DNA of 64,000 nucleotides, from assembly GCF_026571515.1 (NCBI RefSeq), contig NW_026853784.1:62001-126000 (forward strand). Reading direction: 5' to 3'. The position numbers and the translations under genes are program-made. This document shows positions 1 through 64,000 of this stretch, piece by piece. Source of the DNA: Ruditapes philippinarum (taxonomy: Eukaryota). Each line of letters opens with the position of its first letter. Within the stretch, counting starts at the first letter, position 1. A model generated the notes under the pieces. That model was not told the origin of the DNA and did not search any database. It was given only the letters and a program-made list of their open reading frames with translations.

Positions 1-727
1 CTCTAATACTTCATGGTGCGGTGAAAATATTTACTTTAAAACCATGGTTTTATACTCTGACCTTAATCGTTCTACATTGTCTTTTGTGATAATTTTGATA
101 AAAAGATTTTCTTTTTGGTATTAGGAACAAGAAGAGTAAAATAAATTTGAAGTATGTCATTCTTAAGAACAAAGCCATTGCTTAAAATTGTTTATTTATT
201 GTGACCACTTAAAACTAACATGTAACATGAGTGTATCACTATTTAATAAAGTCTCTTAACAATTTGAAACAATAATTTCTAAAATGTACAAGGTGTCAAG
301 GACTATAATATGGGACCTCAGCTTTCAGTTTCATCTATTTGACTCATTTCTTAAAATTATCTTTTTACAACTTATTCATAATTATATACATGCAGTAAAT
401 ACCCACAAATTTCACACATGCATGAGGACAAGGACAAAACAACATGCTTTCTAAATTATCAAGGATGGGTGACCATGATGAAATAAAGAAAACTTCTATT
501 ATGACAATATACCAAACCAAAATGTGATGGATATACAATGTACATAATACATACATATATAGGTGTATACATATAAAATATAACACACAAGAATTGAAGA
601 TACAGTGTAATGAGGTATGGTTATACTGAGGACAAACTCAATACCAGTGTATGGCAGGCAGGGATACAAAAATATATGCCCTTCATTGAAAAAGATAGAC
701 ATTTTTTAGTTTCCTGAACATGCCTGA

Positions 728-912
728 TTTTATTTCATAAATAAAAACTTACCTGGAATAACAGTATGAATACTCTTTTTCTGATCCGCATAATAAACTT
801 TCTCCCGGAAGTTGATAAACTTTTCGTGAGGCGCATGCGCACTCTCGGCAAGTTATCTACTTCCTCCTCTCCCAGTAAACGTCAGTTCTCTTTTTCTTGC
901 GAAAGTATTCGC
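728..912 (+). repeat. DIRS left inverted terminal repeat
   Basis: About 747-912 is the reverse complement of about 5831-5994. Contains GCGCATGCGC (831-840) and CCGGAAG promoter-like motifs. Confidence 0.93.
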
Positions 913-996
913 TTCGTCCGCGGTTAATTTTTAGTTTTGATTAGTTTCTTTAGTGGAAATTAGTTTCTCTACTTGAGATTTATCCAGTTTTGTCTT

Positions 997-2451
997 ATGG
1001 CGACGTGTCATCATGCAGAAGAGGGTGAAATTACGTCTGAAAACGACAGATTTTCTGACGAGCCTCATGACAAGAATATGGCGTCGCCAACACGTGGAGA
1101 TCTATCGAGTAGAAATGACACCGTTTCTTACGTGTCGGCAGGAGAAAATACTGCTAATAAATTGCTATTGACTAAAGACAAAGGCAAAAAGAAAAGTCGT
1201 TCGAAAAAATACGACGAATTGAGCAACAGAATGTGTAATATGGAAAAAATGTTGCAAACTTTTTTAGATAAACAATCCGGTGAAAAAAATGAACAAACTG
1301 TGACAAATCAGTTAAATGATGATACTAATGGACAAAGAAAAAAGTCAAATTCTAAAGGAAATCGTGACAAATTTTTATTTGACTCCAGTGAAGATGATTC
1401 TGACTCTGACATGTTGTCAATTTTTGCTGGCGGTCAAATTTCTCCTGCTCATGAAAATAATGATAGCGCCATGTTGGACAAAAACAACAATAGGGAGGAA
1501 AATGTGGAAAATCTCTCTGAAAATACAAGAAAATGTTTATTTGAAATGTTCGGTGAAGATGCAGTTGTTAAAAAAGTTGAACAGAAAAAGGGTTTAACCT
1601 TGGACAAATCACAAATTGAGGTTATTGATAGTGGTTATAGATGTAAACAACCAAACTTTTTGTCTGCTTTTGCCGAGGAAAATTTTGACCTTTTTCCAGT
1701 TGATGCAGATGCTGAAAAATTGCTAGAGGTGCCATCACTGGATGATATGGTAGAAGTATGTCTTACTAAAAGATATGGGCCTAGGGCTTCTTTTGCTAAA
1801 GGAAAACAGTTATATACACAACCAGCTAAGATGATAGAAAAAGTTGCATATAAAGGGCAGCAAGCTGCTCGGTTAGGACTCGTTATTCAAATGTATATAC
1901 AACAAAGTCTCGGTAACCTACTTCAAATGCTAAATTCTACTGATTTTGAAAGAGATCAAGCTTCTCAGATGGTCAAAGATATTTTTGCTATGAGTACGAA
2001 GTGTTTAGACCAAATTGGAAGAACTGGTGCTTTCCATCATATTGTTAGAAGATCATGTTGTATGAAGGATACAGGTCTGCATGAACAAACTGATAAATGG
2101 GACTATTACAATTTACCTTTGTCAGGGGATGGTGTTTTTGGCAAAGAACTAGAAACTTTGTTGAAAGACAAGAAAGAAAAACGTAAACAAGTTGATGATC
2201 TAATCCCAGATCTGAACAAGAAACGGAAATTATCAGCATCTGGTAATTTCTCGGAGTATAAAAAGAAACAACCGATAGAGAAATTGACTGAAAAACCAAG
2301 CACTTCTTCGTATGGGTTGAACAATTTTCGTATCCCTAAGATCTCAAGATCTGACAGCCGGGGAAAGTTTCGTGGCAGAGGTTATAGCTACGGGACGAGA
2401 CGACCCCCATCTGGTAGAGGAAAGCCAGTGGCAAAAACAGATGAAAAATGA
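997..2451 (+). CDS. DIRS ORF1, gag-like protein
   Basis: First ORF inside the element (ATG at 997, in frame with ORF 973-2451). Low-complexity N-terminus and basic RG-rich C-terminus. Assigned by position. Confidence 0.8.
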   Translation: MATCHHAEEGEITSENDRFSDEPHDKNMASPTRGDLSSRNDTVSYVSAGENTANKLLLTKDKGKKKSRSKKYDELSNRMCNMEKMLQTFLDKQSGEKNEQTVTNQLNDDTNGQRKKSNSKGNRDKFLFDSSEDDSDSDMLSIFAGGQISPAHENNDSAMLDKNNNREENVENLSENTRKCLFEMFGEDAVVKKVEQKKGLTLDKSQIEVIDSGYRCKQPNFLSAFAEENFDLFPVDADAEKLLEVPSLDDMVEVCLTKRYGPRASFAKGKQLYTQPAKMIEKVAYKGQQAARLGLVIQMYIQQSLGNLLQMLNSTDFERDQASQMVKDIFAMSTKCLDQIGRTGAFHHIVRRSCCMKDTGLHEQTDKWDYYNLPLSGDGVFGKELETLLKDKKEKRKQVDDLIPDLNKKRKLSASGNFSEYKKKQPIEKLTEKPSTSSYGLNNFRIPKISRSDSRGKFRGRGYSYGTRRPPSGRGKPVAKTDEK

Positions 2452-4507
2452 CTTGGTAAGTGTAATAGTAAAATATCCGGAGATACCTGTTGGGGGCAGA
2501 CTGTCTCATTTCCTATCACATTGGCAACAAATCACCACAGACAAATGGGTGTTAGACGTGATAAGTCAGGGTTACAAGTTAGAATTCGAGGAAAAACCTC
2601 AGTTTTTAGGCATAAAATCAACACGTGTCCCTGCAAAAAGTCAAAATATAATCAAACAAGAAATAATATCTCTTTTAGAAAAAAATGCTATAGAAGTTGT
2701 CAATCCAAAACTAGCAAATTCAGGTTTTTACAGCACATTATTTTTAGTTCCAAAAAAGAACGGGGAAATGAGACCAGTGATAAATTTGAAACCCCTCAAC
2801 AAGTATCTCCGCAAACAACATTTCAAGATGGACACTTTGGCAAAAATATTAAACCTTGTAGAAAAAGAAGACTGGGCTTTTTCAATAGATTTGAAAGATG
2901 CTTATTTCCATATAAAAATTTTCAAAAATCATCGCAAGTATCTGCGCTTCCATTTTCAAGGAGTAACTTACCAATTTCGAACACTATGTTTTGGCCCAAC
3001 AAGTGCTCCTCGAGTCTTTGTCAAAATAATTTCAGTGGTAGTCGCACATCTGAGAAAATTCAATATTCGTCTAGCAAGTTATCTAGACGATTGGTTAGCA
3101 GTAAACAAAACAAAAATGTTATTGTTGAAAGATCGTTATCAAATACTCAGCCTTCTCTTTCATTTAGGGTTCATCATAAACAAGGAAAAATCACAACTTG
3201 TTCCAATGCAAACTCTCAATTATCTGGGCAGTTATTGGGATTTAATGAAAGGGCTAGTGTTTCCAAGCATGGAAAGACTGGAAAAATTAAAAACAGCTGT
3301 GTCAAACATTCAAAAGGGTCAATGCACTGCAAGACATTTCTTAGTCCTACTCGGAATGATAGCCTCATGTCTAGAGCTTATTCCAAATGCCAGGCTGTTC
3401 ATGAGACCTATACAACTTCATTTATTAAAAAATTGGAGCCCTATCAGAATGAATCTGTCTACAAAAATTCCTTTAACACCTCAACTGATCCAGGATCTGA
3501 ATTGGTTCTTATTGGATCAGAACATTGGCTTGGGCAGATCATTACTGAAAGACAACTTTCAAATAACACTGACCACAGATGCCAGTGGCTACGGTTGGGG
3601 AGGTCACATGAACAGCTTGACATGTCAAGGTCAGTGGACTTTGTCAGAAAAAATGCTTCATATAAATTGTCAGGAAATGTTAGCAGTAATGTTCAGTCTC
3701 AAACATTTTCTATCAAAACTGAAGGGCAAGAATGTTCTAGTCCGATCAGACAATACAACTGTTTGCCAATACATCAATCGGCAGGGGGGCACGAGATCAG
3801 CCCAATTATGCAATATGACTATGCGCCTTTGGCAACTGGCCCTGGAGAACAATATTTTGCTGAAAGCTGCTCATATTTTGGGAAAGAAGAATGTGTTGGC
3901 GGATACACTGAGCAGGGAGAGAGTATGTCAGACAGAGTGGTCCTTGAACAAGACAGTGGTTCTGAAATTGTTCGAGCTTTGGGGTCATCCAATGATGGAC
4001 CTGTTTGCTACTTTCCAGAACAAAAAGACTCCACTGTTTTGCTCTTGGATACACCATTCTCAAGCATTTGCCCTAGATGCTCTGTCAATTCCATGGGAAA
4101 ATCTCTTTGCTTATGCGTTTCCACCAGCACAACTTGTTCCCAAAGTACTCAGTCACATGCAAAAATATCATTGTACAATAATACTAATAGCAAATCAGTG
4201 GCCAAGACAACATCATTATCCACTGTTACTGAAAATGTTAATTGCAAATCCAATCAATCTGCCATGCAGCCAAATGCTCTTGACTCAATGCAGGGGTCGA
4301 ATATCACACCCTCATCCAGAGTCTCTGCATTTGACTGCATGGCTGTTGTCAACAGACATTGGTCGTCAAAGGGCCTTTCTGGAAACACAAGAAAATTACT
4401 GTCTAAGTCATGGAGATCTGGCACACGTAGGGATTATCAAAGCAAATTCAAACAATTTAATAGCTGGTGTTGTGAAAGACAAATTGATCCGTATATTGCC
4501 ACTTTAG
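2372..4507 (+). CDS. DIRS pol: reverse transcriptase, RNase H and DNA N6-adenine methyltransferase-like domain
   Basis: PVGGRL, FLVPKK..RPVINLK, DLKDAY, FG..SAP, YLDD (RT); TDAS, RSDN, N..AD.LSR (RNase H); DLFA..N.K and YAFPP (methyltransferase-like). Confidence 0.95.
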   Translation: MAEVIATGRDDPHLVEESQWQKQMKNDLVSVIVKYPEIPVGGRLSHFLSHWQQITTDKWVLDVISQGYKLEFEEKPQFLGIKSTRVPAKSQNIIKQEIISLLEKNAIEVVNPKLANSGFYSTLFLVPKKNGEMRPVINLKPLNKYLRKQHFKMDTLAKILNLVEKEDWAFSIDLKDAYFHIKIFKNHRKYLRFHFQGVTYQFRTLCFGPTSAPRVFVKIISVVVAHLRKFNIRLASYLDDWLAVNKTKMLLLKDRYQILSLLFHLGFIINKEKSQLVPMQTLNYLGSYWDLMKGLVFPSMERLEKLKTAVSNIQKGQCTARHFLVLLGMIASCLELIPNARLFMRPIQLHLLKNWSPIRMNLSTKIPLTPQLIQDLNWFLLDQNIGLGRSLLKDNFQITLTTDASGYGWGGHMNSLTCQGQWTLSEKMLHINCQEMLAVMFSLKHFLSKLKGKNVLVRSDNTTVCQYINRQGGTRSAQLCNMTMRLWQLALENNILLKAAHILGKKNVLADTLSRERVCQTEWSLNKTVVLKLFELWGHPMMDLFATFQNKKTPLFCSWIHHSQAFALDALSIPWENLFAYAFPPAQLVPKVLSHMQKYHCTIILIANQWPRQHHYPLLLKMLIANPINLPCSQMLLTQCRGRISHPHPESLHLTAWLLSTDIGRQRAFLETQENYCLSHGDLAHVGIIKANSNNLIAGVVKDKLIRILPL

Positions 4508-5331
4508 CGGAATGTGCAGATTTTTTGACATATTTGTTTGATAAAGGTCTCAAATACAGAACTATTAATGGTTATAGATCGATGTTGTCTTCAATTTTGG
4601 GCCCAGTTGATAATACACCTATCGGACAACATCCTTTTATTATAAGATTGTTAAGAGCTGTTTTCAACGAACGTCCTCCTTTAAAAAAATTAGTACCTGA
4701 ATGGGATCTTCTTTTCATTTTAGATTCATTGAAGAAAGCTCCATTTGAACCGCTGAAGGATGCATCTTTACGTTACCTTACTTGGAAAGTTTGTTTTCTG
4801 TTGGCGATTACCACTTTTCGGCGTTGCAGTGATTTGCAATCGTTACGTTTAGGTGAAAACTATGTTAATGTCCAGAAGAAAGGATTGACTTTTATAAGAA
4901 CTGGCTTATCAAAGCAAGATAGACCGAATCATTCGGATAGAAATATTTTCATTCCAGCATTACCAAAAAACAGGACTTTAGATCCTAAAAGAGTGCTTTT
5001 TCATTATTTAAAAAGAACAGAAAAATTTCGTAATGCAGGATCTGACCAAGAAATTGTTAAGTTGTTCATTGCAACAAAGAAACCCCATAAACCAGTTTCA
5101 GCTCAGACTATATCCAGATGGTTGGTTAGCATTATTAAGTTTTGTTACAAGTCACAAAGTAAAGACGTAGGTAAAATAAAAGGTCATTCTACTCGCAGCA
5201 TTGGGCCTTCCTTTGCATTGTTTAAAGGTGCTTCACTTCAGCAGATAATGGAAAGTGCCGATTGGTCAAGAGAAACTACGTTTACTCGGCACTATTTAAG
5301 GACTATAAATACAGATTATATGAATGTGTAA
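2521..5331 (+). CDS. DIRS tyrosine recombinase ORF with long N-terminal extension overlapping pol
   Basis: C-terminal YR catalytic residues: R (TFRRCSDL), H-x-x-R (GHSTR), W (ADWS), Y (FTRHY). True start codon uncertain. Confidence 0.92.
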   Translation: MATNHHRQMGVRRDKSGLQVRIRGKTSVFRHKINTCPCKKSKYNQTRNNISFRKKCYRSCQSKTSKFRFLQHIIFSSKKERGNETSDKFETPQQVSPQTTFQDGHFGKNIKPCRKRRLGFFNRFERCLFPYKNFQKSSQVSALPFSRSNLPISNTMFWPNKCSSSLCQNNFSGSRTSEKIQYSSSKLSRRLVSSKQNKNVIVERSLSNTQPSLSFRVHHKQGKITTCSNANSQLSGQLLGFNERASVSKHGKTGKIKNSCVKHSKGSMHCKTFLSPTRNDSLMSRAYSKCQAVHETYTTSFIKKLEPYQNESVYKNSFNTSTDPGSELVLIGSEHWLGQIITERQLSNNTDHRCQWLRLGRSHEQLDMSRSVDFVRKNASYKLSGNVSSNVQSQTFSIKTEGQECSSPIRQYNCLPIHQSAGGHEISPIMQYDYAPLATGPGEQYFAESCSYFGKEECVGGYTEQGESMSDRVVLEQDSGSEIVRALGSSNDGPVCYFPEQKDSTVLLLDTPFSSICPRCSVNSMGKSLCLCVSTSTTCSQSTQSHAKISLYNNTNSKSVAKTTSLSTVTENVNCKSNQSAMQPNALDSMQGSNITPSSRVSAFDCMAVVNRHWSSKGLSGNTRKLLSKSWRSGTRRDYQSKFKQFNSWCCERQIDPYIATLAECADFLTYLFDKGLKYRTINGYRSMLSSILGPVDNTPIGQHPFIIRLLRAVFNERPPLKKLVPEWDLLFILDSLKKAPFEPLKDASLRYLTWKVCFLLAITTFRRCSDLQSLRLGENYVNVQKKGLTFIRTGLSKQDRPNHSDRNIFIPALPKNRTLDPKRVLFHYLKRTEKFRNAGSDQEIVKLFIATKKPHKPVSAQTISRWLVSIIKFCYKSQSKDVGKIKGHSTRSIGPSFALFKGASLQQIMESADWSRETTFTRHYLRTINTDYMNV

Positions 5332-5686
5332 TCACTTCATTTGGAACTTTTCTCTTAATTCTTGCGGATCGCAGGATATTTTGTTTATTTTTATGTTAAG
5401 ACATCGAGAAAGATGTCAAGACATTGAGGAAGATGTCCATTAAATGATGATGTTTGTATGTAAATACAGTGGGATAGAACTATTTTGTAAATATACATTT
5501 GTATATATGACTGTTAAGAAGCAATAGGAATTCCTCATTTGTATGTTTGGAAGAAACAGATGATGAAGATCATGCTCATTTCATTCTACTAAGGTGAGTA
5601 GGAATGAATTTCTTAGTTTTTTGAAGTATATGATTATTTATGAAAGATTCCCACCACCAGTCTTACATTGCTGTAAAATCTGGTTT

Positions 5687-5793
5687 TATTCATACTGTTA
5701 TTCCAGGTAAGTTTTTATTTATGAAATAAAAATTATAAATTTGTTTTCAAATTGAAGTTTTATGAATAAATAATACTTACCTGGAATAACAGT
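5687..5793. repeat. DIRS internal complementary region (ICR)
   Basis: First half is the reverse complement of the element's left end and second half is the reverse complement of the right end, joined at GAAAT-AAAAA-TTATAAAT. Confidence 0.93.
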
Positions 5794-5830
5794 TACCCTC
5801 CCAACCTCCCCTCTTTCTTTCAGTCCTGGG

Positions 5831-6040
5831 GCGAATACTTTCGCCAGAAAAGGAACTGACGTTTACTGGGAGAGGAGGAAGTAGATAACTTGCCGAGAGT
5901 GCGCATGCGCCTCACGAAAAGTTTATCAACTTCCGGGAGAAAGTTTATTATGCGGATCAGAAAAAGAGTATTCATACTGTTATTCCAGGTAAGTATTATT
6001 TATTCATAAAACTTCAATTTGAAAACAAATTTATAATTTT
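5831..6040 (-). repeat. DIRS right inverted terminal repeat with right extension
   Basis: Reverse complement of the left ITR, plus a unique extension of about 45 bp that matches the ICR. Confidence 0.93.
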
Positions 6041-6397
6041 GTTTATTTTCCTTATTTTTATCATAAAATTGGCAACCATGTTTAATAGGTAAGCAAGAAA
6101 ATTTCTTTTCATTAAATTTGACAAATATGCCCAATTATGGTGCTTGCTTTATATTAAAATTCTAAAATAACAAAACTTACCATATTTTAGTATTGTATAA
6201 CATATATCACACATTACAAGCACATATCGGGAACTCTGTGTGTTATACATACTAAGATATGGAAGGTACATAGTCTGATAGATATAAATGAAAATTTTTC
6301 AGCCAAACAAATTACAGTGTCATGGTTTAAATATTTGAAATACATTTGATGACTCAGAGCCACTCAAAATGGCGGAATTACAAATTTTCTCACTTAC

Positions 6398-6418
6398 CTC
6401 ATCGGATTCAGAATCGTT
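6398..6418 (-). CDS. Candidate 21-nt microexon (NDSESDE) of the CCDC181-like gene
   Basis: Minus strand reads ataacag|AACGATTCTGAATCCGATGAG|gtaagtg. Phase 0/0 is compatible with the upstream exon ending at 12059. Confidence 0.5.
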
Positions 6419-8135
6419 CTGTTATATGAAATGAAAACAAACACAAATACAGAATTGTTTTGTTACAAACATGCATGGCCTTCTTAATTCAGCCCCATAC
6501 ACACACCATTAAGAATTGTTAGATCATTTTGTGTCAACACACTGTGTTTAAATTACATGTATGTGGATAGCAATTAATCCCAACCATGCTTCTTATCACT
6601 TTCGGTTCCAGCAGGTTAAGGGTTTAAACCTGTCACATTTTCATAGAGCCTCACCTGATTCTATAGTCAGGTTGCTCAATTTTAGCTTTTTCATTTATAC
6701 AAAAACGCTTAAAATATCAATGGAAAGGTCCAAATTCAAACCAGGGCTTGACCATTATACAACATGTGTTGTGAAAGCCTTGCGTTTAAAATTAATTTAT
6801 TTTATTTTAGGATCACATAAACTTCATTTAAGGACCACACCAAATTCATTTAAGGAAGACCCGTCTTTACTATAACTTTGAAGGTATGTTTAGTGTTTAA
6901 TTTGGCTATGCAATTATCTATTATTTTTATCATTACATTTAACCTATATAATCTTATACATATATAGCTCAATAATTAGTTTGAGGTATAGATCTGGAGC
7001 CAATATTATTGATTTTATATTAGAGTAGAGGGTTTCAGCTTTCATATGTTTCATTGGTTTGTTACTCTTTGATTACGTTGGACAATAGCCATTTTATCTC
7101 CAGGGGGAAGTTGATATCTCAACGGTAATTAACATGTTTAAATATTGAATATACAAGTATGAATTTATTGGAGGTAGCAGACAAATTGAATAAGAATAGC
7201 TACCAGTAAGATGATAATAAACTACAAAGCGATTGATTCAACTATAAATTCTTTCCTTATATCTTTAAAGTAATCAAACAAAAATAGATCTATGTGGAAA
7301 TGAAAGCCACTGAATAAAAAGTATGTTAATTTGTAAAAATTTGTAAAAATAAAATCCTCTATTTTCCCCCAGGATATTCACTATACAACTGTAAAATCTC
7401 AAAAAGTTAATAACGGTTTATATCCAGGATGCGAAAAAAGTCTGAAAATAAACTATAAACTTTTTTGGCTAACTTTCTTATCTTGGCCAACTTTCCTACC
7501 TAATATCTCAAAATATGAGGTCAAAATCAACCATTTAGATGCTTCATATTAAAGGCAGATTTTCATATTAAATAATAATGTGCGAAGTTGTGATATAAAA
7601 GTCATATTCCATGTAATAGACCAAAAGATATATAGGGGTATAGTGTTTAGTAATCAATGACATAAAATTATCATATAATTTAAATTTCTTGATGCAGTTA
7701 GCTAAATAAAATAACAAACTATTAAATAAATAGCAAAATAACATGTCTTGTTTTAGTCTAGCTTCAGACACACACAAGCCAGTTCATGCATCTTCAATGA
7801 CATATGGAGCTAATTTTGTACCATACCATCATAATTTATTTACAGATATACCTGTCTTCAGTTGTGAAATTTAATCAATGTATATGAATGTGCGGTTTAG
7901 AGTGCAGTTTAGAGAAAGGAATAATGGACGGCAGTAAGGGATGAAACATTCAGTCATTGACTCAAAATTTCATTGCTGTATTGGTTTAGAAAAATAATCC
8001 CAATAAAGAGGTATCTTTAATCAATTAGTATTAAAAATCTCGAAAAAGGGGTGATCACTTAGAAGCTATTAAACAACACTTAATGAAAACTGCAGATTCA
8101 GTAGGTACTGAGTCTGTTCATGAGAGATAATATAA

Positions 8136-8270
8136 ACTAGAAAAATGTCCATATGACATGGATGCACCCACATTCCACTGTTTTGTAAGTCTACATACAG
8201 AGGGACAGTATGACAGATAGGTAAAGGAGTCTACATGACTCCCTCTACCCCTAAGTGGTTGGGGCATAAA
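8136..8270 (+). mobile_element. Minimal HINE/pearl-like element without internal array
   Basis: Starts AACTAGAAA, has GACA-type microsatellite-like remnants, and ends in a CCCC...GGGGCATAA hairpin. Ends resemble the element at 18023-19197. Confidence 0.45.
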
Positions 8271-8381
8271 AATGACATCCAATCTAAACAATGGCGACAC
8301 CTTGATTTTTCTCAATATTGAGCTGCAAGAATTTCAAATCTCAATTTTATACCCTATATAAAGTATGCTTAAAAGAAATTA

Positions 8382-9802
8382 AACAAGAGGGCCATGATGG
8401 CCCTGAGATCGCTCACCTGTATATAGGCCCCCCCCCCCAACGTTGCAGAGCCAATTTAACCCAAGGGCTTTTATTTGCACAAACTTGGTAGACACCCATA
8501 AGAAGATGTTTCATGCTAAACATTTAAGCTCTAGCTCATTGGGCTTTTTAAAAGAAGATTTTTTTTTAGTTTTTACTATACACATATAGTTAAAAACAAT
8601 GACACCCCTGGGGCCGGGCCAGTTTTGACCCCAGGGCTTTTATTTGAACAAACTTTGTAGACACTTACTAGAAGATGTTTCATGCTTAATATCTAAACTC
8701 TAGCTATTTGGGTTTTTTCAAAGAAGATTTAAAGTTTTTGCTAAACACATATAAAGAAAATCAATGACCCCCGGGGCGGGGCCAATTTTGACCCCTGGGC
8801 TTGTATTTGAACAAACTTGGTAGACACCTATTAGAACATGTTTGATGCTCAATATCTTAGCCATAGCTCTTTGAGTTCTTTAAAAGAAGATTTTTTAAGT
8901 TTTTACTATATGCATATAGGGAAAATCAATGACCCCCCGGGGCGGGGCCAATTTTCACCCCAGGGCTTTTATTTGAACAAACTTGGTAGACACCCATTAG
9001 AACATGTTTCATGCTAAATATCTTAGCTCTAGCTCTTTGGGTTCTTTAAAAGAAGATTTTTTAAGTTTTTACTATATGCATATAGGGAAAATCAATGACC
9101 CCCAGGGGCGGGGCCAATTTTGACCCCAGGGCTTTTATTTGAACAAACTTGGTAGACACACACTAGAAGATGTTTCATGCCAAATATCTAAGCTCTAGCT
9201 CTTTGAGTTCTTTAAAAGAAGATTTTTTAAGTTTTTACTATATGCATATAGGGAAAATCAATGACCCCCGGGGCGGGGCCAATTTTCACCCCAGGGCTTT
9301 TATTTGAACAAACTTGGTAGACACCCATTAGAACATGTTTCATGCTAAATATCTTAGCTCTAGCTCTTTGGGTTCTTTAAAAGAAGATTTTTTAAGTTTT
9401 TACTATATGCATATAGGGAAAATCAATGACCCCCTGGGGCGGGGCCAATTTTGACCCTAGGGCTTTTATTTGAACAAACTTGGTAGACACTCACTAGAAG
9501 ATGTTTCATGCCAAATATCTAAGCTCTAGCTCTTATGGTTTTTTAACAGAAGATATTTAAAGTTTTTTCTTTCGGTTGCCATGGCAACCAGAGTTTTGCA
9601 TGGAATTAAATTCTTTGAACAATTTTTAAAGGTGACCACCAAAGGAACATTCCTGTGAAGTTTGGATGAAATTGGCTTAGTGGTTTATGAGGAGATGTCA
9701 TTTAAAGTAAAAGTTTATGGACGGACGGACGGACGCCGGACGGACGCCGGACGAAAAGCGATCACAAAAGCTCACCCTGTCACTTTGTGACAGGTGAGCT
9801 AA
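8382..9802 (+). mobile_element. Helentron-associated (HINE/pearl-like) non-autonomous element with ~165-bp internal tandem array
   Basis: 5' ACAAGAGGGCCATGATGGCCCT hairpin; about 6.5 units of 165-166 bp; (GGAC)n microsatellite at 9719-9752; 3' hairpin AGCTCACC...GGTGAGCT; A-rich flanks. Confidence 0.85.
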
Positions 9803-11299
9803 AAAAACAAACAAGCAAAACATGAATAACTACACATGCTGACCAATATTCCTGTAAAGTTTCAAGATTCTAGGTCAAAAACTTTTAGAGTAATGCAAGG
9901 GACAAGTTGAAAATTGCATTTTTTACAAAGTCAAGGGAAATTACAAAATTCTGAATAAATCCACAAGCAAACCCCCAAGCTAATACCCGCACTTGCTGAC
10001 CAACATTCCTGTTAAGTTTCATGACTCCAGGTTTAATACTTTTTGAGCTATGTGCGACACAAGTTGAAAATTTCAAATTTTCACAAAGTCAAGGGCACTA
10101 ACAAAACTGAATTAATCTACATGCATAACTTCATGTAATGATCATCATTCCTGTACAGTTTGTAAACTCTAATACAAGCATTTTTAGAGCTGCACATGAC
10201 ATAATATGGAGTGCATGCATGCAACCATAAATGGTCAAGAGCAAATCTAAATGCCTGCCCCCTTGAAAATTAACATCTCTCATGCTCGTAACCTAAAGCT
10301 TACTGTTGCACTTTCCCCTCTAAAAACCAAATTATTGTGATAATATTTAAGACATTTCCAAATATTCAGATTTTTATATATTGATATCTATATATACTAA
10401 TGAACCATTTGTTTTTGTTTGAAGATGCATACAACATTGCCAGGAGAAACAAGAGTCAAAACTAAATGTACCCCAAAAACACACAGCCAAATGTACATAG
10501 AAAATTATTCACAGTCTCAACATAAACTTATAAATACATGATAAATCCAAATACAACATTACAGCACTGACAGGGATATGAAATATACATGATTATATGA
10601 ATAAATGCCAAAATGAATAAATGCCAAATTACTGTACATTAATTCATGCAAACAGGAACACATAAGAGTATTTTAATTACTAAGGTTATTCAAACTGTCA
10701 ATAAAGAAGAAAAACATTAAAATGAGAAGAATGAGTGTTAAACATATTTCATATAAACCAGTCAGTGGTGTACATGTTTGTTGGAAAATCAAATCATACA
10801 GAATAAAATAGAAAAAAAGAATGATTCTTTTCATGTTTTTTTCAATCATATACAAATTACAGCAAACAAGATAAAATACTGAGTAAATATGGGTTGTTTT
10901 TAAAATGTTTCCCGTGACAATTAGTTCAACTGGTGAGGGCTGTTCAGAAAGCACCTCAAACTTAAGATATACTATGATACCTTATAGTAGAGAATGTCAT
11001 AGGTTGCAAAAGCCTTGTTTTGCTCAAAATCTTGGATTCTTTGCTGTTATTTCAATAAAACACATTTATTATAACATAAATAATGGATTTAAGGGAAGAA
11101 TTATGTAGATATCATAATTAGAGATTGAACATAAAATGACAGTGTAAGCTATTCTTACCTTAATATAGATTTACAATAACTAGTGTACAAGAACATTCAG
11201 ACTATGAAAGAAACTTTATGCTACTTATTAGATATTTAAATGACATAGACATTTTTAATCAAAACATACACAACATTATGGTAAGTTATCATAATAATT

Positions 11300-11530
11300 G
11301 AGCCGCGTCACGACAAAACCAACATAATGGGTTAGCCACATGGATCCAGACCAGTCTGCGCATCCGCGCAGTCTGATCAGGATCCATGCTGTTCGCTTAC
11401 AAACCCTATTACAAGTAAAGATACTGATAGCGAACAGCATGGATCCTGATCAGACTGCACGGATGCGCAGGCTGGTCTGGATCCATGCTGGTCGCAAACA
11501 CATTATGTTGGATTTGTCATGGCACGGCTC
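11300..11530. mobile_element. Short TIR MITE (GAG...CTC ends, Sola2-like)
   Basis: GAGCCGCGTCACGACAAAACCAACATAATG is nearly the reverse complement of CATTATGTTGGATTTGTCATGGCACGGCTC. Interior is largely palindromic. Flanking 4-mers (AATT/ATAT) do not match exactly. Confidence 0.75.
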
Positions 11531-12058
11531 ATATCTAAGTGTTATTTAATCTAATCATCCTACATTAAAAAACATTGTTCTAAAGTTGAATCACTGCACT
11601 AATGTCAACACTTTATACAATCAACTATGTTAAACATCATCATCATTGTAACTTATAGATATAAAACAGGGCTGCAAAATCAGTTATCTGTATTGCCCAG
11701 GTTGTCCAACAGCCTGTATGGACAAGTGGAAATTTTCAAAATTTACTGTATAGACATCACACTGACAAGCTGAAAAAATGCTTTAGATTAAAATAGACAA
11801 ATAAGTCAAAATCCAATTTCGACAGCCTTGTAAAACATTACGGTTTTGTATCTGCCATTTAGACATCTTTTAGAGTAAAAGCTTTGAAGGAGAAAATAAA
11901 GTATATATATATACTTCAACCAGCCTTCCTGTCTTAATCTACTTCTAATTTGATAAAACTGTAATAGAAACCAGAAATGAGCTGCAGTACAAGATTCAAG
12001 TAATGCTGATGATGTAAGACATAATTGTTTAAAATCTGTCATAAAAATTTACCCATAC

Positions 12059-15000
12059 CCTATCTTCTTTCGCATTCTTTTTGCGATCTTCTTCTTCTTG
12101 TATTTTTCGTCTTCTGTCATTTTCTCGTTTCTTCTTTAACCAGTATTCAAACGCCTCCTGGTTTTCCTTTTCTTTGTTTTCTTCCTCTTGTCGTCTTCGC
12201 CTTTCACTGTCTTGCTTTTGTTTTTCAAGGGCTTTTTTCCTATCTTCCATCAACTGTTTTTCTCTTGGTGACAGAGCATAAGGGGAATTATAATTGTCAC
12301 AGTAAGATGATGATCCATGGTTTGTCGGCCCATGAGCAGACTGCGGTCTCTGTTTAGCAGGAGCAGATCTGACGTTACGACGAGAACTAGAAGTTGCTGT
12401 CGAAGGTCTAGGCTTCCCAGGAGGTGCTGGCTGAAGCTTTGCTTTATTTTTCTCATTCTGTTTCTTTTCATTTTCTTTATTTGTATCCTGGTCTAATATA
12501 TATCCTAAATCTTTGGCCCTTACATCGTCTGCGCTCACTAATTTAAATTGTCCATCAATCTCTATCAACACTTCGTCTTTTTTGCCTGAATTTGATTTTT
12601 TGCTGCTAGAAATGGTTTCTGAATTGTCATCAACTTTATCGTCAGTTTGTTTTTTAGGTGTTGAGGTTTTAGTTGATTTTGGACTATTTTGTTTTTTATC
12701 TTCCCCTTCATCATCACTAAAGTCAGGTGGGGGAGCCACAAGATCAATAAGATCTGATTTAAATCCTACTTTTGATTCATTTTGTTTTTCAACTGGAGTA
12801 GGATCATTTTTGAGTTCTTCATTTAAAACTTTGAGTCGCTCAGTGACATCATACTCTGGTGGATCTTCATCTAAATAGAAAATGGTGAAACTTATAACCT
12901 TATATTAATAGAAAATGGTGAAACTTATAACCTTAATATAGACAAGAGCTGTCGGTAGGACAGCAACGCTCGACTATTCTTAGTGCTTGATAGTAAAAAA
13001 AATGCTTGATACAGTTACCTCCTCCTGTTTACAGGTTGGGGTCATGATGGTGAACAAGTGTGCAAAGTTTCAAAGCCATATGTCAATGGACTTTGAAAAT
13101 ATTTGAAATATTACAAAAACTTTAACGTAAATTCTAAGTCGAAAAAGGGGCATAATTCTGTCAAAATGCTTGATAGAGTTACCTCCTCCTGTTTACAGGT
13201 TGGGGTCATGATGTTGAACAAGTGTGCAAAGTTTCAAAGCCATATGTCAATGGACTTTGAAAATATTTGAACTATTACAAAAACTTTAACGTAAATTCTA
13301 AGTCGAAAAAGGGGCATAATTCTGTCAAAATGCTTGATAGAGTTACCTCCTCCTGTTTACAGGTTGGGGTCATGATGTTGAACAAGTGTGCAAAGTTTCA
13401 AAGCCATATGTCAATGGACTTTGAAAATATTTGAACTATTACAAAAACTTTAACATAAATTCTAAGTCGAAAAAGGGGCATAATTCTGTCAAAATGCTTG
13501 ATAGAGTTACCTCCTCTTGTTTACAGGTTGGGGTCATGATGGTGAACAAGTGTGCAAAGTTTCAAAGCCATATGTCAATGGACTTTGAAAATATTTGAAC
13601 TATTACAAAAACTTTAACATAAATTCTAAGTCGAAAAAGGGGCATAATTCTGTCAAAATGCTTGATAGAGTTACCTCCTCTTGTTTACAGGTTGGGGTCA
13701 TGATGGTGAACAAGTGTGCAAAGTTTCAAAGCCATATGTCAATGGACTTTGAAAATATTTGAACTATTACAAAAAACTTTAACATAAATTCTAAGTCGAA
13801 AAAGGGGCATAATTCTGTCAAAATGCTTGATAGAGTTACCTCCTCTTGTCTACAGGTTGGGTCATGAATGGTGAACAAGTGTGCAAAGTTTCAAAGCCAT
13901 ATGTCAATGGACTTTGAAAATATTTGAACTATTACAAAAACTTTAACATAAGTGGTTACGCCGACGCCGACGCTCGGGTGACTGCAATAGCTCTACTTAT
14001 TCTTATCGAATAGTCGAGCTAAAAATTGTGAAACTTATAACCTTATAAAAGTAAACAATGAAAATTTATAACCTTATTATAGAAAATGGTAAAACTTATA
14101 ACCTTATAATAGAAAATGGTGGAACTTATAACCTTATAAAAGAAAATGGTGAAACTTATAACCTTATCATAGAAAATGGTGAAACTTATAACCTTATAAT
14201 AGAAAATATCAAGCATAACCATTTACCTTTGTATATCATAAAGTATTATTTAAAACATAAGATATATTTCATATAATATAACTTTAAATTTGTGAAATAT
14301 TTGTTACATATTTAGATTATTCAAATCATTAACATATTTTAAGGTGAGAATTTGCAGTTACCAGGCAAACAGCCTAATTCAGTTTTGAGATTATCCAGTT
14401 CCTCCAGTGCTCTTTTCTGATCCTCAGTCAAATTATAGTCATCTACTTCTGAATCTTCATTATCACTCTGCTCTCGTGCAGTCACTTTCTCTGTTTTGTC
14501 ATCCTTAGACACATCTTTGTCCTTTTCCATCGTGTTTTGATTCTACAAAGGTAAAATATCAACATTTTTATAACATGAACAGTTTCGGGTTTTATCATAC
14601 ATTTGAATAGCAAGTTTTAAGTAATAATGACATAATAAAGTACAATGTATTGTGTTCAAAATAATCTAATAAAAGGTCATAATAACATATCTTTGCATAC
14701 ATAAAGTTACATAATAATATACATGTATAAACTTAAAATTATGTTTTATTGAAATCAATTGAAAGGGAAAAAATGTAATTATCTTTTAAATATTATCATT
14801 TAGACAAATCTATTTTTCATTAAACAAATTCATTATAACATGATCATAATACATTTTGATTGGTTGCTAGCTTTGTGATATGAATGTTTCTGTTTAAGTT
14901 GGTAGATATTTCATTTAGATATAGATATTTCATTTAGGTCCAGATATTTGACTTTCTGAGACTACTACAAAATGATTATTATTTGTGGGGAACTAATTTT

Positions 15001-17237
15001 TGTGGTTCTTGTGGAAAGGTCAATCCGCGAATTTAAGATGCGACAATTATCATTTTGTCTGCTATAAGATTATTTTTCATCACATAATTAACATTTTACC
15101 TTTTGGAAAAATAGACAGTTCATGAATTTATGAACCCACCAAAATATTCTTTATGACAAAACATAAATTTACACAATGTACATGCCAAAACAAGGTGCAA
15201 TTAAACTCTAATCTCTTTATCAGATTTCAGATTGCCCCAATATCATTATGATCCTGTATAAATGCCAGTAAAGTAATAAATAGTAAAACTTAATAATATT
15301 AGATTATTTCAAGTAGTAGGTAAATCTTGCTGTTACAAGTTATTGCCAACTATTATGGTATTAGAGGTTGTATATATTATACAGTAGAGTTGAAAGGTTT
15401 AGGTATAGAGGTGTATCAGGAGGCAATGTCCGCACACAAATACCAAGTTATAAAATGAATGTACATCAAAAAGGCCGGGATTAAGTTTGGTTCAATGATT
15501 ATGTTTTGATAAAATATTTTGATAAATTTGATACACAAATTGAATTTACATTATGTTTGATAGTACTATATCAAGTAAGAAGATTTCATGAATCAAAAGT
15601 TTTCTTAAAAATTCAAAGATTTCAGATTAAATATATTTTTTTTCCTTTCTGATAGGTTTAAATGTTTAATCTATGCTAAAGAAGAGCCAGGATTTAAAGT
15701 TAAATGTCTACTATGCTAAACTATTACTAGTTATTTTCATATAAAGTTAGTTAAGGAAATAATGTAAATATGCAAAATTTATAAGAACAGATCTATGCCT
15801 TGCAAAAGTTTACACTTTAAAAGTTCTGAATTCAAATTAAGCCAAATTTCAGTGCAATAAATTTTAACACTTTAACAATTTAATTGCTGGATCAATAGAT
15901 AAAATCCCCAAAGATGAATTGTCAAGAGTAGATAGCATTATACACACGTCAGAAGGATAAAATAAAGTAGAATAAACAATCATTAAATGCATTATTAATA
16001 CGATGAAAAGTTGGTTGAAATAAATCATCCAAGGCACATATATAGTAAAGTTTGTAAACAGTTATTTCAATGTTTAGGAAACAACATTAAACAAAAATTG
16101 AAAGATGTTATACAAGTATTATGCAATATTAAGAAATCAGGTGAAAACTTTTAAGATTTGTGTACCTATGTTAATATACAAATACAAACAGATCTCAGTC
16201 TTGAAATATTGTATAATTAAGTTAAAACTACACTAAAATCTATAGAAAGTACATGTAGCTAAGGCTGTCTTTAACTTATTCACTTAATGTTTAGTTTACT
16301 TTTGAGATTAAACATAACTTCAAGAAATAAGTTTATAATAACAATATGAATGGATTTGTTGTCATGATTATATGATGGATACATGTCAGCTGTTATTTGC
16401 CTTTATAAAACATCTGAAATGACTGTTAGTTATTAAGGAATATGTTATGGCATCATTTTAACATAACGTGTTACCGTATGTTAGGACTTCGGTTAATATT
16501 GACTAAGAATCATCAAGTACATGAGCTTTAGATTTATATGACGTGTTCATTGCTATGAATTAGTAAATATATAATTTAAAGAAAGTCAATATTTCATGAG
16601 GGTACTCGCATTACAAACATCAATTATGTGTTCTAGGAGAATAAATTTCACACTAACTGAACAGCTGAATAATAAATGAAGACTAGAGATGCTATACTTA
16701 GATAAAGTGATAGAATAGTTTTTGCTTGGTTACATTTTTCTCTTTTTTAAACACCATATATATTAAGATACATGTAAGTAGAAATTGTGTTAAATAATAG
16801 ACAGTACTCCCTATTAACATTTATTGAAAATACAGTGTTATACCATTGACAAAAATACCCTTGGCCCGAAGACAGTGCATTTACACATACAAAAACATGT
16901 ATAAGAAATAAACTGTATCTTCCATATTTTTTGGTTGAACATTGCCACAAATTAACTTTTCCTGACAGGTAAACATATCATATTTCCCTTTCATGCATTT
17001 TTGTCCAAAATCCAAATATGATCTTAAATGATGTTACATTACATTTGTTTATGCACAATATACAGTGTAATATTATAACAATATTTAAGTGAAAATAATA
17101 ACAATGTGACAAGATGAATTTTGTAAAAAAAAATAATGAGATATCAAAATCACCTCTTTCTGTTTCTTATTTTTTTCTTCACTTTCAATATAAGAGTTCA
17201 ACTCCTTTTCAAAATCATCAAGTTCAGTACTTGCCAT
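12059..17237 (-). CDS. CCDC181: Coiled-coil domain-containing protein 181-like (partial; exons 17237-17154, 14542-14362, 12870-12059; continues left)
   Basis: Exons splice in frame with GT-AG sites. Motifs VGFKSDLIDLVAPP, VLIEIDGQFKLV and ENQEAFEYWLKKKRE resemble CCDC181 conserved blocks as recalled, not searched. Confidence 0.78.
12875..14206. repeat. ~30-bp minisatellite (ATAGAAAATGGTGAAACTTATAACCTTATA) split by a HINE insertion
   Basis: Two units at 12875-12941 and about six units at 14021-14206. Explains the spurious ORF 14058-14276. Confidence 0.85.
12942..14022 (+). mobile_element. HINE/pearl-like element with 164-bp internal tandem array
   Basis: 5' ACAAGAGCTGTC...GACAGC hairpin; about 6 near-identical 164-bp units (13001, 13165, 13329...); (GACGCC)n; 3' hairpin ending GAGCT. 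Confidence 0.85.
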
Positions 17238-17764
17238 ATTGAATCATCCTGTAATATCAAATACATACTAATGTGAAACACTGAACATGCAGCACTCTCT
17301 GATATTAATGACTTAGTTTTCACTGTTAAACTAGCATTTTATTCATTATGTTAAAGGCCAAACTGTTAATAAGATAGTCTGCTATAAAAAAGTTCAGACT
17401 GTCAATAAGAGAGTCTACTATAAAAGATTTGCAACAGAATCTGTAACAAACAATAGGATTAGTGTTAGAAATGACAAAGTAATTAAACAAGCTGGAAGGT
17501 GTGCAAGTTCTACTTGTTGTCACATGAAACTAAAGTTTGAAACATAGAATTGTATAACTATTCTAAAATTGCCTGAAAAGAAACAGCTACAACAACATAG
17601 GTAGATTGTTGAATTCAAACTTATTACTTGTATAAGCTTATGATCACTGCAGAACACAGAATACATTGTTAAGAAAAAGAAATCTAACATTCTATATGTA
17701 TATTTGACAGACTTTGAATAATCTTTGACTTTTAGACCTTCTAATTCCAAAAAAAGATAGTCAA

Positions 17765-17985
17765 GGGTCTCACTGGGCTAATGGTTAAAGTTACCAAGTT
17801 CAAACCATCTTGCCCTTAACCACTCTTGGTTTGAATCCCACCAGGAACTTTGCATTCTTTCATGTGAAGATGCTATCCCACTCACTTATGGAAGGTTTAT
17901 GGTTCTACCCACATATACAATTGTGCCTGAAGTAATAATGCACCCGGAGTTTCCCTCTGCCACTAACACTTAAAAGTCACCATTC
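17765..17985 (+). mobile_element. Degraded tRNA-derived SINE
   Basis: A-box/B-box-like head (GGTTTGAATCCC) and a TTCATGTGAAGATGCTATCC core. Same family as the copy at 33590-33862. Confidence 0.6.
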
Positions 17986-18022
17986 ATATGTTCACATCAA
18001 ATTTATGTGAATCATGTAAATA

Positions 18023-19197
18023 AACTAGAAATGTGTCATCATGCCACGGATGCAGCCAAAATTTCAGATGTTATAATATTTAGTTCCAAATTTGTTTGCA
18101 CAAATTATTTTTTTTATTTTAAGTTCAAAGCCCTTAAAACTTTTCAATGTTAACACAAAACATTTCCATACATTACAATGTTCAAGGCACTGAAATTATT
18201 CAGTCTTAACCTTTTGAAAATAGCATATTTCATATTTGTAGCCAAAATAATGGCTACATACATTTCCACAAAAGTATGAGTGCTGAAACTGAAAGTTCAA
18301 AATTTTTCCAACATCAAAGAAAGATAACTTTGTCCAAAATCAGTGAACCACGACCAAATTCAAACTTAAACTGCTTATTCCTAAGATGTATCTATATTAT
18401 TTTCAAAGTGAAAGGGATATAACTCTGCCAAAAAATCATCAAACCATGACCAAATTCCAACTTGACCTGGGTATTCCTTTGACATATCCATATGTCAAAT
18501 TTGAGTTGAGGGGCTTTACTCTGCCAAAAATCATTGAACCATGACCAAATTAGAACTTGGCCTGGGCATTCCAAAACCATATCCATATGTCAAATTTGAG
18601 TTGAATGTGTTGTACCGGTGGGGAGATAATAAACAGAAACTGAAAATTTCATATTATTTTCAAAGTGAAAGGTGCATAACTCTGCCAAAAATCATTGAAC
18701 CATGACCAAATTTGAACTTGACCTGCGCATTCCTTTGACATATCCATATGTGAAGTTTGAGTTGAATGTGTTGTACCGTTGGGGAGATAATGAACGGAAA
18801 CTGAAAATTTCATATTATTTTCAAAGTGAAAGGGGCATAACTGTGCCAAAAATCATCGAACCATGACCTAATTCGAACTTGACCTGTATTTTATCATGAC
18901 ATATCCATATGTCAAATTTGAATTGAATGTGTTGTACAGTTGGGGAGATAATGAATGGAAACTGAAAATTTCATATTATTTTCAAAGTAAAAGGGGCATA
19001 ACTCTGCCAAAAATCATCGAACTATGACCAAATTCGAACTTGACCTGTATTTTCTCATGACATATCCATATGTCAAATTTGATTTGAATGTGTGCAACAG
19101 TTACTAAGATAATGAACGAAAACTGATGATGACGGAATGACGGAAGGACGGAATAGGGTAACACTATATGCCCCCGCCATCTAATGGCGGGGGCATA
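18023..19197 (+). mobile_element. HINE/pearl-like element with ~161-bp internal array
   Basis: Starts AACTAGAAAT; units at 18651, 18812, 18973; (GACGGAAT)n; terminal hairpin ATGCCCCCGCCAT...ATGGCGGGGGCAT. Confidence 0.8.
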
Positions 19198-22100
19198 ATA
19201 ATAAAAATGCCCATTAAAATTAACTACCCTAAAAATGACAAAAAGAAATCTGGAATACACACTATTCTTGAAAACTATGTACAATTTAAATACTAAGGTA
19301 CCACTAACTTATAGATACTCTGAATTTTTGCTAAAATAGTATTGGGTTTCTCTATGCTAATTTTTGTGTGCTGCATCACAATGTGGTTTTCAAAATCAAT
19401 TCTTTTGTAGTACTAATTAATTTCAGGGAAACTGTTCTTGTGTACCATAAAAATTGGATACAATTATATGTACTCCTTTAAAAACCCAGTGTGCATACCA
19501 AGTTGTAATTGAAATCTTTACTTAAAATAAATCACAGTACAAGTATCAGTTTAAGTAAATGATCAAAGACAAGTAACATCTTGAGTGGTTGGATCACTCT
19601 CGGCATAGACTAATGCTTTAAGCAAATACATGTTGTATTATGATGTAAAGAATATCTTACTAAATAAAAGCATGACACTGTAAAACTATTTTCACTATCA
19701 TATTATCTTTTTTAAAATTCCAGCATAGTATGTTGCCCAACCTCAGCAGACAGAAGGGGAGTAACTCTTAGTCTAGTGGATAAAATAGCCACATTTTGGC
19801 TGCAAAATACAGGCACAGGTTACTGGTAAAGATTATCAAATTATTGAACTATTTTTAAAGAAATGTTCATAAATTTTTTGTATTTTTTTGTTTTTGGTTA
19901 AAACTTAAAACATCATGCTAATTTTTTTGAATCCATTTGTAGGAATAAATGCACTGATTTCTTATGATCAGAAGCATTTACTTTCATTAAATTATTGTTT
20001 TTTCATAACATTTATTAGGATTTTACGCCAAGCATTGGTCTAACAATACTTAAGACAATCTGCCAGAACAATAAATGTCCCTATGCAAAGATCCATAGGT
20101 TCTGATTACCGTTATTTTCAAGGGGATGCTCACAGCACCCACTGGGAACACAACAGTATAAATAAATCACTCTTCAGCATTTAAAAAGAGAGGGAAATTT
20201 GACAAATAAGAATGTTAAGATTAATTTCAAGTTGCTTCACACTAGCAAAGTCAACGCAAAACTTCAGATAACAATTTATTACACAGATCTACTTCATGTT
20301 AATTAAATGTGTTACATTCATTCATCATATGTTACGTTTCACACTCACAGCAATATTCACAAAATGGAGGGGAATAGGATTAGACACGCAACACACCGTG
20401 CATTTTTCAAACATTCAAGAAAGTGAAAATAATTTTTCAAAGAAATATATCCATACTGTACAATTCGTGAAAATGACAACAATAAATTCCGTTACCAGTT
20501 CAAAATCCAATGTCAAGAAGCCATATTTCAATCGACCTCAATTTTTACAGAATTGTTTGGATCCGTCACTTGGCAATGCTACCACCTGCTTTGTTTATTT
20601 AGTTTCGAATTCCAATATTTTATGTAAAACGGAATAAACAATGTTGTCAAATAAGTAATTAATTATATTTATTTTAGAATAAATATATAAATATAAAATT
20701 TGAAAGTAAAGTAAAAAATAAGCTCTAAAAGTGTATTTTGTTTAAATTGATTAATTCGAATATTTGGCAGGTGTCTTATAACGGCTTAGTATAAAACTTT
20801 ACGAATCGCGCATGATGACTTTACTAAACCATTAACCGACACGCACTTTTCTTTGCCATTATTTTAACAATGTCATTACGTTACTAGTTATGCCAGATCT
20901 ACAATCCCAATTTAAAGATCTATCATATGGATGATGATAAATCTAAATGAAAATAAGTCCCTTGTTGGAGATTAGAAATCTTCGAAACAGATGACAGATT
21001 TTTTTCAATGTCCATTTTAATATTATTTATTTATAGGTAACACTGGCCTTATATTTTTTTACATGTATGTATGTCGGTCGAAAGCTTTACATAGCTTATG
21101 TTTTGTGAAATGTTTTACTTGTATACAGACAATAAATAAATTTTGATTTGATGACTTGATTTGTTTCTAGAGATGTTTGGGTTATTCAGACCCACGCTTC
21201 TCGATCCTTGTTTTTTTACATGAGTGGAAATTGTCTAGTATTCCTATAGGTACATGTGCGGATTTACAAGTAGTATTCGGGAAGACAAAGACCCTAACAT
21301 ACAGCAAGTAAATCCTGAACATCATCAATTTTAGTAGCAAAGGATTGAATTTCATATAACTGTTTAAAAAGTTGAAAACTTACTCTGCGATTGACCTTAT
21401 TTCACAGTCACATCTGGTGTTATGCTTCACATCTGGAGCAGCGGAAATTCACAAATACTTTTTACCGATGCTCATTTTAGATACATATGGGGTCCCCCGT
21501 AATCTCTTTCCCTCAAGATTTACCATGGTTTGGTTATTTTTCCCATCGATAAATACTTGATTCCCCGTCTCCAAACATAGTTATCTGCATACTATTATGT
21601 GTTATTTACAGCAACTTCAGACTATAGAAAATTCTCTTTTTAACTTTTTCGAATTTTTGACCCGCAAACATGTCTTCGCCCTCGCTAGGGTTCAACGTTG
21701 TTAAGTTTCATATTCGGACAAAGATGGCACTGTACAGATACTGCTACTATAACAACGAAAATTGCACAAATGAAGATATAAGAATACCTATTTTAATTAA
21801 GTTAGAGGCAGATCAGACCAAACGATTAACAGTTAATGCACTCTGCGTTTATCATTATTATTTTTATTTATTTATTTATTATTGTTTTGCACTAGTAGAA
21901 TGTTGAAGAATTATCTTAAGGTTCCAATGTTGTTAGAATATTGATCAGAATCTGCTGAAATATGACATTTATATATACCTATATTTTATGTAACAATCGT
22001 ATTTAATCAAGCTACATATTCTATGTATATCAAACATTGAAAAATTTTATCATTAAAGTAAAGAGTTTTGAAGTTTTACCAGTTTTTAGGCGATAAAGAA

Positions 22101-22466
22101 ACATTAAAACTATTATCGATACACGGACATTATTTCAATGTATCATGACAAGCTAAGAGACATTTCGTATTTTTTAAAACCAAGATTTTTTTATTCGTTC
22201 TCCTATTTTGGATGCTATTGGAATATATAAGTTATGTTTTCATCTTTGCCAATTTTGAATTCCACACTTAGCCCTAATAAGAGACATTGAACATATTTCT
22301 GATAATTTGATGTAAACGTGTAATTTTTCTCTTTCCTTATTTCACCAACTGTTACACAGGCAGCTGATACTAATCTTCTTACATACGTTTATGTGTTTTA
22401 CTTTCTCTATCAACTATCACATGTAGTAAACAATGGTTATCTTTCTTCTATCGTTCTGTCTTAGAA

Positions 22467-25400
22467 ATGAAATGGCTAATTGTAAAGTTGGTTTTTATAG
22501 CATATATTTTGACTCTCGTATCCATTCTTATGTTCTTTCCCGAAATTGGAGTGACGGAGGATAAAAGTAATGAAAAGTGTCAAAGAGAAATAGACCGGAT
22601 AATTCAAAAGTATGAACATACTTTAAATCAAACCGTTCAAAATCTTAAAAAGGAAGATCACACAGAAGAAACTTCTGATGAAGATATCGGACCAGGTAAG
22701 ATTTTCTTATAATTAATATAAATTACAGTTAAAGTACTTACTGCCTATAAAAAAGTTAAATTGGATTTTCTTACCTATAGTGAGATGCAGTATACAAGTC
22801 TGAAATAACTTATGTTTCACAACAGTTAAAAGCACTGTTATTAATTAATAAAGTAACAATTTTTCCTTCTATGTCTTTAAAACTGTTTTGGTTAGTGTGT
22901 TATACAAATACTGAGTTTTAATGAGTTTTCATGGAAATATTTTTTTTTTTGCCACGGACATAAAATGCCAATACCACAATTTAACTATAATCGACTTTGT
23001 GATGTACCCTGAAATACATGTCAGTTTTAATTCCATAGGATTATTTTTAGTTCGAACAGTTTTAGAACATCTCTTTGATAAGTATCTTTCAAAAAGTGAC
23101 CTTTGATTTGTTGAATAGTAGCTATCTACACCTGCAAAAACAACATGGAGTCATTGTGATATACAAATCAATTTATATAAATAGTCTGCTTTTTGTATGT
23201 CTACAAACACTCGAAATAGTAACAGCTAGGAGAGACATATACTGGTGCACAATTTGTCGTCTTATAGTAGAAGACAGAACACGTGTTGTTACACCAGCTG
23301 CTTTAATATGCAAATTAAGCTTATGAAATTAGCCATTCATATAACGTATTATGTATAAAAGAACGTACACCTTTGTCCCGTTAGTATTATTACAAGTTAT
23401 CTAATACTAAACGAATTTTAACAAAACGAGATAAGAGTTTAGAATAAATGGAACTAGAAAAAACTATAAATGCGTTTAACCAACTATTACAGGGTCGCTC
23501 GGCCGAGATGTTGATCTAAGTAGGGTATCACTCAGCGACAGTGAACAAGGAAAGAGGCAAAAACTTCTAGCTCAACATGACTATGATGCTTTTGTTAGTG
23601 ATTTGGTATCTATATACCGCGTTCTTCCAGATACCAGACCTGATGTGCAAGTATTCCGAATAGTATTAAAACAAAATGAACAAATGCATCAGTCAATTGT
23701 AACCCATGCCGTTTTTCCGGGGTGTAGAAAAAATTAGATGTTTTAACCTCTTCTCCCGTACTTGGTAAAGAAAAAAACGTGATTTTCTCTCTTGTCCAAC
23801 TTTGATAAGTCTCCACTATTCAGGAATTGGGGCCGGTATAACAATTGGCAGTAGTAAATAGCGACTTAAAATAAGTACGCCACATTTCTGCTAAAGCCAC
23901 ATTTTTGCAAACGTTATAATATTGATCAGAGCAGCTGCAAGAGTGCATTTTATATACACGCACTCGTGTATATACCTTATCTGTATTAATTAACTACGTA
24001 TGCGATAATAGAAGTTTTAATGTGAATGAAATTTGTAGGTGATATTATAGATTTACAACAGATATAACAAGTTGATTAAAACCAGTAGTGAATTCAAAGG
24101 TCGAAATATTGAATATATTGTGTCAGCTTGTGCCGAGAGACATTTCTAATTGCGAAGTGCAGGAGTCTACATTGAGAATGAACGAAAATATTTTAGATTA
24201 ATTAGATATACCTAATATATTGACCATACCTCATATAGAATATACGCAAAAGTAATATATGATTATCATCGCATAGATTATTTTTACCGTTAACAGTATG
24301 AACATAATGAACAAAATAAACACGTACCTGGCGTTCCAACATTACAAATTTAAATCACCGATCTCAATAACCGGAGCTTATCAGAACTGTATTTACCGCT
24401 TGTATGGAGGAGCGATCTGACAAAAGACAAAAAGAAGCTGAGCAAACCATACAAACTAATACATTAATTCAAACTGTTTGACAATTTTCTCTAGGTGACA
24501 CATGCAATAGTGTTGTGCTGTAAGTTATATAAGACAATAAGAGTTGATTTTTCAATATGTGGTCTTCGTTTGTTATATTAAGTGATGCAATATCATTTGC
24601 GTAGCTAAAGTACAACAAAAGTAATAACGGTTTTTTTTTGTTGTTTCATTTTATTTATTCCATTAACATGTTTTATAAATGTAGAACCAATGTCACTATT
24701 GGTATTGAAATGACATTTTTGTAATACAAAAACAAAACATTTTGGCGTCAGTTCACTTTAGTAATTGCATGTTTATTTATAATTTATCATCGGTTGATAT
24801 TTTTTCAATAGTTTATCGAACAGATATTTCCTTTTACTAACGGCTGCCTTCCATGCTTCTTCTGATTCAAAGTCATCTTCGTCTCGAAGCCTTCTCATAG
24901 TTTGTTTGACAGCTCTGTGAAAGCGATCCTTTTTTACCGATTCAAACCACATAATCCTGAACAGATACTTTTTCATCACTGCCCTTCTGATCACCGGAAG
25001 TAGCTTGTGGTAAGCTTTTTTGCTGGCATCCTTTTCGCTTATGTCATTATCATCTTCCATTATCTCGGAAGCTAACGAGTTCACTTCTTCCTGATGTTCA
25101 TCATAACCGTATTTGACGATATCCCACCAAGGGTCAATTGTTTCTTCAGCTAGTTCTTCATCCGATTTACTTTCCAAATCCGATTCCTCTGTATCGTTGC
25201 TGTCACTGATTTCTGATTCCTCATTCTCTTTCGAACGGGTGTCCTCTTCGTGAACGGATTTCTTATGTCTAAACAAATTGTACTTCTTTGCAAAGTTTTT
25301 GTCACAATCGCTGCAGGCAAACATAATTTTAAGTTGAATGCACTCACTTATAAAACCTCTGTGTAGTTCGAGTTGCGAACGATAAATGACTGAAACGTTA

Positions 25401-28400
25401 ATTCAACGCTAGAGGTAAATATACTATTGTCGAGCAGGATCAGACTTGAGCTCATAATGAGACAGTTAAAACGATATTTGAGTCTATTAAAGTCCCATAG
25501 AGGACTGTCCTCTAGCCCGCTCATTCCTGCTCGTAGATTGCTCTTCCTTTCCCGAACTGTCCTCTTGCCTGCTCATATCTGCTCGTATATTGCTCATTTA
25601 TTAAAAAAGGCCATCTAGCCTGCTCACACCTGCTCGTAGATTGCTCCTTCATTCCCAGACTGTCATTTAGCCGGCTGCTCGACAATAGTATATTTACCTC
25701 TAGCGTTGAATTAACGTTTCAGTCATTTATCGTTCGTAACTCGAACTACACAGAGGTTTTATAAGTGAGTGCATTCAACTTAAAATTATGTTTGCCTGCA
25801 GCGATTGTGACAAAAACTTTGCAAAGAAGTACAATTTGCTCAGACATAAGAAATCCGTTCACGAAGAGGACACCCGTTCGAAAGAGAATGAGGAATCAGA
25901 AATCAGTGACAGCAACGATACAGAGGAATCGGATTTGGAAAGTAAATCGGATGAAGAACTAGCTGAAGAAACAATTGACCCTTGGTGGGATATCGTCAAA
26001 TACGGTTATGATGAACATCAGGAAGAAGTGAACTCGTTAGCTTCCGAGATAATGGAAGATGATAATGACATAAGCGAAAAGGATGCCAGCAAAAAAGCTT
26101 ACCACAAGCTACTTCCGGTGATCAGAAGGGCAGTGATGAAAAAGTATCTGTTCAGGATTATGTGGTTTGAATCGGTAAAAAAGGATCGCTTTCACAGAGC
26201 TGTCAAACAAACTATGAGAAGGCTTCGAGACGAAGATGACTTTGAATCAGAAGAAGCATGGAAGGCAGCCGTTAGTAAAAGGAAATATCTGTTCGATAAA
26301 CTATTGAAAAAATATCAACCGATGATAAATTATAAATAAACATGCAATTACTAAAGTGAACTGACGCCAAAATGTTTTGTTTTTGTATTACAAAAATGTC
26401 ATTTCAATACCAATAGTGACATTGGTTCTACATTTATAAAACATGTTAATGGAATAAATAAAATGAAACAAAAAAAAACCGTTATTAGTTTTGTTGTACT
26501 TTAGCTACGAAAATGATATTGCATCACTTAATATAACAAACGAAGACCACATATTGAAAAATCAACTCTTATTGTCTTATATAACTTACAGCACAACACT
26601 ATTGCATGTGTCACCTAGAGAAAATTGTCAAACAGTTTGAATTAATGTATTAGTTTGTATGGTTTGCTCAGCTTCTTTTTGTCTTTTGTCAGATCGCTCC
26701 TCCATACAAGCGGTAAATACAGTTCTGATAAGCTCCGGTTATTGAGATCGGTGATTTAAATTTGTAATGTTGGAACGCCAGGTGTTTATTTTGTTCATTA
26801 TGTTCATACTGTTAACGGTAAAAATAATCTATGCGATGATAATCATATATTACTTTTGCGTATATTCTATATGAGGTATGGTCAATATATTAGGTATATC
26901 TAATTAATCTAAAATATTTTCGTTCATTCTCAATGTAGACTCCTGCACTTCGCAATTAGAAATGTCTCTCGGCACAAGCCGACACAATATATTCAATATT
27001 TCGACCTTTGAATTCACTACTGGTTTTAATCAACTTGTTATATCTGTTGTAAATCTATAATATCACCTACAAATTTCATTCACATTTAAACTTCTATTAT
27101 CGCATACGTAGTTAATTAATACAGATAAGGTATATACACGAGTGCGTGTATATAAAATGCACTCTTGCAGCTGCTCTGATCAATATTATAACGTTTGCAA
27201 AAATGTGGCTTTAGCAGAAATGTGGCGTACTTATTTTAAGTCGCTATTTACTACTATTGACTTGTGCATAACTGATTTATTCTTTAATTATATAGTTTTA
27301 CATGTAGCTTTAAGTCACTGAAATTGATATTGCTAACGGACCTTGTATATTTAGTCATCTGGAGTTAGTATTTGAGAACCGAAATCACGATAATACCATA
27401 TCTAACAAATAGATTTACAACTAAATAAAAACGTTACCTTTTCGAGGTATTATTTAACAACACTCGGTCAAGCTTCGCACTTATGCACTCTCTTGTATTT
27501 GTTTGGTGCCCTGCTGGGTTTCTCGTGGGTGGTCCTGTGTTCCTGGATTATGTTCGGGGATGCGTACATTGATGCCACACTTCTTAATTGATATTTGTAA
27601 TCATAATGCATTTTGAAATATTTTTGACATAACATGGATGCTTTTAAAATTATAACAATCATACAAATAATTATTTTTCTTTTCCTACAAAAAAAAAATT
27701 TTGTGTGCAAGTATAAGATAGTGTTCATGAGGAAGCATTACCAACATAAATTGGCCAGTAAAGTTACAATATTGAAATTCTATTGGTCAAAAAGTAATTT
27801 GAATTTTATCAAAAAATTTCAAGTAGGTCAGAAAAAATGTGGGTTTTTTTCTCATCAAAGTATGTATTTCATTATTTATCACAATCTCTCTATTTACTAG
27901 ATGTAAACGTATGAAGTACGAGGACTTGCCTGCAGTGAGTATTATCATACCATTCCGAGATGAACGACTGAGTGTGTTACTGAGAACTATACATAGTATT
28001 CTACAGAATACACCGAGCAAACTACTAGCTGAAATTATCATTATTGACGATGGTTCTGAAACAGGTGTGTAAAAAATATGTCAGTATGTTACAAACTCAC
28101 AATTTTTTAAAAAAGAAGGGGGAAAAAAGGAGAAAATATTGTTATTTTATCTAGCAGTAGTAGTAGCAGCAGCAGCAGTAGCAGCAGTAGTAAAAGAAGA
28201 AGTAGAAGCAGCTAGACAAACAAAATCCACGGCTTTTCATATGACTATAAAAGTATTATTTATCACACAAAAGTCAGTGGTAGATACAGCAATGGAACGT
28301 TTTCTATTTTAAATTTCAAATAAAAAATTAAAAGACTTAATGTTGTAAAGTGTGATCCCTCGGAAGCAATAAATACAGCATTCGGCCTTCGTGATTAAAT

Positions 28401-31400
28401 TACTACGCATTTGAACTCAAACCGTGCATTATTCTACAACAATGCACTCGGGATTGATATCTATTTCCTGAACATTATATAAATATTTTTTTTGCAGTCT
28501 CAGTTTGTTCAGAGATCATGTTAAAGTGCAACATCTCTCACGCCCCTAGCACCGACTAAAGCGGTTTTTAAATCTTCAGGACTGAATTGAAGTACGTGGC
28601 GACTTTTAACGATTGAGCTCAATAAAACTGGAAGTTCAGCATTTACATGGATGTAATGTTGTTAACATAACTACCTAAAGATTTTTACACAATAATTATC
28701 TGAGATATAATATATATATCTCAGATAATTATTGTGAAATATATATCTATATATATCTATATATATATATACCTATTAAAATATACACTTTTGTATGATT
28801 CGTTTCAGAGGAACTAAAAGCAAAACTGGATGTGCATATTGAAACTATCTCAAAGGTACACCTGATAAGATTGAAACCTTCCGCAGGTTTAATGGTGGCT
28901 CGACAAACAGGGATAAACCAGTGTAAGGCAGAGTACTTAATAACGATGGACTGTCATATAGAGGTTGTCAAAGGTGGGCAAAGTTATCATTTGCAAGTTT
29001 ACATAGTAGCACTTTACATTAAAAAATCATTAAACTTCATAATTACGTTAGGCATGGCTAGCACCAACCTTGTTTGACGCCATAGTTAATGCAAGCCATT
29101 AGGGTCGGAAGATATAGAGATATAGGGGACTCTATTAAACAATCAAATGATATGTCGAATTTAACTTATTATATATATCAAGTTTTTCTAGGCTGCTATT
29201 AATAATCTGGACTTGGTGTCTAAAAATTTGCACTAATAAAAAAATCAGCTATTTTTGAAACAAAATAAAAAAAAACATTTCTGACTTTTCAAGGTTGGCT
29301 TGAACCTCTGCTACATCGCCTTAAACAGAATCCAAAGGCTTGCTTATCGCCAAACGTTGGCCTTATCAAAAGGGACACATTAGGTGTGGATTTTTCAGAC
29401 AGATTGAAGTTTACCAAGTTCCCAATGTTTGCATTTAATCTAGAAGAAGCACATAGCTTTTATAAGACGGAGTTTCTATCTGAAAGAAATAGATCGGAAC
29501 CCTTACCGTAAGTTATATATTAAGTATATTTTTGTATTAAACATAAAAGGCCGTTAGCCTCAGAAATGAATAAAAGCGTCATTCTCTAGAAAGGGCACAT
29601 GGATTTTATAATGTTTGGGTTTTAGAGAATGCTAGATTTTTTCCTCTGAAGAAAATAGCCCATAATATGAAATTTTTGCCATAGCAAAATGTAAACGAAG
29701 TACATGTAGTATTTTGACTTCCAGACTTCCAGCCAAAGTACTTAATCACTCAAAAATAACTGCATGTAATTGCAAAAAAGGAAAAGATGGCTCTATCTAT
29801 CTAAAGATCTATCTATCTATCTATCAGGTAATTAGCCAATGAGTAATTTTAAGAAAACTATAACAGGACATAAAAAAAAAGTTTTTTTAGAAATAGCAAT
29901 ACATGTAATAGCATTTCTGGGTCATAATGGGCTTGATTATTTGTGTTGAATAATTTAAATAAATCAAATGTTTATAAGAATCAGGGTTATGATGTTATGC
30001 TACAGGACTGGTATAAACCAAGGTATGGTGATCGCAATGAAGAAGTCTTGGTTTGAACAACTAGGTGGATTTGACACTGGTATGAAAGTTTGGGGTGGTG
30101 AGCAAATTGAACTCTCAGTTAAGGTACGTTTAAATGAAATGATTTCATCCCTTCTAAATCGAACTATTCAAATATAAAATGAAATGACCTTTGAAAGCGC
30201 TTTCGTTGAATTTCTCAAATTGATAATACAAACCAGAGTTTAAGGGTGTGTTCTATGTTGTTTTTGTTTGTTTTTTTTGTTGTTTTTTTTTAAAATAAAA
30301 ACACCCGAGTCATACTCAATTAAAATTGATACAGCTTTACTTATCCTTTTATGCTTTGGTTATTAATGTAGTCAAGTCAAGTCAAAAGATTTATTCAGTA
30401 AATAAAGGCCACCGGCCCAAAATACATGTCATACAAAATATGGTATTTAACATTATAAGGTTGTGTCTTTTACAAGTTTTGACAATCATTACATTTAAAT
30501 GCTACTGTGCTATAGATATCATGAGGTGGTAAATATAAGTAGATATTTTCTTAATTATAAAAATATCATTTGATGAAAGTAATTCATAAAAGTTATGTAG
30601 TTCATTTCCGGAATTATACCAGTTTAGTAAATAGGTATTTTCTAACTTCTAAATATTTTTACAATGAAAAAAAGCATGATATTCACAGTCAATATGATAA
30701 GTTAAATGATTTTCAAGACAAAAGTTGCAAAAGCGTTCTTGAAAAGGTATATTTAAATGCCTACCAATTTCAACATTAAGTTTGTGATTTGAACATCGAA
30801 ATTTAGCATATGCTTTCTTATGTTTTACAGGGATTTCTATTAGAAGATACCGTTCTACATTTAATAAGCTTTTAAAATAACAATAATGGTGACATCTACT
30901 GGCATTGTTAATATTATCATGCCAATTTTGAGTATTATATAAATAACACACGGGTTTGTGGGTAACAGTAAAAATATCATCCCGAGGAAAATACTGTTAC
31001 CCGAGGCGTATTTATACGAGGGATGATATTTTTTCTGTTACCCACAAACCCATGTGTTATTTATTTTATTACCCCGAACAAATACTGTGATGATCTGCAT
31101 TTGTCAACTAAATCTAACTGTAACAAAAATAAGCCAAGAGAAGGAATAACTAAACTGTCCTTACCTTGCAAGTTTAAGTGCACTGTAGGCCTACTTGAGA
31201 AGCTGTTTTTCTTTTATTCTTTAGGCAAGTGATGATATCTACCAGTCATAAACATAAAATAAGCTGTGTTTTATTCAGAAAACAAAACACTAACCCATTT
31301 ATAAGGTTATGATCTGTGAAATCTGATCCTTCTGCATCCAGAATATTCTTCGCATGGTTTTTGACAAAAGTGCATTTAGAAAATAACGATGATATCCTAC

Positions 31401-33035
31401 AGTTGTCTGTCCAAAAACTCTATCTGTAACGTTTCACTGGTTAAAATTGTTAAATTATCCTTTGTTGCATGCTTTAATTGTCTGCATGTTCCAGTTTGAC
31501 ACAAAATTATTTACATTACAATTACTTCCGTTGAAAACGGATGTTTCCTGTTGACTATTCAACAAAAAGATATTTAATACGCGAAAGGGACTCTAGGGTG
31601 CAAAGAACTAAATTTTATCAGAGTAATAGTTACTTCGGCGATGCCCTATCGTCGAAAAAAAGAATGAATCGAGAAAAAAATGGCGGCCATTTTATTTCAA
31701 TTTATTTAGAAAAAAGACCACGTGACCAGATTTTATACTGTTAAAAAATACTGTTATCTATGTAACAGTACAAAATTCGTAGTCACGTGGTACACTTGCA
31801 TTAACAGTAAGAATAACTCCCAGAGGCCTATGGGAAATTAACATTACGAAAAAAGTGAGGGGTAATAAAACAATCTATTATGCGTTGTTTAAAAATGCTA
31901 ACAAAAATATTCACATCTCCTATTTCTTGAGAAATCCAAATGTAACCAAATCCGTAACTGTACAGAAGTATTCGTATTTTGCTAGCCCAACAAGTTCTTC
32001 CAGCTTCATCTAGTGATTTTAACATTAAATAACATTGTTTTGGGTAACGGCATGGTGGCATAACTAATAGCTTACACCAATAACGGATGCAATTTGTATA
32101 ATAAGTAATACAAAGTGGGAGTCTACCACATTCACCTAACACCATGCTTGTATTTGTATTTTTTCGAACATTTAATAAACCTTTACAGAACATATTATGA
32201 ACAGATTCTATAGTTGGACTAAATTCATGTATTTGCTTATTGCTAACGATTTATTCCAGTTACTTGGACCAACGCCCTAACATAGCGGGCAAATTATCAC
32301 AGTTAACGCCCCACCCCTGTTCTCCCCTATGATATTTTGATTGTGTAATTTAAAATGTAAATCTGTGAATTCCGGATCTGTCCACATTGTACGTATGCCA
32401 GCTGTGTGAAGTTTTGCACAGACACATGTGGGTGTGGAGCTCCAAGTGAGTTACACTCCAAATAATGTGTATATTATAGACGTTGAAATATAAAAATAGA
32501 ATATCGAATTCATATTATCCATAACTTTTTTAGTTAAAAAAGGTAAAATGGACATTGATAATAACGTCTACATGGTCTAATAATAATGCATGTTTTTTGT
32601 ATTTAAATTGTACATAAGGTTTGGACATGTGGCGGTATCGTGGAAATAATACCATGTTCTTACGTTGCTCACTTGTTTAAGACACGGCTTGTATGGAAAG
32701 ATATGGGAATATCCAAAATTATAAATGCATTCAGATTCGCAGAAGTTTGGATGGATGGTTACAAAGAAATGTTGGATAAATACTGGCCTACGGTTAAACG
32801 GAACGTGAGTTAAATTAATTCTGACGGATTATTGATCCCTATCTTAGATAAGATAATTATCTAGTTGAATCATTAATATAAAAGATTAAGTGTTAATCTT
32901 CAAAAAAATCTAATTTTACTTTTCATATTCTCTCATGAACAAACTGAGTCAAATCGAGTCTTCACGCTGGTCAGAATATGTGTTATTTTAGAAAAGAATA
33001 TAACAGTAAATCAGCATATCAATATTTGCCTGTTT

Positions 33036-33094
<59 letters not shown>

Positions 33095-34770
33095 TCTACA
33101 TGCAGTATGACCTAGGTCCTGGACTTCGAGAAAGAAAGGTCATCAGACGACAAAATCGATGCAAACCATTTCAGTATTACATTGACAAGGTGAAAGAATT
33201 TGGGATGATACACTTTCCTGAAAATTTAAGAAATTACGGATGGGTAAGACGTTTGATCTTACATTTATCTATCTTATATTTAATTATGTTTTATACATGT
33301 ATATTTTACTGCAAGGAAATATTAAACATATAACTTTTTTTTTCAATTCTAGAATAAACCGTTTTATCTGAAATCCAGCAAGGACCACATATTACATATG
33401 CTTTTAATGCAAATTTGTATATTTAGTTTGGTTAACTAATAAAAGTTTTTTCTTGTTTTATTTTAGATTCAAAATGAAGGCACTGATCTATGCATTGAAA
33501 AGGATACAATGTTGGAAAAGTGCAGTAAGTTCCAAGCAGTTTTTCAGGTGCGTTTTCAGTGTTGTTGCACTTTGGATTCATTAAATGTTTTGGTTGGTTG
33601 TTTTTTTAAGTCGCACTAACACAGATGAAGTCATAATTATAGCGACTCTTTTCAACTTTATTGGTGGAGGAAAACCTCGGGTGTCCTCCGTGCATTATTT
33701 CAGGCACGAGCGGGCACCTAAGAAGAAGCATCGACGTACCGTAATTTAGCTGAACAGCTTCCTCCTGTGCAGAATCCAAAGTCCTTGGCGGGATTCGAAC
33801 CTTCAATGATAAGGGGCAAGTGGTTTGAGTCAACGACCTCAACCACTCGATCACGGACATCCTCTCGAATCATTTTTGCTTTTATATAGTCTGAATAGAT
33901 ACCACTGAATTGTTTTACTCGTCAGCTCTTTAATGCTTTAGAAATATTACACAAACCAAATACATATAATGGGTCTCTGTTAATGCGATAGGTCGAAATG
34001 ACATCAATTTAAATGATAAAAATAATACATAGTATTCTAGATTACTTTTTCAGTAATAATATAGTATTCTACATTATTTGTTGAGTCCAATATCACATTT
34101 GAAATTTCAGTTTTATGAACATACGGAAGAGTATCACATACGACATGACGGCTGGTGTCTATTTCCGGCGTCTATGATAAACCAGCCGTCACTTGTCCTA
34201 GTTAGAGATGAATGTTATGCTCTCACCCCGGAGAGATCGGAGTGGATTTACACTGTGGTAAATATTTAATATTTTTTTAATTAAGTCCTTCTCATACCAA
34301 GTCTTTAAATGGTGTTGTGATAGAGTACTATTTAGATATTACATAAATTAAGATATGTGTTTTTTTTGAGAAAATGTTTGTATTTTATAAATGATTGCAA
34401 ATCACGTATGTGTCGTGTCTCATTCGTTGCGAACCGTTAAACTTTTTTTTTAATTTTGCCTAGTACAAACGTCACTAGACCATGAGCCGCCTTGTCTTTA
34501 CACTGTTACTTCCAATAAGTTCACCCAACTATATCAATATGATTATAGAGATTTTCATATCGTAGTTCATTATTAGATCTGTGCATGAATTTCATTAAAA
34601 AGAATAAAACACATTTTATTTTGGTTTCATGACAGGACAAGCAGTTAAAGCATAATTACACGAACACATGCCTATGTGTAAAACAAGGAGAACACAAACC
34701 TCAACTAGTTCTTGACAAGTGTAGAAGTGACCCGAATCAGCGCTGGATCTGGAAACTCTGGGATTCTTAG
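22467..34770 (+). CDS. GALNT: Polypeptide N-acetylgalactosaminyltransferase (GT27), 576 aa; exons 22467-22695, 23493-23646, 27901-28064, 28809-28973, 29294-29507, 30006-30123, 32619-32804, 33106-33243, 33467-33547, 34111-34257, 34636-34770
   Basis: N-terminal signal anchor; LPDTR...C; [13 protein letters not shown]; IIDDGS; GLMVAR; DxH (DCH); GWLEPLL; WGGEQIELS; VWTCGG..EIIPCS.VAH; AEVWMD; C-terminal ricin-type lectin repeats ending QRW. All exon phases join (1731 nt) if intron 2 is GC-AG. Confidence 0.93.
24773..25324 (-). CDS. C2H2 zinc-finger protein, 183 aa (left-arm copy)
   Basis: F-x-C-x2-C-x3-F-x5-L-x2-H-x4-H, acidic linker, helical basic C-terminus. Intronless, upstream TATAAG, AATAAA overlapping the stop. 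Confidence 0.8.
   Translation of the reverse strand: MFACSDCDKNFAKKYNLFRHKKSVHEEDTRSKENEESEISDSNDTEESDLESKSDEELAEETIDPWWDIVKYGYDEHQEEVNSLASEIMEDDNDISEKDASKKAYHKLLPVIRRAVMKKYLFRIMWFESVKKDRFHRAVKQTMRRLRDEDDFESEEAWKAAVSKRKYLFDKLLKKYQPMINYK
25503..25682. repeat. ~52-bp degenerate tandem repeat (about 3.5 copies) rich in CTGCTC/TTGCTC in the palindrome spacer
   Basis: Units GACTGTCCTCTAGCCCGCTCATTCCTGCTCGTAGATTGCTC..., AACTGTCCTCTTGCCTGCTCATATCTGCTCGTATATTGCTC..., ...CATCTAGCCTGCTCACACCTGCTCGTAGATTGCTC..., GACTGTCATTTAGCC. Confidence 0.8.
25788..26339 (+). CDS. C2H2 zinc-finger protein, 183 aa (right-arm copy)
   Basis: Identical to the left copy except residue 18 (L instead of F). Confidence 0.8.
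   Translation: MFACSDCDKNFAKKYNLLRHKKSVHEEDTRSKENEESEISDSNDTEESDLESKSDEELAEETIDPWWDIVKYGYDEHQEEVNSLASEIMEDDNDISEKDASKKAYHKLLPVIRRAVMKKYLFRIMWFESVKKDRFHRAVKQTMRRLRDEDDFESEEAWKAAVSKRKYLFDKLLKKYQPMINYK
30371..32230 (-). mobile_element. 5'-truncated non-LTR retrotransposon (LINE) 3' fragment, interrupted by a DNA element
   Basis: GECGRLPL...RYWCKL and [16 protein letters not shown]...C..C...EYH...C motifs; AATAAA and (TTGAC)n tail. Reading frame rejoins (IDCF|TQNW) when 30935-31865 plus one TA is removed. Confidence 0.85.
30935..31865. mobile_element. Non-autonomous DNA element with one-sided subterminal hairpin (Crypton-like)
   Basis: TA on both sides; ~45-bp stem at the left end (30939-31064); internal TTATTACCCC is complementary to the right end GGGGTAATAA. 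Family assignment tentative. Confidence 0.65.
33035..33094. repeat. (TTTA)n microsatellite next to the GALNT exon 8 acceptor
   Basis: Direct observation. Confidence 0.95.
33590..33862 (-). mobile_element. tRNA-derived SINE
   Basis: Minus-strand head GATCGAGTGGTTGAGG...GGTTCGAATCCCGCC (A/B boxes), conserved core, (AACC)n tail. Confidence 0.8.
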
Positions 34771-35053
34771 AGGAAGTGCATGTTTTATTCTGACTTAATT
34801 ACATGAACATATACAGTTGTATATGTGTAATTATATGTTTTTATTTGAATATATTTATTGTTAACGTCACATTAAGCCTCAGAAATTAACATATTTCCGT
34901 AGAAAGGGCACACCTGCGTTCTATATGCTGATTGATATTAAATGCTAAGAAAATGGAGTTGAATGTGAAATTATGTTTAATAGTTATATCAAAATGCGGT
35001 GTAAAAAATGGTGTTTTGTTTAATACACATAACTTAATCATCAAATTGCTAAA

Positions 35054-35067
35054 ACACACACACGCAC

Positions 35068-35098
<31 letters not shown>
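35054..35098. repeat. (CA)n microsatellite
   Basis: Direct observation. Confidence 0.95.
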
Positions 35099-36030
35099 AA
35101 AGATGCAATATTAAGTTCGGCTGTATGGGGGATAAATAACGTTTTTGAAACTGTAATAGGACAACAAATTTTTATCCTTATTAAAATGTTCTTTATTGTC
35201 GTTTTAAATTTCTTTCTTTCCTTCTTTCTTTCTTTTTTTCTTTCTTGGTCTTGTCAAGAAATCGTCAAGAAGTCGCAATGTATTTGTAAGAATTGTAAAT
35301 ACATATATTAACTACGCGGTTTGAAATTCTTAAATGTGTTACATTTATAAAGTTAAACAAGTAGAACATATTGATGTACAACATTTGTGTATTTATATGC
35401 CTTTAGCAAATAAAAAGAAAAACAACAGTGAACTACAAGTTTCGTTTTTCTTTATAAATTTGGTATTTATGCTTACAAATATTTGATTCACTATAGCACA
35501 TACCGCTGTATATTAGATTAAAATTTATATGAAAATAAATTAAATTTTAGATACGCGTAGTGAGACTTTCTATTTATAAGTTCTAGATTCAAAGAAAAAA
35601 AAGTTTACTTGTAAATATATTTTTTGATTATCAAAATGTAACGCCATATCAAAGGGCCAGATTATCTCTTTTTTTAGCAAAATTGTGCCCCTTTTTTACT
35701 TTATTTTTTGCCGATTCTAAATTTGGTTAAATAATATACATATATGCAAAATTGAATTAAAAACTAAAGGAAAAATAATGTGTGACTCCCAGAATTTACC
35801 TTGAATAGTCTTGTAATCAGGTCTTATTGCCCGTGTTAGAAACACTTTAAAGGAGTTATTTTGAAGCTTAAAGTGATGATGATTTAACTCCGTACAATAC
35901 CACAAAACATAAATCCGTCTGCATTCACAAAAAAGTAAAATAGCAGGGAAAAGCGACATGGAGATCCTATATAATAGTCTACGGAATGACTAGGTTAGTC
36001 TGTTTTGAGGAAGGACCAGTTTAGCTTTTG

Positions 36031-37054
36031 TTATGCTCCCCGAAAAATTTCGGGGGAGCATATAGTCGTCCGTCAGTCCGTCCGTCCGTCAGTCCGTCCG
36101 TCCGTACGTCCCGAATTCGTGTCCGGCCCATAACTTTGTTATTTGAAGTCGGATTTTAAAAATATTTCACAGAAATTATCACCATATTAAGACGACATGT
36201 TGCGCGCAACATTTGGGTCGCTACCTTGAAGGTCAAGGTCACAGCATGACCTTGCAGCAAAATCGTGTTGGGCCCATAACTTTGTTATTTGAAGTCGGAT
36301 TTTAAAAATATTTCACAGAAATTATCACCATATTGAGACGACGTGTCGCGCGCAACATTTTGGTCACTTCCTTGAAAGTCAAGGTCACAGCATGACCTTG
36401 CAACAAAATTGTGTCCGGCCCATAACTTCGTTATTTGAAGTCCGATTTTAAAAATATTTCACAGAAATGATCATCATATTGAGATGACGTGTCATGCACA
36501 ACATTTGGGTCGCTACCTTGAAGGTAAAGGTCACAGCATGACCTTGCAGCAAATTCGTGTCCGGCCCATAACTTTGTTATTTGAAGTCAGATTTTAAAAC
36601 TATTTCACAGAAATGATCACCATATTGAGATGACGTGTCGTGCGCAACATTTGGGTTGCTACCTTCAAGGTCACAGCATGACCTTGCAGCAAAATCGTGT
36701 CCGGCACATAACTTCATTATTTGAAGTCGGATTTTACAACTATTTCACAGAAATGATCACCATAATGAGACAATGTGTCAAGCGCAACATTTGGGTTGCC
36801 ACCTTGAAGGTCAAGGTCACAGCAGGACCTTGCAGCAAAATCGTGTCTGGCCCATAACTTCGTTATTTGAAGTTGGATTTTACAACTATTTCACAAAAAT
36901 GATCACCATATTGAGACAATGTGTCGTGCACAATATTTGGGTTATTTTTACAATTTGAACTTTGTCTGTGACATAACTCTGACACTACAAGAGGTATACC
37001 TTCCTGTGTCCAAAACCTATTCGGGGAGCATCACCCGGTTCAACCGGCTCTTGT
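36031..37054 (-). mobile_element. HINE/pearl-like element with 146-bp array (about 6 units)
   Basis: Hairpin ATGCTCCCCGAA...TTCGGGGGAGCAT, (GTCC)n, units at 36129, 36275, 36421..., end CCGGTTCAACCGGCTCTTGTT. Confidence 0.87.
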
Positions 37055-38088
37055 TATATACATGTCTTCATATTTTCACCAACTTACGGCTGAAATACAT
37101 CGTCAAAAATACAACACCCCTTCTCCCACCGTATAAGGCAAACATATTATTGTAAGCATACAGTCCAATACAATAATTTTAAAAATGTTGTAAGCTTGAT
37201 TTGATCGAGAATTGTCAAAAAACATGTATGTTGTTGTGCATGGCGACAGTAACGAACCTTACAGAAACGGACATGCTTCCAGTTATGACACAGAGCCGAA
37301 ACAGTGTACACAAAAACTTTTCCCGCTCTTTAATCGTCACCGAGCCGTCAAGTAAAACAATGATTTAATTTTCTCGAAAACATTGGATATTGTTGGTATG
37401 GTTTGGCGACTGAAGAAATGTCAATAATGCACCGCCTTATTGAGAAAGCCTGTACACATTCTGGCTGAGATCGACCAGCTGGGATAATGTACGCCATGTA
37501 CCTGTTAAAATGCCGCTCTTTTAAAGACATATTGCTGAGTTTAACGGCCATCAGATCTCTTTTAAAAGTCGTTCAATTGTTAGGATTTGAAAACCTTTCC
37601 TGTGCACTGGGTAAATGTGAAATATTGCAGCCTGAATGACAAATACAAAGGCTTTCAGATTGTAATTACGAAAGCTAGCCTATAAGAGTTCTTAATATCT
37701 AGTTTTTAGATTTTTTTTTAAATTTCTAAGCAAATCATTGGCAAACAAAAATTATTCCTGCATCTCCATGTATTACGTTTTTGACTACTAGGCAGCGCTT
37801 AATCAGTTCTACATAATCTTGATTTATTCTATCATTAAAAATGAAGTAGAAATAAATCCACTTCTATACTGTTACTTTTAATAACAAATATTTTTTTGTC
37901 TTTTATCTTATTACTTTCATTATGGAATTTGCGAGTTAAGTACTTACCCAAAACTGGAAGACATTGTTTGCAAGGTCCTGTTTAACTGACATACAGTTTT
38001 ATAAAATGAGAAGAGCAAAGTCCGGAATCTATTTAAGTACGGGATAATAATTACACGGCTTTGACAGATTTTAGTGTGTTCTTTAAGC

Positions 38089-38096
38089 TGACGTGG
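38089..38096 (+). promoter_or_regulatory. UPRE-like site TGACGTGG upstream of PRDX4
   Basis: Exact match to the XBP1/ATF6 UPRE consensus, ending 18 nt before the ATG of an ER-targeted enzyme. Confidence 0.45.
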
Positions 38097-38114
38097 AAAA
38101 ATGGCGTCTACGGC

Positions 38115-41100
38115 ATGAAACTCTTCGTTGCATTTCAGATTTTTGTGGTTTTTACTGCAAATATTGATTGTCAGGAAGTATGCCAGTCTTTATTTGGTGG
38201 CCAGGTATATCCACAAGAAACTTGTGCTACGCAATCTGGGCAGAGATCTCTCGGGCATTCTCTACAGTGGAGCCAGGCAATAAGTATGTACCCCACCCGC
38301 TTAGAGTGTAGTGATGATAATTAATGCATCATTGTCAGTAGGATGCCAGAAAAGTTGATTTATTTTCAATCAAGCATTTAAATGATACTTCTCAATTTTG
38401 CAATTACAATTTACATGTGAATGATGATAAATATGTCATAGCTGGAAGCAATATGGAAGTTGCTAAATTTGGCATAGCCGTCTGTGCAACAAATTTAACA
38501 GTTTTACCTATATAATTAATATACTATGTGATGGAAACTGAATTACACATGAAGCAAGATCTAAATGATTATATTACTGCCACATCTCTGTGTTGCATTT
38601 AGGCTGCGTGATTTGTGCATATTTTTGCACATCACGCATTTTAATGAAGTCAGTGACTGTGCACGCCAAGTTGCTCACTAGACAATCTTTTCAACTTAAT
38701 TCAGTTTATCTTCATCATATCTTGAACACTTCTGCCATGATTGTTTTCACTTGCAGTTATGACTAAAATACGTACTATAGCGTGTGTAGCAGCAGGCCAG
38801 GCCATCTTGTATTGGTATTGATGGTTTGATCTGTGCACATGAATGACAGACTATTCTCTCCCTTACCAGTTCCTCCCCCTGACGGTTCTCTCCCTAACCA
38901 TTTCCTCCCCTGACGGTTCTCTCCCAAATTTGAAATATGCAGACAGTTCTCCCCCAATTTTTATAAGTTATCATTTTAGTTTTGCCTTAATCTAATAATA
39001 TTTCTTAATGAAGATTATTAAAAGAATGTGTTTGATATTAACTGCATTTTATGTTTTATCAGCTGAAAAGTGTTTGTAAATTTAACACCTTTTTTCAGTA
39101 TTTTAATCCTATCATAACATACATGTGACAAATGAAATGGGCCAAATCTGGATTTTCAGCTGGATTTTGAGGCTCAAAACTGGATTTTTTTATCGACTCG
39201 AATTTCAGTGCGTGTTTGGCACATTTGGTTCAAAGAATCTATATTACCCTCAAAATCATTAAATGATAATACTTTTTATGATTTTTTTGTTGATCAATAT
39301 TAATTTATTTCACCAAAAAAATAAATAAATAGATAAATAAATAAGTGTAGTCATACTGGCTATTTCTAAAACAGTCACACTTTCACATTTCATTATTTTC
39401 AGTTTGAAGAATTATAATGTCTTTTCAGTCATTCAATAATTAAACACAAGCTATTTGAAAACGTGCAACAACTATTCATAAACATAAGACTATGACAGTT
39501 AAATAACGTAACATAAGTAAAAGACTCAAAATAAATGCAAGAATCGTTCTGTTATTAAATCCACATTTTTGCCTCGATGATTGCGTAATTCCTAAACAAA
39601 ACAAAAAATTACCCACTCACTAAAAATAGGTTAATTAGACATCTCAAACAGGTTTTGAATGATCTACTTTAAATGATTCTGCTCCCCTTTTATCTTTATC
39701 AGTGCGGCACTAATCAAAGAAAATCAAAGGATGAGCCGAATTCATACATGTAAATTAACAGGGTCGTTTTGATGACGTAGTGTGTAATACCTATTGCCAA
39801 ATTACAAAAGAGGTCAATTGACTGACACAGGACACGTGATAAGTTAAACATGTGAGAATAACTTTGGGTATTGGAACTGTTTATTACGTCACCTTGCTGT
39901 CAATTAGCGACTCAACATTTAATCCGCTATAATTTAGGATATGGACAGATAACAATCAATGCCCGGAGGCACGGTTTACATTTTAGATACAGGTGCTGTG
40001 TTTGATTTTTTTTATGTTCATTTTTTTTTTAAATATCGGGAATTCAAGCTGTAATATCGGGAATCGGGATCAGTGTTGAAATATCGGGATTTTTTTAAAT
40101 CCCGCCGGGATGTCACATGTATGTCATAATCAACACCTTTATTGTGAGAGATATAGATCATTGGACAGTGATTGATATACACTTGTAATTATGTTAAGGT
40201 CTAGCTAATGTGATGTTCATTCATTTGTTAAATAGTGAATAAGGTGGAAACAAGTATGTTCTAGAAAATAAATAAACAAAACTGGTATGCAAACACATTC
40301 CACATATACTTTTTTACAAAATCGATTTTAAAAACATGTAGTCATTAACTTGAAACAATATATAATACCGAATAACTAATATAATACTTATTCATCAACA
40401 CCTTTTCACAGCTATTTTAATCTAATCAACACCTTGATTCTTGAGTAATGAATTAATAAACACCTCAATTATCACTGACAGCAAACATTTAACTTAACGC
40501 ATACATGTGTGTATTGAACTCCTTTTTTCTTCATTATACAAAAGTTTAGCAATTAAAATTTATAATCATTTTTTGCCTATAAATTTCATTTTTATTTATT
40601 AAGAAAAAAATAATATCTTAATAAAAAAGTGAGTTATGATTATCCTTATCAAGAAAATTATTCATTAATTATTTTCAATGACTAAACACATTAAAAAGTA
40701 TACATTACATCTAATTAAAAAATCAGAATAATTAACTAATATCATCATTGATCAATTATTATTATATGTTTAAAAAAATGTTTTTCTAATTCAATTTATA
40801 TCAATTGATAATAAAGTTACAAATTTATTAAACATCTAAATACTTCAATAAAATATTTTTTTCTCTAATTTATATTAATTTTTGATAATAAACTTACCGA
40901 TTTATTGTTGCTGCTAACAAAATTGAAACTTGAATTAAACATCTGAATACTTCATTAAAGTATTTTCTCTCTAGTTTATATCAATTTATAATAAACCTAC
41001 CCATTTATTTAACATCTAAACACTTAAAATCTATTTTTTTCTAATTTATATCAATTGATAATAAACTTACCCATTTATTTATCATCTAAATACTTTAATG

Positions 41101-44100
41101 ATAATGTAATTATAAAAATAAAAATGGGGAGGAACTGTCTTCTAATTTGCAAATATGCAGACAGTTCTCCCCCAAAATAGGGAGAGAACCGTCAGGGAGG
41201 AAACGTCAGGGGAGGAACTGGTAAGGGAGAAAATAGTCTGAATACCGTGCACATTACTAGTATTAATAAATTATAAAAAATCTGACCCAGTCGACTCAAC
41301 TACCGCTACAGAGCACCAAAAAACAGAAAGCCAGTAACATTAAAAAATCAGGGAGACAATCCTTCATGATTTTGAAATTCTAGATGCAAAACTGACATCT
41401 GAAAAAAATGTTTTATCTTTTTTTAAATTATAGATCACTCAATTCAATTTTCAACCATAAATGTATTATACCTATATGAATTCAAATTTTAAACCTTTAT
41501 ATTGTACACTCACTTATTGTATTTGTTATTTTCATTGGGCTGTATTATTTAAATCAAACATTTTTGTTGCATTAATTTATTATAATGTACAAGTCATTTG
41601 TTTATCTTGTCATATTTTTAACATGCTTTGATGTACATGATAAACCAATCTTTTTCAGTATCTAAACCTGCTCCAGACTGGAATGGAACAGCAGTTGTAG
41701 ATGGAAAATTCAAAGAGATCAAACTGTCAGATTACAAAGGAAAATATCTTGTCTTCTTCTTTTACCCAATGGATTTGTAAGTTTGATCTCTTCAGTATAA
41801 TAACTTTGTATTTTAATAAAGTTTAGTTACAAACCTGCATTGTATATGATCTGATCAATAACACAGATTTATATTACAAGGATTGGACACTCCCAGTTAA
41901 CCCTATATAAATGCTTAAATATCTTGTCGTGCACCCGATAAAGGTACATCGATCGATAATTTATCGGCGCTAAGCGAAAATGCCCGTTCGCAACGGATAC
42001 CTACTTTACAAAATACCATATAGCTTTTCCATTTATTATCCGATTTTTGAAATTTAAAGTTTATTTTCAAGGAAAATGCTTGTTTAATTCAAATATCTAA
42101 TTTATTTTTTAAAGATACAGACTATCTGTCCGCAACGACGATTAAGAAATTAACTTGACGAAATCCGCGGTAAATTTACATTTTTTATATAAAAAGCAGA
42201 TATTTGAAATTTATTATTACGGTAACATAATACATTCAATTTCAAAATTAATAAAAAAAGAAGCCGATGGAAGTTATTCACAGTTGATCAAAGATGCAAT
42301 ATTTAAGATTTATTTGGTTATGTAGTCAAATTAATTGACGCACAATTGTTTTACGGGTAATGTATTGCGGGCTTTACAATTCGCTCAACACGTGAAGTAA
42401 ATTTATTCATTTTTTTAAATACAAGATATTGCTGATATTGTCAATACATGTATTGCCATTTTCATAGGATATTTAAATTTTCTTCATCATTTATATCATT
42501 ATTATTATTATTTTTTTTTTGTAAATCTGTTTTCAAATGTCGGTGCAGTGAAGTAGACAATCATCGTAACAGTAAAGTACTCTCGTGTGGCTGTCTTGAT
42601 TCCGGCCTTTTTAATGTCACTCGTATATTTTAATTATTTCACTCGAATATTTTAATTATTCTTTTTATTTGAGTGCCTGTAGAAAGATATTTCTGATATT
42701 TTTTAATGTAACGCTAAAAAAACAATAAAAATCTTTACAGTTTGAGTCAGTATTATGCGAAATAAAAGTAACTGTTGATTATTTTTTACACATCGCTTAA
42801 ATTTCTTTGAAGTTTAATTACTTTTGAAGGGGGTTAATTACCAAGTAACAAGTGATAATTGAAAAACTTTATTTTCAAACTTTCATTATCAGGTTACATG
42901 TGATAACTTCAACACTCAATCTTCAAAAACAAATAGAATTTGAATGTATATGTTGTATGTGCGCGGTCTTTAACTACAGTCCACTTAATTTGTATAGCCC
43001 TTTCTTTGAAAAATAATGAAAATAAACATATGACAAATAAATCATTTGACGTGAATTGTGAAGGATAACTATGAAAAAAATCTGTTTAAAAAAAAAAAAT
43101 ATTATAAAACAGCTGTTCAGTATGCCAATAAAAGTTTCTTCCTTGAATTCATCTATATATGAACGAATGTCTAGAATGATCTGATAATATATTTAATACG
43201 CTGATTAGTAGAATATATACTATATTTATACTGATATACAGGTATATCAAATAAAAAATGTACAAATCATTTGGAAATAATTCACAGAAATAAAGACACA
43301 TTTCAAACATGAATTTCTTTAAAAGTATTTTAGCAATCAAGAAACATTTTTTTGCAATGCCACCATTAAACCATGTAAAAAATAATTATCTTAATCTGAC
43401 TCGCTGTTATAATCTATGTTTGACGTAAAAGGGCGTCAAAGTGTAGAGGATTTGCCTAAACAATAGGCGAATATTTTTTAAATTAGGTACTTTTTAACTA
43501 AGCGTCGCAGCGTTCTATCGGCATTTTTTCATATATTAATACTTTAGCTGCACAAAATAATACTGTATCAATACATTCATATGTGTATAATTTTTCACAA
43601 AGCTGCAATAACACCACATACTCTTGTGAAAATCTGTCATATTTCGCACTCCGAGCGTTCCGCCATCTCATTCTGTCCACCTTTATCCGATTCCGCGCAT
43701 GCGCGCGACGGGACTTTAAGCTAAACGAAAGTGTCCGATCCTTGTAATATAAATCCGTGTCAATAAGCAATATTTTTGTGATGAAAGTACATGTAATTTT
43801 TATATGTTAATTGAAGTATGTGGTTTTTTTGGTATGTGTAATTTTTATTTTATGCCTTATCACAAGAATTAAATTAATATATTTTAAGGCAATGGTTACT
43901 TAATGATATGTGATTATTTTAGATTTTTTAATGGGACATTTATGTTTATTTGTACATTTATGTACTCTAATATAGCTGCTAAGTAAGCTTTTGGTTTCTG
44001 TTACAGCACATTTATTTGTCCTACTGAGGTGGTTGCCTTTAATGAAAGGATAGAGGAGTTTAAGAAGATAAATACAGAAGTTGTTGCATGCTCCGTAGAC

Positions 44101-47066
44101 TCACCTCATACACATCTAGCTTGGTAAGGTCTCTGAGAATCTCTTCTAACGCCAAAAATAGTTCTATATCAAGTCTCTGAACCCCTCCAAAACAGGGTGG
44201 GTAGGTACATATAGGAAGGACTTATTCATATAATTTTATATACATTATATATATATTGTACAGAAAAGACTTCTAAAATGTGGGAATTCAAATATCAAGT
44301 CTAGGTTGGGCAGTTCAAAATAGGGTTAGTTTAGAAGACCCTAATTTGTTTGGATATATTAACCCTTTCGCTGCCAGAGGGTTATTGTTTTATTGTTCAC
44401 CTATTTGCCAGAGTCTAGGTTGGGCAGTTCAAAATAGGGTTAGTTTAGAAGACCCTAATTTGTTTGGATATATTAAAATAAAAGCACTATTTACATGCTT
44501 CATTGAAGTGTGTTGAAACACCTACAATTCATGTCTGACGCTTAGGTCTATGATTTTAGTGCCTAAAATTTGTTTAGTATTTGTATATTTGCAAGTTAAC
44601 CATTTAACTTTTGTTCCTAAAGTATTCATGTTTCCATTATAAATTCAGGTAGTTGTGAGTATCATTTATTACATATATGTTAGTTACATAAGTGAATGTT
44701 TAAAATCAACATTTTTGTCAACTTGTTAATCACACATCTTTTAACATAAGTTTTAGTAGTATGTATATTTGTATTTGACTACTAATTTATTGCAGGATAA
44801 ACACTCCAAGATCTAGTGGTGGCCTAGGCTCCATGAATTATCCATTGTTGTCAGATATTACTCACAAGATCTCTAAAGCATATGGTGTCTACTTGGAAGA
44901 CCTTGGACATACACTCAGGTATGCTTTATTTCATGAATTACATATTTGATGTGACTTACATACCTCATTCTGCTCCCCAAAATAAAACTGGAACACTACC
45001 CTTCGGTTGGATTTCAGGTTGGTTGATTCAAGGTCACAAAGGGTAAAATTGATTTTCTTTGTATTGGATAGTTTGTGTGTTTGTTTTTCCTTCATGTCAA
45101 GCCCCATTTAGGGGACCTGATCTTTAAGTCACACCAATAGACTGCTTTCTGAATTTTGTAACCAATAATTGTGGATTGTTGCAGTTGAAGGAGAATCTCA
45201 CGACAAGTGGAATTCAAACCAACAACCTCTTGATAAGAAGTCATATGCTCTACCCTACATCACTCTTCCTCCTCTCATTGACAATGTTTTTATGAAAGTC
45301 AATATAAGTGATATGTTTTAAGGCCTGCAGACATTTTCATAAAAAATCACAAGAGAAATCTTACGATAAATCTCCTTTTCACAAAAAATCTTAAGAAAAT
45401 CTTAAGTGCAAAATCTGTCGTAACTTTACGATAGGTCTTCCCCGTTCGTAAGTGTAATTTTTTCTCTCTTAAGAGTAAAATATCATGTATCTCTTACCTA
45501 AACTGAATAAAAACAAACAAAAAGTTGGAGGACAAATGAATATTAAGCAAACAGTATGCTACAAATAACACAAATTGAGGTATAATTATTTTTCAACATA
45601 AACATTTGTGACGTCATGACTTGATGACGTCACGATGGAGAGGGTTATGAATAGTTTAAATGTGAACTATACTGTAGTATTATTGAAAACTTATAATTTG
45701 TACAATTGGTGAGTTCGATTTAATTGCCAGCATGTACTAGTGGTACCTTTTTATTTCTTTATAACCTAGACCTTTTTTAGATATATAATTATCTTCAATC
45801 AAGATATAAATTATATCAGTTTGAATCATGTTTTGTTCTTATTGAAATTTGATTGTGTACATTAGATATTTCAAGCTCTTGATTACTTGATTTTAAAACA
45901 GGAATCAAATATAATGCATGCACATCACTATCAAATGAACGTTGCTAGGGATGTTTTTGTCGTAAGATTTATCGTAAGTGAATTTTTTATCTTAAGATAA
46001 AATTTTAACTTGCAAGTGGCTTAGTGAAAATGACTTAAGATTTAACTTACGATTATCGTAAGTGAAAAACTTAAGATAAATCATAAGATTTTTTGTGAAA
46101 ATGTCTGCTGAACTGTATATTTGCATGATATGTCATGTTTTACATTTGCTTGAAACAGAAATTTAAGTTGTATATCAACTGTCTGTATATTTAATTTGAA
46201 GATTTTACTTCATAGACTCTTTTCATAATGATTTTTATTTACCATAATTAACATCTGAATAGAAACATTTACTTGTGTATGAAGTAAAAACTTCCAGAAT
46301 AATAGACTATCTGAATCAATACTTCTTGCTATACACTTAGAAGTGTATAGCAATTTTTGGAAAGTGTTTAGATTTTTAAGTTGTAAAAAAAAAGAAAAAC
46401 AAAATTCACAACAATCTACATGTATAAATGTACTGTTATATTTAATCAGAGGATTGTTCATCATTGACACAAAGGGCACATTGAGACAGATCACAATGAA
46501 TGACTTACCTGTGGGACGATCTGTTGATGAGACGCTTAGACTTGTACAGGCGTTCCAGTTCACTGACACACATGGTGAAGTTTGCCCGGCTAACTGGAAA
46601 CCTGGTGCAGACACTGTAAGGCTTAATACATGTCTTACTTATATTTAAAACTTAAAAAGTTTTTTTGTTTCCAAAATGATCAGTTATTGATTTGTATCAT
46701 GAAACTTTTAAGACACAATATGTGTGTAAAGTACAGGGAAGAACTTGGTAATTTGTTATACACCTCCCCATTCAATAACATATTGGTAGTTCTCTTTTAC
46801 ACACTGGCTATGTTAAAGTAAAGTCTGTGAAAATGAAATTTTTATGACATTTTGGTTCAAGGCAGATACTTGTACAAACTGTAAAACTTCAAGCCATGAC
46901 CCATGAGAATATTCCCATAATTTTATTGTACATACAAACTCTTTTAGAAAAAGGCAAGTATGTTTACCATATGTCTTCATATAACGGTGCATTCATTGAT
47001 ATTTTTGTTTTCTAGATTGTACCAGATCAACAGGAGAAGCTCAAGTATTTCAGCAAGCATCCATAA
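38115..47066 (+). CDS. PRDX4: Peroxiredoxin-4 (typical 2-Cys, signal peptide), 247 aa; exons 38115-38283, 41659-41776, 44007-44123, 44796-44918, 46450-46615, 47016-47066
   Basis: Signal peptide; GGQVYPQE and [15 protein letters not shown] (PRDX4-type N-terminus); FYPMDFTFICPTE; GGLG; [16 protein letters not shown]; GEVCPA; YF motif. Exon phases join (744 nt). Confidence 0.95.
38841..41246. mobile_element. Non-autonomous TIR element with subterminal repeats (Mutator-like)
   Basis: TIR CAGACTATT(C/T)TCTCCCTTACCAGTTCCTCCCC; TSD GTGCACAT at 38833-38840 and 41247-41254. Confidence 0.8.
39118..40123. mobile_element. Nested non-autonomous hAT-like element with 6-bp TSD
   Basis: TIR CATACATGTGACA / TGTCACATGTATG; flanked by TCATAA on both sides; ATCGGGA subterminal repeats. 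Confidence 0.75.
41861..43760. mobile_element. Non-autonomous TIR element with 5-bp TSD, unclassified
   Basis: 31-bp TIR ACAC(A/G)GATTTATATTACAAGGAT(T/C)GGACACT; CAATA on both sides. Confidence 0.78.
44298..44476. repeat. 65-bp exact direct duplication with 49-bp filler
   Basis: 44298-44362 equals 44412-44476. Confidence 0.9.
45328..46107. mobile_element. PIF/Harbinger-like MITE
   Basis: TIR CAGACATTTTCA(T/C)AAAAAATC; 3-bp TSD CTG; TTACGAT/TAAGAT subterminal repeats. Confidence 0.75.
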
Positions 47067-50000
47067 AACCAACATCTAATATCATCTACATTATAACCAG
47101 ATGTTAGACTGGTTAACATATTGACAGTTTTCTTGTCTCAGCTTTATCTTTGAAACTTACATTGAAAACCATTCTGAATATCTGTATAGAAACCATTGCT
47201 ATAAAAACCTATGTGTTGGCCTATAGGAAGATTTTTTTGGATTTTAGGCAGATATCTTACATAGATGATAAATTTTTCTAGAGTTTGCATAAATCTTTTT
47301 ATCTACATGACATGACAGCTTTACTTTTTGCGACGGACGCGCCCTCAGGCGCGTTCAGAGCTAAGTCATCTACACATGGGATTTCGTCTGCTACAATCGC
47401 GCAAAGTGTCCTCAACCGAATAACAGCCCATGAAAAAGTACATGAATTTGATCCTTTAAAACTCACATACTTTGTCGGGATATCTTAAAATCTTCCATAT
47501 TTAGCCTTTTCAATTTCAAATTAAGTTATCCAAGTTAAAATATGAACGTATTTGATTGATAAAAACGTTGTAGTCCCGTAGTATTATTGCGCAATATGCA
47601 AATTACTGCCGAAACGATTTACAGCTGTCGAAAAAGTAGGACAGCAAATTATACTATAATAAAGGTGTAAGCTCTGAGTTCCAAGAAATTATTAGTAGGA
47701 AATAAATATTTCTGCATTATACAAAACATTATTATTAACAAATCAAAAGTTTTTCGTGACTAGAATAAGTCGCGCATTAATAAAAGAAGAACTATTTTCG
47801 TGACTCATGCCGCGGGTTTAGCTGAATATTCAGCAGTTATTAATAAATTAGATACAGTATAATGGTTAGTATAAATATCTATTTTTGAAAATGCATGTAA
47901 CAAGAGAGTTTTTTCAACACTTTACCACCATGTAGTCTTTCATGGTAATCTTTATTGATTCGGAAGTTATAATATCAGTTCTACTTCCGATTCTTGTGGT
48001 TTGTTTACATATTTTTCTAGGTCACGATATGAGTTAACATTCGCTATTCTAAAAATAGATTCTGCTTTCACCTGCAGGCGATTAGGGAGTACACATTATA
48101 TATGTAATAAACCAGCGGATACTTACTTTGCTTACATGCAATACTTACAATTGTAAGAAGCAAACAAGTTGAAAATGGAATTTAGTATGAAATTGAAAAG
48201 GACAGCTTAAGTGACGTTTAAATTAAAATAAAAACGATGTGCTCTGGCCTCTACATCTTTACCTTGTAAATAAAAAAAAATCTAAAAAAAAACACTTTTA
48301 ATTGCTGATGATTTTAACCAAAAATATTTTTAATGAGACATATCCAAGAGAAATAAAAATACAAATGACTTATATTTTATTGTCTATATGCCCACTATGA
48401 TATAACACGAAGCAATTCTAAATAACATTCTCACATGTATAATGTATTATGCTTGAAGTTAATTTGCATGGTTTTATTTTAGAAATATTTCGTTGACAGT
48501 TTTTTTTTCTATTTACATATCATTCCTTGGAATAAATCGATAAGGACACTGATTTACAAGTTTGACCAGAGTTTTTAGGCATAAATTTCATTCTGTATAA
48601 CTTTTTAAGTAGAAAATCTGAATTATATCAGATTGGGACACATAAAATATATTGCTCTACAAATCTCGAACTTGTATGGAAACAAATTTTCTCTGTTATA
48701 TCTTTTGTGTTTTGTTTTTTTTCTCTAAAAAAGCCTTAATGTCTCTCCGGTTGCATGTCTGTCGCATTCAGTGCTGCAGCACTTTGATTACTTATACTAG
48801 TTATTGTTTGTTCACACTATTTTCTTAGACCTAGTCATTTATTAAAGAATTTTCAACATGGTTCATACTGTATAGAAATAAACCATTCCACTATTTTTGA
48901 TATTTGTACATGTTTATTTTTTCTGTATGAGGAACATTTGTTTATTGTTTGATTAAAATAAAATCATTCACAGTGCTGAGAAGCTAGAAATTAAAGGCAA
49001 ATTTAAAGACTAGACTAATTATGATTAAATTAGTTCATATTACAGTAAGCTTTCTTTCTTTTTCTTTTTTTCCAATAAAAGTTGCTTTTTGTATTTAGTT
49101 AATATGTAAAAAGGAAACTAATATAACTTACATGTCTACTTTGAGTGACATACAGTCACTGGTACTCAGTGATTGATATGTATTATATCTTACTGCTAAA
49201 TTTATATTTATAAAGTTGTTGTTTTATTTTAAGTGTTAGATCGATAACCTGTATGCTTTAAACATTTTATGTTTTGATTTAAGTTGTTTTAAGCTTAGTA
49301 TTAAGTTTGTTAAGAATAAATCCATGCTAAGGAGTGATATTTCAATCATTGTGTTATAAACCAGATATTCATTTGCTCATGACAGCTTATATATACACGT
49401 GTAATTGTGTGTACTCATTGTGAAATCCGTATTGTAGAGTTATTTATGTTGTGTGTTGTTGTGTATTTTGTTTAAATGTAATAACCTAGGTTTGGGTAAT
49501 TAAATGTATTTCAGACTGTATTTAATAATTGTTATATTTTAAGTTAATTGAGGGTAACCATTCTATGTTATAAAATGAGACCAGTCTATAAATGCAGCTC
49601 TCTGATTGGTTGGATTCAGATGATTCCTACAGCATCATCCAATTGGGTTGTCAGATGAAGAAATTAAAGTTAAGCGAGAATGAGGTGTTTGGCCAAGATA
49701 GGAAATGAAACTAAGTTTTAAGTTTTAATGAATTTATACATGTGTCTTTGTTGTAAATTATGTGTTTGAATGAATGGACATTTCTATATATGAATATTGA
49801 GTGTAAAATGTAGGGATAGGAACATATCTTATGTGTTAATATAATTTTTGAATGAATGAAGTATTGCCCTATTTGATCAATGCTACATAGATTTGTGTTT
49901 GACATTTCCATTTAAAAGGGCATCTATTTTACAAAATATTGAATGATAAATCTTACAATTAAAGTTGCTAAGGTAATGGGATACTTTAAATGATTTGAGG

Positions 50001-50254
50001 TTAATTTGTCTAAATATAGGCAAAAGAAATGTTTAAAAATACACACACATACATTTAAAAAAAAAAGCTCCATGAGAAGTATTTTAAAAACTGTTAATAA
50101 AACGGGCAATTATAACATACATTTTACCAGCATTTAATAAGTACATACTGTATTATTATATTTATATGCATTTAGATGTTTATGAATATCATTTGAGTTT
50201 ATTAAATGAATCTCTGAATGAGACTTATATGAGCATAAATTGTTGTTTAATTTT

Positions 50255-50900
50255 TAGCTCACCTGTGCTTAGAAGTGAGCTTTTGTGATGACAGTGCCCG
50301 TGGTCCATGATTGTCCACAATTACATTAAACGACATCTCCTAAACCACTTACCATTTCACAGAGATGTTCCTTAGGTGGTCCTCAAATTGTTCAAGTCTG
50401 ATGCATATGTTGGTCAAAGAAACTAAAACTAGACTCTTTTAAAAGTCTTCTCTAAACTACAATGGACAATGCTTAGATATTTGGCATGTACCTCACCTGG
50501 TCCTCCACAAAAGTTTAATACAAATCATACTCCTGGGGTCAAAAAGATGTCATTTAGTTCAGGAAATTAGATTTAATTCGTCTTGTATGAAACTGCAAGT
50601 TGTAGGTATTTGGCTTGTAGCATTGTCAAATGAACCTCTGCAAAAGTTACATAAATCCTGCCCCTTTTGCCAAAATTGGTCGCAACCCGATAGTCACTTT
50701 ATATAGACTTGTGGAGTAAAAATCAGAAGACTTCATCTTGGAAACTACAATGTCTAGAGCTTAAATATATGGCATGTAGCATCACGTTGTGGTCTACAAA
50801 AGTTGTATTTACCATGCTCCTCCGGTCCACCCAGGGATTCACTTAGTTTATATAGACTTACATAGTACACTAGTTATATACATGTAATTAACTGTTCTTG
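50255..50900 (-). mobile_element. Degraded HINE/pearl-like element
   Basis: TAGCTCACCTG...GTGAGCTTTTGTGAT hairpin resembles the end of the 8382-9802 element in reverse, followed by decayed units. Right boundary approximate. Confidence 0.5.
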
Positions 50901-51969
50901 TCTGCCAAAGGCAGCAGACATCAACAAATGTTTTAAAATTTATGCAGCCTTGAGAAAAAATTACAAACCTAATGTGACTTAATTACTGGCTTAACCCTTT
51001 TCTAGTTTACGTTACATGTTCACAGTTTTCTGTAATTGCCCTTTTCTTAAGTGACATCCGCTGTCTTTGACAACCTTTTTATATGCTCAGAGGTAACTTT
51101 GGTCTTACTGTGGTATTGCCTTTAGTCTCATAACTTTATAACTATTTGGTGTGCTGTCTTCATTTTATAGGGAGGTAGGTCGTGGCCTGTAGATCACTCA
51201 TTTTAGATGACTTTTGTTATTTGTTATCCTAAGGAATAGCTAAGATAGAACATGTTTGAGGTATAATTCCATAAATAAATCTCTATTTTAATTGAAAGAT
51301 TATATTTGATTCTTAAAAAGAATTGCATTCCGGCGTTTATTGCCCCTGGTGCTCCTTTTACAGTAGTCACTCTTGTCTTTACATTTTAGATGTACCGAAG
51401 GTTTCTGCTCATTTTATTAATAATGCACAGAGTGGTACTGTTGCGTTTTTCCCCTACACTATGAAAGCTGAAATATTACCTTATGAGATATGACATGCTA
51501 TGTCCTTAGCAGTAAAAAAAAGACAACATACATATTTGTCGAATGTACAGACTGTATTCAATTAGGGAGTGTATATTTTTCACTTTGATCCTAAAATGCT
51601 CAAGTCTTGCTTGGAAAATAACAAGGGAGTGGACGAAAGTGTGATGCTGTTGAAGTTTATAAAAAGCTTTTTAACTATCTCGTTAGCTACCAAAGAAAAT
51701 TAAAAAAACCACCACTTGTCCAATAAAATGAAAACCATATTTCAAAGATATTTATTTGTGAACTCTTTATACATTGCAATATACATGTATAACACGAAGT
51801 GATGAATAGCAGCAATATTTCTGTCTTATATTTTATTTTATATTGTATTTTAGTGACACTGTTTGTCATTTACACTGATGTGTCTTACTCCGTCGTCGGT
51901 AGTATAGTGTAATTATCATAAACAACGTGATTATATTGTTCTATACGTTTGTATCATATAACACATATC

Positions 51970-53767
51970 TCACAAAGGCTCTATGAAACAGCAGGCCAAT
52001 CTCCTCCCAGCATTCCCTGTCCGTAAACTTTCCATGTCGAGGCCACGGCCAAGGTCGTCCTGACCCTCGTGCAGCTTTGAATATATATACAAATGCATCA
52101 GAAAATTCTATATATGTCATCAAGTCAATTCGTATTATATGAAAACATCAGAAATGTATTTATGTTTATTTCATATTTATCTTGTATTTTAATCTCCTAT
52201 TAATCAAAGTTCATGCTTTTTCAGACCAGATAAATTAATACTGAAAACAGCCCCATAAAACACAAGTAACATATTTTTTTAATTATTCATAATCGTATGA
52301 AAAATAGATGAAACTACAGATACATCTGTCGTAGAAACCTCGGGTCATTCGGTGAATTACACGTTATTTATCACACATGTTGTTCATGACCTTCAACTAT
52401 AAATCCATCAGTCGAACATTTGAACTTTTTTGACTAATCTCTAATGAATTAATACTAGTCTTTTAATATACTATAAGTAATGTTTGTCATTAAATATAAG
52501 TATAACTTGTAACTATAAGTGTAATTATAAGTGTAACGTCTTCTGCATCTCTTTTTTAAGAAATGTAACACTACAGTACCATTTATGTGATTCAAGTTAA
52601 AAACAAATGTCATTTTGCAGTTATTTTTGCTTCAAAAATGCACCGCTTTATACAGCAGTAAAAAGACTCAAAAGGTTTTAAAAGAATTGGCAATGTAATT
52701 AAACTGGGTGATAAACTTACAACTACCCCGCGACGAACAATGGAGTTGTTTCCAACCAAACTTGCCAAATTGTCAAATATTGCTCCTTGTACGTTACCAT
52801 AGGGATCTTTCACTACGTTACCAAAGTCACCTACATGACGTCGGCTTAAAAGTTGATGTAAAAACTTTTACACGATAAAACACCAAATTATCTGACAATA
52901 ACTTATAGACAAGCATATTTAATTTTACAATGACACAGCCTTAATTTACATGGTAATATTTTTATGTCAGTAAGGCAAATTTAACAATAGTCAAAACAAA
53001 TGACAAATGCCTTCAAAGTGCAAGTATTATACATAAAAATTACACTTAAACAATGTGCATCTGACCTAAAGAGGAATTATGTTGATTTACTCCTTGAAAT
53101 ATATTGATTTCATTGAAACAAACAAAAATCTAAAATGTTTTACTTTATTACCTTAAAAATAACTACTTGCAATATGACTTATTTTTATTTATCTAATAAA
53201 ACTTTATTACTTTGATGGGTCATTTTGCGAGCCATGTACTGTCCCATATGGATTAAAATGCGGTCCCATGGACTCACAGCCATTTGACATGTCCCCAGAA
53301 CGATGGATATGTAGACCATGGTACGTCCAGTTCCCGTCAGCTGGCATGCCAGATATTGTTATCTTAACTTGAAGAGCGTAATGTCCGTAACATGACTGCA
53401 AATAAATGCATGAATATTTCCTGAAGAAACATTCTGTGCCATAAATGGTCATAAAGATGGAAACTCTACAAAGCAAAATCTGTAGCCAGTCCATCACTGT
53501 CATCATAGACGGACATGTCTCACACTGTTAGTTTATAAACATTTTGTATGAAAGTGACAAGGAACATAACCAACGCTTTCGGAAATATGCTATATAAAGG
53601 GATGACATCGATACTGAATAATGGAAATGACAATGGTTTTCCAATAGGATTTATGAACGTGATGTTTAGTTAGATACTTACAATCCTCTGTGTGAAGACA
53701 ATGATACCGGTGATATCAGGATATAGAGGAAACGTCGGGTTTGCTGCTAGTCTACATATTGCTTGTA
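51970..53767 (-). CDS. SOD3: Cu/Zn superoxide dismutase, extracellular (SOD3-like) type; exons 53767-53682, 53395-53211, 52844-52721, 52074-51970; 5' exon(s) unresolved
   Basis: AICRL; HGLHIH; GC.S.GPHFNP; VHG; RHVGDFGN; LHEGQDDLG; [11 protein letters not shown]. All Cu/Zn ligands and the catalytic Arg are present, and the exon phases join. Confidence 0.88.
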
Positions 53768-55949
53768 CTGAAATAAAATAACCAGCAGATATATTATGAC
53801 TAATTTCTTAGAGATTTAAAAATTACGAGACCGATCTGTAATGGATTTATTTTTGTGATATTTAATCAGCATACCATGTATCACGCATATACTGATTTAC
53901 TTATACAACATACAAATAATCTGAAATATTACAGATAGCATGTGCATGCGTGTGTGTTTAGGGTATCAAAGTTTGGCAGCATCCTAATTGTTCTGTCAAA
54001 GGAAAGGGTTGTTTCCCATGTTTTAGAGATCAAATCAATGTTATGGTCGAAAAGTTTCATATTTTGCATGCCGTAAACTTTCAAAATCCATTCTCGGTCC
54101 AAAGAGAATTTTGGTTCTTTCCTTATCCTGACCGCCCTCTGTGCATTATTTAGAATACAAATATAACAAAAAGTCCTTGTTGTTTTTTATGCAATGGATT
54201 GCAATGTATATAACTTGAATATGTAATTAGTTTATAGTTATTTTTACTATATCGTTAAAAGAAATTGTAAACAAGATGAACAATAATATATTTCTAAACT
54301 GTTGCAAAATCATTATAGCTATTAACCTAAAATAATATTTTGAGTGGCAAATGTACAACAGTATAACAATTTATATTCTACCGTTATAATATGTTTTAAT
54401 TTAATTTCTCGATTTTCTATATTGATCCCATGCCTAAAAGGTGTATCTTCTCATATATATCAAGTTTAGTTTAATGTGTTAAAGAGTAAAAGTTATTGGG
54501 GGAAGTGTACCTTAATGATCAGCGACATTAGGAGCACCTCGCCGATTACAAATAATCATCTCGGAAATAATACGGATTGAACGCATATGTATACGCCGTG
54601 TGACTTTTTTATCTGTACGAAATCTACTGTGGTCATAGTATTATTTTTACAATAGGTTTATCTCTTAGATTTGGTTTGCTAAATTGCTAATCATGGTCAT
54701 GCAACTACATAGTTAGATTAAGAAGCAGACGCTTGTTTTGGTTGAGTCTATTATGTTTTGTTTAGGGGGTGAGTTGTCATACACAAATTTACAATTTATA
54801 TGCATTTATTTTTTCCAATGATTGTTATTATCTTAAATGCTTCTGGGATTGTTGTTTTATCAATTCATTTGTAGATAAGATTGTTATATGTCTATTAACG
54901 AAATAATTTTAATGAACACGAAATTAGTTCACACCTACATGTGTATTGGTAACTTGATGGTTAAAGCCAATGAAAACACGTCAATATTATTACAATCAGG
55001 CAGAGAAAAAGTGTGCAAAGAGTAAATCGATAATCTTTATATAGCCAGCAAACTTTGAATTGCAAGTATTTTTTCATATCTTTTCGGCAGGATAAACTGT
55101 CCGAGGATTCGTATCGTAAAATGGCTGCCATTTACAGTATCAAGTGATTATCCCAAGCACCACCGCGACTTAGCGCGGGAATTTTAATTATAGCTAACCT
55201 CGGCGCGTATACCTTTTTCATATTTTATTGTAATAAATATTTACAAACTGTGTCTTTCGGTTTTTTTATCAATATATAACCAATAATGATGTTAATATGA
55301 ATAAATAATCATATCTCAAATCTTTGACTATGATTTACAATGAAATTCTACCTTAAATGTATTAAAAAGGTTTTTAATTTCCTGTAATTTTATTTTGTGA
55401 TTATGCTTCAAAGCAGTCAATTGACCGTGAATTTTCTTTTCATATTTTGATTTCCTTGAAATCATTTTTCTCATCTGAAGGCATGCAACTTTAATATGGT
55501 GATACATTAATTACATTCCATGAAAATGTTTAAAGATATAAAATATCTCATGACATGTATGTTCATTTTACATTACACCTTTAATTCAGCAAACGTAAAG
55601 TCTTCACAAAAAGTAGTATGCAATCGTACCTATATTACATACGAATGTATGTAATATTTTTCTTGTATATAAATAGTAAGAGAGTGTAATCTTTGCATAA
55701 TGAGATATAATTATTTGACATACGTTTGAAAATAAATTGTTTTTTTCCCCAGTCAAATCATATATGATTGAAAAAAAAACATGTCTGACAATCAGAAGCG
55801 AAACACAAACATTAAATTTGTTCACGCCAACAAAATACAATCAAGACAATCAGAAGCATTTTTTAAAATTTATAACGTAATCCGATATATCCCCTAAAAG
55901 GGTATGTCATTTGTACTTTCGGTTCGTAAAATCAATAATAATGTAATTT

Positions 55950-57842
55950 TTATGTTCCCCGAACAATTTCGGGGGAGCATACAGTCGCCGGGTTGTCCGT
56001 CCGTCCGTCCATCCGTCCGTCAGTCCTTCTGTACGTACGTACGTACGTCCCGAATTTGTGTTCGGCCCATAACTTCGTTATTTGAAGTCGGTTTTTACAA
56101 CTATTTCACAGAAATGATCACCATATTGAGACGACGTGTCGCGCGCAACATTTGGGTCGCTACCTTCAAGGTCAAGGTCAAAGCATGACCTTGCAGCAAA
56201 ATCGTGTCCGGTCCAAAACTTCGTTATTTGAAGTCGGTTTTTACAACATTTTCACAGAAATGATCATCATATTGAGACGACGTGTCACATGCAGCATTTG
56301 GGATGCTACCTTGAAGGTGAAGGTCGCAGTATGACCTTGCAGCAAAATCGTGTTCGGCCCATAACTTCGTTATATGAAGTCTGATTTTAAAACTTTTTCA
56401 CAGAAATTATCACCATATTGAGACAACGTGTCACGCGCAACATTTGGGTCGCTACCTTTAGGTCAATGTCACAGCATGACCTTGCAGCAAAATCGTATCC
56501 GGCCCATAACTTCGTTATTTGAAGTCTGATTTTACAACTATTTCAAAGAATCACCATATTGAGACTATGTGTCGCGCGCAACATTTGGGTCGCTACCTTG
56601 AAGGTCAAGGTCACAGCATGATCTTGCAGCAAAATCCTGTCCGGCCCAAAACTTCGTTATTAAGATTCGGATTTTACAAGTATTAATCAGAAATGATCAC
56701 CATATTGAGACGACGTGTCGCGCACAACATTTGGGTCGCTACCTTGAAGGTCAAGGTCACAGCATGACCTTGCAGCAGAATCGTGTCCGGCCCATGACTT
56801 AATTATTTGAAGTCAGATTTTACATCTATTTCACAGAAATGATCACCATTATTGAGACGACGTGTCGCGCGCAACATTTGGGTCGCTTCCTTGAAGGTCA
56901 AGGTCACAGCATGACCTTGCAGCAAAATTGAGTTCGGCCCATAACTTCGTTATTTGAAGTCGGATTTTACAATTATTTCACAGAAATGATCACCATATTG
57001 AGACGACGTGTCGCGCGCAAATTTAGGTCGCTACCTTGAAGGTCAAGGTCACAGCATGACCTTGCAGCAAAATCGTGTTGGGCCCATAACTTCGTTATTT
57101 GAAGTTTAGATTTTACAACTATTTCACAGAAACGATCACCATATTGAGACGATGTGTCATGCGCAACATTTGGTCGCTACCTTTAGGTCAATGTCACAGC
57201 ATGACCTTGCAGCAAAATCGTATCCGGCCCATAACTTCGTTATTTGAAGTCTGATTTTACAACTATTTCACAGAAATGATCACCATATTGAGACAACGTG
57301 TCGCGCGCAACATTTGGGTCGCTTCCTTGAAGGTCAATGTCACAGCATGACCTTGCAGCAAAATCGTGTCCGACCCATTACTTCGTTACTTGAAGTCGGA
57401 TTTTACAACTATTTCACAGAATGATCATCATATTGAGGCGATGTGTCGAGCACAACATTTAGGTCGCTACCTTGAAGGTCAAGGTCACAGCATGGCCTTG
57501 CAGCAAAATTGAGTCCGGCCCATTACTTCGTTATTTGAAGTCGGATTTTACAACTATTTCACAGAAATTATCACCATATTGAGACGACGTGTCGCACGTA
57601 ACATTTTGGTCGCTATCTTGAAGGTCAAGGTCACAGCATGACCTTGCAGCACAATAACATTGTTATTTGAAGTCGGAATTTACAACTATTTCACAGAAAT
57701 GATCACCATATTGATACGACGTATGGCGCACAACATTTACTTTGAACTTTGTCTGTGACATAACTCTGACACTACAAGAGGTATACCTTCATTTGTCCAA
57801 AACCTTTTTTGGGAGCACCACCCGGTTCAACCGGCTCTTGTT
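55950..57842 (-). mobile_element. HINE/pearl-like element with 146-bp array (about 11-12 units), same family as 36031-37054
   Basis: Same terminal hairpin, (GTCC)n, unit sequence and end sequence as the 36-kb copy. Confidence 0.87.
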
Positions 57843-58362
57843 ATTTTCATAAATTGTACTTTATGCCGATTATTACACGATATAGGCCAGGGTCTTTCAA
57901 CTAGAAATTTGAATAGAATTTGAAAGATTCTGTACGATATAAAGAAATTAACTATTTCAATAAATCTCATTTCAGCATTTACCCAATTATATTCTGAAGT
58001 TTATGCCAGACCGAAATACCATATACGTTCTGTGTCTTCATACAATTGTGTCTGAGCATTTTAAAAAACCTCAAGTAATCATGATCCGAAGTTTGGCGGA
58101 AAGGACTGTACACATAAGCTTTCGATTAATGTTCGAGGTTCAAATCCGAAGTTTGACAGAAGTTGCAATTGGCGCGCGCGGACGGTTTAATTCAAACCTC
58201 CGACCTTCAAAATGTTAACTAGATAGCTTCCTCACATAAAAGAATTCAACGTTACCGACGGAGCTCGTACCCACAGCGAATATTCACAGACAGCGACCAT
58301 AAACACCTATACTAAATACTTAAATCATTGCTTGAGTATTTTTATTGGTCACATGCCAGATT

Positions 58363-59254
58363 CACAGGCGGCAGTATCAGTGTTTGGACACCCCACCCCT
58401 ATCTGCCCCTGGACCCCTACTACAATCCTGAAAAAAAATTCAACACTCTTAGGCTTACTATAAGGTACCAAATACAAAACCACCGATGAAATTATATATA
58501 AAAAAAAATTTCCACTATCAAAATTATAGTTATAGAAAGGTGTAAAGCCTACTATATGTCCATTTGCCAAACAATGTGGAACACGGGAAATCGTCGTTTC
58601 GGCGACTGAGGCGCATTCCGGCGGGATTTCGCTGCATCATTCATTTACATCAATAAAAAGAACTTGAATTCCACAGCTTACTTAATTCAAGTCCAATGAA
58701 TATCAATATTCTATCGATTTTTTCTATTTCACGGTAATTTTTGACTTGTCGTTGCCATTTTGGATTCTGATACCTGTGTGTTATACGCGATCTGATTGGA
58801 CGTCCAATTTGGCTCGTCCAATCAGATCGCGTATTTCAACCCAGGTATCAGACTGCAAAATGGCTACGACAATTAAAAAAATACCGTGAAACAGAAAAAA
58901 TCGGAATGATAGTGATATTAGTTGGACTTGAATTACATAAACTGAGGAATTCTAGTTCTTTTATTAATGTTAATGAATGATGCAGCGAAATCCCGCTGGA
59001 ATGCGCCTCAGTCGCCGAAACGACGATTTCCCGTGTTCCACATTGTTTGGCAAATGGACATATAGTAGGCTTTACACCTTTCTATAACTATAATTTTGAT
59101 AGTGGAAATTCTTTTTTTATATATAATTTCATCGGTGGTTTTGTATTTGGTACCTTATAGTAAGCCTTAGAGTGTTGATTTTTTTTTCAGGATTGTAGTA
59201 GGGGTCCAGGGGCAATAGGGGTGGGGTGTTCAAACACTGATACTGCCGCCTGTG
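58363..59254. mobile_element. 892-bp fold-back MITE with 8-bp TSD (P- or hAT-type ends)
   Basis: CACAGGCGG...CCGCCTGTG; arms of ~440 bp meet at a 12-bp loop (58803-58814); TSD GCCAGATT/GCCAGACT. Confidence 0.88.
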
Positions 59255-59471
59255 GCCAGACTAAGTGAATCAGATGAAACAATTGTTGTTTTTTTTAATT
59301 GTGAGAAGTTGTAAATAATATTTTGATGAATGCGTGTCACAGGAAACACAGACATGTTTTGTTTCAATTAACAATGTAATTGAATATCAACAAAGGCAAT
59401 AAATAATGATATACATAGATCTCTTTATTGAGACAATTAATGATTAAATATAAACCTATGACCCTGTATTC

Positions 59472-60785
59472 AACTGCGATTTTTTCTAAAACCCCTAAAA
59501 CATTACAATCATTATTAAACAATATAGAATTATACTGTAATAATTACAATTTGAAACTTAATGTTAATAAAACAAAAATAATGATTTTTGAAAACGGTCG
59601 TCACACAAATTATGATTTTTACTTATATAACACAAAAATCGAAGTTGTCAAATCCTTTAAATATCTAGGTGTACATCTATTCAAAAACGGACAATGGAAT
59701 AGAACGCAGGAACGTATAGCACAACATGCGTCTTTCGCTCTTCATAATTTGTTTATTATCTTTAATCAAGTAGATTTACCCGTATCACAGCAAATAAAAT
59801 TGTTTGATTCTCTCGTATCATCAACTTTAAATTACGCGGCGGAGGTATGGGGATCACACATCGCACCCACTGTCGAAGTTATTCATTGTAAATTTTGTAG
59901 AAAAATTTTAGGAACTAAATTATCCACAAACCGAGAAGTGTTATATGGCGAACTTGGCCGAACACCTATGTATATTCAACGGAAAATAATAATGATTAAA
60001 TATTGGATTAAGTTATTATCGCTTCAAGAAAGTACTATCCTTTTTAAAACATATTCTATGTTAAGAATTGATGCTGACAATGGACAATCTTATAATGGTA
60101 AAAATTGGGCGTACACTATTAAACAAATATTAGATGAATCTGGATTAATATTTGTATGGGAAAACCAATATAGCATACAGGTAGATTTTAAAGCAATTAA
60201 ATTCAGAATTCTTAGTTTGTATTACGAACAATAGTATACCTTGATAAATAATTCACCTCGTCTGGATACATACAGTTTATTTAAACATACTTTTGATTTA
60301 GAAAATTACTTAAGTGTAATTAAAGAACCAAAGTATAGAATAGCCTTATCTAGATTCAGAACATCGTCACACAATTTAGCTGTAGAATATGGAAGATATC
60401 GTAATATTCCAAGAAATGAACGTTTTTGTGAAAATTGTCAATTTAATCAAATAGAGAATGAATATCATTTTTTACTTATTTGCCCGAAGTTCTCCGATTT
60501 GAGAAAAAAGTATCTTAAACGTTATTACTACACATGGCCGACTAAGCAAAAGTTTATCAATTTAATGTCTGAATCATCGTTAACTGTAATTAATGGTTTA
60601 AGCAAATTCACATATCATGCTAACACTTTAAGAAATTAATCCTATCAAATGTGATCTGTATTTTATTCATATGATTGTAAGGCTCTTCTAAAAAAATCCA
60701 TGTACTTGTGTTGTCTTTGTTTATATATTTTGTACTTGCTTTAAACATGTATTTGTTTAATGCAATAAAATTTTGAAGTTGAAGT
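59472..60785 (+). mobile_element. 5'-truncated LINE (RT C-terminus plus CCHC region; RTE-X-like, clade uncertain)
   Basis: LKLNVNKTKIMIF, FKYLG, YAAEVWG, GELGR.P, RFRTSSHNL.VE.GRY, C..C...E.EYHFLL.CP. One in-frame TAG at 60232-60234; AATAAA and (TTGAAG)n tail. Confidence 0.9.
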
Positions 60786-60796
60786 AAAGAACTTAC

Positions 60797-60921
60797 CTGG
60801 TCGCTCTACGCATCTGTACTGCGAAGGCAACTGCCAACCCCACTGGCAATTTATGACATTCACAAATGAGAACAGTTGAAATCCGCAAAGCAAATAATAT
60901 GCATATAACGCCATATCGCAT
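60797..60921 (-). CDS. Candidate signal-peptide-encoding exon, possibly a 5' exon of the SOD gene
   Basis: MRYGVICILFALRISTVLICEC...; upstream acceptor ctgaag and a perfect CAG|GTAAGT donor. Its phase-2 end does not join directly to the phase-1 SOD exon. Confidence 0.35.
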
Positions 60922-63900
60922 AAAATCCTTCAGAAAATACAAATAAAATATTTGACCACGAGGCACATAGTTGTTTGTACCAATCACAATCTTGCAATAA
61001 ACACAAAATAATTTATTGCTATGGAAGGGAGATATAAACAATATTTAATTACAATTTGCTTGCAACAGTAAGTGTCGATATTGAATGTTTGTTGTCAGTC
61101 GAGACAGTACGGGACATTAACTGCTTTTTTATACAGTGTAGTTAATAAGAGTAAAAACATGTCACGTTCTTCTTTCTTAAATGTAACAACCTCTTTTGTT
61201 GGTTGACTGTCATGTTAAATGTACGAAAAGTCACATCAGCTTAACACTGTTCTTTAGTTTGATGAAACAGTTAAATGTTTCTAAATTAAAAGCATAAGTA
61301 AACGCAATGACTGTCAGATATTTTGTATACTGTTATCAACTAAATGATCAAATATGGTCAAAGGTATGTTAGCCTACATTTCACATATACTCGTTGGCAA
61401 ATTGACGGAAAACAAATGTTTTCAGCTCCTTCCTCGTTTTTGTTACGTTCCAATACATTTGTTTCTTCGTTGTCGGTAAAAATGAGGACATAGTCATTTC
61501 GGCGCAATTATAATTTATGTAGAAAGTAAAATGTAATAATAGTTAATATGTATTGTCAACTGAGATTAATGTTTACCTTTATCAGACTGAAAAGAGAGAT
61601 TTGCCAAACCATTTTTTTTAAATCGGAATATCATCTACTTGAAAAAAGCAATCTTACTCTTGAAAGAAGCAATCTTACTTGTCTGCAAAATAACAGCAGA
61701 ACGCTTCTAGTTTGGAAAATTTATTATTTTAAAAAGAATTTCGTTTTACTATTTAAACAAACAAGAAGCTGTCTTTCTTTATTTGTGTATATTATTTAAT
61801 ATATTGTAACTGTACATGTAAAAATATAAAATACCGAAAACCAAAGTACACAAAGTTGAAGATTGAATGTTCCCAGATTTTTGCACTACTTTCCTATATC
61901 CAGACTAAACTCATTATATAAACACCGTAACTTTATAGCAACGTGTTGTAACATTATATCTATATTTTGTGCTTAATGTCATTAAGATAGATATTTATAG
62001 ATATATTCAAATCAATCTGGTGCTTGAGATGTCTCGACAAAATCAATGGTTTCCGGTCAGGTTTTGCAAAGTTTGAAGTTTATCTTGTCAGTATCAATAT
62101 TTTGCATATGTTAAGTTTGAACATTTTGTATCTCGACTGATGTTAAGGTAAGCTTGTGGTTTATCCGGGCTGTTCTCAAATAAGCTTACAGGAACTAACC
62201 AGCACTGGTGTCATGTGAGGAATCATGTATGGCTGTGGCCTCAGTAGAGCTCGAGCACACGATCCCTGGGTTAAGAAGCAGACACATTCATCACTATGCC
62301 ACCGTGTCCTTTCACAAAGGTTTATTTTAAGTTACTTCCTCCTGCCGATTTAAGTAGACAAACGCTCTTAAAATTGTGTCAATATATAGAACTGTTTAAG
62401 ATAAAGTACAGTTAATTCAAGGCTGCTCACGTGTCTTTTAATACGTTATGAAACCAAAGCATCTGATGACATGTCTGCGAAGAAATATTAATCAATCAAA
62501 CTCTCTAAGATAAACTACAAAATATAAAAAGCAAATCAAAACAAAACAGAAGGAATACTCGTAACATTACCGGAGACACTGTTTTAAATGAATTAAAATG
62601 CAACTTATAGTCTAGGATTCATGTACATGACACATTCATTGTCTTTTCAGCTTTTACTTTGGCCAAAATCTGTTTTATAAGATTTTATACACATGCTAAT
62701 TACCTCCAATATGCGACTGAATTTGAGTGTGAAGAAACACTGATCGTATCGTTATAATTATTTATAAATAATATATCGTTTCAGGGAGCCATAGATATTA
62801 ATATAAACTTCAAATTTTCACAAACCGTGTTGCAATTAAAAGAAACAAAATAAAAAGAAAGAAAACAAAAACAAAACAAATAACAAACCACTTTTACTTA
62901 CACATTTGTCACAGAACTCCCTGAATATCAAAAGGTAAAACCAATCAAACGCGTTTGCTTTGCGTTCAATGCGTTCATTGAACGCCACCCTTCCTTGTTG
63001 ATCTTTGTTTTTCATATTAATGGAGTGCAGGAGTAATTACCGGACAGTATGTTTGTTAAGAGATGCGTATATTAAAGTTAAGAACTCCTTACCATAAAAT
63101 CAAAATCTTGTATGTCATTCAAAATATGATTGTTTTGTGTCGATGCCCTTCTTAAGGAAACAGATGTTTACTATTATTATGAAAGCAGTATACAGAAAAA
63201 ATATTGTAAGAGACTGTCAGTCTTTGCTGACACTACCGCAACCCTTGGTACTAATAAGAGAGCTTTAGCCATAGACTTACATTATAAGAAATGACCCATA
63301 AACATACCTTAAAATTGAGTATTTATGTTAAAGATGTGATTTTTGAAGGAGAATAACATACCTAACACATTAAAATGATCTTGTTATATAGGGTTGACCG
63401 ACCAAATGTTTCACAAAGTGTCCTCAAAGATGATTACCGCCTTTTCCCTGAAATTCTCTGCTTACCACAGGACTGACATATACATTTTTTAAAATGCAAA
63501 TATCCAAATGAAAAATTATCCTTGAGAGTTATGAAACAGTTCATGTTCTTAAGAACACAACGTAGTTTTAGTTTCTAAAATAATTTTTATACTTAAAAAG
63601 CACATTTCCATCCAATCATCTGATGTCCCGCTCAACCTTACGGGTTTCCCTGCACTTTTTGCAGCCAATACTTGACCATGTTACAACCTAACCAACATCA
63701 ACTTATTGTGAATGAAGCTTCATTGAGGTAGAAAATGGCTAAAATCATTAAATTTGAAATTCTTGTATAGATCAAGTAATGCACTTAAAATGATTAAATC
63801 TGCCCAATTTGATGGTCAGTTTGTACAATAAAAATGATTATTCTGGATTTGAAAAAAATGAGAAAAGATCTAAAAATGTGCATACATGCATGTCAGTGGA

Positions 63901-64000
63901 GTCCCTTTAAAACATGATGCCGTATACCATTTTGTAGTTATAGATATATTGTTCACAAGTAACATTTACATTTTTCAACAAAGAAAGACTGGATTGGTAA

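Follow-up and report, generated by a model that had tools for sequence, protein, structure and literature searches.

A palindromic 3.4-kb insertion in Ruditapes philippinarum is one of a family of small, Polinton-ended elements and is probably a helper-dependent Polinton satellite

The window analysed here, a stretch of 64,000 nucleotides from Ruditapes philippinarum (contig NW_026853784.1, positions 62,001 to 126,000; coordinates below are those of the window), contains a real palindromic insertion of 3,406 bp (23850-27255). The small elements of its family have termini in common with Polintons, carry a conserved gene of their own and record arm-to-arm copying; the insertion is probably a helper-dependent Polinton satellite that became palindromic by copy-back and was then shortened at its centre. 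Two reverse-complement arms, the left starting with AGTAGT (23850-25437, forward strand) and the right ending in ACTACT (25675-27255, reverse strand), make up 93% of its length and are 99.1% identical over 1,588 columns. They are separated by seven substitutions (left-arm positions 24018, 24125, 24599, 24621, 25271, 25273 and 25375) and two indels, both extra in the left arm (24322-24325, 4 bp; 24638-24640, 3 bp). The left arm opens with an outer terminus module of 483 bp, termed terminus A (23850-24332, forward), followed by the family core of 3' region, gene and 5' region (24333-25437, forward), which is 97-99% identical to that of siblings. The asymmetric centre (25438-25674, 237 bp) holds degenerate 52-bp repeats that matched one another at 77-84% in a self-BLAST of the focal spacer and were called by TRF in two siblings, with no TRF call on the focal spacer; only 2 bp of microhomology are present at the focal central joint. 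The flanks ATTGGC (23844-23849) and ATTGAC (27256-27261) form a 5/6 target duplication, and a match this good or better is expected by chance in ~0.8% of cases given the base composition of the locus. Short-repeat terminal motif, long terminal inverted repeats (TIRs) and a 6-bp duplication (5/6) are features of a non-autonomous Polinton-type element. The only ORFs (ATG start, >=100 aa) within the element are two intact, divergent 183-aa genes one residue apart (24773-25324, reverse; 25788-26339, forward), and polymerase (pPolB), integrase, ATPase, protease and capsid genes are absent. Alignment confirmed the arms, the roughly seven substitutions, the 4- and 3-bp indels, the ends and the flanks given in a preliminary description, and its statement on missing core genes also held.

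Short-read contigs were drawn from three DNA runs of three studies, one run possibly being the source of the assembly. The left junction between flank and terminus was spanned in contigs of all three runs and the right flank was joined to the terminus in two of the three, whilst the arm part unique to the focal copy reached 2.3-2.5x the depth of the junction contigs (contig depth being a rough figure). A palindrome created by fold-back during assembly is extremely improbable, because independent short-read contigs join each of two distinct, unique flanks to the ends, arm depth is about double and siblings are built alike at other sites. On its side are the left-arm-to-spacer joint (25437/25438), spanned by no contig among the pieces listed, and the absence of four left-arm variants from the read contigs. 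At these arm differences (24322, 24599, 24621 and 25273) contigs of all three DNA runs show the right-arm state, so that certain arm differences perhaps reflect misassembly or variation confined to a single animal. No empty allele of the site was found, the left flank being single-copy in the assembly and none appearing among the loose contig ends listed. A further run, guessed to be RNA, covered the core next to sequence of sibling type but not the focal terminus, a weak hint of transcription of the family rather than of the focal copy.

The gene was present at 37 loci, 25 of them bounded by paired AGTAG or TGATG ends and a 5-6/6-bp duplication; the element is not a lone mini-Polinton. Across the 37 loci, duplications matched at 6/6 in 20 and at 5/6 in five, with none found in 12. 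The bounded loci measure 3.4-7.8 kb, each at a different site, and include one doubtful member without an inverted repeat (L085). The initial reading of the ends as Polinton-type is supported, as is that of the 6-bp duplications, here at many independent sites, as integrase-like, and the search it proposed for other palindromic copies with different duplications returned the fully palindromic C1657, C813 and C4614. Four of the bounded loci are full palindromes, and a second gene copy is not typical: 19 of the 25 hold a single one. In one-gene siblings the 1.66-kb repeats lack the gene, and these siblings may derive from the palindrome. The sibling spacer is a unit of ~408 bp in 1-4 copies, and a hairpin tip at its start (7-bp stem, 1-nt loop) is kept in C12317 and C6900 and lost in the focal copy.

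When compared at the DNA level with 27 Polinton loci (27 of a larger number, some partly covered), the gene and its 2.4-kb core had no match, and only the outer termini of siblings matched. The ends of C15351 were 97.5% identical over 770 bp to Polinton C15739 and those of C12317 98% identical over 100 bp to Polinton C13841, two different capsid-encoding Polintons of the same genome. A second lineage (C813, C4614 and C9132) had only its outer 350-800 bp in common with the complete Polinton C9746 (88-91%), and at least five termini were found on one core. The focal copy's own terminus was present in two elements only, both palindromes: the first 413 bp of terminus A are common with C1657, and the last ~70 bp are unique to the focal copy, in both arms. 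Terminus A is 75-89% like pieces of C6918, and its start, AGTAGT, also occurs in complete Polintons of this genome, where no autonomous element with the focal terminus was found. The proposal that the focal arm is one end of a full-length Polinton is therefore not upheld, with gene or core matching none of the 27 loci. Polintons sharing a terminus, which the preliminary description had recommended seeking, exist for C15351 and C12317 (97-98%), but the focal terminus reaches only 75% over the first 59 bp, against the end of C13841.

An alternative origin is ordinary internal deletion within a parent that is missing from the assembly, namely an autonomous Polinton whose TIRs are very long and bear genes. 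In its favour are genes of apparently similar type inside cnidarian Polintons, and the occurrence of the finger-helical module in capsid-less Polintons of this genome. A long-repeat parent is possible, as gene-bearing 2-kb repeats are described for butterfly Polintons (10.1101/2025.02.07.637071). We nevertheless regard this origin as distinctly unlikely: in three lineages the outer termini alone match autonomous elements and the core never does, one core carries multiple termini, perfect palindromes have no interior to delete, and no gene-domain match was found within 50 kb of the listed polymerase or capsid matches (91 of 164 candidates scored in the polymerase search). An internal-deletion (MITE-like) derivative takes its interior from its parent, and this core is without a DNA match in the 27 loci. 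Movement of a fold-back element by another transposase would accommodate the lack of an encoded integrase, and duplications of 6 bp are also known outside Polintons; yet sibling ends are 97-98% identical to integrase- and polymerase-encoding Polintons of the same genome, leaving that origin very improbable.

The focal arms differ by five substitutions in the 1.1-kb core, as against 8-18 to eight other full-length arms, and one core variant is limited to the two of them. Comparison of both focal arms with both C1657 arms gave six shared substitutions and a 2-bp gap, plus the unique 70-bp joint. Although a tree of the arms left five of seven inner branches open and did not resolve the focal arms, by distance and private changes they appear to be each other's closest relatives, consistent with descent from one template. 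Arm copying in this genome is evident from C1197, a 12.4-kb, polymerase-only palindrome of a polymerase end with a 6/6 duplication, whose arms of 5,852 bp far exceed the 943-998-bp repeats of its complete relatives (87% identical), and this supports the copy-back idea put forward earlier. The same polymerase end is duplicated in C12449 (93-96% to C4304), without a target duplication (3/6). TIR extension and telomere replacement via arm copying are outlined for Streptomyces linear replicons (PMC7205883).

The same satellite family could also have acquired its palindromes through recombination or break-induced copying between two molecules placed head to head, which we consider rather unlikely for the focal copy. 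In C12317 the arms are dissimilar, with 17 substitutions in the core, outer termini that differ and a shared end of just 103 bp; this indicates that two molecules were joined at least once, and terminus swapping requires exchange between molecules in any case. However, the arms of the focal element and of C1657 are each closest to their own partner and share private changes, and hairpin-like centres with short inverted copies at the joints suit fold-back. Such copies of nearby sequence occur at the joints of C1657, C15351 and C12317, as expected from template switching, and tandem repeats contain or adjoin the centres of C1197, C813, C4614 and the focal family.

For a satellite that became palindromic by copy-back, hitch-hiking on full-size Polintons is likely given the shared Polinton ends and only one gene of its own. 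The helper's protein-primed polymerase would start at the AGT ends and displace a single strand. At a short hairpin next to the 52-bp repeats this strand could fold onto itself and prime copying of its own arm, yielding a two-origin palindrome. The tip of the hairpin, together with one copy of the spacer, would then be lost in a central deletion, and the helper's integrase would insert the palindrome with a 6-bp duplication. Arm copying may also carry a terminus gained at one end over to the other, so that the core could switch helpers. An ancestral palindrome likely preceded the central deletion, because siblings keep the hairpin tip that the focal copy lost; copy-back and loss of the interior, initially offered as alternatives, both seem to apply, in that order. 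The earlier interpretation is supported on ends, duplications, other palindromes and arm copying, and not on an arm derived from a full-length Polinton; the regulatory gene and defective-interfering element that it suggested are conjectural.

The 183-aa protein comprises a finger (residues 2-25), an acidic linker and an unnamed helical domain (61-179) that forms most of its length. In Pfam the sole hit was the C2H2 finger at the N-terminus, at E 2.5e-5 and narrowly short of the curated cut-off, and the helical domain had no match in Pfam, PHROG or PDB sequences. No fold could be clearly assigned in structural searches with two models of pLDDT 77 and 88, where Z reached at most 5.1 and 6.5 and Foldseek E stayed >0.6, and Atlas searches with the protein gave finger clusters only, or nothing usable. 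The helical-domain family is large (967 clusters at 50% identity); four viral contig scans yielded no relative and a metagenome scan a single 1.4-kb contig. Several relative clusters have many copies on Mb-size contigs (20 looked up of 150 relatives listed). Codon comparisons indicate that the protein is under purifying selection (dN/dS 0.12-0.15 in three readings of one deep branch between mini-element subfamilies), whilst recent pairs, with few changes, gave 0.6-1.0. Most probably, the finger serves to bind DNA of the element itself. Four capsid-less Polintons of 9-11 kb encode an ATPase-like domain followed, in one fused protein, by the finger-acidic-helical module (HHalign 94%, E 1.3e-7), which scored 12-25 bits against <=7.8 among 1,004 controls made by shuffling or reversal. 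This fusion prompts the suggestion, possible though on balance doubtful, that the protein links the element to the helper's packaging or replication machinery. Modelling of the helical domain in complex with the C13841 ATPase, run without alignments, scored 0.00 and speaks neither for nor against such a link.

Polinton replication has so far been inferred from gene content; the focal-family elements record arm copying, end swapping and fold-back integration, all direct predictions of protein-primed strand displacement. More tentatively still, animal Polintons may have a satellite class of their own, consisting of linear 3-8-kb elements that retain one conserved finger-plus-helical protein, take up ends from different helpers, alternate through copy-back between a one-gene and a palindromic form, and hijack the packaging motor of the helper by means of the protein. 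Palindromes would then preserve, in integrated form, free linear intermediates of replication that to our knowledge have never been directly observed for animal Polintons. The helical domain offers a marker for finding the class in other animals, and should the protein prove to hijack helpers, satellites could curb the spread of Polintons in their hosts, much as those of phages do. Surveys based on core genes, such as that outlined in PMC10748475, would by design overlook such elements.

Literature searches, with Repbase outside their scope, returned no paper on palindromic or satellite Polintons, although such an account may exist. Polinton/Maverick elements (Polintoviruses) are characterized, in the accounts of PMC10748475, PMC8097293 and PMC3014272, by a short-repeat end motif, long TIRs and 6-bp duplications. 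The focal element resembles them in all three, and sibling ends are common with local Polintons, but it differs in size (3.4 kb rather than the 13-25 kb of autonomous elements), in lacking core genes, in the share of its length taken by arms and in a gene without a match in the capsid-encoding elements compared. Non-autonomous Polinton derivatives, reportedly described by Kapitonov and Jurka in 2006 and in Repbase, are said to be deletion products of a parent. The family is like them in helper dependence, Polinton ends and missing core genes; unlike them, going by that description, its core does not come from the end donors, it swaps ends and its gene is under selection, though it may overlap with a Repbase entry. 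Transpovirons and phage-inducible chromosomal islands are small, helper-dependent virus satellites with conserved genes of their own. The focal family is similarly small, with its own conserved gene and an inferred helper dependence, but shares no helicase, integrase or other gene with them. Palindromic or hairpin derivatives of terminal-protein linear replicons are known for yeast pGKL1, Streptomyces pSLA2 and adenovirus panhandle repair. As in these derivatives and in the Streptomyces arms outlined in PMC7205883, an end is copied across, repeats are extended and telomeres are replaced. Those systems are free replicons in culture or bacterial chromosomes, whereas the elements described here are animal germ-line integrations with target duplications.

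The 3.4-kb element at 23850-27255 of the window (Ruditapes philippinarum contig NW_026853784.1, 62,001-126,000) comprises two arms (23850-25437 and 25675-27255) that are 99.1% identical over 1,588 aligned columns, with a 237-bp centre between them (25438-25674). Alignment confirmed the preliminary description in its palindrome, ends, flanks and arm differences (seven substitutions and two indels, of 4 and 3 bp), and in its two divergent finger genes, the only long ORFs being two divergent, uninterrupted frames of 183 aa each. An assembly fold-back, which that description had named as a possible refutation, is very unlikely, since short-read contigs of three DNA runs, one from each of three studies, continued the left flank into the terminus in all three runs and connected the right flank to the terminus in two, and an arm segment private to this copy had 2.3-2.5x the depth of the junction contig. 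The left-arm/spacer joint was spanned by none of the listed read contigs, and four left-arm variants were absent from the contigs of the three runs. The focal copy is genuine: a recent Polinton-type insertion that is not autonomous.

When the 1.41-Gb genome was searched at DNA and protein level (150 of 156 candidates were scored in the last search), eight close siblings, not all of them complete, and several groups of distant relatives emerged. Using a script that demanded a target-site duplication of at least 5/6, we examined 37 gene-bearing loci, of which 25, spanning 3.4-7.8 kb, had paired ends and a duplication matching at 5/6 or 6/6 positions (perfect in 20; one of the 25 is doubtful, having no inverted repeat), and 12 had none within the stretch examined. 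End motifs were AGTAG in 11 bounded loci and TGATG in 14. The search for further palindromic copies proposed at the outset was successful, with four of the 25 at least 93% palindromic: the focal copy, its close sibling C1657, and C813 and C4614 of a second lineage. The doubled gene held for the focal copy but not as a family rule; a single copy is the commoner state, since two divergent copies were seen in only six of the 25, one of these being partial. Elements of 4-5.6 kb that end in TGATGA and are flanked by 6-bp duplications form a one-gene family (L117-L136, e.g. G000:C7674:108908-113501); not one of its 14 bounded loci had a second gene, and scoring of 40 out of 131 candidates brought up no autonomous partner with TGATGA ends. 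Second-lineage mini-elements have an additional 134-aa ORF upstream of the finger gene (L074:3936-4337), with no Pfam match.

Complete Polintons in this genome are 15.7-17 kb long, with AGTAGT ends, repeats of up to about 1 kb and 6/6 duplications. Close siblings have a common ~2.4-kb core but at least five different outer termini, one of which matches the end of Polinton C15739 at 97.5% identity over 770 bp and another that of Polinton C13841 at 98% over 100 bp; the second lineage shows the same pattern against Polinton C9746. Full-length Polintons sharing a terminus were therefore found for siblings, but the focal terminus, at up to two mismatches, occurs only in the focal copy and C1657, so no helper was identified for it in a survey that scored 91 of 164 candidates for the polymerase and 95 of 95 for the capsid. 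None of 27 Polinton loci, some only partial, matched the family core at DNA level, and the initial proposal that the arm is one end of a full-length Polinton is not supported in that form. Termini and core together fit an end-capturing satellite rather than a plain deletion product. Deletion from a Polinton with long gene-bearing repeats is kept as an alternative, for which butterfly Polintons, with 2-kb terminal repeats bearing genes, offer a precedent (10.1101/2025.02.07.637071). The most likely reading, which we favour with some confidence, is that the focal copy is a satellite that depends on a helper, became palindromic through copy-back and then lost part of its centre. The complete Polinton at G000:C9746:262-15937 has an ORF with a BIR (inhibitor of apoptosis) domain (E 5e-21). 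Polymerase-B elements with another gene set occur on G000:C1974 and C6760, with no element ends found within the stretches examined.

One focal arm was likely copied from the other, because the two differ by the fewest core substitutions (five, versus 8-18 to eight other arms), jointly differ from both C1657 arms at seven outer-part points and have in common a 70-bp joint present in no sibling. The C1657 arms have three private changes in common, and a tree of arms did not settle the relationship of the two focal arms. Arms can outgrow the terminal repeat, as demonstrated by a 12.4-kb palindromic Polinton derivative (G000:C1197:48086-60466) with 5,852-bp arms and a 6/6 duplication, whose complete relatives (87%) have repeats of just 943-998 bp. 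It carries two nearly full open polymerase genes, face to face, around a centre formed by a 21-bp tandem array, with no integrase or capsid gene. C1657 is palindromic right to its centre, and two siblings, two-gene C12317 and one-gene C6900, retain a hairpin tip of 7 bp where the spacer begins; both this tip and one spacer copy are missing from the focal copy, whose joint shows 2-bp microhomology. The ancestor would have been a full palindrome that underwent uneven deletions, some of which may have brought back the one-gene state. Template switching on a displaced strand is suggested by short inverted copies that three siblings carry at their joints and by tandem repeats lying in or next to element centres. 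Joins between two molecules evidently occur too, since the arms of C12317 are unlike each other.

The encoded protein combines a single C2H2 finger with an acidic linker and a helical domain whose model is of high confidence (pLDDT about 98 there). At E up to 0.001 the helical-domain profile reached 967 clusters, with no names among the 20 looked up, and the domain had no match in Pfam, PHROG, PDB or by fold search. Between two mini-element subfamilies, dN/dS was 0.12-0.15 (one deep branch); recent pairs gave 0.6-1.0, from 11-13 changes. Across the 27 Polinton loci, the profile matched at full length only in four capsid-less 9-11-kb elements, in which an ATPase-like domain, finger, acidic stretch and helical domain follow one another in a single frame. 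For these matches HHalign gave 94% and E 1.3e-7, and the scores were 12-25 bits, against 7.8 for the best of 1,004 controls. Among Polinton-type ATPases of other origin, 2 of 120 also bore fingers of the same kinds. From these full-length matches and ATPase-borne fingers, the gene evidently comes from Polintons, and its fusion offers a hint that protein and ATPase may be connected. Fusion carriers (G000:C4116, C15324, C7025 and the second element of C1829) have a polymerase whose finger lies at its start or ahead of it; integrase ORFs are present in all three elements with listed ORFs, and 6/6 duplications in three. The one ATPase-like fusion protein tested had no Pfam match, and no Walker A motif was seen in the Met-started frame. 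A satellite class with a packaging-hijack role across animals is a tentative extension that we consider rather unlikely.

Elsewhere in the window, a DIRS-like tyrosine-recombinase retrotransposon with split inverted repeats (725-6040) has three intact overlapping ORFs of 484, 688 (RT, RNase H) and 928 aa, and at 58363-59254 lies a fold-back element of ~890 bp whose inverted arms are nearly complete. Tandem repeats of 146 and 161-166 bp form arrays at 36028-37063, 55947-57850, 8436-9556, 12999-13955 and 18417-19126; two arrays have a GTCC microsatellite in front, an arrangement that presumably resembles bivalve Helentron-like elements.

Related systems include non-autonomous Polintons, yeast hairpin plasmids, pSLA2 palindromes and adenovirus panhandle repair. 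Satellites of Polintons that are palindromic or swap ends were not found described in the literature searched, the founding paper, Repbase and supplements lying outside its scope, and the accessible parts of PMC11414722 and 10.64898/2026.10.13.758929 hold nothing on such elements. Polinton sizes, repeats and duplications are as described in PMC6431247, PMC10748475, PMC8097293 and PMC3014272, and the end repeats are presumed to function in jumping-back initiation (PMC8097293). In Streptomyces, arm copying is described that lengthens repeats and replaces telomeres (PMC7205883).

Follow-up and report, generated by a model that had tools for sequence, protein, structure and literature searches.

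Phage satellites such as P4 and the PICI/SaPI elements are small integrated elements that have no capsid genes and encode their own factor for exploiting a helper. Repbase N-elements, for their part, are non-autonomous Polintons. Polintons, or Mavericks (Polintoviricetes, adintoviruses), carry (AGT)2//(ACT)2 or (AG)3//(CT)3 ends and a 6-bp target duplication, as set out in section 7 of PMC8097293, and capsid-less members are described in the relevant part of PMC4405056 for Trichomonas. Polinton virions have not been seen in animals to date (10.1101/2023.08.22.554363), and the abstract of PMC8097293 also describes them as unseen. Transpovirons, according to sections of PMC3671162 and PMC5499653, are small linear elements with inverted ends and no capsid genes that come from Polinton-like viruses and encode a zinc-binding protein.

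The locus described here lies in a window of 64,000 nucleotides from Ruditapes philippinarum (contig NW_026853784.1, positions 62,001 to 126,000; coordinates below are those of the window). A first-pass annotation had drawn attention to two copies of a zinc finger gene and proposed a Polinton-encoded regulator or terminus-binding protein. We give slightly less than an even chance to the reading in which a small Polinton satellite has had its only gene duplicated by fold-back into these two open reading frames, and in which the encoded protein would bind the satellite's own central repeats and couple the DNA to helper packaging.

A palindromic element in a host intron

The whole element (23850..27255, no strand assigned; 3,406 bp) has the ends AGTAGT..ACTACT and is a palindrome with one gene, present as a copy in each arm. 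The left arm (23850..25437, minus strand, 1,588 bp) and the right arm (25675..27255, plus strand, 1,581 bp) differ by 7 substitutions and 2 indels over about 1,580 bp. Between them lies a spacer of 237 bp (25438..25674, no strand assigned), which is the native upstream region of the right-hand gene, holds a 63-nt direct repeat and is the predicted binding array. The terminal block of 413 bp (23850..24262, plus strand; mirror at 26843-27255) is shared with copy C1657 and missing from C15351, C6900 and C1376, where other termini are found. The target-site duplication reads ATTGGC on the left (23844..23849, plus strand) and ATTGAC on the right (27256..27261, plus strand), a 5/6 match; in reads of another sample the left flank is ATTGAC, which makes the duplication perfect (eight X22 reads, in which the element stops at 27255 and this flank follows). 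The element thus has the terminal inverted repeats with (AGT)2//(ACT)2-type ends and the 6-bp target duplication that mark a Polinton.

Within these 3,406 bp, polymerase B and integrase gave no match (14 and 138 probes from the genome's own Polintons); capsid, protease and packaging ATPase are likewise absent, the sole match to a Polinton core gene being a weak one of finger to finger. With its ends and duplication, its lack of enzymes and its dispersed copies, the element is a non-autonomous Polinton derivative. As it holds no polymerase, integrase or capsid gene, copying and integration must therefore come from elsewhere, presumably from helper Polintons; no autonomous partner with the window's own terminus was found among 14 matches.

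The insertion lies within a host intron, and the exons continue in order on both sides. The inferred upstream exon (23493..23646, plus strand), whose splice sites were placed by sequence alone, belongs to a glycosyltransferase gene that we take from its motifs to be GALNT-like, and the inferred downstream exon (27901..28064, plus strand) matches Pfam Glycos_transf_2 at E 1e-7.

The two gene copies

The two 183-aa frames lie where they had been placed, one in the left arm (24773..25324, minus strand, Phe18) and one in the right (25788..26339, plus strand, Leu18), and no copy of the gene has introns, which sets it apart from an ordinary intron-containing host gene. The compact cassette described earlier is present in its parts: AATAAA (26335..26340, plus strand, with a mirror copy in the left arm) overlaps the stop codon, and TATAAG (25760..25765, plus strand; mirror at 25347-25352, minus strand) starts 28 nt before the ATG. 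As a candidate promoter, however, TATAAG leaves almost no 5′ leader; the word turns up 0.52 times per kb on each strand of the window, and relatives have TATA-like words about 45-60 nt upstream of the gene.

Residue 18 is indeed the sole amino-acid difference between the arms (TTT left, CTC right), yet what had been called a two-nucleotide change consists of two separate single changes. Codon 18 is CTT in five of the seven other copies read, position 25841 is T in 9/9 raw reads, and the Leu base is found at 25273 in 4/4 contig runs; Phe18 is seen only in the left arm of the window's element. The residue occupies helix position +5 and varies across the family (L8, E6, Q5, M4, R4 and K3 among 36 fingers), so the exchange is uninformative. 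Position +5 is not known as a usual base contact. A role as specificity switch was rejected, residue 18 being a variable helix position.

Both frames are open, as first noted, but their intactness is no sign of selection. Because the arms are young, two intact copies tell little: nine arm differences placed at random leave both frames open 55% of the time. Among full-length family copies, 5/10 are open and 5/10 interrupted.

Domains of the protein

Residues 4-25 (25797..25862, plus strand) carry the motif C-x2-C-x12-H-x4-H, with K at helix position -1, Y at +2, N at +3 and R at +6. The Pfam zf-C2H2 score of 24.9 bits falls just under the cut-off of 25.2, the structural model has a pLDDT of about 91 and fits solved fingers locally, and by motif and model the region qualifies as a classical C2H2 finger (PF00096). 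Across 36 fingers, +3 is N in 30/36, +6 is R in 35/36 and -1 is R in 25/36. An acidic linker follows (residues 27-63; 25866..25976, plus strand; 17 D/E, 3 K/R), predicted to be disordered, and then a domain predicted to be all-helical, with a basic C-terminal half (residues about 64-178; 25977..26321, plus strand).

The C-terminal region was rightly described as lacking a nameable domain, in that Pfam has no name for it. Foldseek against PDB and BFVD returned nothing at E 0.001, the best VIA-align hit (Z 6.9) reflects generic helices, and ESM Atlas gave no usable match; these fold searches show neither a new fold nor an absence of relatives. The domain is carried by 99/149 representatives at 50% identity among the matches listed, coral and clam names included.

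The protein does not resemble the Polinton terminal protein, whose D1 is an alpha/beta domain within the polymerase precursor in the part of PMC11161782 that describes it: it is stand-alone and, in the model, all-helical after the finger. Nor did the idea of a terminus-binding protein hold up, as the ends have no GAG cluster and the candidate sites are the central repeats upstream of the gene.

GAG-core repeats upstream of the gene

In the spacer, GAGC is the top 4-mer, and GAGC/GCTC words number 11 versus about 3.3-3.4 expected. A second family (family B) has an upstream array with 75-76 GAGC versus about 9 expected, and about 70 sites in 1 kb. The window's element and family B both have Lys(-1) fingers, both are GAGC-rich, and the two Lys(-1) families do not form one clade (AU p 0.013). 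Upstream of eight Arg(-1) genes, GAGG ranks top of 136 4-mer classes (32 versus 7.9), with no such enrichment downstream of these genes or before eight helper genes. In published selections of engineered fingers, the helices RSDNLTR and RKDNRKR came from targets with GAG followed by G (Table 1 of PMC1920264). The finger is accordingly predicted to read GAG, as GAGC with Lys(-1) and as GAGG with Arg(-1), and the natural Lys(-1) and Arg(-1) proteins should prefer these two words, respectively. The co-variation of repeat and finger rests on two Lys(-1) origins; no GAGG cluster was found at C14782, C2247, C15770 or L104, and the repeats before the ATPase in capsid-less elements show no co-variation with their fingers.

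In Arg(-1) relatives the candidate sites are no more than 150 nt from the ATG; in the window they occupy the stretch 115-350 nt upstream that separates the two divergent copies. Helpers show no matching clusters: their densest 240 nt hold 3-5 GAGC or GAGG, versus 12 in the window. It is quite likely, judging from these motifs, that the finger reads the GAG-core repeats that precede its own gene; a large number of weak sites could make up for the single finger, and binding there probably also sets the gene's own expression.

A family of small elements with borrowed termini

At least three families of elements of 3.4-7 kb, found on 54 contigs, carry the gene, whose family versions are 30-38% identical. 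The 13 small elements with located ends measure 3.4-6.8 kb and have a duplication matching 6/6 in 10 and 5/6 in 3. None of the 54 contigs with the stand-alone gene is shared with the 49 polymerase or 58 capsid contigs (P 0.009, counting kin that are not independent); genome searches scored part of their candidates. They ran without a profile of the protein, so that more distant copies beside capsid genes may have escaped.

The gene core is 98% identical between different Polinton termini, occurs singly or duplicated and has differing turning points; palindromes of a similar kind were found at six other loci. Termini of sister copies are 88-98% identical to those of capsid-coding Polintons: C15351 (770 bp at 97.5%) and C6900 (290 bp at 96%) both match capsid-coding C15739, C12317 matches C13841 (103 bp, 98%), and C813 matches the complete C9746 (561 bp, 88%). 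The Polintons with these matching termini lack the gene, and no helper with family B's TGATGA ends appeared among the 40 of 91 matches scored. Template switching during strand-displacement copying would account for one gene core with different termini, single or duplicated.

Some small elements retain gene remnants: the arms of family A have pieces of polymerase, and integrase and penton pieces lie near the gene at C15770, C2247 and C216. Next to the gene on its upstream side, four metagenome contigs and the C813 family have the small gene that helpers keep between the penton and major capsid genes. Contigs from other samples have the order small gene, small gene, window-type gene, and lack integrase, penton and capsid both between these genes and after them; the metagenome scan gave 11 loci, one of them (L107) a chance match, on contigs too short to show ends. 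Viral contigs yielded no relative in two scans. The proposed link to Polintons is borne out by ends, duplication, borrowed termini and the homology to an ATPase tail described below, but the gene was not found in full Polintons: it occurs in 0/12 capsid-coding stretches, shares 0/54 contigs with polymerase or capsid matches and belongs to capsid-less derivatives.

Kinship with a packaging-ATPase tail

The helical domain has a homologue in capsid-less 9-kb Polintons, where it forms the C-terminal tail of the packaging ATPase. A profile built from 251 stand-alone proteins only reached 18-40 bits, with most of the profile aligned, in 8/8 such elements, which had been chosen by a search with one such tail and of which two have confirmed ends and duplication; it scored at most 8 bits in 12 capsid-coding stretches of the R. 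philippinarum genome, mostly partial, three of them read end to end. Alignment of domain and tail with hhalign gave 93.6% and 95.5%. As regards a kinship with Maverick PM and PZ or adintovirus Adintoc proteins, three ATPase-neighbour proteins of the genome's helpers gave 0.1-0.8% in hhalign. The ATPase of C7025 begins with the family's finger helix, RRDNMLR, and the tail shares 15 contigs with polymerase and one with capsid, where two separate elements are involved.

As a conserved Met precedes the tail, and the tail is a separate frame in C8201 and in one C15819 copy, the apparent fusion may be two adjacent genes. Among public proteins no fused form was found (Walker A in 0/99, and none among 7,998 longer candidates scored, a weak search), and a single-sequence model of the fusion was left aside at pLDDT 39. 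The packaging ATPase bears this domain in capsid-less 9-kb Polintons, in some together with the same finger, and is bare in capsid-coding ones, which lack the domain. On these grounds the domain may serve to dock on the packaging ATPase or the capsid of the helper, which we put at slightly less than one chance in two.

Selection and expression

Between diverged lineages, dN/dS is 0.19, 0.16 and 0.18. Selection was not significant among young copies, and changes were too few for a dN/dS estimate in family B and in near-identical pairs. A gene absent from helpers and under purifying selection is what a helper–satellite pairing calls for, and this is the pattern in the R. philippinarum genome, to which the observation applies.

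No record carrying the gene, among the matches listed, is on record as RNA. Runs X21 and X22, labelled RNA-Seq, are uninformative on expression because their reads behave like proximity-ligation DNA: over half break off, 10 of the 12 loose ends shown coincide with one of the five GATC sites, and both strands and the non-coding arms are covered alike. X23 and X24 have 0 reads on the gene and 0 on the host exon alike. Contigs X1, X2 and X4, guessed to be RNA, cover the gene; two also cover a non-coding arm.

Competing explanations

A close rival is a pure transcription regulator with no packaging role, in which the finger would contact DNA, the acidic stretch activate and the helical domain recruit cofactors; we consider it possible, if rather unlikely. 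The term "regulator" in the first-pass annotation is a serious contender. Such a protein might control its own gene and neighbours through the GAG repeats, perhaps also helper genes in trans. The finger-plus-acidic layout is classic, and the sites lie near the ATG. Self-regulation alone, however, brings no benefit to a one-gene element, yet dN/dS is 0.16-0.19; helpers lack matching clusters, the roughly 70 sites in 1 kb of family B exceed what a promoter needs, and the tail on the packaging ATPase is left unexplained. The two roles can overlap, since adenovirus L4-22K and IVa2 do both jobs, as sections of PMC4346872 describe. Against packaging of a satellite, the polymerase, integrase and penton remnants are what deletion products would have, the sites of Arg(-1) relatives hug the gene start, which fits self-regulation, and 3.4 kb is far below the helpers' 16 kb.

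It is less probable still that some full Polinton lineage, missing from the assembly, has the gene as an ordinary accessory, with the small elements as passive deletion or fold-back products and selection acting in the parents. The same remnants would agree with this, as would the interrupted half of the copies, the lack of significant selection in young ones and a genome search that scored only part of the candidates; against it, each of three families would need an unseen parent, Polintons with matching termini lack the gene, and contigs of other samples keep the same compact gene order without integrase, penton or capsid. EBNA1, LANA and E2 tether their viruses to host chromosomes, and a repeat array, a DNA-binding domain, a long acidic stretch and a basic C-terminal half would suit a protein that keeps free element copies in dividing cells in this manner. 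We think this improbable: every copy examined sits integrated between target duplications, searches gave no link by sequence or fold, and the ATPase tail again goes unexplained. Chimeric reads can yield perfect long palindromes, but an assembly fold-back, or a host gene, is hardly credible here given different flanks with a target duplication between ordered host exons, junction reads in another sample, arms that differ at nine places, the palindromes elsewhere and the intronless copies.

Implications

Capsid-less elements that keep and extend a packaging ATPase, and tiny elements that carry only the extension, make little sense without capsids to exploit. The broader proposal, that long-lived capsid-less Polinton satellites of 3-9 kb in marine invertebrates hijack helper virions through one conserved finger and helical module, is more doubtful. 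The finger would then co-evolve with the satellite's own repeat array, the helical domain would dock on the helper's packaging or assembly machinery and perhaps also shrink the capsid, and termini would be swapped to suit whichever helper is active; animals would then have their own equivalent of phage satellites, and the existence of Polinton virions would gain indirect evidence. The helical-domain family is broad, with 99 clusters at 50% identity among the matches listed and no Pfam name. Published Polinton screens require polymerase plus integrase, according to the methods of PMC8097293, and because of this such small elements are invisible to them. In openly accessible literature, outside Repbase and with a small part of the adintovirus supplement, we found no description of gene-bearing Polinton satellites.

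Comparison with known systems

With Polintons, the element shares its ends and 6-bp duplication, and sister termini match full Polintons of the genome; unlike them, it measures 3.4 kb rather than 13-25 kb, is almost wholly palindromic, has no polymerase, integrase, ATPase, protease or capsid gene, and carries a gene not found in capsid-coding Polintons. Like other non-autonomous or capsid-less Polintons, it has lost virion genes and depends on or descends from full elements, but it differs in a conserved gene under purifying selection, predicted cognate repeats and exchangeable termini. The capsid-less elements of this genome moreover keep a packaging ATPase extended by the helical domain, which a pure transposon would not need.

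The protein may work like adenovirus IVa2/L4-22K on the A-repeat packaging domain, where, in the sections of PMC4346872 concerned, a small sequence-specific protein tied to an ATPase acts on an array of short repeats and is also a regulator. It differs in its true C2H2 finger, in repeats that are central and not at the left end and in being satellite-borne, and Pfam, Foldseek and VIA-align gave no match between it and L4-22K/IVa2. From P4 and PICI/SaPI the element is set apart by a lack of homology and by its animal host, hijacking being a hypothesis here. Transpovirons encode a helicase and need giant viruses, whereas the element is enzyme-free and integrates in an animal genome; the two are alike as small, linear, capsid-less elements with inverted ends and a zinc-binding protein.

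A palindromic element with Polinton ends

The arms of the palindrome (23850-25437 and 25675-27255) flank a 237-bp spacer; 7 substitutions and 2 indels separate one arm from the other. Both 183-aa ORFs were recovered where the first-pass annotation had placed them (24773-25324, minus strand; 25788-26339, plus strand), with residue 18 as their sole difference. The element starts with AGTAGT and ends with ACTACT, and its flanks in the assembly are ATTGGC (left) and ATTGAC (right), the left flank being ATTGAC too in reads of another sample. This terminal motif and duplication length are those described for Mavericks in PMC8097293. A protein search of the element detected nothing similar to a Polinton polymerase, integrase, ATPase or capsid protein; it is Polinton-ended and devoid of enzymes. 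Exons of a host glycosyltransferase gene lie on either side; the enclosing intron (23647-27900) has an apparent GC donor (GCAAGT), judged from sequence and frame alone.

Elsewhere in the window, a DIRS-like retroelement at 725-6040 has inverted ends and internal complementary repeats. Its three long ORFs lie at 997-2451, at 2441-4507, which encodes reverse transcriptase and RNase H, and at 2545-5331, which has a tyrosine-recombinase-like end. Satellite arrays occupy 8450-9567, 12999-13951, 18509-19126, 36117-36944 and 56058-57738, their units measuring 166, 164, 161 and 146 bp. At 58363-59254 lies a small fold-back element whose inverted arms are nested.

The features first stressed for this locus (intact pair, residue 18, TATAAG) turned out to be poor evidence. 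So few differences leave both frames open 55% of the time by chance, which undoes the reading of intactness as selection; the frame is open in five of ten full-length copies. Residue 18 does lie in the finger helix, at position +5, but this position varies across the family. Codon 18 is CTT in 5/7 other copies, and raw reads (9/9) and contig runs (4/4) agree, so that one arm carries a silent change and the other a replacement. TATAAG is present at -28 but leaves hardly any leader.

Copies and families in the genome

With 150 of 257 candidates scored, the protein has at least 72 matches, spread over at least 54 contigs. Among about 40 loci fetched, 13 small elements with clearly placed ends measure 3.4-6.8 kb, their target duplications agreeing at 6/6 positions in ten and 5/6 in three. 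The genes form at least three families: A (the window's), C813/C12829, and B, which is 30-38% identical to A. In one family, the sole close relative that bears a name is a Ruditapes philippinarum protein, and the host is probably a clam. Contigs C15351, C7905 and C6900 have a single gene copy, and the palindrome's spacer corresponds to the region upstream of it; in the window, C1657, C12317, C1376, C813 and C4614 the gene is duplicated with differing turning points, and the duplication probably arose by fold-back during strand-displacement copying. A 12.4-kb palindromic Polinton derivative (G000:C1197:48086-60466; L061, L062) has 5.4-kb arms, each with a long open polymerase frame, and a perfect duplication, AATAAC; fold-back duplication is thus not confined to the finger gene. 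Another palindrome, of 7.3 kb (L138:1338-8626; G000:C216), has an AGTAGT terminus that differs from all of these; each of its arms holds integrase remnants, and its copy of the gene is interrupted.

Family B elements (L040, L140, L141, L143, L144, L146 and others) span 4.1-5.5 kb with 6-bp duplications and about 70 GAGCA repeats ahead of the gene. Their ends, TGATGA..TCATCA, are absent from the motifs given in PMC8097293, and no helper for them was found among the 40 of 91 candidates scored in this genome.

A conserved protein linked to capsid-less Polintons

The protein comprises a C2H2 finger (residues 4-25), a disordered acidic linker and a C-terminal domain confidently predicted to be all-helical (mean pLDDT 82). 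As the first-pass annotation had it, this region bears no nameable domain: it has no Pfam name, and structure comparison, Foldseek included, gave no fold match. The helical domain occurs in 99 of the 149 representatives listed (50% identity), 41 of them with a finger motif and none with a Walker A motif; those with names include proteins of Porites. The gene is conserved, dN/dS between diverged lineages being 0.19 (C813/C12829) and 0.16 and 0.18 (metagenome loci); a closer pair gives 0.36, and young copies differ too little for this measure. As regards expression, two runs labelled RNA-Seq (X21, X22) contain reads that break at GATC sites as in proximity-ligation DNA libraries, two more placed no reads on the element and likewise none on a host exon, and contigs guessed to be RNA over the gene are ambiguous as to RNA origin.

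The C813 family and metagenome loci L097, L100, L101 and L102 all have, just ahead of the gene, a homologue of the small gene that lies between penton and major capsid genes in helpers (61% in L097), a position named PW in vertebrates (PMC8097293). Some public homologues (P0151, P0157, P0140) have a C-terminal stretch like the 'SP..Q...AKSEL' motif of that small gene, and may thus be products of the two adjacent genes fused into one.

Within this genome, the gene is restricted to capsid-less elements. A profile made from stand-alone proteins alone matched the C-terminal tail of the packaging ATPase at 18-40 bits in 8/8 capsid-less elements, themselves chosen via a search with one such tail, and hhalign agrees; in 12 capsid-coding stretches (three read end to end) nothing exceeded 8 bits. 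The ATPases of the capsid-less elements also carry an N-terminal finger, whose helix in C7025 is RRDNMLR, that of the stand-alone family. A Met precedes the tail, which is a separate frame in two copies; no such fusion occurred among the public proteins searched. Two complete capsid-less Polintons (G000:C4116:16004-25120, L072, L073; G000:C15324:4536-13969, L077, L078), of 9.1 and 9.4 kb with perfect 6-bp duplications, code for polymerase, extended packaging ATPase and integrase only, with no capsid, penton or protease match.

Exchangeable termini and central repeats

The genome holds at least 94 Polinton polymerase matches on at least 49 contigs and at least 100 capsid matches on at least 58, none of them on the 54 contigs with the stand-alone gene. 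Capsid-coding Polintons at L064, L065 (G000:C4304) and L124 carry PC4, BIR and TBP-like accessory genes. The family A core is 98% identical between copies, yet different termini surround it, one matching capsid-coding C15739 (770 bp, 97.5%) and another C13841 (103 bp, 98%); C813-family ends match the complete C9746 (561 bp, 88%). Termini are exchangeable; for the window's own, no full-length Polinton partner was found among 14 matches.

The repeats match the finger's expected site. The finger family keeps R(-1), N(+3) and R(+6), as do helices engineered to bind GAG (PMC1920264, Table 1). The window protein and family B both have Lys(-1); GAGC is the commonest 4-mer in the window spacer (11 vs 3.4 expected) and occurs 75-76 times in 1 kb in family B (about 9 expected). 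Ahead of eight Arg(-1) genes, GAGG ranks first of 136 classes in 150 nt (32 vs 7.9), an excess seen neither downstream (six loci) nor ahead of eight helper genes. Helpers have no GAGC or GAGG clusters of this kind. Counting against the pattern, no GAGG cluster was found at C14782, C2247, C15770 or L104, and L104 and L105 show no enrichment singly. In a tree of 38 rows, all kept, family A branches from within the Arg/GAGG group (98/92), and B is not its sister (AU p 0.013). The Lys(-1)/GAGC co-variation has only two Lys origins, a further point against it.

A proposed gene-bearing Polinton satellite

The element is best read as a gene-bearing Polinton satellite. Helpers would copy and integrate it, the finger would probably bind the central GAG-core repeats, and the helical domain could, with somewhat less than even confidence, tie repeat-bearing DNA to helper packaging; capsid hijacking by such a finger-plus-helical adaptor as a whole is a tentative proposal. 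The earlier suggestion of a Polinton-encoded regulator or terminus-binding protein holds as to the Polinton link, but in this genome only capsid-less elements have the gene, and the repeats are central. That the protein is a regulator only is a close rival, less likely than not and about on a par with hijacking.

A passive remnant of an unseen parent is rather improbable; in its favour, pieces of polymerase, integrase or penton genes survive in some small elements, as fits an origin by deletion and recombination. An episome tether is a still more distant prospect, and that the palindrome is an artefact, or the gene a host gene, is scarcely credible.

Non-autonomous Polintons are known from Repbase, and no description of a gene-bearing one acting as a satellite was found in the literature searched; the protein may be one of the unnamed Adintoc classes of adintoviruses. 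Capsid-less Polintons are already on record (PMC4405056). For the packaging tie, adenovirus IVa2 and L4-22K acting on A repeats (PMC4346872) offer a model by likeness only.
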